This document shows positions 1 to 64,000 of a stretch of 64,000 bases of DNA, in pieces (within the stretch, counting starts at the first letter, position 1; every line of letters starts with the position of its first letter). This DNA is from Octopus sinensis. Taxonomy: Eukaryota. Position numbers and translations under genes: made by a program. The notes beneath the pieces were generated by a model. The model searched no databases, had not been told where the DNA came from, and was given only the letters and a program-made list of their open reading frames with translations. The stretch is taken from the NCBI RefSeq assembly GCF_006345805.1, contig NC_043023.1:16244001-16308000 (forward strand), in the 5' to 3' direction.

Positions 1-707
<707 letters not shown>

Positions 708-740
708 GCGAACATTCTTAAACTTCTTCTAGAACATACC

Positions 741-761
741 GGCCCTTTTCAGGGCCACCCA
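741..761 (+). terminator. Histone 3' stem-loop (H4)
   Basis: GGCCCTTTTCAGGGCC followed by ACCCA. Confidence 0.97.
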
Positions 762-2384
762 CTTTTTAATTTAAGTCAACTCTTCTAAATCGCGATGTGC
801 TTCATCTTTTTATACCTTAATTTGCAGCTAATGGTATTTAACGCGCCCCTTGGTGGGAACGATCCTTTACGAAATATTTACTTCGGTGGTGTGATTCGGG
901 GGCGATCCTTCAGTATAGCTACACCTCTGAAGATAACCCTTTTCTCCCACCAACCCTAAACCCCTGTATTTATACCGAAGTTACGCCTTTTCGGGGAATG
1001 TGTATAAGTTGAAGGATGGCTTGCCTTTGCAAGCACTAGGGCACAAAGTGTCTAAAGCCAGCTGGAGGAGGTGTCTTCCTGGAGCTACAAATAGGATAGA
1101 CTGGTCACGACTGCGCGCACCGGGACCACGCTTAAGTAGTACCCATATTTCCCTCCGATATTCATGGGATCGGACGGCTGTCTCTGCTAATATCGTTAAT
1201 AAGCTTTGTTATTGCATAATCGGTCCATTGTGCTGAAGACAATCGAAAATGTTGGGAAATTTCATGAAAGTGAAAACCGTTGGCGGTTTTGCTATGTGCT
1301 TCTGTCAGAACTCCGGCCGCATTTGGAGACTGCAATACTTTAATCCGGGTGCAGGGTTGAATCTGTCTACACTTTTTACCGCTTTTTATCTTCATTGTTT
1401 ATTTGTCCTTATTTAATTTTCATTGTAATTTCATTCCTTTATAAATAACTCATCCGATTTCATTGTAAAAAGTTCCATGTTGACCCCATCTGTGTTAATC
1501 CGTATGGATAATAAAGAAATATACACTTTACCGCTATAAGATTTTTTTGTTTTGGTGGCTGTGTGTTAAATACATCTTTACGGTACAGCAGTAGTCCCTC
1601 GTCGCTATATCAGTTATTTAAGCTAACGATTCCTCCGTGGTGGTTTGCATTTAGAAATAGTTTATTCAAATAATAAAGAAATATATAGTATTTTATCAGA
1701 TTTTCGGTGTTGGAGGGATTATTGTACTGATGACAAACAAACCCAGCTGCTAACTGCAGGCGTTACACCTCGACAGGACAACGCCTTTAATGAAATTTCA
1801 CATAAATACCTAATTAAATTCTCAGTCGGTTATTAGTTCAGTTTAAATAAAACATTTCATTCCATGTTCTGTTTAAACTTTATAAATAAATATATTCTTG
1901 CATTATTCATTATTTTGTTTTTAAAAAGGAAATCACACCAAATCTACACAAATGACCACCACCGCGATCACACACACGTGTGTGTGTATATGTGGCTATA
2001 TGTCTGTATTTATTGTATGTGTGTGTATAAGTAGTTATATGCTTATATTCATTATAGTAATATTTGTCTGTTGAAATCCGTTTTAAGGCGGTCAATAGTT
2101 TAATTAAAGATGTATATAATACATGTATATATATATATATACATGTGTATACATTACACATGTATATATATATAATCATGCGATCTTACATAGATAGACA
2201 ATTACAAAGAATGTTATGAGACTTAAAAATTTAGTTGTAATATGACAGAAACGAAAACTTGGCTTACTTTTGCCTTTACGAGAACTTTGTGTGATTCTTG
2301 TTCAATAAAATTAGAAAATATATATAGTGGTTTCTACTTCGGGCTTTATTGTATTGTGAGAAACACCCTAGCTGCTGAATACAG

Positions 2385-2531
2385 TGTGTAAACTGGTACT
2401 TAATTTATCGACCCCGAAAGGATGAAAGGCTAAGTCGACCTCGGCGGAATTTGAACCCAGAACGTAGCGGCAGACGAAATACGGCTTCGCATTTCGCCCA
2501 GCGTGCTAACGTTTCTGCCAGCTCGCCGCCT
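2385..2531 (-). mobile_element. tRNA-headed SINE with Meta-domain-like core (partial)
   Basis: Minus strand GGCGGCGAGCTGGCAGAAACGTTAGC...GGTTCAAATTCC...GCCTTTCATCCTTTCGGGGTCGATAAATTAAGTACCAG; relatives at ~16722-16939, 18379-18535, 23782-23997, 25417-25572, 30295-30509, 31929-32082, 40608-40760. Confidence 0.8.
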
Positions 2532-3434
2532 TTACGTATAAGAGATAATGGGGTGTGTGCGAGTGCCTGCTTTCACTCACGCATTATCGTGAAAAGCAGG
2601 CGATATTCAGGGTACAGTAGTCAGTCCCTCGTCGCTATGTCAGTTATTTAAGCTTACTTATTCCTCCGTGGTGTTTTGCATTCATATTAGTATAAAATCT
2701 TTATTATAATCATGCGATCTTACATAGATCGGGACACAACAAGACAGACAATTACAGAGAATGTTGTATGAGACTTAAAAATTTAGTTGTAATATGACAA
2801 AACGAAAACTTGGCTTAACTTTTTGCCTTTAAACGAGAACTTTTGTGTGTTTATTTTAATAAAATTGGAAAACATGACATATTCAAGTAGTAAATATATA
2901 TATATATAGTACTGTTTCTACTTCAGGTTTTATTGCATTGTTAAGAAACACCCCAGCTGCTGAATGCACGCGTTTTCACCTCAAGACAAAACCTTTATTG
3001 AAATCTCACAATGAATACCTTTTTCTCACACTCGGTTATTATTCATACGGGCCAACTCACCGCCAACCCAGCGACTTCTTTTGGGGACACGGAAGAGGTA
3101 CGATGGCGCCTTTAATACTACACACAGGTCTTCGTACACCCGTTAGGCCTGTTTACTTGCTTATTGTATTGTCCCCATCTGTGTTAATCCGTATGGATAA
3201 TAAAGAAATTTTACTTGCTTATTGATGGCTAAAATATGAAAATAAGGAAGGTATCAGACGGTTGTTAGATACAAGCCCTTAACTTTTTCTGAGAGAGCAA
3301 TTAAAAAGTATCAAGAATTTGCCTGTTCTGTTTTGTTTTAATTTATAGATTAAAATATTTAAAAATGAATGGGCTCGCCTCCACCTCAAAACCGCCCACA
3401 TTTTAAACTTCTTCGACGCAAACCCCCTTTTTCG

Positions 3435-3803
3435 GGGTTAATATCTAGATCCGCACCCGGTGGAAAAAATGGAAACGCAAATGTGTAACAGTAATGTGTG
3501 TATATATGTGTATGTGTGTATATATATGTGTGTGTGTATATATATATGTGTGTATATATATATGTATGTGTGTATATATATGTGTGTGTATATATGTGTG
3601 TGTATATATATGTGTGTATATATGTGTGTGTATATATATATGTGTATGTATATATGTGTGAGTATGTATATGTGTGTGTATGTATATATATGTGTGTGTA
3701 TGTATATATGTGTGTATGTATATATATGTGTGTGTATGTATATATATATGTGTATGTATATATGTGTATTTTTTCCACCGGGTGCGGATCTAGATATTAA
3801 CCC
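3435..3803. mobile_element. MITE-like element with perfect 36-bp terminal inverted repeats and a (TA/TG)n core
   Basis: GGGTTAATATCTAGATCCGCACCCGGTGGAAAAAAT at 3435-3470 and its exact reverse complement at 3768-3803; TTTTCG directly flanks both ends. Confidence 0.8.
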
Positions 3804-4227
3804 TTTTCGGTTACGGTGAATTCGAATCTGCAAAATAAATTGGCAAAAAAATAACAATCAACATTTCTAAACTACCACCCGTTTCCTTCATTTTTTACAG
3901 AAATCTTTTAGGAATTAACTTATTCTAAATATGCGGAAAAATACGGACAAAAGTCTCCAAACTATCCTGTAATTACGGTTAAGGTTAGCGCTGGGGGACA
4001 AGACAAAACTGAAGTTGGAGGAGGGATTTCTCAAATTTCAAAAAAATATCGTTAAAAACTTGCAAACATGTTCGTTTATATATTCGCGTGAGTATACAAA
4101 TACCTGTGCTTCGATGTACACAAATTATGTTTCCACCCCCAATCCGTTCTATGGCTGTTGGAGAAATTAACCCCAAAAACATGGATCGCAAATCGCTAGA
4201 AAATCGGAATTAACTTTCATGAGAATG

Positions 4228-4248
4228 TGGGTGGCCCTGAAAAGGACC
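4228..4248 (-). terminator. Histone 3' stem-loop (H2B)
   Basis: Minus strand GGTCCTTTTCAGGGCC followed by ACCCA. Confidence 0.96.
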
Positions 4249-4280
4249 GTTATTCTTCGATGAAGAGAAACGAAGCAGGT

Positions 4281-4658
4281 TTATTTGCTGCTAGTGTATT
4301 TGGTGACGGCCTTGGTACCCTCAGAGACGGCGTGTTTGGCCAACTCACCAGGAAGGAGAAGACGGACAGCAGTCTGCACCTCACGGCTACTGATGGTCGA
4401 ACGTTTGTTGTAGTGAGCCAAGCGGCTGGATTCAGAAGCTATTCTTTCGAACAGATCGTTGACAAAACTGTTCATGATGGACATAGCTTTGCTGGAGATG
4501 CCAGTGTCCGGGTGGACTTGCTTCATCACTTTGTAGATGTAGATGGAATAACTTTCCTTCCTCTTCTTCTTACGTTTCTTGTCCCCGGCAGGGCGAGAGG
4601 TCTTGGCCTTGGAAGCCTTCTTGGCTCCTTTCGAAGCAGTTGCTGGTGCTGGTGGCAT
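4281..4658 (-). CDS. H2B: Histone H2B (125 aa)
   Basis: True ATG at 4658: [17 protein letters not shown]...[27 protein letters not shown]...[10 protein letters not shown]. Confidence 0.99.
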
Positions 4659-4928
4659 AATGTCACTTGCTCTACTAATCAACCCTCGTCCACGCTATTT
4701 ATAATTGACAAGTAGGCTCAGCCGAGCACCTTGCTGACGTTTCGCGCCAATCAATTTCATTGGTGGAATTTGACAGCAGTCTAATCACATGACATAAACC
4801 CGCTCCTTTTTCACTCGGCAGTTTGTGACTGCTGGAGCCTCCTGACTGCTATTTAAAGCCAAAAGCCGCCCTCTTTTTTAATTCATCAGCCGTCTTCTTT
4901 GTTGAGAACTACTGTCGAACTTTGAAAT
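4659..4928. promoter_or_regulatory. Divergent H2B/H2A promoter
   Basis: TATAAATA on minus at ~4696-4703, CCAAT 4747-4751 and ATTGG 4759-4763, TATTTAAA on plus at ~4850-4857. Confidence 0.75.
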
Positions 4929-5306
4929 ATGTCTGGACGTGGTAAAGGAGGAAAAGTAAAGGGAAAGAGCAAGACCCGTTCGTCCCGTGCCGGACTTCAG
5001 TTCCCTGTCGGTCGTATCCACCGTCTTCTCCGTAAGGGAAATTATGCCCAACGTGTCGGTGCCGGAGCCCCAGTCTACTTGGCCGCTGTAATGGAATATT
5101 TGGCTGCTGAGGTGTTGGAATTGGCAGGAAATGCTGCCAGAGATAACAAGAAATCGAGAATCATTCCCCGTCACTTGCAGTTGGCCATCCGTAACGACGA
5201 AGAATTGAACAAACTTTTGTCCGGAGTGACCATCGCCCAGGGTGGTGTTCTTCCCAACATTCAGGCTGTTCTTCTGCCCAAGAAAACCCAGAAGGCTTCC
5301 AAGTAA
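4929..5306 (+). CDS. H2A: Histone H2A, canonical type (125 aa)
   Basis: [39 protein letters not shown]...[11 protein letters not shown]; no SQE(Y/F) H2A.X tail. Confidence 0.99.
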
Positions 5307-5344
5307 ATTAATTCGGTGGCATTTTTTGCTTTATCCAAATCAAC

Positions 5345-5360
5345 GGCCCTTTTCAGGGCC
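5345..5360 (+). terminator. Histone 3' stem-loop (H2A)
   Basis: GGCCCTTTTCAGGGCC, followed by TCTCA rather than ACCCA. Confidence 0.93.
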
Positions 5361-5847
5361 TCTCACACTTTGCGTATTTGTCTTCTCTCGACTTAATATT
5401 TGCGATTTATAATCTGTCAAGTGTCATTTGGCATCGGAGCCGAATGAATGTTTTATTATTTAGTATTCTTTCGCCCTCATAATTTTCATTAAGGCGAAGA
5501 ATACTCTGATTTTTTTTGTATGGGATTAGGAACCGCTGACCAAGGTGTGCGGGGATAAACAGTGGTCCCGGAGTGTTTGAGAATGTTTTTATGAGACACG
5601 GTTTTTTTTTTTTACTTCTATTCCATACTTTAAAAGCAGCAGAAATTTAACAAAAGCTGTTGCTCGGGGTTTCACGTTCCCGTTTGTTGGACGGTTTTGT
5701 TTGAAATAAGGAGAGACTGTTCGGCGTGCGGAAGCGTAAAACTCCGAGTAACAGCTTTTAAATAAAACATTGCTCTACTTCTAGTATTTGAGTACTCTTT
5801 TCCACCTTGTTTCACATTTATGTTTACTCCGGTGTATATATATGTAT

Positions 5848-6116
5848 GTGGAGGCCCAGTGGTTAGGGCAGCGGAGTCGCGGTCGTAGGATCGTGATTTC
5901 GGTTCCCAGACCGGGCGTTGTGAGTGTTTATTGAGTGAAAACAGCAAAATGCTCAACGATGCTCCGGCAGGGGATGGTGGTCCCGGCTGTACTCTTTCTT
6001 CTGTTGGCCTGCTCGCTTAGCCAGCGGGGTGGCGTCGTTCGAAGGCTAAAACAATGCGAAGCGTATTGTAACCAGCGATGTGTGGCACCATCTGATAGCC
6101 TGGTCGGTCACGTGAT
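5848..6116 (+). mobile_element. tRNA-derived SINE
   Basis: A-box-like GGCCCAGTGGTTAGGGC and B-box-like TTCGGTTCCC head; same head on the minus strand at ~37990-38295, 47289-47659 and 56130-56505. Confidence 0.75.
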
Positions 6117-6514
6117 ATATATTGTGTATATATATATATATAGGCATTGTTTTGCACCTATTACACTTTTTTGTTTTTGTGCCAGGGTCAGACCCGAAAG
6201 ATTCACGATGTGGATTTTCCGACTCCTCTCCCCCACCCAACCCCTTTCGCGAGCGCGCCTTTTTTTGCCATATTCGTTTAGAGGAAGTTGTTTTACACTA
6301 TTTTTATATTTTGTTTTTTCTGACCGGATCGAGCGCGTGTGCACGCACCTGGACCACTCTTCATAAATAGTACCATGGTGTGCTGCAAGCCCCTTATTTT
6401 TGTTCGGGGAGAAAAGAGGTGGATGGGAAACTGGACTCACCACCAACATGGGATTTTCCTATTTATATACATTTGGTGGTCAATGCGGAAACTAGGGATA
6501 AAGAGAGGTAGATA

Positions 6515-6620
6515 AGAGCTGTAGGGGCCATGCGCAGGGATGCTGTCGGTGAGGTGAGGGTTGGCAACGAGTATAGTGGAGAGTTCCAGGTAAAAGTGGG
6601 CTGTTCACCAAGGTTCAGTT
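6515..6620 (+). mobile_element. RTE-clade LINE reverse transcriptase fragment
   Basis: Translates as ...DAVGEVRVGNEYSGEFQVKVG/VHQGS with a frameshift, matching the GVxQG RT motif. Confidence 0.6.
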
Positions 6621-6903
6621 ATTCTTTGTAAGCCCAGTACTTATTCTATCGGAATCTTTTGCCGAACCGCTAAGTAACGGGGACGTAAACACACCAGCAT
6701 CGGTTGTCAAGCAATGCTAGGGGGACGAACACACACACATACATACGACAGGCTTCTTTCAGTTTCCATCTACCAAATCCACTCACAAGGCATTGGTCGG
6801 CACGGGGCTATAGCAGAAGGCACTTGCCCAAGGTGACACGCAGTGGGACTGAACCCGGAACCATGTGGTTGGTTAGCAAGCTACTTACCACACAACCACT
6901 CCT
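6621..6903 (-). mobile_element. Abundant tRNA-headed SINE (CORE-like), partial
   Basis: Same family as 8025-8417. Confidence 0.85.
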
Positions 6904-6984
6904 TCGCCTTCGTCGGAAACAGGAAAAGGAAAGATCCAAAGAAGGGAAGACGGAGGGAAAAAATCGCCAATGGTACACACACGG

Positions 6985-7608
<624 letters not shown>

Positions 7609-7791
7609 GTATAAAGTGAGATAGGGGTTATGAAGTGTAACCCACTATGGGATATCATTTATCCAATATACTGCCAGTAAAGTACCCAGAAAGGCTAATA
7701 CATAAATGCTAAGAATTGCAGTGCAATTCATTTATTGTATTATATGGGCGAAGGTAAAATGTTTTACCTGAAATTCATAATACAAAATAAG

Positions 7792-7984
7792 AAAATGGAG
7801 GAATAGATTCCTTTCAATCATCAACTTCCAGATAATACCAATTCATATAATTTATTAACTTACTTATTGATGTATATTGTTTTATTCAGTTGGATTTGGA
7901 TGCTCCTATTTAAGTAGTTAATAAATAATATGAATTGGTATTATCTGGAAGTTGATGATTGTAAGGAATCTATTTCTCCATTTT
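7792..7984. repeat. Fold-back inverted repeat, ~75-bp arms
   Basis: AAAATGGAGGAATAGATTCC...TTATTAACT versus AGTTAATAA...GGAATCTATTTCTCCATTTT. Confidence 0.8.
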
Positions 7985-8024
7985 CATATTTGTATATATG
8001 TATATATATATATATTTCTTTCTT

Positions 8025-8417
8025 TTTCTTTTCTTTTACTTGTTTCAGTCATTTTGACTGCGGCCATGCTGGAGCACCGCCTTTTAGTCGAGCAACTCGA
8101 CCCCGGGACTCATTCTTTTTGTAAGCCCAGTACTTATTCTATCGGTCTCTTTTTGCCGAACCGCTAAGTGACGGGGACGTAAACACACCAGCATCGGTTG
8201 TCAAGCAATGCTAGGGGAACAAACACACACACATACATATATATACATATATACGACAGGCTTCTTTCAGTTTCCGTCTACCAAATCCACTCACAAGGCA
8301 TTGGTCGGCCCGGGGCTATAGCAGAAGACACTTGCCCAAGATGCCACGCAGTGGGACTGAACCCGGAACCATGTAGTTGGTTAAAAGCTACTTACCACAC
8401 AGCCACCCCTGCGCCTA
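8025..8417 (-). mobile_element. Abundant tRNA-headed SINE (CORE-like), full length
   Basis: Head AGGCGCAGG.GTGGCTGTGTGGTAAG (A box), GGTTCAGTCCC (B box), TTGGGCAAGTG core, internal microsatellite, GAAACAAGTAAAAGA tail; copies at ~17197-17598, 24249-24648, 30768-31167, 37349-37740, 39755-40395, 43441-44187, 48117-48660, 51750-52030, 57048-57451. Confidence 0.9.
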
Positions 8418-8565
8418 TGTATATATATATATTATTTATATAGAGAGGGCATTATTACATATAAATGCCTCACGCTAAGAGGGACAATAAGTCATTTCTA
8501 CCAAAAAATATTACTAATCATACCCAATGCAGTTTTTCAAAGCAAGACATTTAAAAAATGAATTT

Positions 8566-8635
8566 AGTCTTATATTACCTGTGATTTCGCACTCAACCTC
8601 AGAAGAATTTGCGTCCAATGCTCATCAGTAAGACT
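8566..8635 (-). ncRNA. Type I hammerhead ribozyme motif (Penelope-type)
   Basis: AGTCTTA-CTGATGA-GCATT...AGTGC-GAAA-TCACAGGTAA-TA-TAAGACT: 7-bp stem I, intact core, 5-bp stem II, near-palindromic helix III. Confidence 0.75.
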
Positions 8636-8782
8636 GATTCTGAACATATCATAAATAAACGACCAGTACTGTCGGAGTCAAACAGCCAACTGCTCTTTCT
8701 AACGAAGCACATGGAAAAGTTTATAAATCATACATCCGGTAAATGGTGGGCTTCTTCGAACTGCATTTCGGATATATATATA

Positions 8783-9990
8783 CTAGCAGAATTGCTTGAA
8801 AGTACTGTTAATGATTGCACTGAATTATGGTGATTATTCAGGCAAATATCGATATAAGTTTACGGTGGAGATAAGGACTTAACGATCAAATGTGTGCCAT
8901 TGCATTGTTTTAGGGGAACCAAATTTCTAATGAGCATTATAGGGGCACCAACTTTAAATTTGAGAATGTGTGGTGGTAGTCCGGGGGGCTCAAAGGAATT
9001 GAGTACCTCTATTGGATAGTTGATGACGTCCTCTGGGTCAGGAGTTGTATCGATAGACTTATATACATAGACATCCCCAGGAATGAGTTTTAGCATTTCA
9101 TCATTAATATGGTGAACAGTTTTATTCCTCGGGGCCAGAATAGCCCTTTGGCCAATCCAATCCATATTCTGATAATTAGCTTGTAGATCTGGGAACACTG
9201 CATCTCTGAGATCAAAAGGCGTTTTAACAATGGTACAAATGGAATCGATGGCAATATTACCATTTTCATCCCCTGGTATTTTGCCTTCGCCAAGTGCAAG
9301 GAGGGTGTGAGAAAATGCTGCTGATGTGATATCACGTCGCATATGAGCACGCATATTGGTGTGAAGTTTGAGAGTCTTCACCAGTGGCCACAATGTGGAC
9401 GACTTAAGACACGCACTTACTGCATCAGCTCTAGTCCCTTTGGGAATAACGGGAAGTGTTTGATGTCTCTGAGAGATCTATCTAGTGCCTCAAGAGCACC
9501 TCTGTGGGCCATCGTGCATTCATCCCAAACGATAAGCTTGCATCGTCTGAAGACTTCTGCCTGATCGGAGCTGTTACTGATGTTGCAAGTCGGTGTCTCA
9601 GTCTTCACTAAGTCAAGCGGGAGCTTGAAAGTGGAGTGAGCTGTCCTGCCGCCTGGCAACAAAGTAGCTGCAATTCCAGATGATGCCACAGCTAGGGCAA
9701 TGCCTTGTGTTTGCCTAATCTCAGCCAATATTAATTTGTTGACAAAAGTTTTCCCAGTGCCCCCAGGAGCGTCCAGGAAAAAATCCTCCCAGCTTTGGCC
9801 CGGACTGAATTAACAACAGAGTTGTAAGCGAACTTCTGTTCTGGAAGGAGATTTGGCTCATTGTCGGCTATGTACTTGGCAAGCTCGTCAACATTAAAAT
9901 ATGTCTCACGCAGCAAATGTGAAGACAGAGTGTTTGTTGAAGGTAGGCCATAGATCGCCCATATCAAGTACAGTATCTTCGAACGTAGTT
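8783..9990 (-). mobile_element. Decayed Helitron Rep/Hel, PIF1-like helicase region
   Basis: Fragments in several frames: ALAVASSGIAATLLPGGRTAHSTFKLP, LIVWDECTMAHR, RAILAPRN, PPGLPPHILKFKVGAPIMLIRNL, CNGT; possible CTAG 3' end at 8783-8786 without a hairpin. Confidence 0.9.
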
Positions 9991-11176
9991 TGTTACCACA
10001 CAGCCACACTTGCCCCTATGTATGTATCTTGATATCGCTAGTGATAACAATACTCAAAATATATAACAGACTAGAACTGTAGGCCCGTCTCTTGCAATTT
10101 CGATCAATTGGATCTTGTCCTCCCTCTTGTATAGAAGTGTACGGCTGCAGCAAAATTCATTTTTGGACTTTCTTCTATCGAAGGCATTTTAACAAAAATG
10201 CTTCCGTAAAGACGGTGAAAATATTGTCAATTTCCCCAAACAGGGACACAATTCAATTTTGAAACAATAACCAAAGCCCCTTCTCCGAAAGGGGGAGGGT
10301 TACGGTTTACAATTATTTAACAAATGCAACACAACAACGTTTATGTGAAACCACTTGTTCAAGTTCAAGTCATTGATGCAATTTTATACGAATTGCTAAT
10401 ACACACACATAATAAGGGTGAAAAATTGAATATTAATTTGATTAATATGAATTGAAAACCAGTGGTGTAGCATATAAGACCATAGCGGATCTTCCTCTAG
10501 CAAAAAGGATGACCTCTATTAATGGCTCATCCCTGTTACACACACACACGCACACACACACACCTTGGCTTACAATTTTCTTTCAACAATTGACACTGTC
10601 ATATATGTATATGTTTGCGTGTCTATGTGTGTAAAGAGGAAGTGGGAGAAATAGGCGGAGTAAAGCGTTTGAAGTGAGAGAGGGAAATCGTAAAATATTG
10701 AGTTTTCTCGAATTTTTGCTTAATTTGGGGTGAAATTGAAAGAAATTTATATGCCATGACCGAATGGATGTACTTGGAAAAATTATAGGTAATCTCCAAT
10801 TGAAGAAATTGTGTGAGGAGTAAATCGTTATGTATTTATTTGTTTCTGTTTGCTCTGTATTTTTGTTGAGGTATAAATACTTTCACTTTAATTGTTGCAC
10901 ACTTGCAAAGAGAAAGGAGGAGAAAGTGTAGTGGTAATGGAAGGAGTGAAGGACTTGAAATGAAAGAGGGAAATCGTAAAATATTGAGTTTTCTCGAATT
11001 TTTGCTTAATTGGGGGTGAAATTGAAAAACTTTACATGCCATAAACCAATGGAATCTACTTAGAAAAATCATAGGTAAATTCCAATTGAAGAAATTCTAT
11101 ATTGTACAATTGTATAAAAAACGAACGATTTGGAAGGCAGAGAAAATCTGCCTTTATCATAAGAGATATATATATA

Positions 11177-11247
<71 letters not shown>

Positions 11248-11756
11248 ATGTATATATGTATGTATATATCTCTTATTATAAAAGGCAGATTTTATCTGCC
11301 TCCCTTTGGGAGTTATACAAATCTACAATATAGGATTTCTTCAATTACAATTTACCTTGCATTTTTAAGAGTACAATGCATCGCGTCATGCCAGGTCCAG
11401 TTTTTAAAATTTAAACTCCAATTAAGCAAATTTACAGAAAACTCACATTCTGGTGTGTGTGTCAAATGCTTTTCTTAGTCTGGTTTACAGCACACGCAAA
11501 CGCACACACACAGTGGGCAACGAATAAAATGAAAGTAATTGACTTACTGTAGTGAGTGATTCTTTCACTCTGCCTCCCACTTCCTCTTTCAACACATAGA
11601 CACGCAAATATATAAATAAAATTGTAAGCTAACGTGCGTGTGTGTGAGTGGGTGTGTGTGGGTGTGCGCGTGTGTGTGTGTGTGTGTGTGTGTGCGTGAG
11701 TGTGTGACAAGAAAGTTTTTTACGACGAATATAACACCTATATCCAAGTAGCAGAA

Positions 11757-12234
11757 AGATAAGACAGTAAGGTGTGATTTGAGGGAGATTTGGCTGCTAT
11801 TTCTACCATGTCTAGCTGCCATGTAGGGGTCTCCCTCATAGGCTCATACATACATATATACATAGATAAGACAGTAAGGTGTGATTTGGGGGAAATTTGG
11901 CTGCTATTTCTACCAGGTCTAGCTGCCATGTAGGGGTCTCCCTCATAGGCTCATACATACATATATACATAGATAAGACAGTAACGTGTGATTTGGGGGA
12001 AATTTGGCTGCTATTTCTACCAGGTCTAGCTGCCATGTAGGGGTGTCCCTCATAGGCTCAACATACATATATACATAGATAAGACAGTAAGGTGTGATTT
12101 GGGGGAAATTGGCTGCTATTTCTACCAGGTCTAGCTACCATGTAGAGGTCCCCTCATTGGCTCATATATATATACATACATAAGACAGTAAGGTGTGATT
12201 TGAGGGAGATTTGGCTGCTGTTTCTACCAGGTCT
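11757..12234 (+). repeat. Tandem repeat, ~107-bp unit, ~4.5 copies
   Basis: ATAAGACAGTAA.GTGTGATTTG...CTCCCTCATAGGCTCA units start at about 11757, 11864, 11971, 12077 and 12178. Confidence 0.92.
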
Positions 12235-12598
12235 GTTAGGCCTTCTCATGTAAACTCAAGCTTTCTCATTCCTTGAACATAAGACCAAAGCAGAGAATGT
12301 ATTCTTTTATTCTTCTGCTTTTTCCAGCCATTGGTCTGTGGCCATGCTGGGGCAATGCCTTGAAGAATTGTAGTTTAATGAATCAACTCCAGTTTTATTT
12401 TTGTAAGCATTGTACTTATTCTATCTGTTTCCTTTGTCAAACCACTGGGTGACAGGGATGTAAACAAACCAACATTCGTTGTCAAGCAGTGGTGGAGGAC
12501 AATCACAAGCACAGACACGCACACACACACATAATGCATACACATATACACACATCAGTACATACATACATATATATATATATGTGTGTATATATATA

Positions 12599-12856
12599 TT
12601 GCAGCGTGGAAGGTGTTTGTAAGCCATTTAAGAAAACACACAAAACCGTTACATTCACTTCAACATTTAAATTTAATTTGCCAAAATATTTTCGTCGCTT
12701 TGAGACCGCGACCTGTTCACTGACAAAAATATCGTGCTAACAGGTCGCGGTCTCAAGCGACGAAAATATTTTGACAAATTAAATTTAAATGTTGAAGTGA
12801 ATCTAACGGTTTTGTGTGTTTCTTAAATGGCTTATAAACACCTTCAACGCTGCAAC
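12599..12856. repeat. Near-perfect fold-back (~118-bp arms, ~20-bp spacer), probably Penelope-derived
   Basis: TTGCAGCGT.GAAGGTGTTT...GACCGCGACCTGTT / AACAGGTCGCGGTC...AAACACCTTC.ACGCTGCAA; contains a hammerhead-like motif at 12677-12727. Confidence 0.85.
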
Positions 12857-13017
12857 TGTTTTCGTTCCAGCACACGATCTCAGATCAAGTCACTTGCTAT
12901 GCAAGTACATCTCTGTAACTATATATATATTTATATATATATATATATGTATATTGGTAAAAAAACAGTAAGATAACAAAAGAAAGAAAGAGACCTCATA
13001 TTATGTAAATAGAGGAA

Positions 13018-13412
13018 TCTTTATATATAAAAGTGAGGTGTGTGTCTGTCTCCTACGATTTAGATTCCTAACACTCCCACATTTGGCCGTGCCAGTTTAA
13101 CCAAAACCAACCGGGTTATCTATAGTCGTGATTCATATCGAGAACCGTCTGGGTATTAGCGCGCGTCTACGATGAGTCTACGATTTAAAAAAAATTTACC
13201 ATCAATTTTTCCCATTTTTAATCCATTTTTGACATATATAAGGGAAGTAACTCTCTAAAATTATTATTAAATCTCAGAACGTAAAAAGCTACAGTAACAC
13301 CCCTCCCCTTTGTGGTTAGCCATATTGAGATGGCTATTATACTTTACATATCTAAAAATGCTTATATAATTATTTCCCTACAAACCCGAGCAACGCCGGG
13401 CGATACTGCTAG
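13018..13412 (+). mobile_element. Complete non-autonomous Helitron
   Basis: 5' TC at 13018, 3' hairpin CCCGAGCAACGCCGGG at 13385-13400, CTAG at 13409-13412, inserted between A and T with no TSD. Confidence 0.88.
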
Positions 13413-13534
13413 TGTATGTATATATATATGTATGTATATATATGAATGTATATATATGTATATACATATATGTATATATATATATGTATATATACATATA
13501 TATGTATATACATATATGTATATATATATATATG

Positions 13535-13599
<65 letters not shown>

Positions 13600-13729
13600 G
13601 TATATACATATATATACATGTATGTATATATATATATATGTATATACATATATGTATATACATATATGTAATATATATATATGTATACGTATATATATAT
13701 TTATATGTATACGTATATATATATATATT

Positions 13730-13775
<46 letters not shown>

Positions 13776-13931
13776 GTATATATATATGTATATGCATATA
13801 ATGTAATATGTATATGGTATATATATATATATATATATAGGGAGAGTTTACGAAAATAAACAAAAGACGAAGACAGGTGGTGTACAAAACAAACAGATGT
13901 ATTAGTATAATGGCTCAGGAATAGAAAAATT

Positions 13932-13967
13932 CTTTTACGTTTCGAGCCTACGCTCTTCGACAGAAAG
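13932..13967 (-). ncRNA. Degenerate minimal hammerhead motif lacking helix III
   Basis: CTTT-CTGTCGA-A-GAGC-GTAG-GCTC-GAAA-CG-TA-AAAG; core A6 is U. Confidence 0.45.
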
Positions 13968-14613
13968 GGACACACAAAGAAACAAAAAGAGAAAAAGATG
14001 TGTGTAGTGGCTAACGATCTATCATGGGGACGGCCATATACATACACATACATACATACTTTTCTTAAAGCTGCAAATTTATCACAAAACTGTTAATCTG
14101 AGTGTCAAGTTTGCATTCAAGAGACAGGTGTGATGGAAACATTCCATTCCAACTGTCCAACGAACAAGAACGTGAAACTCTGAGAAACAGTTTTGTAATA
14201 ATTGGACAAACATTAATAGAATTTTTTATTCATTCAGAAATTATCTTAAATGGAATATATATATGAATATTATGAAAGAACAGCTTTTATTAAAAATATC
14301 AGAATTGATAAGGATATATAAAAATATAGTGTTAGTAAGTTGTTATAACATGCTGTTATATCTTCTTTATCATCTGGATACATTTATTGTTATATAAGAT
14401 ATTCCTTTCTACAAATGACTTTTGATATTGATACAGTCACTCTTCTCTATGATGAGAAATATATCTGTAGTTAATTGTCTTTTTTGAGAGAAGGATATAC
14501 CACAGAATCAGTTACATGGTTTCGCTTCCATATCAATGTGTGTCTGTGTTTATCTAAGAGATTTATTTGAGAGAACCATTCACCACAGATATCACAATGA
14601 CATGGTTTCTCTC

Positions 14614-15720
14614 CTAATGAATGAGTCTGTGAGTGGTCAAGTGATCTATTTCAGAGAATGATTCACCACAGGTGTCACAATGATGTGACTTCACCCCTGA
14701 ATGAACACCTTTGTGTCTACTTAAATGTCCCTTTTGAGTGAATGATTTACTGCAGATATCACAGTGATATGGCTTTTCACCTGTATGAATACGTTTGTGA
14801 TTAGTTAAGTTAGCTTTTACAGAGAATGATTTACCACAGATATCACAGTGGTAAGGTTTCTCACCTGTATGGACAAATCTGTGAGTGGATAAGTCACCAC
14901 TTTGAGAGAATGATTTATCACAGATATCACATTGATATGGCTTCTCTCCTGTATGAATACGTTTATGTACAATTACACCACTTTTGTGAGTGAATGATTT
15001 ACCACAGATATCACAATGATAAGGTTTCTCTCCTGTATGAGTAAGTTTGTGCATAGCTAAGTTAACTCTCACGGAGAATGATTTACCACAGATATCACAC
15101 TCGTAAGGTTTCTCACCTGTATGAATAAGTTTGTGAGTAGCTATGTAACTATTTAGAGAGAATGATTTTTTACAGATATCACATTGATATGGATTCTCAC
15201 CTGTATGGGTACGTTTATGTACAGTTACAGCACTTCTGTGGGGGAATGTTTTACCACAGATATCACACTGATATGGTTTGTCTCCTGTATGGGTAAATCT
15301 GTGTGTAGCTAAAACAGCACTTTGAGAGAATGATTTACCACAGATATCACATTGATATGGTTTCTCTCCTGTATGGATAACCTTGTGAGCAGCTAAGTTA
15401 CCATCTCGAGAGAATGATTTACCACAGATATCACACTGAAATGGTTTCTCGCCTGTATGAATACGTTTATGTACAGTTACAGCACTTCTTTGAGCAAATG
15501 ATTTATCACAGATATCACAATGATGTGGCTTTTCCCCTGTATGAGTAAATTTGTGAGTAGCTAAGTTAACTTTCACAGAAAATGATCTACCACAGATATC
15601 ACACTGATAAGGTTTCTCACCTGTATGAATAAGTTTGTGAGTAGCTATGTAACTCTTTACAGAGAATGATTTACCACAGATATCACAGTCGTATACAGAT
15701 TTTCCTCTTTCTTTTGGCAT
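14614..15720 (-). CDS. C2H2 zinc-finger protein, copy 1 (368 aa, 13 fingers, no effector domain)
   Basis: First in-frame ATG at 15720 ([19 protein letters not shown]); 13 CxxC...HxxxH units with TGEKP-type linkers; AATAAA on minus at 14383-14388. Confidence 0.92.
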   Translation of the reverse strand: MPKERGKSVYDCDICGKSFSVKSYIATHKLIHTGEKPYQCDICGRSFSVKVNLATHKFTHTGEKPHHCDICDKSFAQRSAVTVHKRIHTGEKPFQCDICGKSFSRDGNLAAHKVIHTGEKPYQCDICGKSFSQSAVLATHRFTHTGDKPYQCDICGKTFPHRSAVTVHKRTHTGENPYQCDICKKSFSLNSYIATHKLIHTGEKPYECDICGKSFSVRVNLAMHKLTHTGEKPYHCDICGKSFTHKSGVIVHKRIHTGEKPYQCDICDKSFSQSGDLSTHRFVHTGEKPYHCDICGKSFSVKANLTNHKRIHTGEKPYHCDICSKSFTQKGHLSRHKGVHSGVKSHHCDTCGESFSEIDHLTTHRLIH

Positions 15721-16143
15721 CTCTGCAGCTAAAACTAACAAAACTCCAAGATTCTCACACAATTCCTCTTTCTGTAATTTTTTCTTCAACAAAGTGGTCT
15801 GGAAATTTCTTTCTTCTTGTTCTATATTTTATCCTAACAAATGTTACAACTGCCATATTTTATCAAATATAAGCTTTGCTGATATCTTCAGATGTTGCAA
15901 ATGTCTTTGTAAATTTATCCAAGTTTATTCAGAATTCAAATTTAGGTTGTACTCATTTCAGAGTGAATCCAAGAAATTTCACCAATAATGTCACTCAGAA
16001 GAAATATTTTACTGTAATTCACAGTTAATTTACATAAACAGGGTTCTTATATCCAGTTCTGTGTAACATCATCTTCAAAATATGATAAATATTGATGACG
16101 CTTCTGCAGTAAAATTCCTCTGATGCCAATGTCCTCTGATATT

Positions 16144-16963
16144 CTGAAATAAGAGAGAAACAACAGTTTAAGACAGAGTGTAGCTTGGTTATGACAAAGG
16201 CTTGGTGTTCATTTATATACGACATTTACTGCTAGATTTTTTTTTAAACAGGCTTCATGAAAATACAGACTCAATCTTATATGAACATGTATTTGAGAGG
16301 AGTTGAAGGCCTTCAACAGATAACATTGTGTAACAAGATTTTGGGCCTTGGGTCGCAATTGTTATTCCTTATTTGTTAACCCCTAGACAGTTTGAAAAGT
16401 AGCTAAGATCTCCCTCAAACTTTTCTTTTCTTATGATATTAATTCAAACCCCAAAGAATCCCTCTAAACCCACAGCTTTGGCACTCCCCACCACTTCTCC
16501 TGCTCATCATCAGAGATGCACATATTGTTAGTCACTAATGGACATGGTCAAGTGGTTATCGTCAAGCAACTGACAGGCAAATCTGTGGCATTGAGCAGAA
16601 TATTTGCTACAATATTTCTGCTTCAGCAACTCAGCACTGAAACCATTTGAAGTGGAAGGGAAACAGGTCAGTTTCAAAACATTGATGTCCAAGTAAACAG
16701 AATGATACGTACATAAGTAATATATATTTCTTTACCGCCCACAAGGGGCTAAACATAGAGGGGACAGACAAAGGAATTAAGTCGATTATATCGACCCCAG
16801 TGCGTAACTGGTACTTAATTTATTGACCCTGAAAGGCGAAGTCGACCTCAGCGGAATTTGAACTCAGAACGTAACGACAGACGAAGTACCGCTAGGCATT
16901 TCGCCCGGTGCGCTAACGTGTCTGCCAGCTCGCCGCCTTGGTACATAAGAAATATAGGCAGCC

Positions 16964-17009
<46 letters not shown>

Positions 17010-18244
17010 AAAGGAAGATTGAAGGACAGCACTATATACACACATGCACACTTCACACAAGGACACATAGAGAGACACACATCCATGCACAACAGATGTA
17101 TGCACAGTCACAAATACCCATACACAGACACACAAGGAGACAGACGTACACACACAAACACATGAATATGCAGAATACATACATAGATACGAACGTGCGG
17201 CTGCGTGGTAAGTAGCTTGCTTACCAACCACATGGTTCCGGGTTCAGTCCCACTGCGTGGCACCTTGGGCAAGTGTCTTCTACTTTAGCCTCGGGCCAAC
17301 CAGAGCCTTGTGAGTGGATTTGGTAGACGGAAACTGAAAGAAGCCCGTTGTATATATGTATATATATATATATAAATATATGTATGTTTGTGTGTCTGTG
17401 CTTGTCCCCCTAGCATTGCTTGACAACCGATGCTGGTGTGTTTATGTCCACATCACTTAGCGGTTCGGCAAAAGTGACCGATAGAATAAGTCCTGGGCTT
17501 ACAAAGAATAAGTCCCGGGTCGCGTTGCTCGATTAAAGGCAGTGCTCCAGCATGGCCGCAGTCAAATGACTGAAACAAGTAAAAGAGTAAAGAGTAAAAA
17601 TTTCAGTTATCTCTTTCTTTCACACATTACTCTCTCTCTGTCTCTTCACACACACTAACAGAAGCACTTCACTTACACAACATACTGTCTGTCTCCCACA
17701 CCCCCATCAAACACACACACACACACACACACATGTACATCAATGCTTCCCCTGGACGGTAACTTCAAAAGAACTTCCCTCGTCATACAATCGCCTTTTC
17801 TTAGTCTCTTTCGCTCTCATTACTTCAGAAGTTCCCGCAAGCCCATATGTAAAAAGAAAAAAATTTTTTACGGAAATCGACGGAAAGGTCTACTAGAGAC
17901 GAAAGATTGCCCCATGGCGTAACTTCGGTATAAGTACCGGATACATTTCAAGGTGTGTTTTTTTATATATGCGGGTTTAGGGTTAGGGGTGAGAGAAAAG
18001 GGGTTTCTGTTATCTCCAGAATATAAACAAAGTCAAGTGTGTACCTATACCGAAGGATCACCCTATTGGGTTTATTGTCTTCACTCAGTTTTTTTTCCCG
18101 ATAATTACTGAACAGAGAGAGAAAAAGAAAAAGAAGTGGATGTAAATAATACTGACACATTAATGATGAATCTACTGTAGAGACGGATGTCCAAATGAGA
18201 ACTTTAGCCAAGGTAGACAATGACGGAATATATATAACACTTAC
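16144..18244 (-). other. Putative 5'-UTR intron of ZNF copy 1
   Basis: Donor G/GTAAGTG at 18244 and acceptor TTCTCTCTTATTTCAG at 16144; equivalent sites at 25286/23199, 31800/29712 and 40475/36527. Confidence 0.6.
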
Positions 18245-19049
18245 CTATCGTTTATAGACCCTGTGGAGGAGGAAGATATCACAATAAATCCAAGGTGGAC
18301 AATGACAGTAAGCAGGTAACATAGATAGAGATCCAGCAAGGAACAAGTCGCAGTACGTTCAAGCAAGTCAGAAATTAAACCGAGGTCGACTTTGCCTTTC
18401 ATCCTTTCGGGGTCGATTAAATAAGTACCAGTTACGTACTGGGGTCGATGTAATCGACTTAATCCGTTTGTCTGTCCTTGTTTGTCCCCTATGTGTTTAG
18501 CCTGGTGGGTGGTAGCAAAGAAAGAAATAGGTATATAGGGTCCGGCAACGAAGTCGCAGAACGTTGAGGCAGACAGAACTTTAGCCAAGGAAGCGAATGA
18601 TGGCTTCGTAAGAAATTCTAGGTTTACCATGAATGCTGATTATATTATTAAGATCAACGTAGTAAAGAATGCAGGAGATAAATGATTGATATTGTTAATT
18701 AGCAATCACGTCTATTAAATTAAATGTTGGCTAATTATCTGTTAAACGAACGAGACAGGTGATAATGTAGGCGAGGGTCCATCAACGGCAGGGAATGAAA
18801 AATATTGCGGGAAAACGTACAATGGGGAAGTAACTCTGCATTTAAGCTGGGATTATCTAGAGTTCAGTGGGTACATCAGTTCGACGTGGTGGTCCTTCAG
18901 GAAGCTCTGAGTTTTATGAACTAATAAAGGTTCCACATTTTGGTACGAGGCCAGCAATATGGAGAAAGGGACGAGTCGATTACACCCACGTCCCTGTTTA
19001 TCTTGTACTTATCTTTTTTATTCGGTGGTGATAGGATGAAAAGTAAAGT

Positions 19050-19522
19050 GGATCTTTTCTGTTTGACCGGCAGTTTTTAAAAATAATTTCCACGTAACTA
19101 AACACTTTTCAACTTCCTATACTGGTAGAATGTGTTTATAAAGCATCTTTTTCTCTTGGCTTTATTGAGAAAATTCTGTAGTTTGTAAGATATTTGTTGT
19201 TTCTTTTCTTCAATTTCTGCAATTTCAACCAATCAATGACGTCTATTGAGGTAAAGAACATTCTGTGCCGTATGAAAATTCCCCTCGTTTAAAAAACAGA
19301 TTGGGTTTATTTACATTTCTGAAGAAAAAGGGATCTTTTCGGTTTGAACGGCAGTTTTTCTAGTGGTGTCATGAAATTGTCACCCATAATTATGACCCTA
19401 GTATCGATCTATTGCATTTCAATCTGTTTTAGGGTTATGAGTGGGGGGAAGGGTAATTTTCTTTTTTTTCCACAAATGTAAATAAACCCAATCTATTTCT
19501 TAAACGAGGGACATATTCATAC
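19050..19522. mobile_element. Composite of two opposed pieces of a TIR element (termini GGATCTTTTCnGTTTGAnCGGCAGTTTTT)
   Basis: Terminus at 19050 and again at ~19331; same composite at ~26088-26560 and 32599-33076; other pieces at 38450-38940, 39109-39397, 41199-41385. Confidence 0.7.
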
Positions 19523-20978
19523 TGCCTTTAAGCAGTACAAAAACAACAAAAAAGTGGAAGGTGCAGTTATGACAAAAGAAAAGCAGGACAAAAACGATGC
19601 ATGCAAATGGGTTGGCTGGAGGTAAATCTAGATGGAAAAGCATGAGGAATTTATGAGAACGCCCCTGGGACAATAATATATATATAATTATAACAAAGGG
19701 TTATTTGCAACAAGTTGCTTAAACCACATACCGAAAATATTAGAAATAGCAGCCAAATAGGCTACTATTACTATTACTACAAAAAGAAGTCTCCACAAAC
19801 AACAGTATTTGCAACCCGTATATGGTAGAAGGAATGAAGACAACGAAATCACACAGTCTACTTTATATATATATATATATATATACGCACGAGCAAAATG
19901 CACCCCCACCGTATAATGGAATGTGCTGAGTTGTCAAACATTTAAACCAAATTTTCTCAAGGCAACTTCTCCGACCGCTCCATAGGCCTCCCCTTTGAGA
20001 AACACTGATTTAACCTAAATTAGGGACACCAGCAAAAGAAGAAATAAAGATAGACTTTTTTTCTATTCCAAAGAAAAACGATTTTATTCACAAAAATATG
20101 CAACCGAAGAGTTTAAAGTACCAGTAATTATAAGGCTGTTGACTGGGAGAACACAAACATGTTTTAAACAGTAAGCTTGGCAGGAAAGAAATGTGCCTTT
20201 AAGCAGGACAAAAACAACAAATAATGGAAGGTGCAGTTATGTACAGGTTGACGGAAGAAAAGCAGGACAAAAACGGCTTTATTGATTGCATTCTCACCTG
20301 GAATCAATTTTTGTAATTTTTTCAAAGACTAATACACACCCTGATACAGTCGGTATCTACAAATCAAATTTAAGTGCAATCGGATGAATTATAAGGCTGT
20401 TGACTGGGAGAACACAAACATGTTTTAAACAGTAACGTGGCAGGAAGAAATTTGCCTTTAAGCATGACAAAACAACAAATATGGGAAGGTGCAGTTATGT
20501 ACAGGTTGACGGAAGAAAAGCAGGACAAAACGGCTTTATTGATTGCATCTCACCTGGAATCAATTTTGTATTTTTTCAAAGACTAATACACACCCGGATA
20601 CAGTCGGTATCTACAATCAAATTTAATTGCATCGGATTGGATGATGCCCGAATCCGAGAAGACACACATACAGACAGACATTAACGGATTTTATATAAGA
20701 GATTTATGAAAAACAGCTTTTATTAAAAATATCAGAATGTAGATATTGATGGGGATAAATAAAATATCGTGTTTTTGTTATATCTTCTTTATCATGTGGA
20801 TACATTTATTGTATATAATATTCCTTTCAACAAATGACTTTTGATATTGATACAGTCACTCTTCTCTATGATGAGAAATATATCTGTAGTTAATTGTCTT
20901 TTTTCAGAGAAGGATATACCACAGAATCAGTTACATGGTTTCTCTTCTATATCAATGTGTGTCTGTGTTTATCTAAGC

Positions 20979-21197
20979 CAGTGCTTTTCAAACTTTTTAC
21001 TAGAGCGAAACCCCAAGGAAACATTCCACTGGCTCGAGGAACCCCTGTGCAATAATTTAATAGTCTTATGCACACATATCTGCACAGGAGAATTAAAAAT
21101 AACTGCTGATTTTAGCAATTTTGCAACTTCTTGCGGAACCCCTGGACTGTGCTGGTGGAACCCTAAGGTTCTGTGGAACCCTGGTTGAAAACCACTG
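20979..21197. mobile_element. hAT (Charlie-like) MITE in the 3' UTR of ZNF copy 2 only
   Basis: TIRs CAGTGCTTTTCAAAC / CAGTGGTTTTCAACC; 8-bp flanks ATCTAAGC and ATCCAAGA; empty site ATCTAAGA in the other three copies. Confidence 0.88.
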
Positions 21198-21259
21198 ATC
21201 CAAGAGATTTATTTGAGAGAACCATTCACCACAGATATCACAATGACATGGTTTCTCTC

Positions 21260-22772
<1,513 letters not shown>

Positions 22773-25700
22773 CTCTGCAGCTAAAACTAACAAAACTCCA
22801 AGATTCTCACACAATTCCTCTTTCTGTAATTTTTTCTTCAACAAAAGGTCTGGAAATTTCATTTCTTCTTGTTTCTATATTTTATTCCTAACAAATGTTA
22901 CAACTGCCATATTTTTATCAAATATAAGCTTTGCTGATATCTTCAGATGTTGCAAATGTCTTTTTAAATTTATCCAAGTTTATTCAGAATTCAAATTTAG
23001 GTTGTACTCATTTCAGAGTGAATCCAAGAAATTTCACCAATAATGTCACTCAGAAGAAATATTTTACTGTAATTCACAGTTAATTTACATAAACAGGGTT
23101 CTTATATCCAGTTCTGTGTAACATCATCTTCAAAATATGATAAATATTGATGACGCTTCTGCAGTAAAATTCCTCTGATGCCAATGTCCTCTGATATTCT
23201 GAAATAAGAGAGAAACAACAGTTTAAGACAGAGTGTAGCTTTGGTTATGACAAAGGCTTGGTGTTCATTTATATACGACATTTACTGCTAGATTTTTTTT
23301 AAACAAGGCTTCATGAAAATACAGACTCAATCTTATATGAACATTGTATTTGAGAGGAGTTGAAGGCCTTCAACAGATAACATTGTGTAACAAGATTTTG
23401 GGCCTTGGGTAGCAATTGTTATTCCTTATTTGTTAACCCCTAGACAGTTTGAAAAGTAGCTAAGATCTCCCTCAAACTTTTCTTTTGTTATGATATTAAT
23501 TCAAACCCCAAAGAATCCCTCTAAACCCACAGCTTTGGCACTCCCCCCCCACTTCTCCTGCTCATCATCAGAGATGCACATATTGTTAGTCACTAAGGGA
23601 CATGGTCAAGTGGTTATCGTCAAGCAACTGACAGGCATATCTGTGGCATTGAGCAGAATATTTGCTACAATATTTCTGCTTCAGCAACTCAGCACTGAAA
23701 CCATTTGAAGTGGAAGGGAAACAGGTCAGTTTCAAAACATTGATGTCCAAGTAAACAGAATGATACGTACATAAGTAATATATATTTCTTTACCGCCCAC
23801 AAGGGGCTAAACATAGAGGGGACAGACAAAGGAATTAAGTCGATTATATCGACCCCATTGCGTAACTGGTACTTAATTTATTGACCCTGAAAGGCGAAGT
23901 CGACCTCAGCGGAATTTGAACTCAGAACGTAACGACAGACGAAGTACCGCAAGGCATTTCGCCCGGTTCGATAACGTGTCTGCCAGCTCGCCGCCTTGGT
24001 ACATAAGAAATATAGGCAGCCAAGCAAACACACACACACACGTGCAAAGGAAGATTGAAGGACAGCACTATATACACACATGCACACTTCACACAAGGAC
24101 ACATAGAGAGACACACATCCGTGCACAACAGATGTATGCACAGTCACAAATACCCATACACAGACACACTCAGACGTGCACACACAAGGAGACAGACGTA
24201 CACACACAAACACATGAATATGCAGAATACATACATAGATACAAACGTGCGGCTGTGTGGTAAGTAGCTTGCTTACCAACCACATGGTTCCGGGTTCAGT
24301 CCCACTGCGTGGCACCTTGGGCAAGTGTCTTCTACTTTAGCCTCGGGCCAACCAAAGCGTTGTGAGTGGATTTGGTAGACGGAAACTGAAAGAAGCCCGT
24401 TGTATATATGTATATATATATATAAATATATGTATGTTTGTGTGTCTGTGTTTGTCCCCCTAGCATTGCTTGACAACCGATGCTGGTGTGTTTATGTCCA
24501 CATCACTTAGCGGTTCGGCAAAAGTGACCGATAGAATAAGTACTGGGCTTACAAAGAATAAGTCCCGGGTCGCGTTGCTCGATTAAAGGCGGTGCTCCAG
24601 CATGGCCGCAGTCAAATGACTGAAACAAGTAAAAGAGTAAAGAGTAAAAATTTCAGTTATCTCTTTCTTTCACACATTACTCTCTCTCTGTCTCTTCACA
24701 CACACTAACAGAAGCACTTCACTTACACAACATACTGTCTGTCTCCCACACCCCCATCAAACACACACACACACACACATGTACATCAATGCTTCCCCTG
24801 GACGGTAACTTCAAAAGAACTTCCCTCGTCATACAATCGCCTTTTCTTAGTCTCTTTCGCTCTCATTACTTCAGAAGTTCCCGCAAGCCCATATGTAAAA
24901 AGAAAAAAATTTTTTACGGAAATCGACGGAAAGGTCTACTAGAGACGAAAGATTGCCCCATGGCGTAACTTCGGTATAAGTACCGGATACATTTCAAGGT
25001 GTTTTTTTATATATGCGGGTTTAGGGTTAGGGGTGAGAGAAAAGGGGTTTCTGTTATCTCCAGAAATATAAACAAAGTCAAGTGTGTACCTATACCGAAG
25101 GATCACCCTATTGGGTTTGTCTTCACTCAGTTTTTTTTTCCCGATAATTTACTGAACAGAGAGAAAAAGAAAAAGAAGTGGATGTAAATAATACTGACAC
25201 ATTAATGATGAATCTACTGTAGAGACGGATGTCCAAATGAGAACTTTAGCCAAGGTAGACAATGACGGAATATATATAACACTTACCTATCGTTTATAGA
25301 CCCTGTGGAGGAGGAAGATATCACAATAAATCCAAGGTGGACAATGACAGTAAGCAGGTAACATAGAGATCCAGCAAGGAACAAGTCGCAGTACGTTCAA
25401 GCAAGTCAGAAATTAAACCGAGGTCGACTTTGCCTTTCATCCTTTCGGGGTCGATTAAATAAGTACCAGTTACGTACTGGGGTCGATATAATCGACTTAA
25501 TCATCCGTTTGTCTGTCCTTGTTTGTCCCCTATGTGTTTAGCCCCTGGTGGGTAGTAAAGAAATAGGTATATAGGATCCGGCAACGAAGTCGCAGAACGT
25601 TGAGGCAGTCAGAACTTTAGCCAAGGAAGCGAATGATGGCTTCGTAAGAAATTCTAGGTTTTACCATGAATGCTGATTTATATTATTAAGATCAACGTAG

Positions 25701-26891
25701 TAAAGAATGCAGGAGATAAATGATTGATATTGTTAATTAGCAATCACGTCTATTAAATTAAATGTTGGCTAATTATCTGTTAAACGAACGAGACACGTGA
25801 TAATGTAGGCGAGGGTCCATCAACGGCAGGGAATGAAAAATATTGCGGGAAAACGTACAATGGGGAAGTAACTCTGCATTTAAGCTGGGATTATCTAGAG
25901 TTCAGTGGGTACATCAGTTCGACGTGGTGGTCCTTCAGGAAGCTCTGAGTTTTATGAACTAATAAAGGTTCCAAATTTTGGTACGAGGCCAGCAATATGG
26001 AGAAAGGGACGAGTCGATTACACCCACGTCCCTGTTTATCTTGTACTTATCTTTTTTATTCGGTGGTGAAAGAATGAAAAGCAAAGTGGATCTTTTCTGT
26101 TTGACCGGCAGTTTTTTAAAATAATTTCCACGTAACTAAACACTTTTCAACTTCCTATACTGGTAGAATGTGTTTATAAAGCATCTTTTTCTCTTGGCTT
26201 TATTGAGAAAATTCTATAGTTTGTAAGATATTTGTTGTTTCTTTTCTTCAATTTCAGCAATTTCAACCAATCAATGACGTCTATTGAGGTAAAGAACATT
26301 CTGTGCCGTATGAAAATGCCCCTCGTTTAAAAAACAGATTGTGTTTATTTACATTTCTGAAGAAAAAGGGATGTTTTCGGTTTGAACGGCAGTTTTTCTA
26401 GTGGTGTCATGAAATTGTCACCCATAATTATGACCCTAGTATCGATCTATTGCATTTCAATCTATTTTAGGGTTATGAGTGGGGGGAAGGGTAATTTTCT
26501 TTTTTTTCCACAAATGTAAATAAACCCAATCTGTTTGTTAGACGAGGGACATATTCATACTGCCTTTAAGCAGTACAAAAACAACAAAAAAATGGAAGGT
26601 GCAGTTATGACAAAAGAAAAGCAGGACAAAAACGATGCATGCAAATGGGTTGGCTGGAGGTAAATCTAGATGGAAAAGCATGAGGAATTTATGAGAACGC
26701 CCCTGGGACAATAACATATATATAATTATAATAAAGGGTTATTTGCAACAAGTTGCTTAAACCACATACCGAAAATATTAGAAATAGCAGCCAAATAGGC
26801 TACTATTACTATAAAAATAAGTCTCCACAAACAACAGTATTTGCAACCCGTATATGGTAGAAGGAAGGAAGACAACGAAATCACACAGTCT

Positions 26892-26930
<39 letters not shown>

Positions 26931-27841
26931 GAGCAAAATGCACCCCCACCGTATAATGGAATGTGCTGAGTTGTCAAACATTTAAACCAAATTTTCTCAA
27001 GGCAACTTCTCCGACCGCTCCATAGGCCTCCCCTTTGAGAAACACTGATTTAACCTAAATTAGGGACACCAGCAAAAGAAGAAATAAAGATAGACTTTTT
27101 TTCTATTCCAAGGAAAAACGATTTTATTCACAAAAATATGCAACCGAAGAGTTTAAAGTACCAGTAATTATAAGGCTGTTGACTGGGAGAACACAAACAT
27201 GGTTTAAACAGTAAGCTTGGCAGGAAAGAAACGTGCCTTTAAGCAGGACAAAAACAACAAAAAATGGAAGGTGCAGTTATGTACAGGTTGACGGAGGAAA
27301 ACCAGGACAAAAACGGCTTTATTGATCGCATTTTCACCTGGAATATATTATTGTAATTTTTTCTCACCTGGAATCGATTTTTGTAATTTTTTCAAAGACT
27401 AATACACGCCCTGATATCGTCGGTATCTACATATAAAATTTAAGTGCAATCGGATGGAGGATGCCCAAAATCCGAGAAGACACACAGACAGACAGACAGA
27501 ACGGATTTTATATAAGAGATTATGAAAAACAGCTTTTATTAAAAATATCAGAATGGTAGATAAATAAAAAATATAGTATTTTGTTATATCTTTATTATCA
27601 TCTGGATACATTTATTGTTATATAAGATATTCCTTTCAACAAATGACTTTTGATATTGATACAGTCACTCTTCTCTATGATGAGAAATATATCTGTAGTT
27701 AATTGTCTTTTTTCAGAGAAGGATATACCACAGAATCAGTTACATGGTTTCTCTTCTATATCGATGTGTGTCTGTGTTTATCTAAGAGATTTATTTGAGA
27801 GAACCATTCACCACAGATATCACAATGACATGGTTTCTCTC

Positions 27842-29284
27842 CTAATGAATGAGTCTGTGAGTGGTCAAGTGCTCTATTTCAGAGAATGATTCACCACAGG
27901 TGTCACAATGATGTGACTTCACCCCTGAATGAATACATTTGTGTTTATTTAAATGTCCCATTTGAGTGAATGATTCACCACAGATATCACAGTGATAAGG
28001 CTTTTCGCCTGTATGAGTACATTTGTGATTAGTTAAGTTAGCTTTTACAGAGAATGATTCACCACAGGTGTCACAATGATGTGATTTCATTCCTGAAGGA
28101 ATACATTTGTGTCTACTTAATTGTCCCTTTTGAATGAATGATTTACTGCAAATATCACAGTGATATGGTTTCTCACCTGTATGGATAAACCTGTGAGTGG
28201 ATAAGTCACCACTTTGAGAGAATGATTTATCACAGATATCACATTGATATGGTTTCTCACCTGTATGAGTACGTTTATGTACAGTTACAGCACTTCTGTG
28301 AGTGAATGATTTACCACAGATACCACAGGAATATGGCTTTTCTCCTGTATGAGTAAATTTGTGGGTAGCTAGGTCACTATTTCGAGAGAATGATTTACCA
28401 CAGATATCACACTGATAAGGTTTCTTGCCTGTATGAGTATGTCTGTGTTTAGCTAAGTCACTATTTCGAGTGAATGATTTACCACAGATATCACAGGAAT
28501 ATGGCTTTTCTCCTGTATGAATACGTCTGTGACAAGTTAAACCACTACAATTAGAAAATGATTTACCACAGATATCACACTGATGGGGTTTCTCGCCAGT
28601 ATGAGTATGTCTGTGTTTAGCTAAGTCACCGTTTCGAGAGAATGATTTACCGCAGATATCACACTGATATGGTTTCTCTCCCGTATGAATAACTTTGTGT
28701 GTCGCTAAGTTAACTCTCACAGAGAATGATTTACCACAGATATCACACTGATAAGGTTTCTCTCCTGTATGAATACGTCTGTGACAAGTTAAACCACTAC
28801 AATTAGAAAATGATTTACCACAGATATCACAATGATATGGTTTCTCTCCCGTATGAATAACTTTGTGTGTCGCTAAGTTAACTCTCACAGAGAATGATTT
28901 ACCACAGATATCACACTGATATGGTTTCTCTCCTGTATGAATACGTCTGTGACAAGTTAAACCACTACAATTAGAAAATGATTTACCACAGATATCACAA
29001 TGATATGGTTTATCGCCTGTATGACTAAGTTTGTGAGTAGCTATGTAACTCTTTAGAGAGAATGATTTACCACAGATATCACAATGATATGGTTTCTCTC
29101 CTGTATGAGTAAGTTTGTGTTTAGTTACGTGACTGTTTTGAGTGAATGATTTACCACAGATATCACATTGATATGGTTTGTCTCCTGTATGACTAAGTTT
29201 GTGAGTAGCTATGTAACTCTTTAGAGAGAATGATTTACCACAGATATCACAGTCGTATACAGATTTTCCTCTTTCTTTTGGCAT
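27842..29284 (-). CDS. C2H2 zinc-finger protein, copy 3 (480 aa, 17 finger units, unit 14 degenerate)
   Basis: ATG at 29284; open frame; unit 14 ends HKCIP, lacking the second His. Confidence 0.92.
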   Translation of the reverse strand: MPKERGKSVYDCDICGKSFSLKSYIATHKLSHTGDKPYQCDICGKSFTQNSHVTKHKLTHTGEKPYHCDICGKSFSLKSYIATHKLSHTGDKPYHCDICGKSFSNCSGLTCHRRIHTGEKPYQCDICGKSFSVRVNLATHKVIHTGEKPYHCDICGKSFSNCSGLTCHRRIHTGEKPYQCDICGKSFSVRVNLATHKVIHTGEKPYQCDICGKSFSRNGDLAKHRHTHTGEKPHQCDICGKSFSNCSGLTCHRRIHTGEKPYSCDICGKSFTRNSDLAKHRHTHTGKKPYQCDICGKSFSRNSDLATHKFTHTGEKPYSCGICGKSFTHRSAVTVHKRTHTGEKPYQCDICDKSFSQSGDLSTHRFIHTGEKPYHCDICSKSFIQKGQLSRHKCIPSGMKSHHCDTCGESFSVKANLTNHKCTHTGEKPYHCDICGESFTQMGHLNKHKCIHSGVKSHHCDTCGESFSEIEHLTTHRLIH

Positions 29285-32200
29285 CTCTGCAGCTAAAACT
29301 AACAAAATTCCAAGATTCTCACACAATTCCTCTTTCTGTAATTTTTTCTTCAACAAAATGGTCTGGAAATTTCCTTTCTTCTTGTTTCTATATTTTATTC
29401 CTAACAAATGTTACAACTGCCATATTTTTATCAAATATAAGCTTTGCTGATATCTTCAGATGTTGTAAATGTCTTTTTAAATTTATCCAAGTTTATTCAG
29501 AATTCAAATTTAGGTTGTACTCGTTTCAGAGTGAATCCAAGAAATTTCACCAATAATGTCACTCAGAAGAAATATTTTACTGTAATTCACAGTTAATTTA
29601 CATAAACAGGGTTCTTATATCCAGTTCTGTGTAACATCATCTTCAAAATATGATAAATATTGATGACGCTTCTGCAGTAAAATTCCTCTGATGCCAATGT
29701 CCTCTGATATTCTGAAATAAGAGAGAAAAAACAGTTTAAGACAGAGTGTAGCTTTGGTTATGACAAAGGCTTGGTGTTCATTTATATACGACATTTACTG
29801 CTAGATTTTTTTTAAACAAGGCTTCATGAAAATACAGACTCAATCTTATATGAACATTGTATTTGAGAGGAGTTGAAGGCCTTCAACAGATAACATTGTG
29901 TAACAAGATTTTGGGCCTTGGGTAGCAATTGTTATTCCTTATTTGTTAACCCCTAGACAGTTTGAAAAGTAGCTAAGATCTCCCTCAAACTTTTCCCTTC
30001 TTATGATAATAATTCAAACCCCAAAGAATCCCTCTAAACCCACAGCTATGGCACTTCCCCCCCACTTCTCCTGCTCATCATCAGAGATGCACATATTGTT
30101 AGTCACTAAGGGACATGGTCAAGTGGTTATCGTCAAGCAACTGACAGGCAAATCTGTGGTATTGAGCAGAATATTTGCTACAATATTTCTGCTTCAGCAA
30201 CTCAGCACTGAAACCATTTGAAGTGGAAGGGAAACAGGTCAGTTTCAAAACATTGATGTCCAAGTAAACAGAATGATACGTACATAAGTAATATATATTT
30301 CTTTACCGCCCACAAGGGGCTAAACATAGAGGGGACAGACAAAGGAATTAAGTCGATTATATCGACCCCAGTGCGTAACTGGTACTTAATTTATTGACCC
30401 TGAAAGGCGAAGTCGACCTCAGCGGAATTTGAACTCAGAACGTAACGACAGACGAAGTACCGCTAGGCATTTCGCCCGGTGCGCTAACGTGTCTGCCAGC
30501 TCGCCGCCTTGGTACATAAGTAATATAGGCAGCCAAGCAAACACACACACACACACACACGTGCAAAGGAAGATTGAAGGACAGCACTATATACACACAT
30601 GCACACTTCACACAAGGACACATAGAGAGACACACATCCATGCACAACAGATGTATGCACAGTCACAAATACCCATACACAGACACACTCAGACGTGCAC
30701 ACACAAGGACACAGACGTACACACACAAACACATGAATATGCAGAATACATACATAGATACAAACGTGCGGCTGTGTGGTAAGTAGCTTGCTTACCAACC
30801 ACATGGTTCCGGGTTCAGTCCCACTGCGTGGCATCTTGGGCAAGTGTCTTCTACTGTAGCCTCGGGCCAACCAGAGCCTTGTGAGTGGATTTGGTAGACG
30901 GAAACTGAAAGAAGCCCGTTGTATATATGTATATATATATATAAATATATGTATGTTTGTGTGTCTGTGTTTGTCCCCCTAGCATTGCTTGACAACCGAT
31001 GCTGGTGTGTTTATGTCCACATCACTTAGCGGTTCGGCAAAAGTGACCGATAGAATAAGTACTGGGCTTACAAAGAATAAGTCCCGGGTCGCGTTGCTCG
31101 ATTAAAGGCAGTGCTCCAGCATGGCCGCAGTCAAATGACTGAAACAAGTAAAAGAGTAAAGAGTAAAAATTTCAGTTATCTCTTTCTTTCACACATTACT
31201 CTCTCTCTGTCTCTTCACACACACTAACAGAAGCACTTCACTTACACAACATACTGTCTGTCTCCCACACCCCATCAAACACACACACACATGTACATCA
31301 ATGCTTCCCCTGGACGGTAACTTCAAAAGAACTTCCCTCGTCATACAATCGCCTTTTCTTAGTCTCTTTCGCTCTCATTACTTCAGAAGTTCCCGCAAGC
31401 CCATATGTAAAAAGAAAAAAATTTTTTACGGAAATCGACGGAAAGGTCTACTAGAGACGAAAGATTGCCCCATGGCGTAACTTCGGTATAAGTACCGGAT
31501 ACATTTCAAGGTGTTTTTTTATATATGCGGGTTTAGGGTTAGGGGTGAGAGAAAAGGGGTTTCTGTTATCTCCAGAAATGTAAACAAGGTCAAGTGTGTA
31601 CCTATACCGAAGGATCACCCTATTGGGTTTATTGTCTTCACTCAGTTTTTTTTCCCGATAATTTACTGAACAGAGAGAAAAAGAAAAAGAAGCGGAGGTA
31701 AATAATACTGACACATTAATGATGAATCTACTGTAGAGACGGATGTCCAAATGAGAACTTTAGCCAAGGTAGACAATGACGGAATATATATAACACTTAC
31801 CTATCGTTTATAGACCCTGTGGAGGAGGAAGATATCACAATAAATCCAAGGTGGACAATGACAGTAAGCAGGTAACATAGAGATCCAGCAAGGAACAAGT
31901 CGCAGTACGTTCAAGCAAGTCAGAAATTAAACCGAGGTCGACTTTGCCTTTCATCCTTTCGGGGTCGATTAAATAAGTACCAGTTACGTACTGGGGTCGA
32001 TGTAATCGACTTAATCCGTTTGTCTGTCCTTGTTTGTCCCCTCTGTGTTTAGCCCCTGGTGGGTAGCAAAGAAATAGGTATATAGGATCCGGCAACGAAG
32101 TCGCAGAACGTTGAGGCAGTCAGAACTTTAGCCAAGGAAGCGAATGATGGCTTCGTAAGAAATTCTAGGTTTTACCATGAATGCTGATTTATATTTTTAA

Positions 32201-34470
32201 GATCAACGTGGTAAAGAATGCAGGAGATAAATGATTGATATTGTTAATTAGCAATCACGTCTATTAAATTAAATGTTGGCTAATTATCTGTTAAACGAAC
32301 GAGACAGGTGATAATGTAGGCGAGGGTCCATCAACGGCAGGGAATGAAAAATATTGCGGGAAAACGTACCATGGGGAAGTAACTCTGCATTTAAGCTAGG
32401 ATCATCTAGAGTTCAGTGGGTACATCAGTTCGACGTGGTGGTCCTTCAGGAAGCTCTGAGTTTTATGAACTAATAAAGGTTCCAAATTTTGGTACGAGGC
32501 CAGCAATTTGGAGAAAGGGACGAGTCGATTACACCGACGTCCCTGTTTATCTTGTACTTATCTTTTTTATTCGGTGGTGAAAGGATGAAAAGTAAAGTGG
32601 ATCTTTTCTGTTTGACCGGCAGTTTTTTAAAATAATTTCCACGTAACTAAACACTTTTAAACTTCGTATACTGGTAGAATGTGTTTATAAAGCATCTTTT
32701 TCTCTTGGCTTTATTGAGAAAATTCTGTAGTTTGTAAGATATTTGTTGTTTCTTTTCTTCAATTTCTGCAATTTCAACCAATCAATGACGTCTATTGAGG
32801 TAAAGAACATTCTGTGCCGTATGAAAATGCCCCTCGTTTAAAAAACAGATTGGGTTTATTTACATTTCTGAAGAAAAAGGGATCTTTTCGGTTTGAACGG
32901 CAGTTTTTCCTAGTGGTGTCATATGAAATTGTCACCCATAATTATGACCCTAGTATCGATCTATTGCATTTCAATCTGTTTTAGGGTTAGGGTTGGGGGG
33001 AAGGGTATCTTTCTTTTTTTTTTCCACAAATGTAAATAAACCCAATCTATTTCTTAAACGAGGGACATATTCATACTGCCTTTAAGCAGTACAAAAACAA
33101 CAAAAAAATGGAAGGTGCAGTTATGACAAAAACGATGCATGCAAATGGGTTGGCTGGAGGTAAATCTAGATGGAAAAGCATGAGGAATTTATGAGAACGC
33201 CCCTGGGACAATAATATATATATAATTATAACAAAGGGTTATTTGCAACAAGTTGCTTAAACCACATACCGAAAATATTAGAAATAGCAGCCAAATAGGC
33301 TACTATTACTATTACTACAAAAAGAAGTCTCCACAAACAACAGTATTTGCAACCCGTATATGGTAGAAGGAAGGAAGACAACGAAATCACACAGTCTACT
33401 TTATATATATATATATATACACATGAGCAAAATACCCCCTCCTCCCGGCCGTCCAATGGAATGTGCTGAGTTGTCAAACATTTAAACCAAATTTTCTCAA
33501 AACAACTTGTCCGACCGCTCCATAGGCCTCCCCTTTGAGAAACACTGATTTAACCTAAATTAGGGACACCAGCAAAAGAAGAAATAAAGGTAGACTTTTT
33601 TTCTATTCCAAGGAAAAACGATTTTATTCACAAAAATATGCAACCGAAGAGTTTAAAGTACCAGTAATTATAAGGCTGTTGACTGGGAGAACACAAACAT
33701 GGTTTAAACAGTAAGCTTGGCAGGAAAGAAACGTGCCTTTAAGCAGGACAAAAACAACAAAAAATGGAAGGTGCAGTTATGTACAGGTTGACGGAGGAAA
33801 ACCAGGACAAAAACGGCTTTATTGATCGCATTTTCACCTGGAATATATTATTGTAATTTTTTCTCACCTGGAATCGATTTTTGTAATTTTTTCAAAGACT
33901 AATACACGCCCTGATATCGTCGGTATCTACATATAAAATTTAAGTGCAATCGGATGGAGGATGCCCGAAATCCGACAAGACACACAGACAGACAGACAGA
34001 ACGGATTTTATATAAGAGATTATGAAAAACAGCTTTTATTAAAAATATCAGAATGGTAGATAAATAAAAAATATAGTATTTTGTTATATCTTCTTTATCA
34101 TCTGGATACATTTATTGTTATATAAGATATTCCTATCAACAAATGACTTTTGATATTGATACAGTCACTCTTCTCTATGATGAGAAATATATCTGTAGTT
34201 AATTGTCTTTTTTCAGAGAAGGATATACCACAGAATCAGTTACATGGTTTCTCTTCTATATCGATGTGTGTCTGTGTTTATCTAAGAGATTTATTTGAGA
34301 GAACCATTCACCACAGATATCACAATGACATGGTTTCTCTCCTAATGAATGAGTCTGTGAGTGGTCAAGTGCTCTATTTCAGAGAATGATTCACCACAGG
34401 TGTCACAATGATGTGACTTCACCCCTGAATGAATACATTTGTGTTTATTTAAATGTCCCATTTGAGTGAA

Positions 34471-36120
34471 TTATTCACCACAGATATCACAGTGATAAGG
34501 CTTTTCGCCTGTATGAGTACGTTTGTGATTAGTTAAGTTAGCTTTTACAGAGAATGATTCACCACAGGTGTCACAATGATGTGATTTCATTCCTAAAGGA
34601 ATACATTTGTGTCTACTTAATTGTCCCTTTTGAATGAATGATTTACTGCAAATATCACAGTGATATGGCTTTTCACCTGTATGAATACGTTTGTGATTAG
34701 TTAAGTTAGCTTTTACAGAGAATGATTTACCACAGATATCACAGTGGTAAGGTTTCTCACCTGTATGGATAAACCTGTGAGTGGATAAGTCACCACTTTG
34801 AGAGAATGATTTATCACAGATATCACATTGATATGGTTTCTCACCTGTATGAGTACGTTTATGTACAGTTACAGCACTTCTGTGAGTGAATGATTTACCA
34901 CAGATATCACAGGAATATGGCTTTTCTCCTGTATGAGTAAATTTGTGGGTAGCTAGGTCACTATTTCGAGAGAAGGATTTACCACAGATATCACATTGAT
35001 ATGGTTTCTCACCTGTATGAGTAAGTCTGTGTATAGTTAAGTTACCTTTCAAAGGAAATAATTTACCACAGATATCACACTGATAAGGTTTCTTGCCTGT
35101 ATGAGTATGTTTGTGTTTAGCTAAGTCACCGTTTCGAGAGAATGATTTACCGCAGATATCACACTGGTAAGGTTTCTCCCCTGTATGAGTGAGTTTGTGT
35201 GTAACTAAGTACTCACATCGAGAGAATGATTTACTACAGATATCACAGTGATATGGTTTCTCTCCTGTATGAATACGTTTATGTATAGTTACAGCACTTC
35301 TTCGAGTGAATGATTTACCACAGATATCACACTGATAAGGTTTCTCCCCTGTATGAATACGTCTGTGACACGTTAAACCACTACAATTAGAAAATGATTT
35401 ACCACAGATATCACAATGATATGGTTTATCGCCTGTATGAGTAAGTTTGTGAGTAGCTATGTTACTCTTTAGAGAGAATGATTTACCACAGATATCACAA
35501 TGATATGGTTTCTCTCCTGTATGAGTAAGTTTGTGTTTAGTTACGTTACTGTTTTGAGTGAATGATTTACCACAGATATCACACTGATAAGGTTTCTCCC
35601 CTGTATGAGTAAGTTTGTGTGTAGTTAAGTTACCTTTGAAAGAAAATAATTTACCACAGATATCACACTGATAAGGTTTCTTGCCTGTATGAGTATGTCT
35701 GTGTTTAGTTAAGGCACCATTTCGAGAGAATGATTTACCACAGATATCACACTGATATGGTTTCTCTCCTGTATGAATACGTCTGTGACAAGTTAAACCA
35801 CTACAATTAGAAAATGATTTACCACAGATATCACAATGATATGGTTTCTCCCCTGTATGAATACGTCTGTGACAAGTTAAACCACTACAATTAGAAAATG
35901 ATTTACCACAGATATCACACTGATAAGGTTTCTCCCCTGTATGAATACGTCTGTGACACGTTAAACCACTACAATTAGAAAATGATTTACCACAGATATC
36001 ACAATGATATGGTTTCTCTCCTGTATGAGTAAGTTTGTGAGTAGCTATGTTACTCTTTAGAGAGAATGATTTACCACAGATATCACAGTCGTATACAGAT
36101 TTTCCTCTTTCTTTTGGCAT
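34471..36120 (-). CDS. C2H2 zinc-finger protein, copy 4 (549 aa; 19 complete units, nonsense codon in unit 20 of 21)
   Basis: ATG at 36120; TCA->TAA at 34471-34473 relative to copy 3; paralogous stop at 34342. Confidence 0.88.
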   Translation of the reverse strand: MPKERGKSVYDCDICGKSFSLKSNIATHKLTHTGEKPYHCDICGKSFSNCSGLTCHRRIHTGEKPYQCDICGKSFSNCSGLTCHRRIHTGEKPYHCDICGKSFSNCSGLTCHRRIHTGEKPYQCDICGKSFSRNGALTKHRHTHTGKKPYQCDICGKLFSFKGNLTTHKLTHTGEKPYQCDICGKSFTQNSNVTKHKLTHTGEKPYHCDICGKSFSLKSNIATHKLTHTGDKPYHCDICGKSFSNCSGLTCHRRIHTGEKPYQCDICGKSFTRRSAVTIHKRIHTGEKPYHCDICSKSFSRCEYLVTHKLTHTGEKPYQCDICGKSFSRNGDLAKHKHTHTGKKPYQCDICGKLFPLKGNLTIHRLTHTGEKPYQCDICGKSFSRNSDLATHKFTHTGEKPYSCDICGKSFTHRSAVTVHKRTHTGEKPYQCDICDKSFSQSGDLSTHRFIHTGEKPYHCDICGKSFSVKANLTNHKRIHTGEKPYHCDICSKSFIQKGQLSRHKCIPLGMKSHHCDTCGESFSVKANLTNHKRTHTGEKPYHCDICGE

Positions 36121-36619
36121 CTCTGCAGCTAAAACTAACAAAACTCCAAGATTCTCACACAATTCCTCTTTCTGTAATTTCTTTATTCAACAAAATGGTC
36201 TGGAAATTTCATTTCTTCTTGTTTCTATATTTTATTCCTAACAAATGTTACAACTGCCATATTTTTTATCAAATATAAGCTTTACTGATATCTTTAAGAT
36301 GTAAAGTTTATTCAGAATACAAATTTAGGTTTTACCCATTTCAGAGTGAATCCAAGAAATTTCACCAATAATGTCACTCAGAAGAAATATTTTACAGTAA
36401 TTCACAGTTAATTTACATAAACAGGGTTCTTATATCCAGTTCTGTGTGACATCGTCTTCAAAATATGATAAACATTGATGACGCTTCTGCAGTAAAATTC
36501 CTCTGATGCCAATGTCCTCTGATATTCTGAAATAAGAGAGAAACAACAGTTTAAGACAGAGTGTAGCTTTGGTTATGACAAAGGCTTGGTGTTCATTTAT
36601 ATACGACATTTACTGCCAC

Positions 36620-37225
36620 TGTTGTATTTAGGAATGGTCATTTTGCCAGTTTAGCCAATAAAAACACACGCACTATATATTTGGTGTTACTTTGCTTCAG
36701 TGTTATTTATTTTTTACATTAATCCTTAATCTTATTTCGGCCAGAGTTCTTTCGTCACAATCCTGTGACCTCATCATTTTTATATTATTATTATTATACA
36801 TAAATACATAATAATAATAATAATAATAATAAGTAGGAGTAAACACATGAACAAAATAAAAATAAACAAAAACAAATTACACGAACGTATATAAACAGGA
36901 GATACAAATATTACTGGCTATTTCTCCACCCCACTAACTAAACATAGGCATACATAGAGGTATACGCATGCGCAAATGAAGACGCATACAATAGGAATAC
37001 AAAATACAAAATGGTTGATTGTTAGTAAGGAGAGACACACAAATAAGAAAGAAGAAAGCAAAGGACCACTGATGCGGTCACAGGAGTGTGACGAAAGAAC
37101 TCTGGCCGAAATAAGATTAGGATTAATGTAAAAAATAAATAACGTTGAAGCAAAGTAACACCAAATATATAGTGCGTGTGTTTTTATTGGCTTAACTGGC
37201 AAAATGACCATTCCTAAATACAACA
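36620..37225. mobile_element. Fold-back insertion (~155-bp arms) with degenerate hammerhead motifs, probably Penelope-derived
   Basis: Arms 36620-36776 and 37070-37225; plus strand CCA-CTGATGC-G-GTCAC-AGGAGT-GTGAC-GAAA-GAAC-TC-TGG; present only in the copy 4 intron. Confidence 0.7.
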
Positions 37226-38500
37226 ATGTCTGTTTCAACACACGACTTCACATCAAAAATCTTGCAAAACAAATATATAAACGTAAAAATAATTTGCTAC
37301 ATTTTTAACAAAGCTTCAGAAAATACAGACTCAATCTTATATGAACATAGGCGCAGGAGTGGCTGTGTGGTAAGTAGCTTGCTTACCAACCACATGGTTC
37401 CAGGTTCAGTCCCACTGCGTGGCACATTGGGCAAGTGTCTTCTACTATATCCTTGTGCCGACCAAAGCCTTGTGAGTGGATTTGGTAGACGGAAACTGAA
37501 AGAAGCCCGTTGTATATATGTATATATATGCGCGTGTGTGTGTTTGTCCCCCTAGCATTGCTTGACAACCGATGCTGGTGTGTTTACGTCCCCGTAACTT
37601 AACGGTTTGGCAAAAGAGACCGATAGAATAAGTACTGGGCTTACAAAGAATAAGTCCCGGGGTCGAGTTGCTCAACTAAAGGCGGTGCTCCAGCATGGCC
37701 GCAGTCAAATGACTGAAACAAGTAAAAGAGTAAAAGAGTATTGTATTTGAGAGGAGTTGAAGGCCTTCAACAGATAACATTGTATAACAAGATTTTGGGC
37801 CTTTGGTAGCAATTGTTATTTCCTACATGCTTACCCCTAGAAAGTGGAGGCGCAATGGCCCAGTGGAGTCAACAGATGATCAAGCAGCTTTGTATCACCT
37901 TGAAAAGAGTCTAAAAAGGGCCAGAGTTGGAAGAATCTCTCAATCATTTCGTAAGTACTGGACCAACAGGATTTATTTCTTTGTATAAGGTTTGTTTGTT
38001 CCTTCTCGAGCCACACCTAGCTCATAAGGGCTAGTTTCCCAGTTTCCTTTGTTTATAGGTTCCCCACCTGGATGGGACGTCAGTCCGTCGCAGGTGAGCT
38101 GCAAGATGCAGGAGGAAAGAATAAGAGAAAGTTGTGGCGAAAGAGTCAGCAGAAGTTTGCCATTGCCTTCTGCCAGAGCCGCAAGGAGCTTAGGTGTTTC
38201 GCTCATAAACACACGCATCGCCCTGTCTGAGATTTGAACCCGTGATCCCTCGACTGCAAGTCCGCTGCTCTAACCACCAGGCCATGTGCCTCTACTTTTG
38301 TATAAGGTGCAAAGGTGTTTTTCCCCAAAGTTTGCCCACAAGTTTTAATGATTTTAGCTTGCCCATCAATATATTAATTTTTCAAGCAGAACTTTCTGCC
38401 TGTCGAGATGAGCAGAAACAGCTAGATTGAATTAATGAGAGGCACATCCAATCAATGTTATTGATTGGTTGAAATTGCCGAAAATTAACAAATTAAACGA

Positions 38501-38940
38501 CAAATATCTTACAAACTATAGAATTTTCTCAATAAAGCCAAGAGAAAAAGATGTTTTATAAACATATTCTAGCAGTATACGAAGTTTAAAAGTGTTTAGT
38601 TACGTGGAAATTATTTTAAAAAACTGCCGGTCAAACCGAAAAGATCCCAAATATCTTACAAACTATAGAATTTTCTCAATAAAGCCAAGAGAAAAAGATG
38701 TTTTATAAACATATTCTACCAGTATACGAAGCTTAAAAGTGTTTAGTTACGTGGAAATTATTTTAAAAAACTGCCGTTCAAACCGAAAAGATCCCAAATA
38801 TCTTACAAATTATAGAATTTTCTCAATAAAGCCAAGAGAAAAAGATGTTTTATAAACATATTCTACCAGTATCCGAAGTTTAAAAGTGTTTAGTTACGTG
38901 GAAATTATTTTTAAAAACTGCCGGTCAAACGGAAAAGATC
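38501..38940. repeat. Three tandem 147-bp copies of one terminus of the GATCTTTTC TIR element
   Basis: CAAATATCTTACAAA...GAAAAGATC units start at 38501, 38648 and 38795. Confidence 0.9.
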
Positions 38941-39956
38941 GAGACATACGGCTGATGTAGTTTAACAATTTTTTTTTTCAAGGCTTGAGCACCAATTGAA
39001 GAATTCAAATTTGATGGCAAAGAATCCAAATTAAATTGAAAACGTCTGTGGCTGTGTGGTAAGTAGCTTGTTTACCAACAACATGGTTCCGGGTTCAGTC
39101 TCTTGGTGTTATTGAGAAAATTCTAGAGTTTGTAAGATATTTGTTGTTTTTTTTCTGTAATTTCAACCAATCAATGACGTCTATTGAGGTGAAAGCATTC
39201 TGTGCCGTATGAATGTCCCTCGTTTAAGAAACAGATTGGGTTTATTTACATTTCTGAAGAAAATAAGATACCCTTCCCCCCAAACCCTAACCCTAAATTA
39301 GATGGAAATGCAATAGATCGATACTAGGGTCATAATTATGGGTGACAATTTCATATGACACTGCTAGAAAACACTGTCGTTCAAACCGAAAAGATCCAAC
39401 AGATTAAATAAGAACAACACACAGTACCTGTTTTTGGTAACCCCCCCCCCATCATACTCTTAAAACATCGTTTTACGTTCTTCTAAAAACTTTCAACCGA
39501 ATTTGTATGAACATTTGTTATAGGATAGGTAGTCGTTTTAGGATCGACTAGTCACGACTAGCTTGTGCGAGTGCGCGCACCGGGACCACTCTTCTTAAAT
39601 AGTACCAACATCTTAGTTATTCCAATTTTTAAATTCGCTTTTACATTGTGCGAGACCCTTCCGTGTATGGATTAAAACAATTATTTTCCTCCTTCAGTTT
39701 CTTTCCGATAACTCACTGAACACACACACGCAAAAAGTTCAAGTGAATAATACTCTCTCTTTACTCTTTTACTTGTTCCAGTCATTTGACTGCGGCCACG
39801 CTGGAGCACAGCCTTTAATCGAGCAACTCGACTCCGGGACTTATTCTTTTGTAAGCCCAGTACTTATTCTATCGGTCACTTTTGCCGAATCGCTAGGTAA
39901 CGGGGACATAAACACACCAGCAATTCTCAAGCAATGTTAGGGGGACAAACACACAC

Positions 39957-40013
<57 letters not shown>

Positions 40014-41757
40014 TACGACGGGCTTCTTTTCAGTTTCTGTCTACCAAATCCACTGACAAGGCTATAGTAGAAGACACTTGCTCAAGGTGCCACGCAGTGG
40101 GACTGAACCCGAAACCATGTGCTTTTGGTGGGGACAAACAGACACACAAACACATATATATACACCAGCATCGGTTGTCAAGCAATGCTAGGGGGACAAA
40201 CACAGTCACACACATATATATATACACATCTATACGACAGGCTTCTTTCAGTTTCCGTCTACCAAATCCACTCACAAGGATTTGGTTGGCTCGAGGCTAT
40301 AGTAGAAGACACTTGCCCAAGGTGCCACGCAGTGGGACTGAACCCGGAAGCATGTGGTTGGTAAGCAAGCTACTTACCACACAGCCACTCCTGCGCAATA
40401 CTGACACATTAATGATAAATCTAGAGAGAGATGCCCAGCCAAGGTAGACAATGACAGAATAAATATAACACTTACGTATTATATAATAGACCCAGTGTAG
40501 AGGAGGAAGATATCACAATAAATCCAAGGTGGACAATGACAGTAAGCAGGTAACATAGAGATCCAGCAAGGAACAAGTCGCAGTACGTTCAAGCAAGTCA
40601 GAAATTAAACCGAAGTCGACTTTGCGTTTCGTCCTTTCGGGGTCGATCAAATAAGTACCAGTTACGTACTGGTGTCGATATAATCGACTTAATCCGTTTG
40701 TCTGTCCTTGTTTGTCCCCTATGTGTTTAGCCCCTGGTGGGTAGTAAAGAAATAGGTATATAGGATCCGGCAACGAAGTCGCAGAACGTTGAGGCAGTCA
40801 GAACATTAGCCAAGGAAGCGAATGATGGCTTCGTAAGAAATTCTAGGTTTTACCATGAATGCTGATTTATATTTTTAAGATCAACGTGGTAAATAATGCA
40901 GGAGATAAATGATTGATATTGTTAATTAGCAATCACGTCTATTAAATTAAATGTTGGCTAATTATCTGTTAAACGAACGAGACAGGTGATAATGTAGGCG
41001 AGGGTCCATCAACGGCAGGGAATGAAAAATATTGCGGGAAAACGTACAATGGGGAAGTAACTCTGCATTTAGAGAATTCTTTAATTCACACCTGGGGTTA
41101 TTTCGAACTCAGTTAAAATATCAGTTACACGTGGTAGTCCTGGGACTTTTTGGGGGGTTTTTTTGGTATTGCCCACAAGGGGCTAAATATAGAGGTTCGG
41201 ATCTTTTCGCTTTGAACGGCAGTTTTTTTCTAGCGGTGTCATATGAAATTGTCACCCACAATTATGACCCTTGTATCGATCTATTGCATTTCAATCTGTT
41301 TTAGGGTTAGGGGTGGGGAGAAGGGTATCTTTTTTTTCTTCAGAAATGTAAATAAACCCAATCTGTTTCTTAAACGAGAGACATATGTATATATACATAT
41401 ACATATATATATATATACATATACATATATATATACATGTACATATACACACACACACACACACATATATATATACATATACACATATATATACATGTAC
41501 ATATATATACTCACATATATATATATACACACACACATATACATATATATATATATACATATACACATATAATAAACATGTACATATATATACATATATA
41601 TATACACACACATATATATATATATATTTACATATACACACATAATAAACATGTACATATATATACATATATATATACACACACATATATATATATATAT
41701 TTACATATACACACACATATATATATATATACATTTATATATATATATACATATATG

Positions 41758-41798
<41 letters not shown>

Positions 41799-41927
41799 GT
41801 ACATATATGTATACATATACTTACATATATATGTACATACATATATATGTATACATGTATATATATACATATATATATATATATATACATACATATATAT
41901 ATATACATACATATATATGTATACATG

Positions 41928-41979
<52 letters not shown>

Positions 41980-42011
41980 CATATATATGTATACATGTAT
42001 ATATATACATA

Positions 42012-42065
<54 letters not shown>

Positions 42066-42112
42066 CATATATATGTATACATGTATATATATACATATAT
42101 ATATATATATAT

Positions 42113-42420
42113 AAAGGGTAAGGGTAAAGACCCCCTTCGGTCATGAATGACCATGAGATTGCACCTAGAAAGTTACCCTCCTAGACACAAGTCCGGGCAA
42201 GGTTGTTTATGGAAGGCCAGCAGTCGCCCATGCATACCAGCCTCCCCTCTCCACGCCACCAGTGTTATCCAAGGGAAAGACAAAGGTCGATACAGCTTGG
42301 CACCCCTGACGTCACAACTCATTTCTACAGCTGAGTGAACTGGAGCAACGTGAAATACAGTGTCTTGCTCGAGAACACAACACGCAGCCCGGTCCGGGAT
42401 TCGAGCTCACAACCTCACAA
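42113..42420 (-). mobile_element. SINE embedded in a microsatellite
   Basis: B-box-like GAGCTCGAATCCC, CORE-like TCGAGCAAGACAC, (TTACCC)-type tail. Confidence 0.65.
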
Positions 42421-42421
42421 C

Positions 42422-42465
<44 letters not shown>

Positions 42466-42494
42466 CATACATATGTATACATGTATATATATAC

Positions 42495-42526
<32 letters not shown>

Positions 42527-42574
42527 CATACATATATATGTATACATGTATATATATACATATATTATATATAC

Positions 42575-42895
<321 letters not shown>

Positions 42896-43264
42896 ATATA
42901 TATATATATGTAATAAATGTATATCTGAACCACACTGTTCCAACATGGCCTGGCAGAAGTGTTCAGGTTTTTTACTTTTACCCAGGAGCAGATAGGTCAA
43001 TTACATCAGACACCATTGTTCAATTATTAATTATTTCATTGATCCCCGAAAGATGGAAGGCAAAGTCGACCTTGGCAGGATATGAACCCAGAATGTAAAG
43101 ACAGATGAAATTCTGATATTTGATGAGATATCCGACCTCTGCGAATTTCTTAAGATCCCCCCACCCTCCACACAAACACATATTTTCTACATTGTGGTTT
43201 TGAGACTTTTTTAATACTGATTAGAGATCAATAACTGTTTTATGTTGTCGAGTAAATCAGAATT

Positions 43265-44935
43265 TGTTGTCTGAAGACATAGAAATAAAATCGAACAAAA
43301 TATTCAGCAAAAACAAAATCCTGGTGTCTGAAATCGAATGAGATATTTCTGTTTCTGAAAGTGAAAGTAATTCAGACAATAACTCAGTGACAAAGAAAAC
43401 GAACTTGTATCTGACTGTAACAAATGTTTGAATACTGTTTAGGAGCGGCTGTGTGGTAAGTAGCTTGTTTACCAACGACATGGTTCCAGGTTCAGTCCCG
43501 CTGCATGGCACCTTGGGCAAGTGTCTTCTACTATAGCCTCGGGACGACCAAAGCTTTGTGAGTGGATTTGGTAGACGGAAACTGAAAGAAGCCCATCGTA
43601 TGTATATATATATATAGGTGTAGGAGCGGCTGTGTGGTAAGTAGCTTGGTTACCAACCACATGGTTCCAGGTTCAGTCCCGCTGCATGGCACCTTGGGCA
43701 AGTGTCTTATACTATAGCCTTGGGACGCCCAAAGCCTTGTGTGTGCATTTGGTAGACGGAAACTGAAAGAAGACCGTTGTATATATGTATATATGTAGGC
43801 GTAGGAGCGGCTGTGTGGTAAGTAGCTTGGTTACCAACCACATGGTTCCGGGTTCAGTCCCACTGCATGGCACCTTGGGCAAGTGTCTTATACTATAGCC
43901 TCGGGACGACCAAAGCCTTGTGAGTGGATTTGGTAGACGGAAACTGAAAGAAGCCTGTTGTATATATGTATATATATATGTGCGTGTGTGTTTGTCCCCC
44001 TAGCATTGCTTGACAACCGATGCTGGTGTGTTTATGTCCCCGTGACTTAGCGGTTCGGTAAAAGGGGACCAATAGAATAAGTACTGGGCTTACAAAGAAT
44101 AAGTCCCAGGGTCGAGTTACTCGATTAAAGGCAGTGCTCCAGCATGGCCGCAGTCAAATGACTGAAACAAGTAAAAAGAGAAAAGAGATTGGACCTAGTC
44201 ACAGTGATTTCCAGGAGACAAAACCATTTGACCTTCTTTTATTTTTCCCTCCTAGTTTGTTGGAAGCGATTACTGTGCAGAACCATTGCTACACAGAATA
44301 TAAGCAATGTGGTAGAAAGGACCATTTCTGGCCACCCACATGCTTAGATGAAATCCAAGCATTTTCTGCTATAAATATATTAATGAGAATAAGCAAGTTA
44401 CCCAGAATAGCAAACGATTGGAGCAGCGAAGAAGCTTTTAGTGACTTTCATGTTTCCAGTATCATGATAGAGACAGGATTTTTAAAACTGTCACAATACC
44501 TACACTGAAGACACTAGTAGTGGGCCAGTAGGTGGAGAACCAAACTGGTCCCTTATTTAAAATAAGACCTTCATCATAATGCTTATAAATGAGTCTCTAA
44601 CCATAAGATACTTTTATCTAGTTTCACTTTCATTTTCAAAGAGTACTCATTTGTTTTTGTTTATATGTTAATATAATAGTTTTAGCCATTTTCTATACTT
44701 TTTATGACTTTAGATGTGTTCTTAAGCAATACTATTACCAAAAACCATATTCTGATATACCCTCATAAATGCCTAGCCATTTATGAGGGTAGGGTGAGGT
44801 ACAAAGACAGAGTATGTTTCCGACAGTACATGCTTGGCAAAATAGCAAATGGCTGATCAAAGTTTGGAAGATCTGTGAAGTCAATTCCTAAACAGGGAAA
44901 ATTGTGGGTTCAATTCCTAAACAGGGAAAAGGGGA
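43265..44935 (+). mobile_element. Decayed piggyBac-family (PGBD4-like) transposase, plus strand
   Basis: Fragments PFDLLLFFPPSLLEAITVQ, DEIQAF..INILM, FLKLSQYLH, PLFKIRP, CFRQYM; interrupted by a SINE. Confidence 0.75.
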
Positions 44936-46166
44936 CACTACTGTAAGCTAAATGGCCCTTAAAACATGCACCAATTTTGTTTCTTTACTTGTATAATCAC
45001 AATCGTACGATTATGCAAAAAAAATATTCCTAAAATATAGAAGTTACGAGAAGTTATATGCTGAGCTTAAAGCAAACTTTTGCCATATTTTCTCTGCAAA
45101 ACTACTTAAAAATGTCTTCCAATGGCTTTATGATAAAATATTAACCCACTGGTGGGGTAGTTCTGTATTTTTTCGTGATTAATGCAGTGGGGTATGGAGA
45201 ACCCCATTAATAGTTTTAGCCATTTTTTTTAGTACTTTTTATGAATTTAGATGTGTTCCTAAGCAATAATATTACCAAAAACTGTATTCTAGAAGCAATG
45301 TTATAAATCCTAATTCATTCCCAGAAAAATATTTTACCTCTAAAATTTATAAAACTTGTAAATAAATGACATCACAGTGTCTCGGTAGAGATAGTGTTAG
45401 TTGAAGGCTGCAAAACCTGCTACACACACAGACAACTTCAGCTTTATATATATAGGTATATCGTGCAATGCCACTCCCTGTAAGAAGCATTTGTGCTAGT
45501 TCATGTAAAAAGCACACATGCTGATCCATGTGGTTATTCAACTTACTCCTTCCCCTGAAATTGCTGGCCTTGTGCCAAAATACTGTCAGATACAATAATG
45601 CCTTGATATATGAGTTAATTTCTTCCTGGAGATTGCTCCTAAAGTGAAAACTCATAAAGCAAAGCAATAATTTCCCATAGAAGCAATGTTATAAATTGTA
45701 ATTCATTGCTAGAAAAATATTTTACCAATAAAATTTATAATACTTGTAAATAAATGACAATAAAACAACAGTAGAATGTAAAGAATATTTTATGTAAAGT
45801 CAAAAACAATGTCAAGATCATTTAGAATAGACAAAAAATATATAATTGTTTTCTGAATCACTCTGAAAAGACTATTTTAAAAGACACTCTGCAAAACTAT
45901 TTTAAAATGTCTTCCAATGGCTTTATGATGAACCATCTAAACCCACTGGTGGGGTAGTTCTGTATTTTTCATCATTGGTGTGGTTGGGGTATGGAGAACC
46001 CCATTAATAGTTTTAGCTTGTTTTTTAGTATTTTCTATGACTTTAGATGTGTTCCTAAGCAATAATATTACCAAAAACCATATTCCGATATAATGTGTTT
46101 AACATGTAAACAAAAACAAGCGAGTACTCTTTGAAAATGAAAGTGAAACTAGATAAAAGTATCTTA
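44604..46166. repeat. Block of direct repeats bounded by a ~68-bp inverted repeat
   Basis: 44604-44671 is the inverse of 46099-46166; ~45090-45290 recurs at ~45885-46090 and partly at 44675-44760. Confidence 0.75.
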
Positions 46167-46189
46167 CGGAGGGGAGAGTGGTCCTTTCA

Positions 46190-49100
46190 TATTCACTGTT
46201 TACTCATTGTTTGCACTCTCATCCTCATCACTCTGAGCAAAGAAGTCGATGCAAATGTGCATCGCATGTTGCAAGCAGATTGGCTTGGAGAACTTTTGGA
46301 AGAAATTTCTTGTTTTGTGATCTTTTGACCTGGGGCACAATGACCATCTTTGTATGAAATCTTCATGATAACATCATCATCATCATCGTTTAGCATCCGC
46401 TTTCCATGCTAGCATGGGTTGGACGGTTCAACTGGGGTCTGGGAAGCCAGAAGGCTGCACCAGAAGGCTGTGCCAGGCCCAGTCTGATCTGGCAGTGTTT
46501 CTATGGCTGGATGCCCTTCCTAACGACAACCACTCCATGAGTGTAGTGGGTGCTTTTTACGTGTCACCGGCACAGGTGCCAGGGGAGGCTGGTAACGGCC
46601 ACGATCGGATGGTGCTTTTTACATGCCATCTTGGAGGTAATTCTTTAGATGCTGAGAAATGTCGAATCTTATTTTCCATGTCTTTCCTCAAATATGGATG
46701 GGTTTTGTCTTGCAATGATGAATTTGGTCCTCCACCAACTTCAGTCCCGATTCCCTCAGAAACTTTCAGACCCTGATAGCTGTTTGAGGGTTTGCCATGA
46801 ACATATTGTATACATTTATTCCTGCAACATTGAGTATGGTGAAGAAAACTGTAAGTGGCCAACATCGAGTATTTCTGGAAACATCGTACATGGAACACAA
46901 TTGATCCACCACGGGGCCTACCCCTCCTTTAGTAATGTTGTAGAAGGTTCTAATCTCTGGTTTTCTTTTTTCTTTCGTACTTACATCAATTGCAGCATCA
47001 TGATGCATTGTACTCCATAGGACGACATTTTTACCTTTCGTGGGAACATATGGGGTCAGTGTAACATCCTTCTGGAAACCAAACAAGCTTGTATATTCAG
47101 TTCTGCCTCTTGTGGCAACAAACTGAGGGGGAAGTTCTATCTTGTTCTTTCTGAAAGGGTCAACAAATGTTAATCTATATTTCTCCAAGAGATTAACTCT
47201 AAATCCATAACTTGTAAACCAATTATCCATGGTAATATTTCTTCCAGACCCTTTTATATGAGACCCCAACCATTTTACCACTGCTGCTGTTGCTGTTGAG
47301 TGTAGCGATCTTCGTCCTTGTGGGAGAAGTCCGAAACGTGGTCCTTTGCTATTCGTAAGACCCGCAGGAGAGAAAGCAGGTCAACCCCCGACACTGAGAG
47401 CATCGACGGATGGATGAATGCGCATCCAGGCTCAGTGGTTGCGTAGGAAGTCGGGGACAAGAAACAGGAAGAAAGAGTGAGAGAAAGTTGGGGCGAAAGA
47501 GTACAACAGGGGTCGCCACTACCCCTTGCTGGAGCCTCATGGAGCTTTAGGTGTTTTTCGCTCAATAAACACATACAACGCCTGGTCTGGAAATCAAAAC
47601 CGCGATCCTCTGACCACGAGTCCGCTGCCCTAACCATTGGACCATTGCGCCTCCACTAGCACTGCTGCTCCTGAATTACCTATAGAAGGGCCTTCTGCTT
47701 GTTTCCCCAAGTAGACCTCCATATATGATGCATAGAAAGTTTTAGCATCGGCCAAAAGAAAAAATTTTTATGCCATATTTTGCTGGTTTAAAATGGATAG
47801 TTCTCTGTAAAGGCAGCCAACATTTCATCTACTGTCGCATACACTGAGACATTATAATTCAAGATACACTTAGCCATAAATTTCTCAAAGGACTTTCTAA
47901 AAGGTGCAATCTTATCCTCTCGCCTCCTTTCAGCTCAGGTGTGGATGTCATCAAACCTCAGAGACCCCAGCGAGAAATGAAACTTCTGCAAATATATAGT
48001 TGCTGGAAAAATTTTAATTCCTGTACCGTCCATTGCCCAAACATCTTCCATATTCGTTCGGTTGCCTGTAAAACTCCCAACAGATAAAGAAGTCCTATTG
48101 TAGCTTTCATCTCCCTTTCATTACTCTTTTACTTGTTTCAGTCATTTGACTGCGGCCATGCTGGAGCACCGCCTTTTAGTCGAGCAAATCGACCCCCAAG
48201 ACTTATTCTTTGTAAGCCTCGTACTTATTCTATCGGTCTCTTTTGCCGAACCGCTAAGTTACGAGGACGTAATCACACCAGCATCGGTTGTCAAGTGATG
48301 TTGGGGGCACAAACACACATATACGACGGGCTTCTTTCAGTTTCCGTCTACCAAATCCACTCACAAGGCTTTGGTTGGCCCGAGGCTATAGTAGAAGACA
48401 CTTGCCCGAGATGCTACGCAGTGGGACTGAACCCAGAACTATGTGGTTGGTAAGCAAGCTACTTACCACACAGCCATTCCTACGCCTACATATATACGAC
48501 GGGCTTCTTTCAGTTTCCGTCTACCAAATCCACTCACAAGGCTTTGGTTGGCCTGAGGCTATAATAGAAGACACTTGCCAAAGATGCCACGCAGTGGGAC
48601 TGAACCCGGAACCATGTGGTTGGTAAGCAAGCTACTTACCACACAGCCACTCCTACGCCTAAGTGTCTCTTTTCACCTATCTTCATATTTTCGTTGTTTA
48701 TTTTCAATGTAGATATTACTGCAAGCTTCGAATTCATTCAGAAGTTCTTGTCTGAGAAACAAAGACCTTTACAGCAGACACAGGTTTTGCTGCTCCTCTT
48801 GGGTCCTGGGGAATCCTGGTAATTGTTCTATGCACGTGTATGCCGTGGAAGGCATGGGGGAATTCCTTTCCGGAAAGTTCCATTATCATCATCATCATCG
48901 TTTAACGTCTGTTTTCCATGCTAGCATGGGTTTGATGGTTCAACTGGGGCCTTGGAAGCCAGGAGGCTGCACCAGGCTCCAGTCTGATCTGGCAGTGTTT
49001 CTATAGCTGGATGCCCTTCCTAATGCCAACCACTCCGTGAGTGTAGTAGGTGCTTTTAATGTGTCACCGGCACAGAAGCCAGTCAAGGCAGCGCTAGCAA

Positions 49101-50250
49101 CGGCCACGATCGGATGGTGCTTTTTACATGCCACCGCCACGGAGGCCAGTCAGGGCGGCGCTGGCTACGGCCACGTTCGGATGGTTCCCTTACATGCCAC
49201 CGGCACTGGTATCAACAGCTACAAATTCCATTGATGTTAATTGATTTTGATTTTGATTTGCCTAAAAAATGTTTTTCTCTGTTCCTGGTAGTCTGCTGTT
49301 CATCTTCATCATCAGCTTCTTCCCTTCCTTCTAAAGAATCATCTGGTGAAGTCTGCAACATGCCATCTGCTTCAGTTCCTCCCTCATCATCTCTTATTTC
49401 TTCCTCAGCTTTACTCTCTTCTTTTGGAAGCAATTTCTTGTCTTACGATCTTTTGACCTGGGGCACAACGAGCATCTTTTTATGGAATCTTCATAACATC
49501 TTGGAGGTACCAGGTTCAATTCTCTTCAGATTCCTCTTCATTTGGTTCTTCGTCAAGAAATGATTCTCATTCTTCTATGTCTAATTCAAGTCTTCAAGTT
49601 TTCTACTATATGGCTCAGAAACCTGGACGTTATCAAAGAAGCTGGAGAGGCAATTGGATGGAACTTCATCATCTGAATAAGATTTTCTAACTATAAAGGG
49701 TATGGCCTGGTCAGCCTGTAATGATATGCATAAGATCTGGTCATCAAATCTAAGTAGAGACTTCAAACTTCAAAGCCACAGTCAAACCAATTCTACTATA
49801 TGGCTCAGAAACCTGGAAGTTATCAAAGAAGCTTGAGAGGTGGTTGGATGGAACCTACACTCGCCTCCTTATGAGAGCTCAAAATCTCAAGTGGAAGCAC
49901 CAACAAACCAAAGTACAAATATATGGGAAACTACCACCTGTATAATCTCTTGTAAAAGGTAGAAGAGTCCAGTTTGCTGGACATTGTTGTAGAGCTGGAA
50001 AAGAGGTAATTTCTACTCTTCTCTGGAAGCCATCTACTCGCAATACCAGAGGGTGCACACTATCCTACCCTGATGTAATCTCCAGGGATACAGGCATCCA
50101 GCAACAGGACCTCCGTAATGCTATGATGGACCGTGAAGTCTGGCGTAGCATGGTAAATTCCATTGTCTTGACCACGGTCAAACAATGATGATGATGATGT
50201 CTAATTCTCTCCCAATTTTGCCATTTGTCTGTCGTAGTTCACTGTGAACC
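46190..50250 (-). mobile_element. Decayed piggyBac transposase, minus strand, with nested SINEs and a LINE fragment
   Basis: LRFDD, TVDEML, KPAKYGIKIF, GSGRNITMDNWFTSY, STMHHD, YNITKGGV...DQLC, RNTRCWP, and C-terminal CPRSKDHKT...KPICLQH cysteine-rich domain; stops and frameshifts. Confidence 0.88.
49588..50197 (+). mobile_element. RTE-clade LINE 3' fragment with (TGA)n tail
   Basis: ILLYGSETWKLSKK...RRVQFAGHC...MMDREVWRS; TSD TGTCTAATTC at 49578-49587 and 50198-50207. Confidence 0.85.
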
Positions 50251-51425
50251 TGAAAGGAAAGATTTCTCAACTTTTATGGCGTTCACAACCATCCAATAAC
50301 AGAAAAAAACGTTGGACACTTGACAATAATTTATAATTTTATGCAAGAAATAATCAGCGTTTCAGATATAAAAATAAATAAACAATTATACAGAAAAGGA
50401 AATAAAATCACAAAAGGTCCTTGACTTGCTTACAGAAAACAACTTCCAGGACAGATTCCTGAAGCAGTAGGAATTCTGGGGCCAGTGTATTACTGTGAAA
50501 GGTGAGTATTTCACAGGAGATGTTGTTAAAACTTTGGTAAATTAGTAATTTTTATGAAACATAGCTTGTCTGAGAACTTTTTGATACCATCTCGTATTTT
50601 TCTTGCAAATTCTGTAAAGAGTTTTTATTTTTTTTAATAAGTAAATATTTTGATTTTGTTTGCTTATTTTTCTGTTGTTTTTATCTTATATAACATGTCT
50701 TTACATGATACACGTATAATACAATACCACATTAAAATACAAATCCTAAACCAAAAGAACACAAACAGGAGGTGCAGCAAGTACCCTTATAGGGATCACC
50801 GAATGCATTCTGTAAGGCGAGGCGCCAACAATGGTAAGAACTTCACTGTGGCAAATGTCACAGGTGGAAGAAATGGGTCACACTTCATTTCCTATTCTTA
50901 AGGATTTTGTTCTCGTTGGCTACGGAAGCAGTGACCCTTTGATTATAATTGAAGATATTTATGCTAAAGCAATGGGTATACATATGCAAATGTACCCCAC
51001 CGACTTTGTTTCTTTTTTCAAAAGTGGACCTTTTCTGTTTGTGTTTTTCCCTTCAGCTCCTTCGGTTTCAAATTTATTGATTTCGAGTTTAGTGTATTGA
51101 TGTAGTTTTGTCTGTTAATTATATAAATGAAATTAGTTGTTGTCCTAAGTTGATAAATATACAGTTAATAGCTTTTAAGATTTTTAAACTTCCAGTAAAA
51201 GACGGAGCAGAGTTTTGGAAAAAATATTGCTAAAATATGGATATAATTTATTTAAAAAAACCAACTATGCCAATGCAGTCAGTGAAAGTCTTATTCTGAT
51301 AAACAGAATTATTTCTTCTTTCCAGACATCAGTTGAACCGTCCAACACATGCTAACATGGAAAGCAGATGCTAAACGATGATGATGATGAAAAGAACACA
51401 AATTGTAGTGTTCTTATACTGATGG

Positions 51426-51559
51426 TTATTTTGTAAAATATTTATAGCCAAAGAAAGCGAGTCCGACAAGGATTGCAGCAAGGATCAGTGAGCCAAAACT
51501 GATTCCGACAATCTCAAGTATACTGTAGGTTTTTGGTTTAGGAGGTTCAGGTTTCGGAT
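51426..51559 (-). CDS. Type I membrane protein, last coding exon (Pro stalk, TM, tail)
   Basis: Acceptor TTGCAG at 51560; (N)PKPEPPKPKTYSILEIVGISFGSLILAAILVGLAFFGYKYFTK*; AATAAA on minus at 51247-51252. Confidence 0.85.
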
Positions 51560-52069
51560 CTGCAATTGACAAACAATAAAATATATACCTTTTGTTTTTA
51601 ATAAAAAAGCTTGACCATTTTCATACTAAACTATTAAAAAATACTTTTGTTTCTATTATACAAATTCCATTTCAAAGTGATCTAAAAGGAAAAGTCCCCA
51701 TCAAAATTTCCAGTAACACTATGTTGCACACATAAGCTTGGTTATATAAAGCCTTGTGAGTGGATTTGGTAGACGGAAACTGAAAGAAGCCCGTCGTATA
51801 TATGATTATATATATGTGTGTTTGTGTGTCTGTTTGTCCTCCCAGTATCGCTTGATAACCGATGCTGGTGTGTCTACGTCCACGTTACTTAGCGGTTCGG
51901 CAAAAGAGAACCGATAGAATAAGTACTAGGCTTACAAAGAATAAATCCTGGGGTCGATTTGCTTGACTTAAAGCGGTGCTCCAGCATGGCCACAGTCAAA
52001 TGACTGAAACAAGTAAAAAGAGAAAGAGAATATAACCCCCCCACACACACACACCTTGGTATTGACCCC

Positions 52070-52645
52070 CTCATCCTTTGCCCTTGTGGCAAATAAAAGA
52101 AACCCTAATATACAACTATCAACTGAGTCCATTGTGAAGATGGCCCCTCTACTTTCCCTCAACCAGGAAGGGTAATCAGTTTTTATCTGCTCGGGGCCCA
52201 TGGCAAAGGGGATATAGTGGACATATAGTGGACATGTCTGAAAGGGCTGAAGACCAGCAATTGCCATTTTGTCAAAACCCTAATAAACTTTTTCAGGTTT
52301 CACTTGAAGAGGAAAATCAGGGTGGAGAGGTAAGTGCTGGCTTCCAAGCAGTTTGTTGAAAGGTGGGTGAGAGGGGTGAGCATTACCTGAGTGAATGGGC
52401 CTTCTCTTAGAGTGTACCTGTATATTGGAGAGGAAAGACCGGGAGAGGGCATCCACCCTGGTGGTCAGGGAGACCATGGATTTTGTGGGCTTTCTTTACG
52501 TGTAGCCCTTGAAAGTGCCCCCACTATCAGGGGTTTTACTTTGAATTTCTTTTATTCATTGTATGACTTTTTACATGCTAAAACCCACACTGGACCCTCC
52601 CGGATGTTTTGCTTTGTGTTAGCCCTCTGTGGTTAATAAAAAAAT
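52070..52645 (+). mobile_element. L1/Tx1-like LINE 3' end, decayed
   Basis: LINFFRFHLKRKIRVER...FVERWV-like C-terminus; ends in AATAAA plus an A-run. Confidence 0.55.
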
Positions 52646-52665
52646 TATTATAAATCATTTCTTAC

Positions 52666-52914
52666 TCTTTATCTCCAAATCAATTCTTCCAATATTAAGG
52701 TTGTCATCTTCGAATTTCCAAGTCGAACATTTCTCAGTTACTTTTCTGATCCAAAGCTTGGAGGTATCTCCACTGTGTGTTACTTTATAGTCAGTGCCGT
52801 TAGCGCATGTCCTGTCACATTCATATTTATAATTGTCGCACTTCCAAACCACCGGTCGTTTCATGTTCGGTATTGTTATCGAAAGGGTGAGGTTTCCATT
52901 GAGCACAGCAGGTC
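52666..52914 (-). CDS. Type I membrane protein, coding exon 3 (atypical Ig-like ectodomain)
   Basis: Acceptor TTTCTTTATTTCAG, donor GTAAGA, 249 nt, phase 1-1; (G)PAVLNGNLTLSITIPNMKRPVVWKCDNYKYECDRTCANGTDYKVTHSGDTSKLWIRKVTEKCSTWKFEDDNLNIGRIDLEIK. Confidence 0.88.
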
Positions 52915-53212
52915 CTGAAATAAAGAAATCAGTTAAGAAGTTTGCTTTTCAATCATACGGTTCTGGGTTCAGTCCCACTGCAGAGCACCTTGGGAAAGTG
53001 TCTTCTACTACAGCATCAGGCTTGTGAGTGGATTTTCTAGATGGAAATTGAAAGAAGCCCATTGTATGTATATGTGTGTGTATGTATATGTGTGTGTATG
53101 TATATGTGTGTGTATATATATACATACACACTTGTGTGTTTCAAAGCCTTGTGAGTGTATTTAATAGATGGAAACTGAAAGAAGCCCATTATATATATGT
53201 ATATATATATGT

Positions 53213-53592
53213 AAATAGAAAATTATTATTTCTAAGTCACTGAACAAGAAACATTCAGTAACATTAATCGAGAGTAAAGATTACTTGCCAACATAATATG
53301 GCAGTCCTAGTTAGGGTGATTGTTACTGTTATCTAGCCCTAGGAAACACTGCCTCCAGTTGGGTATATGACACGCTATCTATGTCCTATGGGATGCTAAA
53401 CTCCCTTGTTTGAAAATATAAGGATGCAGCTAGTGTGTCATATAGCCTGCTGGAGACGATATTTCCTAGGGCTAAGGAACAGTAACAATCGTCCTAACCA
53501 GGACTGAAATATTATGTTGGCAAATAATCTTTACCCTAGAGTACTGTTACTCAATGTCTTTTGTTCAGAGATTTAGAAATAATTTTCTATTT
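53213..53592. repeat. Diverged fold-back inverted repeat, ~170-bp arms (intronic)
   Basis: AATAGAAAATTATT...GCCCTAGGAAA...TATATGACAC versus GTGTCATATA...TTTCCTAGGGC...AATAATTTTCTATT. Confidence 0.75.
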
Positions 53593-53676
53593 GTTAGATC
53601 ATAGACTTTGTGTCACTTTGGAAAGTATATATTTTGGACAAGAGTTTAGTGGAGTCATCTCTAGCTGAGCAGTTAT

Positions 53677-53722
53677 TCTGTGCTGATGAAGGGAAATAAC
53701 CCAGAGACCATTGGTATGCAGA
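53677..53722 (+). ncRNA. Degenerate hammerhead motif
   Basis: TCTGTG-CTGATGA-A-GGG-AAATAA-CCC-A-GAGA-CCATTGG-TA-TGCAGA; GAAA is GAGA. Confidence 0.4.
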
Positions 53723-53939
53723 TAGATGATGTTTCCTAAGACTAAATTTACAGTATCATTCGTCCTAACCAAGACTGCCACATTATGTTGGCAAATATAT
53801 ATATATATATAAGTTCAGCAAAAATTTAGATTCAAATAAATATGGTACTTAATTTAGATGCACCAGAATTTTGTATGGTGTTATCCATAGAAATCCGTGG
53901 GGTGATTATAATGAAAATAAGCAATAAGAATGACTCCGG

Positions 53940-54032
53940 TAATTTGGTACGATCGTTTCGTACTACATCATTTTATTAAATGTTGTAAGTATTACAACAG
54001 TTTTAAAATGCTGAACACTCATCAGCCAATTA
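53940..54032 (-). ncRNA. Type I hammerhead ribozyme motif, sense to the host pre-mRNA
   Basis: TAATTGG-CTGATGA-G[long stem II with TGTTGTAA/TTACAACA]C-GAAA-CGATCG-TA-CCAAATTA; intact core, palindromic helix III. Confidence 0.75.
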
Positions 54033-54293
54033 TAGAGGTTTTCTGTTAATACAAAAATTTTCATATCACGTGGCAACATTATAGAGAAGGTAGATATATA
54101 GACAAAGATGTGGATTTTAATTTTAAGAACGTATGATGTAGTGGAACAACCAAATCTTAGTACCTCATATGTTCTTAAAATTTAAATCCACATCTTTGTC
54201 TATATATCTACCTTCTCTATAATGTTGCCACTTGATTTGATAACTTTTTTATTAATGGAAAACCTCTATAATTGGCTGATGAGTACTCAGCAT
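54008..54293. repeat. Fold-back inverted repeat, ~125-bp arms
   Basis: ATGCTGA..ACTCATCAGCCAATTATAGAGG...AAGAAC versus GTTCTT...CCTCTATAATTGGCTGATGAGT..TCAGCAT. Confidence 0.85.
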
Positions 54294-54409
54294 CTTATAG
54301 AGGGATTAGGCTATTATCAGCTCCCGGAAAAGATTTTAACAGGATACTTTTAGAGATGATGAGGACAGCAGTAAAGAAGAAGCTGGATTTAGGAAGAACT
54401 GTTCATGTG

Positions 54410-54680
54410 GAGATCAAACCGCCACTCTTTGTATCATTGTAGAGCAAAGCGCAGAGTGGAATGCACTCTATCTGCGACAATTTCATCTCAATCGAAGAAG
54501 AGGGGCCTTCTCCGTCCGGGTTGCGGATCCGTGGAATAAGCTGCCGGACGAGATAGTGAAGATGCTGACGACTGCTCGGTTCAAAGTCTCCCTTGACCAC
54601 AAATGGCCTGAACTCTTTGCATGAACACCACCCTGTACATAACTCCATGTCCCCCTAAATGGCATTGCTTTTTGCTTTTT
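54410..54680 (+). mobile_element. CR1-like LINE 3' fragment
   Basis: RRGAFSVRVADPWNKLPDEIV...FKVSLD motif. Confidence 0.65.
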
Positions 54681-54726
54681 GACCCCAAAAATTATCTTAA
54701 CTTAACCTAAGTTAAGAATTTTTAAC

Positions 54727-55170
54727 ATGAACGTAAAAGTGGTGTTCTTGTATGGGGCTGAGACATGGCGAACAACAGTCAAGTCAAATAAGCAAATACA
54801 ACCATTCATCAACAGATGCTTGCGTAGTATACTTAAAATTAGATGGTCCCAACACATAAGCAATATGGAGCTATGGCAAAGAACAAATCAAGTTTCGATT
54901 AGGGAGCAAATATTTAAGAAAAAGTGAAAGTGGATTGGTGGACGAATTAGAAAAGACACACCAAACGTAGCAAAAAGTGTTTAAAGTGGAAACCGGTTGG
55001 ATGTAAAAAGAAAGGTAGGCCTAAGAACTCGTGGCAGAGATCAACAAAAAACGAACTAGAGAAAGGGGGACATTCCTGGCAGAGTATAAGTACAGAAGTG
55101 AAAAATTATGCAACATGGAATTCAATTATGAGTGGCCTATACTCCGTGTTTGAGGGTTAAAGGCAGGAAA
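54727..55170 (+). mobile_element. RTE-like LINE 3' fragment
   Basis: FLYGAETWRTT...FINRCLRSILKIRW..HISNMELWQRT...KWIG. Confidence 0.8.
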
Positions 55171-55185
55171 GAAGAATATATTTAC

Positions 55186-55224
55186 CACTTTGGGTGATAT
55201 TATACTTTTGTGCCCTTGACAAAT
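55186..55224 (-). CDS. Type I membrane protein, coding exon 2 (39-nt mini-exon)
   Basis: Acceptor TTTTCATCTTTTACAG, donor GTAAAT, phase 1-1; (Y)LSRAQKYNITQS(G); needed because skipping it joins T+GA into a stop. Confidence 0.8.
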
Positions 55225-55784
55225 CTGTAAAAGATGAAAACAAATTTTTTTGATTTTAAGATGAAATATTTCAAAACAATGTGAATAAATGAACATTACA
55301 TTTCACAGTAATTTGATTGCTAAAGGATTAAAGCAGCCATATCTGTTTTATGTTCTAAGTGGCTGGGTCCAGCCCCTCACACCTACCCTACAATGTCAGT
55401 CTAAAAATAAACAATCACATCATCAAAATGTCAAAACTACAAGATAACGAATGATTAATTCAAAAACCAAGTCTAAAGGAGCATTACATTAAACGGAATA
55501 AACTAATTGCTAACGAGTTAAAGTAGCCATACCTGGCACAAAGATTCTACCTGTTTCATGTTTAAACTGGTAATGGGTCATCCTTTTACACCTGTCTTAC
55601 AATGTCATTCTAAAAATGAACGGACAAGGACTGCTATGTAAAGAAGTGCTGATCTCTAACTGCGGAGGCAATCTGTGGAAGAGGTGGACCCTGAAAGGTG
55701 CAGGACAAAATGGTGGAACATGAGGGCTTTGGATGTTGAGGCTGACATGTATTGATAAGTGACTGCGATTGCCAAAAAAAAACT

Positions 55785-55950
55785 CATATTGCTCAGAAAC
55801 TGAAAAAATTTGTTCTGAAGGAGTGTAAAATGTTTGGGTTCTCCCCAGGAAATATTGGATACATAAATGAAATTCCCACGTATTTCAATAAACCAGGAAA
55901 CACTACAGCAGACACAGAGGGAAACGAAGCTGTTAAAGTAAAGACATCTG
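55785..55950 (+). mobile_element. pogo-like DDE transposase fragment
   Basis: IGYINEIPTYFNKPGNTT...VKVKTS resembles the IGNxDETP motif. Confidence 0.5.
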
Positions 55951-55969
55951 TGAATTTATTAAATAGTGA

Positions 55970-56125
55970 CGGGTTGTGGTTAAGAAAACGAAGATCATGT
56001 CAACAGCAGCCACAACAAACATCAGCATCAAGATCGATAATGAAGAGATCGAAGTGGTTGATGATTTCATCTTCCTTGGCTCCAAAATAAATCGAGATGG
56101 TGACTGCACTCCAGAAATAAGACGG
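55970..56125 (+). mobile_element. RTE/BovB-like RT fragment
   Basis: KKTKIM...IEVVDDFIFLGSKINRDGDCTPEIRR. Confidence 0.8.
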
Positions 56126-56695
56126 TGGATGGATGGAAGCACTCCGTCGGTTATGACGATGAGGGTTCCGGTTGATCCAAATCAATGGAACAGCCTGCTC
56201 GTGAAATTAACGTGTAAGTGGCTGAGCACTCCACAGACACGTGCACCCTTAACGCAGTTCTCGAGGATATTCAGCGTGACACAGAGAGTGACAAAGCCGG
56301 CCCTTTGAAATACAGGTACAACAGAAACAGGAAGTAAGAGTGAGAGAAAGTTGTGGTGAAAGAGTACAGCAGGGATCACCACCATCCCCTGCCGGAGCCT
56401 CGTGGAGCTTTAGGTGTTTTCGCTCAATAAACACTCACAACGCCCGGTCTGGGAATCGAAACCGCGATCCTACAACCGCGAGTCCGCTGCCCTAACCACT
56501 GGACCAAATTTTCTTGCATAAAATGCATCATTTCTAAAGCTGTGATGAAAACAAAATTGGGAAACTCCCTACCAAAACAAAGAAAATCCTCCTTATGTGA
56601 GTGACCCCATTCCAGACCCCTGTGCACCTGAGTAAGTTTGCCTTAACAAAAATAAGTTATGGAAAGAAATTAAATAAAATATAAATAAAACTTAC

Positions 56696-56741
56696 AGACA
56701 AATGTTACAAACAGTAAGCAGAACAAGATCCATTTAGCCAT
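56696..56741 (-). CDS. Type I membrane protein, coding exon 1 (signal peptide)
   Basis: Acceptor TTTTTTCAG at 56745, ATC-ATG-G start context, MAKWILFCLLFVTFV, donor GTAAGT at 56695. Confidence 0.85.
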
Positions 56742-58148
56742 GATCTGAAAAAATAATTTTGAAAAGCTGCAAAATAACAAAGTTTATAGCCCAGGGTCCG
56801 AGGCTGGTCAGGCTGAGAAAAACAAACAGTCACAATATCATCAGTCACTCTTTAATAGATTTGTGGTCGAGCCTGTGGCATTGGAGATCTTATTCTTAAC
56901 TATTTCGAATACTACAGAACGCTGTACAGTAGAGACAAGTGCAGTTTGAACTTGCACAAACACTTTTTGCTACAGCATTTTCACGTCAAAATAAACGTTT
57001 TCTGAAGAAAATTCTAAATCATTTGAAACTTCTAACTGTGAACATTCTTCTTACTCTTTACTCTTTTACTTGTTTCAGTCATTTGACTGCGGCCATGCTG
57101 GAGCACCACCTTTAGTCGAGCAAATCGAACCCGGGACTTATTCTTTGTAAGCCCAGTACTTATTCTATCGGTCTATTTTGCCGAACCGCTAGGTGACGGG
57201 GACGTAAACACACCAGCATCGGTTGTCAAGCAATGCTAGGGGGACAAACACAGACACACACATACATATATATATATATACATAAATATGACAGGCTTCT
57301 TTCAGTTTCCATCTACCAAATCCACTCACAAGGCATTGGTCGGCCCGGGGCTATAGCAGAAGACACTTGCCCAAGATGCCACGCAGTGGGACTGAACCCG
57401 GAACCATGTGGTTGGTAAGCAAGCTACTTACCACACAGCCACTCCTGCGCCTTCTTGTATAGTTTTTCTGAAAATCCAACAGTTACAGATCATGTCAGGG
57501 TCCCTGAAACTCCCTGGTATTTCCTCGCATTTACAAACTTTGTTTTTTTCTTGGACTGTTGAATGACAACCCTCGTTCTAGTTCAATGCACTCAAGCACC
57601 ATAACTCATGTTGCATTCAAAAATCATGCGTCCCCGAAGTCCATCCCCTCCTCACTGTGGTGGGGACACTGGCAACGGGTAGTGTCAGAGCTATGCTGTC
57701 GGGAACTTCGGTTCCTTGTAGGGCCACCCAAGGCAGATTGGTCTTACACCGAGTGGTATTAGGCCCACAACCCGGCAGACGGTGCTCTGGTGAAAATCCT
57801 CGGAGTGTCTGTTTCAGCAACTGGCGGCTCCTCGGTCTTTGGGTTGTCTCTCTCTCTCTCCACATCTCCTAATGAGTTTGCAGTAAGTTACAGATATTGA
57901 TAGAGTCTTGAATTTACATTTTTAATGCTTAAAATAAGGAATTAGTTTTCACATTTTGTTTGTTCTTTAATCTATGTCTACATGTAATTCTGTGAAAGTC
58001 TGTGTGATGTGCAAGACACAACAGCTAAATCTCCCTCATATATATATCTTGTGTTTTTATGACTATACAATCCAATATTTACAACAGAATCTCTTCTATT
58101 TGGACAAACCTTATAGTTGTGGCTTGATGCAATGGGAAGTTTCAAAAA

Positions 58149-60362
58149 CCAACTGGGAAATACAAACAACGAAAAGAACTTAGTTTCTGAAAGAAAAAAA
58201 TAAAAGATATTTTTTAGAATTTTACTGAAAATGTACTGAATTTTTTAAAAATTCAAAAAGTAAAAAGGTTATGAGGGGTTATATGGGGTACTTAAACGAA
58301 AATTCCACCAAAAATCAAATTTTCAAACCAGTTTTTTTTAACAGCATAAATGCTTTAATGTGGATAAAAATATTGAAAAACATGAATACATGTTAGAGCG
58401 AGGAAGAAACAAGAAAGGTGGTTGTGGGATGTGTTAGAAACAACAGGCAGATCTCCCTTAAATCACACACCTTTCTTTACTCATAACTTTCTGACAAATG
58501 GATATTAATGGATATATCGGAATTTGATGTGAAAAAGTTTTCTGAGGGTGGAGTGAAAAGTTTTGGAAAATTCACATCAGTTGGATTTATTTCCTCATAA
58601 CTTTTGGAAAAATGGATATTTCTTTAGTGGAATTTTCTACAAATATCATTCGGATTGTGAAGGTGATGATTGAAAAACCATACATGTTAGAACCAACTGG
58701 GAAATACAAGCAAGAAAAGGAAATTAGTTTCTCTACATAAGCTGAAATATAAAATTAAAAAACTATATTTTTGAATATTTTACTGAAAATGTACTGAATT
58801 TTTTTTAAATTCCAAAAGTTAGAAAAGGTTATGAGGGGTCATATGGGGTTCTTAAACCAGAATTCCACAAAAAATCAAATTTTCAAACCAATTTTTTTTA
58901 ATAGCATAAATGTTTTTATGGGGATGGCACATAAAAAGCATCATCTGATTGTGATCGTTTGCCAGCCTCGTCTGGCACCTGTGCCGGTGACACGTAAAAA
59001 GCACCCACTACACTCACAGAGTGGTTGGCATTAGGAAGGGCATCCAGCCATAGAAACATTGCCAGATCAGACTGGGTCTGGTGCAGCCTTCTGGCTTCCC
59101 AGACCCCAGTTGAACCGTCCAACCCATGCTAGCATGGAAAGCGGACGCTAAACGATGATGATGATGATGATGAATACATGTTAGAACCAACTGGGAAATA
59201 CAAACAAGAAAAGGAACTTAGTTTCTCTACATAAGCTGAAATATAAAATTAAAAAACTATATTTTTGAATATTTCACTTGAAATGTACTGAATTTTTTTT
59301 TAAATTCCAAAAAGTTAGAAAAGGTTATGAGGGGTCATATGGGGTTCTTAAACCAGAATTCCACCAAAAATCAAATTTTCAAACCAATTGTTTTTAATAG
59401 CATAAATGTTTTTATGGGGATGGCACATAAAAAGCATCATCTGATTGTGATCGTTTGCCAGCCTCGTCTGGCACCTGTGCCGGTGACACGTAAAAAGCAC
59501 CCACTACACTCATGGAGTGGTTGGTGTTAGGAAGGGCATCCAGCCATAGAAATATTGCCAGATCAGACTGGGCCTGGTGCAGCCTTCTGGCTTCCCAGAC
59601 CCCAGTTGAACCGTCCAACCCATGCTAGCATGGAAAGCGGACGCTAAACGATGATGATGATGATGATGAATACATGTTAGAACCAACTGGGAAATACAAA
59701 CAAGAAAAGGAACTTAGTTTCTCTACATAAGCTGAAATATACAATTAAAAAACTATAATTTTGAATATTTCACTGAAAATGTGCTGAATTTATTTTTAAA
59801 TTCCAAAAAGTTAAAAAAGGTTATGAGGGGTCATATGGGGTACTTAAACCAGAATTCCACCAAAAATCAAATTTTAAAACCAATTTGTTTTAATAGCATA
59901 AATGTTTTTATGGGGATAAAAATATTGAAATACAAGCAAGAAAAGGAATTTAGTTTCTCTACATAAGTTGAAATACAGAATTAAAAACTATATTTTTGAA
60001 TATTTTACTGGAAATGTACTGAATTTATTTTTAATTCCAAAAAGCTAAAAAAGGTTATGAGGGGTCATATGGGGTTCTTAAACGAGAATTCCACCAAAAA
60101 TCAAATTTTAAAACCAATTTGTTTTAATAGCATAAATGTTTTTATGGGGATAAAAATATTGAAATACAAGCAAGAAAAGGAATTTAGTTTCTCTACATAA
60201 GCTGAAATACAGAATTAAAAAACTATATTTTTGAATATTTTACTGGAAATGTACTGAATTTATTTTTAAATTCCAAAAAGCTAAAAAAGGTTATGAGGGG
60301 TCATATGGGGTTCTTAAACGAGAATTCCACCAAAAATCAAATTTTCAAACCAATTTGTTTTT
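58149..60362 (+). repeat. Six copies of a ~236-bp AT-rich unit, two carrying the same SINE fragment (496-bp period)
   Basis: GGTTATGAGGGGT.ATATGGGG..CTTAAAC recurs at ~58267, 58827, 59323, 59819, 60052, 60289. Confidence 0.9.
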
Positions 60363-60743
60363 AATGGTAGAAATTGATCAGGCATGCAATATTATGATGT
60401 GTCGATCGTCAGTAGTTCTGACGATAAAAATTTGTTGTTATAATTGCATAATGCAGGATGTGAAAGAGGAAAAATGCATGAAGTTTTAAGGAGATATTTA
60501 TTTCCCGTTAGAGAGAAAGGCATGTGTAGTGCATGAATGTGCAGAGATAGCATTTGTGTGTGTATGAATCAAGTGTGCAGATGCATGCGCAAGGCTGTGA
60601 AGAAAGGTGCATGCGTGTGTCTATGCAACAATACAAACATTTTCAAAGTGAACAAAAAAAAATGTACATTCAAAATATGAATAATAATAATAAGGAACAT
60701 TCAAAAAGATATGCAAATGGATTTAGCTGCTTTAGTGAAACGA

Positions 60744-62498
60744 ATCGTGGAATAATTTGTGCAACATGGAATGTGCTTCGTGGAATGTGTGCAACGTGGA
60801 ATATGTGCAACACAGAATGTGCTTTGTGGAATGTGTGCAACACAGAATGTGCTTTGTGGAATGTGTGCATCGCGGAATATGTGCAACACAGAATGTGCTT
60901 TGTGGAATGTGCTTCGTGGAATATGTGCAACACAGAATGTGCTTTGTGGAATGTGCTTCGTGGAATATGTGTAACGCGGAATATGTGCAACACAGAATGT
61001 GCTTTGTGGAATGTGCTTCGTGGAATATGTGTAACGCGGAATGTGTGCAACGCGGAATATGTGCATCGTAGGATGCACTTCATGGAAGATATGCATTGCA
61101 GAATGTGTGCATCGCAGAATGTGCAACGTGGAATATATGTATTGCGGAATATGTACATCAGGGAATATGTGCATCGTGGAATATGTGCAACGTGGAATAT
61201 ATGTATTGTGGAATATGTGCATCAGGGAATGTGCTTTGTGGAATATGTGCATCGTGGAATGCGCTTCGTGGAATATGTGCAACGTGGAATATATGTATTG
61301 CGGAATATGTGCATCAGGGAATATGTGCATCGCAGAATGTGCTTCGTGGAATATATGCATCGGGGAATGTGCTTTGTGGAATATGTGCATCACAGAATGT
61401 GCTTTGTGGAATATATGCATCGGGGAATGTGCTTTGTGGAATATGTGCATCACAGAATGTGCTTCGTGGAATATGTGCATCGGGGAATGTGCTTTGTGGA
61501 ATATGTGCATCACAGAATGTGCTTTGTGGAATATGTGCAACGTGGAATATATGTATTGCGGAATATGTGCATCAGGGAATATGTGCATCGCAGAATGTGC
61601 TTCATGGAATATGTGCATCGGGGGAATGTGCTTTGTGGAATATATGCATCACAGAATGTGCTTCGTGGAATATGTGCATCGCAGAATGTGCTTCGTGGAA
61701 TATATGCATCGGGGAATGTGCTTTGTGGAATATATGTATTGTGGAATATGTGCATCAGGGAATATGTGCATCGCAGAATGTGCTTCATGGAATATGTGCA
61801 TCGGGGGAATGTGCTTTGTGGAATACATGCATCACAGAATGTGCTTCGTGGAATATGTGCATCGCAGAATGTGCTTCGTGGAATATATGCATCGGGGAAT
61901 GTGCTTTGTGGAATATATGTATTGTGGAATATGTGCATCAGGGAATATGTGCATCGCAGAATGTGCTTCATGGAATATGTGCATCGGGGGAATGTGCTTT
62001 GTGGAATATATGCATCACAGAATGTGCTTCGTGGAATATATGCATCACAGAATGTGCTTTGTGGAATATGTGCATCACAGAATGTGCTTCGTGGAATATA
62101 TGCATCACAGAATGTACTTCGTGGAATATGTGCATCGTGGAATATGTGCATCGTGGAATATATGCATCACAGAATGTGCTTTGTGGAATATGTGCATCAC
62201 AGAATGTGCTTTGTGGAATATATGTATTGTGGAATATGTGCATCGCAGAATGTGCTTCGTGGAATATATGCATCACAGAATGTACTTCGTGGAATATGTG
62301 CATCGTGGAATATGTGCATCGTGGAATATGTGCATCGGGGAATGTGCTTTGTGGAATATATGCATCGGGGGAATGTGCTTTATGGAATATGTGCATCGTG
62401 GAATGCACTTCATGGAATATGTGCAACGTGGAATATATGTATTGTGGAATATGTGCATCAGGGAATATGTTCATCGCAGAATGTGCTTCGTGGAATAT
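60744..62498 (+). repeat. Minisatellite of 14- and 16-bp monomers with a 183-bp higher-order repeat
   Basis: GGAATATGTGCATCRC / AGAATGTGCTTYGT monomers; GAATATGTGCATCAGGG recurs at 61561, 61744 and 61927. Confidence 0.95.
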
Positions 62499-64000
62499 AA
62501 TAAAATAAGCAATAATAAAATAAGCAAAAATAACAAACTTAGCTGAAAATAGTGTCCTTTGTCTACAGCTGAAAGTGAATAGATGTGCATGCAAATAAAA
62601 AGAGTTGCTGAAAGTCTATGTGAGAGACTTACGTCCATGCAAAAGTTCACAAACCATGCAGGCTTTGTACATCAGGATGAGATGAAAAGCGTGTGTGTGC
62701 TGAAAAGGTTGCATGTGCGGGCTTCCATATTTTCTTCCAGTTAGTTTCTTGGCATGTAAGCGAATACCTTGTGCGTCGGCTGTGTTGCATTGCAGCGAAG
62801 TGCATCGTAGATTGCATTGCAGAATAGTGCTTCCTGTAGCAGATCGATGGACGGTGCATCATGGTGGTGTCGAAGGTTGTCATTCATTTTCCTTTGGGTT
62901 AGCGACTGTAGATGGTCCAGTTCTTTAATTCGAATCAGCATCTAGCATGAAAAGGTATTATTTCTCTTTACACGGGTTCACCAAATTGTTGGTAACATAG
63001 GTTCAGAAGGCAGCCAATCTTTTTCCACGGGCTCGCCAGTTTCATCATCATCATCATCATCATCATCGTTTAACGTCTGTTTTCCATGCTAGCATGGGTT
63101 GCACCAGGCTCCAGTCTTATCTGGCAATGTTTCTACAGCTGGATGCCCTTCCTAATGCCAACCACTCCGTGAGTGTAGTGGGTGCTTTTTACATGCCACC
63201 TGCACAGGCGCCAGGCGAGGCTGGCAACGGCCACGGTCGTATTGGTGTATTTTACGTGCCACCGGCACGGAAGCCAGTCGAGGCGGCGCTGGCTTGCAGT
63301 TAGTCTTTGTGAAGGCTACAATGCTCTTGTTCGGGGCCACAAGTTGTAACGGGTATATTTTTATTAGACTATTTGTAACGATAAAATTTTTAGTTGAAGT
63401 TGAGGGTCAGTAATTGTAACAGTAGAAATTGATTAGTAAACAATATTATGATGTGTCGATGAAAATTTGTTGTTATAATTGCATACTGTTGGATGTGAAA
63501 GAGGAACAATGCATGAAGTTTTAAGGAAATATTTATTTATTGTTACATTACCAATAACTTGCATCGACGAGCAGGTTTTGAAAAATCCAAAAGCATGCGA
63601 AGTAAAGTTTGTGATTGTGTCCTCTTCATTGTTTAGTAGTAAATACAGAGAGAGAGATAGAATGATGTTGTAAGAGAACAGAATTAGAGCTAGAGAGAGT
63701 TGTAGGGTGTGGGACGTTGTCTCACAGTTGCTGACAATAAACTTCATTTCTCCCTCTGAACAAGGTTTTAGCTGGTCAGCCAGACTTTGTTCTCACTGAG
63801 TTATCATTGTAGTGGCTAACTTGTTGAGTTATCACCGAAGTGACTGAACTTGTTGAGTTATCACAGGAGTTGACTTACTGATTTTTGCTTGGGGTGTTCT
63901 TGCTTTTATAACTAACCAGAGGGATAGATATATCATAGATTTAGTTGGTGGTTTTGTTATCTCTATTCTAGCTTTTGGTGAAGTAGAAAAGGTTAGAAAG

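What the first reader, a model, noticed from the sequence alone, without database searches (positions are those of the whole stretch)
14614..36120. Zinc-finger arrays re-ordered from a shared finger set inside near-identical tandem units
Seen: the ~5-kb DNA between arrays is almost identical in all three repeats, yet the arrays differ in length (13, ~18, 17, 21 units) and order while reusing the same recognition helices (SNCSGLTC, SVRVNLA, SRN[G/S]DLA, HRSAVTV, SQSGDLST, SVKANLTN, S[L/V]KS[Y/N]IAT). The scaffold TGTGATATCTGTGGTAAATCATT is nearly invariant even at silent sites. Copies 1-3 share the 5' side and copies 2-4 the far 3' side. Inference: unequal crossover or conversion inside the 84-bp finger minisatellite, so each duplication yields a chimeric protein with new DNA specificity. 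Established: PRDM9 arrays evolve this way and octopus C2H2 genes are greatly expanded; these proteins show no KRAB/SCAN/SET domain.
Basis: partly seen in the sequence, partly recalled or inferred. Interest (0 to 1): 0.75.

Follow-up and report, generated by a model that had tools for sequence, protein, structure and literature searches.

The report
Octopus zinc-finger genes swapping finger blocks
Four neighbouring copies of a zinc-finger gene, likely from an octopus, sit in nearly identical DNA but carry different strings of the same DNA-reading modules, likely because misaligned recombination adds, drops and swaps modules as already described for mouse zinc-finger clusters; part of one copy is likely garbled by sequencing errors.

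Summary
Confirmed in the assembly: four minus-strand C2H2 genes with 13, 18, 17 and 21 fingers, spacers 1.5-2.1% apart. Fingers group by helix type, not by gene. Order is not free: a conserved backbone is edited by block gains, losses and replacements. The same DNA block occurs four more times in the assembly with only two genes, so two genes likely grew to four. One of those copies has a 485-bp tract of 30 changes, 25 matching array 2: conversion or a polishing artefact. Fingers 1-12 of array 2 hold 32 small indels, likely sequencing errors. No KRAB, SCAN or PR/SET match was found; this is not PRDM9, and positive selection is not shown. The crossovers that made the extra copies cannot be placed inside the arrays. 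Mouse KZFP clusters show the same finger-level plasticity (PMC5363842), and this scan noted it at other loci of this genome. Reads, polymorphism, expression and targets are untested.

The parts
34342..36120 (-). Gene A4 coding region: MPKERGKSVYD start plus 21 C2H2 fingers; TCA>TAA in finger 20 (34473-34471) leaves 19 fingers. First gene of the block; positional counterpart of the 23-finger gene B1 in the other copies
27842..29284 (-). Gene A3 coding region, 17 fingers, open frame; fingers 4-7 are a repeated pair; fingers 11-17 are within 0-2 nt of A4 fingers
21260..22772 (-). Gene A2 coding region, 18 fingers, frame broken as assembled
21746..22739 (-). A2 fingers 1-12: 23 deletions and 9 insertions of 1-2 nt in 994 nt, likely unpolished assembly error; fingers 13-17 are all 84 nt
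14614..15720 (-). Gene A1 coding region, 13 fingers, open frame; last gene of the block, counterpart of the 7-finger gene B2
15721..21259 (.). Spacer S1 (upstream region of A1 and 3' flank of A2), with a MITE and a local duplication at about 20126-20637
22773..27841 (.). Spacer S2 (upstream region of A2 and 3' flank of A3)
29285..34341 (.). Spacer S3 (upstream region of A3 and 3' flank of A4); contains dispersed repeats; no Pfam match above cut-off in its 57 sense frames of 30 aa or more
31801..32392 (-). Candidate promoter and non-coding first exon of A3, ending at a GTAAGT donor, CpG observed/expected about 0.95; copies at 18245-18843, 25287-25881 and 40476-41070. Predicted, no RNA evidence
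29285..29711 (-). Predicted 427-nt untranslated start of the coding exon of A3, after a TTTCAG acceptor conserved in distant paralogs; equivalent acceptors at 16143, 23198 and 36526
20978..21197 (.). 220-bp MITE-like insertion with inverted ends in the 3' UTR of A2 only; the same insertion at the same site lies in two long-array paralogs at G000:C27 16.08 and 16.66 Mb
27611..27616 (-). AATAAA about 225 nt after the A3 stop (equivalents start at 14388, 20810, 34116); candidate polyadenylation signal

Best explanation
This is a young tandem run of four poly-C2H2 zinc-finger genes with no detected effector domain, likely from an octopus, that likely grew from a two-gene block by unequal crossover and whose arrays were likely then edited by out-of-register recombination and gene conversion between 84-bp fingers. 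Shown: the anatomy, the two-gene state in four other assembled copies of the block, finger types shared across genes, repeated single fingers and finger pairs, a stable 3' block with a variable 5' half, and mosaic markers. Inferred: misaligned pairing of the finger repeats, with breakpoints in the conserved linker and CxxC stretch between helices, adds, drops or replaces whole fingers in frame, so copies about 2% apart encode different strings of contact residues and would bind different DNA. The proteins are likely DNA-binding regulators, possibly of transposons (untested). The broken part of A2 is likely assembly error.
For: Spacers 1.5-2.1% apart but only 8-15 fingers in common order among A1-A4 and B1. 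Gene labels change 30 times on the tree of 57 fingers against 29.4 +/- 1.9 for shuffled labels; mean distance is 16.0 within genes and 15.9 between, per 66 nt. A4 fingers 2-4, A4 1-2 versus 8-9 and A3 4-5 versus 6-7 are internal repeats 0-3 nt apart. Over 74 junctions, linkers differ by 0.57 nt when both flanking helices match, 2.8 or 3.7 when one does and 4.8 when neither does (pairs are not independent). A4's upstream 10 kb matches B1's at 93-96%, and the DNA past A1, including the histone-gene region, matches that past B2. G000:C6399 and C6400 differ by 84 substitutions in 28.5 kb, 30 of them in one 485-bp tract in fingers 9-14; 25 of the 30 match A2. A2 shares a 3' UTR MITE with two long-array paralogs, and its last fingers side with A1 at six sites where A3 and A4 agree. 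Framework codons look purified (pN 0.014-0.042, pS 0.05-0.20). Only 3 pairs of identical units among 85 fingers argue against assembler stutter.
Against: One assembly and no reads on the arrays. The assembly is locally noisy (A2 fingers 1-12; 17-19 one- or two-base gaps in S1). The four B1 copies are identical over 2.2 kb around the start while flanks further out differ by 1-2%, as short-read polishing of repeats would also produce, so the 485-bp tract may be artefact. The crossover that made A2 and A3 cannot be placed inside the array. Contact-site pN exceeds overall pS at p<0.05 in 1 of 8 pairs, uncorrected and outside this window (D2-D3, 1.46, p=0.033); A3-A4 gives 0.33 and D1-D1b 0.30. A dispersed paralog (D4) is also rearranged (8-9 of 22 fingers in common order), so tandem position is not required. 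The organism is inferred from recall and earlier notes; no call named it.
Confidence: 0.75

Rival explanations
1. Much of the difference is assembly artefact: noisy long-read consensus, haplotypes placed in tandem, and short-read polishing that mixes paralogous fingers.
For: 32 indels in 994 nt of A2 against 6 expected at a generous spacer rate (P about 2e-12 for 30 or more); A2 fingers 11-12 repeat fingers 13-14 right at the edge of the noisy stretch; identical cores among four B1 copies; the conversion tract is about one sequencing insert long.
Against: Three spacers are all 1.5-2.1% apart, more copies than two haplotypes of one locus allow; A1 and A3 are open over 1.1-1.4 kb and A4 has one stop; repeated fingers differ at silent sites; B1's order is the same in four separately assembled copies; different finger types are about 24% apart, likely too far for polishing to interconvert.
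Confidence: 0.1
2. The arrays are old paralogs that diverged by ordinary finger gain and loss, and only their flanks look young because conversion homogenises the spacers.
For: The window block and the B blocks differ by about 5% in outer flanks while 5' UTRs of A1-A3 and B1 differ by 0.5-1.2%; A1 and A4 are the two old parent genes, so their array difference is not recent; the A2 MITE shared with a long-array paralog differs from it at about a dozen sites.
Against: A3 and A4 share fingers 0-2 nt apart at shifted positions and internal repeats are 0-3 nt apart, so those events are as young as the spacers; long-array paralogs D1, D1b, D2 and D3 keep 21-26 of 27-28 fingers in order at 5-9% flank divergence.
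Confidence: 0.1
3. A PRDM9-like system: a hypervariable coding minisatellite under positive selection at DNA-contact residues that directs recombination.
For: 84-nt coding repeat; contact positions are the most variable (entropy 2.2-2.9 bits at -1, +2, +3, +6); on spanning-tree edges of 8 or fewer differences contact pN is 0.058 against pS 0.031, from only 5.3 silent changes.
Against: 0 of 14 PR-domain matches in the genome lie on C27; no KRAB, SSXRD or SET match in 81 upstream frames; within-array identity 76-78%; share of diversity at contact sites 0.30-0.34, at the bottom of the 0.29-1.0 range given for full-length PRDM9.
Confidence: 0.03

Closest known systems
Young mouse KRAB-zinc-finger clusters (Kauzlaric 2017, PMC5363842: passages and section 7 read whole; bioRxiv 10.1101/2025.02.26.640358: passages)
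   Same: Close paralogs with conserved flanks and plastic arrays: single fingers repeated up to 4 times, blocks of 2-7 repeated, duplications and deletions; segmental duplication of multi-gene blocks; array on one 3' exon.
   Different: No KRAB match here; the protein is 11 residues plus fingers; the upstream exon looks non-coding. In mouse, strain differences and transposon binding are measured; here neither is.
Coleoid and octopus C2H2 expansion (PMC12513265: abstract, section 8, part 1 of 2 of section 12; PMC9068888: passages; PMC10547256: passages and section 6)
   Same: Clustered, lineage-specific poly-C2H2 genes; 1,453 C2H2 proteins counted for O. bimaculoides; predicted motifs enriched in transposons for octopus.
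   Different: The parts read treat whole genes (counts, trees, expression, predicted motifs) and do not describe finger-level rearrangement between young copies.
PRDM9 zinc-finger minisatellite (bioRxiv 10.64898/2026.09.07.749791: passages; PMC3890296: search listing only)
   Same: 84-bp coding repeat that changes in length and order; most variation at positions -1, +2, +3, +6.
   Different: No KRAB, SSXRD or PR/SET domain found; many paralogs rather than one gene; fingers are divergent types (76-78% identity) rather than a homogenised repeat; low share of diversity at contact sites.
Hybrid genes from unequal crossover between tandem paralogs, such as globin Lepore/anti-Lepore (recalled, no call)
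   Same: Inner copies carry the upstream region of the last gene and the downstream region of the first.
   Different: Here the shared stretch contains an internal repeat, so exchanges can also be out of register.

Membership tests
Poly-C2H2 (Kruppel-type) zinc-finger genes | Tandem CxxC-x12-H-x3-H fingers with TGEKPY-type linkers in one frame | tested here: met
   Pfam zf-H2C2_2 E 8e-109 and zf-C2H2 E 1e-70 for A1
Octopus C2H2 expansion | Belongs to a large clustered family in a coleoid genome | tested here: inconclusive
   17 hits at 92% or more covering most of the 5' flank query and 21 distant hits at 67-74% in a 2.72-Gb genome; protein searches returned no cephalopod name among 120 rows listed; octopus rests on recall and earlier notes
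KRAB/SCAN zinc-finger genes | N-terminal KRAB or SCAN domain | tested here: not met
   0 of 81 sense frames of 30 aa or more from S3 and 36121-38400 reach a Pfam cut-off; none among the 25 of 35 families shown for A1; frames under 30 aa and 38.4-41 kb were not scanned
KRAB/SCAN zinc-finger genes | Finger-level duplication, deletion and replacement among close paralogs | tested here: met
KRAB/SCAN zinc-finger genes | Binds and represses transposons through a co-repressor | not testable with these tools
   Needs binding and knock-down data; motif prediction was not run
PRDM9 | KRAB + SSXRD + PR/SET domains ahead of the array | tested here: not met
   0 of 14 PF21549 matches on C27
PRDM9 | Diversity concentrated at -1, +2, +3, +6 | tested here: inconclusive
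   0.30-0.34 here; full-length PRDM9 spans 0.29-1.0, truncated forms 0.16-0.78; my measure may differ in detail
PRDM9 | Positive selection at contact residues | tested here: inconclusive
   1 of 8 pairs at p<0.05 uncorrected, outside the window; A3-A4 ratio 0.33
PRDM9 | Array alleles polymorphic within the species | not testable with these tools
   No second individual could be compared; C6399 versus C6400 may be alleles or copies

The most novel reading that the evidence does not exclude
Effector-less octopus zinc-finger tandems are population-level hypervariable loci: a clade-specific library of about a dozen finger types is recombined within and between paralogs fast enough that animals differ in their sets of DNA-binding proteins, with the 3' block held fixed and the 5' half searching new targets such as young SINEs and MITEs, a KRAB-free parallel to young mouse KZFP clusters.
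Probability: 0.2. Interest if true: 0.6.

Novelty: new member of a known kind. Interest (0 to 1): 0.3.

Why it matters
It shows how a large non-vertebrate zinc-finger family can renew its contact-residue strings faster than point mutation, and this locus has an unusual built-in control: the same DNA block with two genes elsewhere in the genome, plus older paralogs that stayed mostly collinear. That makes rates of finger gain, loss and conversion measurable once long reads from several animals are at hand. The process itself is known from mouse clusters, and similar cases were already noted in this genome, so surprise is modest.

Tried and rejected
Read-level check of the arrays: no reads were laid, so A2's indels, A4's stop and the finger orders remain unverified. 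Protein searches with A1: whole protein gave generic vertebrate and insect zinc-finger proteins at 35-58% identity from 7,939 scored candidates; its last 47 residues gave none; no ortholog from another cephalopod could be compared. Free permutation of fingers: rejected, common order exceeds shuffles at P<=0.06 in all 6 window pairs (A2's types were assigned by hand), although the 5' halves of A2-A3, A3-A4 and A3-B1 share no more adjacencies than chance. Alternative last exons of one promoter: rejected for A1-A4, each has its own candidate first exon; still open for B2, which lacks it. Hidden N-terminal domain in the conserved 427 nt before the ATG: no open frame through it, and indels break frames among paralogs. 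Special constraint on the 23-nt scaffold: not supported, Thr and Pro linker codons are about as uniform in distant paralogs. A second assembled copy of the window's spacer: only the 3 window copies at 97% or more among 40 scored candidates. Literature: searches listed no paper on finger-level shuffling in cephalopods; the library lacks most subscription papers, one paper id was not held, and no supplements were read, where such an analysis could stand.

Full report
Observation. The window holds four minus-strand arrays of 84-nt C2H2 units: A4 (36120-34342, 21 fingers, TAA in finger 20), A3 (29284-27842, 17, open), A2 (22772-21260, 18) and A1 (15720-14614, 13, open). All begin MPKERGKSVYD and end at the same stop. 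The three spacers differ by 1.7%, 2.1% and 1.5% in gap-free columns. The scaffold motif is exact in 36 of 69 fingers and one base off in 17, but linker silent sites vary and the same scaffold codons dominate 105 fingers of distant paralogs. That the animal is an octopus rests on recall and on earlier notes; protein searches named no cephalopod.

Gene anatomy (predicted, no RNA). Each unit has a roughly 600-nt element with CpG observed/expected near 0.95 that ends at a GTAAGT donor. It has 8 near full-length copies in the assembly among 40 scored candidates, one before each of A1-A4 and each B1 copy. An acceptor about 405-425 nt before the ATG (427 in A3) is conserved in distant paralogs, and the stretch after it has no through frame. 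AATAAA follows about 225 nt after the stop. So each copy is likely a two-exon gene whose protein is 11 residues plus fingers. None of 81 upstream sense frames reaches a Pfam cut-off and 0 of 14 PR-domain matches lie on this chromosome.

Origin of the four copies. The 5' flank has 17 matches at 92% or more over most of the query. Four of the loci (G000:C6399, C6400, C27 at 16.43 and 16.50 Mb) carry a two-gene block, a 23-finger gene B1 (frameshifted in finger 2 in all four) followed by a 7-finger gene B2. A4's upstream 10 kb matches B1's at 93-96% and the DNA beyond A1, including the histone-gene region, matches that beyond B2. A2 and A3 have the upstream region of the last gene and the far 3' flank of the first, the pattern expected from unequal crossover between the two genes (inference).

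Finger-level change. Using 57 of 69 window fingers (A2 fingers 1-12 left out), 37 have their nearest neighbour in another gene, 12 in the same gene and 8 tie; gene labels are as mixed on the tree as shuffled labels (30 against 29.4 +/- 1.9). With letters for types: A4 IGGGHLMIGAQHLKAEBCBCF, A3 IMIGDGDHGHKAECBCF, A2 MGHLDAQHHLKAKAE.CF (assigned by hand), A1 IBAa.AIDAEBCF, B1 B?MADAGRHLDAQHbKAEcCBCF. Common order exceeds shuffles, for example 13 against 7.3 for A3-A4; the 3' block is stable and the 5' half carries single-finger and two-finger repeats 0-3 nt apart. Over 74 junctions the linker resembles another linker most when both neighbouring helices match (0.57 nt), partly when one does (2.8, 3.7) and least when neither does (4.8), which fits breakpoints between helices (pairs not independent). 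A1-A4 and B1 share 8-15 fingers in order at 0.5-4.0% flank divergence, whereas D1, D1b, D2 and D3 share 21-26 of 27-28 at 5-9%; D4, also dispersed, shares only 8-9 of 22. Flank divergence is an imperfect clock if conversion acts on it.

Exchange between paralogs. C6399 and C6400 differ by 84 substitutions in 28.5 kb, at most 7 per 500-nt bin except one bin with 30, inside B1 fingers 9-14. Of the 30, 25 match A2 and 17 match A4. This looks like a conversion tract, but the four B1 copies are identical over 2.2 kb around the start, as polishing would also give, so artefact is open. Independent of that, A2 alone in the window carries a 220-bp MITE-like insertion at the same site as two long-array paralogs (3 of 18 genes).

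Assembly quality. A2 fingers 1-12 hold 23 deletions and 9 insertions of 1-2 nt in 994 nt, while fingers 13-17 are all 84 nt; S2 and S3 differ by 6 such indels in 5 kb. A local tenfold or greater excess with sharp edges is more likely consensus error than decay (inference). Against wider artefact: three mutually distinct spacers, long open frames, 82 unique among 85 clean fingers and the same B1 type order in four copies. No reads were laid.

Selection. Framework codons look purified in all 8 pairs. Contact-site pN over all-site pS is 0.33 (A3-A4), 1.10 (A4-B1), 0.43 (A1-B2), 1.30 (A1-A4, poorly matched), 1.46 (D2-D3, p=0.033 uncorrected), 1.36, 0.90 and 0.30. Positive selection is not shown. 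Fingers within an array are 76-78% identical and contact sites carry 0.30-0.34 of diversity, at the bottom of the range for full-length PRDM9 (passages).

Comparison. Mouse KZFP clusters show fingers repeated up to four times and blocks of 2-7 repeated among close paralogs (PMC5363842, section 7) and strain-specific fingerprint arrays after block duplications (bioRxiv 10.1101/2025.02.26.640358, passages). This locus works like those but is not a KZFP, and it is not PRDM9. The octopus expansion and a predicted transposon bias are published (PMC12513265, PMC9068888, PMC10547256; parts read listed under Closest known systems). Seven searches listed no paper on finger-level shuffling in cephalopods, within a library that lacks most subscription papers; supplements were not read. 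Earlier notes of this scan report the same pattern at three other loci of this genome, unchecked by me at those loci.

Verdict. Real in the assembly, mechanism likely recombination among finger repeats (0.75), a new member of a known kind, interest 0.3.

Noticed in passing
window 396-707 (+), 4281-4658 (-), 4929-5306 (+): Intronless histone H4-, H2B- and H2A-like genes (named by recall from the translations); this region is duplicated together with the zinc-finger block at the B loci.
   Followed up: partly
G000:C6399, C6400, C27:16.42-16.45 Mb and 16.49-16.52 Mb (L031-L034, L041-L049): Four copies of a block of 20 kb or more at 97.3-99.5% identity; all carry the same degenerate, frameshifted finger 2 in B1, and B2 lacks the candidate first exon through a 3-kb gap, so it may be promoterless or spliced from B1.
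   Followed up: partly
G000:C27 16.08 Mb and 16.66 Mb (L038, L037): Two long-array paralogs in opposite orientation 575 kb apart, with identical 5' flanks over 427 nt, 28 of 28 fingers in common order and the same MITE.
   Followed up: partly
L034 (C27b), B1 fingers 11-15: A second small cluster of 11 substitutions against C6400 in the same part of the array as the C6399 tract; donor not sought.
   Followed up: no
window 29285-29743 and loci L019-L030: The non-coding 430 nt before the ATG stays 67-74% identical in zinc-finger genes on at least five other chromosomes-scale contigs, without an open frame; possibly a conserved UTR element.
   Followed up: partly
after each stop codon, e.g. window 27740-27841: One further complete and one degenerate finger lie past the shared stop, out of frame by a 1-nt deletion common to the subfamily.
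   Followed up: no
window 8863-9477 (-) and 46769-47380 (-): Open frames that resemble a PIF1/Helitron-type helicase piece and a piggyBac-type transposase piece (recall; not searched).
   Followed up: no
window 60744-62499, 58680-60361, 11757-12234: A 16-nt-based satellite of about 113 units with higher-order periods, 496-nt and 234-nt tandem repeats, and a 107-nt tandem repeat.
   Followed up: no
window 31924-32081: A roughly 160-nt dispersed repeat, 92-97% identical at many loci and often in 184-nt tandems, sits inside the candidate first exon.
   Followed up: no

What the first reader, a model, noticed from the sequence alone, without database searches (positions are those of the whole stretch)
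53940..54293. Sense-strand intronic hammerhead ribozyme with an upstream antisense arm covering its core
Seen: in the intron between coding exons 2 and 3 of the membrane-protein gene, the transcribed (minus) strand reads UAAUUGG-CUGAUGA-[~60-nt stem II]-GAAA-CGAUCG-UA^CCAAAUUA, with an intact core and predicted cleavage between 53948 and 53947. The earlier-transcribed arm (~54293-54165) is complementary to ~54135-54008, which includes CUGAUGA and the 5' strand of stem I. Established: Penelope-like elements carry minimal type I hammerheads with palindromic helix III that can cleave as dimers; long dsRNA is an ADAR substrate and coleoids edit heavily. Inference: the fold-back may keep the ribozyme off, and editing or unwinding could release it, coupling dsRNA state to host transcript cleavage.
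Basis: partly seen in the sequence, partly recalled or inferred. Interest (0 to 1): 0.72.

Follow-up and report, generated by a model that had tools for sequence, protein, structure and literature searches.

The report
Penelope retrotransposon end folded back
The hammerhead (self-cutting RNA) motif and the mirror-image arm in front of it are both real, but they are two head-to-head pieces of the end repeat of an abundant Penelope-like jumping gene that landed in an intron; the ribozyme is predicted to stay locked off and is likely not a regulated switch.

Summary
Observation confirmed: type I hammerhead core on the minus strand, cut site 53948/53947, 59-nt helix II, palindromic helix III, and a 137-nt, 91% antisense arm upstream. 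Both are pieces of one interspersed repeat (523 exact copies of a 23-mer). Longer copies join it to an RT + GIY-YIG ORF with Hydra-clade motifs, so it is the terminal repeat (pLTR) of a Penelope-like element. Head-to-head two-armed insertion at (TA)n is the published footprint of these elements and is common in this family; here the second arm is cut short. The hammerhead fold covaries across the family, but this copy has a derived stem II change. The arm buries the active fold by about 44 kcal/mol, and simulated editing does not free it. Most host paralogs examined lack the insertion. The editing-gated switch is unsupported; no editing or cleavage data were obtainable. One oddity: the two arms carry different subfamily alleles. 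The scan found Hydra-type long-stem hammerheads and two-armed insertions before, elsewhere in this genome, and mismatched arms in other genomes.

The parts
53812..54145 (-). Main arm: 5'-truncated pLTR of a Hydra-type Penelope-like element, subfamily A alleles at its outer sites; ends at the family's distal fixed end
53940..54032 (-). Type I hammerhead motif: stem I, core 54025-54019, 59-nt branched helix II, GAAA, palindromic helix III, predicted cut 53948/53947
53812..53906 (-). 'Tail' of about 100 nt between the family's two fixed 3' ends
53795..53811 (.). (TA)n target tract; a TA tract lies at the same place in paralogs without the element
54141..54160 (+). Spacer: element-derived, in the orientation of the inverted arm, separated from it by a 22-nt deletion relative to family copies; short microhomology at the junction
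54161..54297 (+). Inverted arm: second pLTR piece, subfamily B alleles, stops inside helix II about 96 nt short of the nearer fixed end (no GAAA, no cut site)
54298..54465 (+). LINE reverse-transcriptase fragment abutting the arm (RTE-like; label recalled from motif resemblance, no Pfam match at cut-off)
55186..55224 (-). Host coding exon 2
52666..52914 (-). Host coding exon 3 (multigene family, 73 matches in the genome)
56696..56741 (-). Host coding exon 1 (hydrophobic N-terminus)
51426..51559 (-). Host coding exon 4 (hydrophobic C-terminal segment, stop)

Best explanation
This is a short head-to-head insertion of the hammerhead-bearing end repeat (pLTR) of an abundant Penelope-like retrotransposon with Hydra-clade motifs, sitting at a TA repeat in an intron; the antisense arm is likely a by-product of how these elements integrate, and the ribozyme is predicted to be silent in the host pre-mRNA. 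Shown: family membership, linkage to an RT + GIY-YIG ORF on the same strand, two fixed 3' ends, frequent two-armed copies, truncation of this arm. Inferred: the element's endonuclease cut the (TA)n tract, both DNA ends primed cDNA (one from each fixed start), the two 5'-truncated cDNAs were joined head to head, a deletion likely removed the outer part of the second arm, and the host gene then duplicated. In the element's own life cycle the hammerhead likely processes tandem transcripts as a dimer or with protein help. In the host intron the arm is made first and would zip up the core before GAAA is transcribed. The 137-bp duplex is a plausible passive ADAR substrate that leaves with the intron.
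For: 1927 first-look candidates, 40 scored; 523 exact matches of a 23-mer over GAAA and the cut site, control 0. Upstream of longer copies: RT (66 relatives at E<=1e-20) and GIY-YIG (Pfam PF01541 22.8 bits, cut-off 22.6). The pLTR runs directly into the ORF start in 7 of 12 loci, 4 of them near-identical duplicates. Head-to-head arms at 19 of 55 sites, 15 of 19 pairing one arm at each fixed end; 5 of 55 have an antisense arm over the core. 20 of the first 100 listed exact matches lie in -/+ pairs within 1.5 kb (counted by eye). The same architecture is described in PMC8557442 and PMC3846280; oppositely oriented hammerhead pairs in PMC4209133. Active fold +43.5 kcal/mol with arm, +8.4 to 8.6 without, family median +4.4; the extra penalty comes from a C-to-U change at 54015 that paralog L070 lacks. 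Element absent from 11 of 14 fetched paralog-region stretches. Metazoan PLE hammerheads are inactive as monomers and weak as dimers; the Anolis one needs its protein.
Against: The insertion is kept in three chromosomal paralogs plus an unplaced duplicate with an intact core. Against L070 it is less diverged than intron 1 (7/469 vs 27/800, Fisher p 0.048); against L069 it is not (2/486 vs 5/800, p 0.72). The three arm differences nearest the core are all G-U wobbles on the transcribed strand, though two are subfamily alleles. The arms differ in subfamily, so a single one-template event does not explain it fully. The 'empty' paralogs carry a different LINE piece, so loss by deletion is not excluded. 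Only 1 of 26 subfamily-B loci was head-to-head. No target-site duplication can be read. Energies are predictions.
Confidence: 0.88

Rival explanations
1. Same origin, but since co-opted: the duplex gates the ribozyme, and editing or a helicase releases it to cut the host pre-mRNA.
For: Sense orientation in a spliced intron; intact core; arm covers the core; retained in paralogs; borderline low divergence against one paralog (p 0.048).
Against: 29-44 kcal/mol barrier under A-to-G simulation, 13-40 under A-to-non-pairing; two core adenosines lie in the duplex and were hit in 11 of 30 runs at 25% editing (that this inactivates is recalled); helix III has a 2-nt loop and no partner hammerhead exists in the window; derived stem II weakening; 4 of the 7 changes against L070 fall in the hammerhead and L070 has a 17-nt deletion in the arm; most paralogs examined lack it.
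Confidence: 0.03
2. The fold-back was assembled from two sources: two different template RNAs in one integration, two successive insertions at one site, or later gene conversion of one arm.
For: Arms differ at 3 of 4 subfamily-diagnostic sites; 15 of 17 other two-armed sites are concordant. The arm is 3 changes from the subfamily B majority and 7 from A; the main arm is 8 from A and 10 from B. The arm has a 99% match elsewhere in the genome but 91% to its partner.
Against: One case, three sites; intermediate haplotypes exist (L030, L129, L137), so a mosaic parent is possible; the innermost site is shared by both arms. This refines the best explanation and does not replace it.
Confidence: 0.45
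3. A non-autonomous retrozyme, SINE or MITE-like hairpin with no coding parent.
For: The local copy is short and non-coding; one locus has a short tandem array (L022).
Against: Sequence is continuous with the 3' UTR and the ORF start of a coding element; 5' ends are ragged; the arms are not terminal inverted repeats.
Confidence: 0.04

Closest known systems
Hydra clade of C-terminal-endonuclease Penelope-like elements, incl. Hydra-1_Obim (Craig et al. 2021, PMC8557442; abstract, passages, section 11 and supplement rows read)
   Same: RT then GIY-YIG; DKT motif; CxCX5C linker; CxxC and CxH in the endonuclease; (TA)n target; type I hammerhead at the 3' end; inverted 5'-truncated copy; one-sided tail.
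   Different: A different family from Hydra-1_Obim, whose listed hammerhead has 7-bp stem II strands with an 8-nt loop against a 59-nt branched helix II here. Tail about 100 nt, not 30-40. 3' UTR about 1.3 kb. RWI rather than RWK. The ORF starts after the distal fixed end.
Metazoan PLE hammerheads (Cervera and de la Pena 2014, PMC4209133; parts 1-2 of 4 read)
   Same: Type I, in pLTRs, palindromic helix III too short for a monomer, pairs on opposite strands 100-700 bp apart, mostly in truncated copies.
   Different: Helix II far longer; helix I of 7 bp with a bulge; not a minimal motif; no unpaired base between the core and stem II.
PAc (Poseidon of Anolis; Frangieh et al. 2024, PMC11167929; parts 1-2 of 4 read)
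   Same: Two fixed reverse-transcription starts downstream of the hammerhead that define the tail; AT-rich targets.
   Different: Other clade; there the ORF begins inside the hammerhead and the starts lie within the ORF, here both ends lie upstream of the ATG.
Non-LTR retrozymes (bioRxiv 10.64898/2026.07.22.740005; part 1 of 5 read)
   Same: Type I hammerhead related to PLE pLTRs.
   Different: Those are non-coding tandem units; this is a fragment of a coding element in inverted arrangement.

Membership tests
EN+ Penelope-like element | Single ORF with RT and C-terminal GIY-YIG endonuclease on the hammerhead strand | tested here: met
   In family copies, not the window. The copies read are broken by stops or frameshifts; P0001 itself has no Pfam RT match at cut-off.
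EN+ Penelope-like element | pLTR before and after the ORF (partial tandem) | tested here: met
   pLTR upstream of the ORF start in L086-89, L091-93; downstream in L032 and others; both ends not read in one copy
EN+ Penelope-like element | Inverted 5'-truncated copy and one-sided tail | tested here: met
EN+ Penelope-like element | Target-site duplication | tested here: inconclusive
   TA tract on one side, truncation against a LINE fragment on the other
Hydra clade | DKT motif and CxCX5C linker | tested here: met
Hydra clade | CxxC and CxH around conserved E and N; no CCHH motif | tested here: met
   read by eye from the translations
Hydra clade | RWK motif near the N-terminus | tested here: inconclusive
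   RW kept, third residue I; most relatives aligned have RWK
Hydra clade | (TA)n insertion preference | tested here: met
Hydra clade | Placement in the RT phylogeny | not tested
   no tree with the published reference proteins was built
Type I hammerhead ribozyme | Core CUGANGA / GAAA / NUH with three helices | tested here: met
   helix III closes only as a dimer
Type I hammerhead ribozyme | Self-cleavage | not testable with these tools
   needs in vitro assay
Non-LTR retrozyme | Non-coding tandem units each with a hammerhead, no ORF | tested here: not met
Editing-gated ribozyme switch | Editing of the duplex and release of the active fold | tested here: inconclusive
   folding simulation argues against release; only contigs were available, which cannot show editing

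The most novel reading that the evidence does not exclude
A Penelope fold-back has been co-opted as a dsRNA-gated ribozyme: ADAR editing or helicase unwinding frees the hammerhead, which pairs in trans with an abundant family transcript or a paralog's pre-mRNA and cuts the host intron, tuning a subset of a fast-evolving membrane-protein gene family.
Probability: 0.03. Interest if true: 0.75.

Novelty: new member of a known kind. Interest (0 to 1): 0.15.

Why it matters
As it stands, little: it is one of hundreds of copies of a known kind of element. Two modest uses. Two-armed PLE insertions create ready-made long duplexes in introns, a source of editing substrates in a lineage that edits heavily. 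The subfamily mismatch between the arms is one more data point on whether the two arms are copied from one RNA or two, an open question in PLE integration. If the switch were real it would be a natural link between RNA editing and ribozyme cleavage that I did not find in print (titles and abstract starts only).

Tried and rejected
Rfam: no hammerhead at gathering or E-value thresholds; miRNA-family hits are generic hairpin matches below cut-off. First clade guess, Neptune, dropped after reading the Hydra definition. A suspected frameshift in host exon 4 was my misreading; the ORF is intact. Low paralog divergence over the element as proof of selection: a similar low level holds over intron 1. 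'Arms diverged by independent mutation' was revised once subfamily B was sampled. Sequencing runs: no RNA holder listed on record; contigs of four runs gave no information on editing or cut ends. The protein atlas gave no answer for the host protein; Pfam gave none at cut-off, so the host's 'Ig-like' look is my recollection only. The sequence look-up in earlier findings was blank. Supplements of PMC4209133, PMC11167929, PMC3846280 and the preprint were not read and may list similar long-helix motifs.

Full report
Observation. The minus strand carries the motif as described: stem I 54032-54026 with 53947-53940, core 54025-54019, a 59-nt helix II region, GAAA at 53959, an 8-nt palindrome and a GUA triplet with the cut between 53948 and 53947. 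The inverted repeat is 137 nt at 91% with a 20-nt spacer and folds at z -23.9. The host gene has four coding exons and an intact 155-aa frame with hydrophobic ends. Contigs of two runs guessed to be RNA join exon 2 to exon 3 across this intron; the paralog is not resolved. Rfam does not detect the hammerhead. Covariation over 12 family copies, chosen to include divergent ones, supports it: 92.4% paired, 7 pairs with double changes, slid controls at most 55%. That shows selection on the element lineage, not on this copy.

What it is. The 211-nt query gave 1927 first-look candidates in the 2.7-Gb genome, of which 40 were scored; a 23-mer over the cut site occurs 523 times. Copies have ragged 5' ends and two fixed 3' ends about 100 nt apart, at TA repeats. 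Upstream lies a 3' UTR of about 1.3 kb, then a GIY-YIG domain and an RT with 66 relatives among proteins of 523-2000 aa, all on the hammerhead strand. Downstream of the distal end the sequence runs into the ORF start in 7 of 12 loci, four of them duplicates. The motifs DKT, CxCX5C, CxxC and CxH and the TA target match the Hydra clade as defined in PMC8557442 section 11; RWK is RWI here, no tree was built, and it is not Hydra-1_Obim.

The arm. Of L001-L068 I dropped 11 as the window's own insertion, its paralogs or duplicates; 2 of the other 57 gave no hit. 19 of 55 were head-to-head, 15 of these 19 with one arm at each fixed end, and 5 of 55 had an antisense arm over the core. These loci are best hits with 1.5-kb flanks, not a random sample: among 26 subfamily-B loci only 1 was head-to-head, while 20 of the first 100 exact matches form -/+ pairs (by eye). 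This is the inverted-copy-plus-tail structure of PMC8557442 (passages) and PMC3846280 (passages); PMC11167929 ties the tail to two reverse-transcription starts. The window's main arm ends at the distal site. Its partner would be expected to end at the nearer site but stops about 96 nt short against a LINE fragment, so it likely lost its own GAAA and cut site by deletion. The spacer is element sequence too.

Would it act as a switch? Forcing the hammerhead fold costs 43.5 kcal/mol with the arm and 8.6 without. 35 intact family rows (some duplicates) have a median of 4.4; the window's higher value follows a C-to-U change at 54015 absent from paralog L070. Random A-to-G changes leave 42 kcal/mol at 25% and 29 at 100%; making A non-pairing leaves 35 at 25% and 13 at 100%, with the hammerhead's own bases protected. 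These are crude bounds, since inosine is not modelled. Helix III has a 2-nt loop, and the window holds no second complete copy. Published metazoan PLE hammerheads were inactive as monomers and weak as dimers (PMC4209133), and the Anolis one needed protein.

Host context. Exon 3 has 73 matches genome-wide. Of 14 stretches fetched around close paralogs, 3 hold this insertion and 11 hold no family sequence. Four gene copies share the flanking LINE mosaic without the element, though with a different LINE piece, so they are empty sites or deletions. Against my reading: divergence over the element is lower than over intron 1 for L070 (7/469 vs 27/800, p 0.048), not for L069 (p 0.72). But 4 of those 7 changes are in the hammerhead and L070 has a 17-nt deletion in the arm.

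An oddity. Two subfamilies are marked by linked sites. The inverted arm is B at all four covered sites; the main arm is A at the three outer ones and B at the innermost. 15 of 17 other two-armed sites are concordant. Two templates, successive insertion, conversion or a mosaic parent all fit. Earlier notes of this scan report the same pattern in other genomes; they are unchecked and not independent support.

Verdict. A real hammerhead motif and a real duplex, both ordinary consequences of a Penelope-like insertion: new member of a known kind, interest 0.15. Cleavage and editing remain untested. Searches for a described editing-gated hammerhead or a two-template PLE mechanism listed 5 and 2 papers, none on the topic by title and abstract start. 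PMC13282606 (passages) reports Penelope-like families in an octopus genome and has no occurrence of 'ribozyme' or 'Hydra' in its main text.

Noticed in passing
window 52666-52914 vs L069, L070, L078: Bins over host exon 3 differ by 6-12% between paralogs whose neighbouring intron bins differ by 0-5%: possible diversifying selection or conversion in a 73-match family of small single-pass membrane proteins with no Pfam match.
   Followed up: partly
window 54161-54297 vs 54004-54140: The two arms belong to different subfamilies at 3 of 4 diagnostic sites.
   Followed up: yes
window 53225-53387 / 53421-53583: A second inverted repeat in the same intron (163 nt, 82%), with a related partial copy at 53750-53797; unrelated to the PLE and present in paralogs without it.
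   Followed up: no
L044, L048, L032 (RT-EN linker): Long asparagine-rich low-complexity insert between RT and endonuclease, like the N-rich inserts described for rotifer Penelope.
   Followed up: no
L101, L104, L108, L110, L123, L124, L126: Subfamily B has a 3' UTR about 600 nt shorter than the subfamily A reference.
   Followed up: no
L022:1481-2327: Short tandem array of hammerhead-bearing units about 195 nt apart, the arrangement in which dimeric cleavage could occur.
   Followed up: no
window 736-781 (+) and 4208-4253 (-): Two histone 3' UTR stem-loops above the Rfam cut-off.
   Followed up: no
window 60551-62550: Long tandem repeat with open frames on both strands.
   Followed up: no
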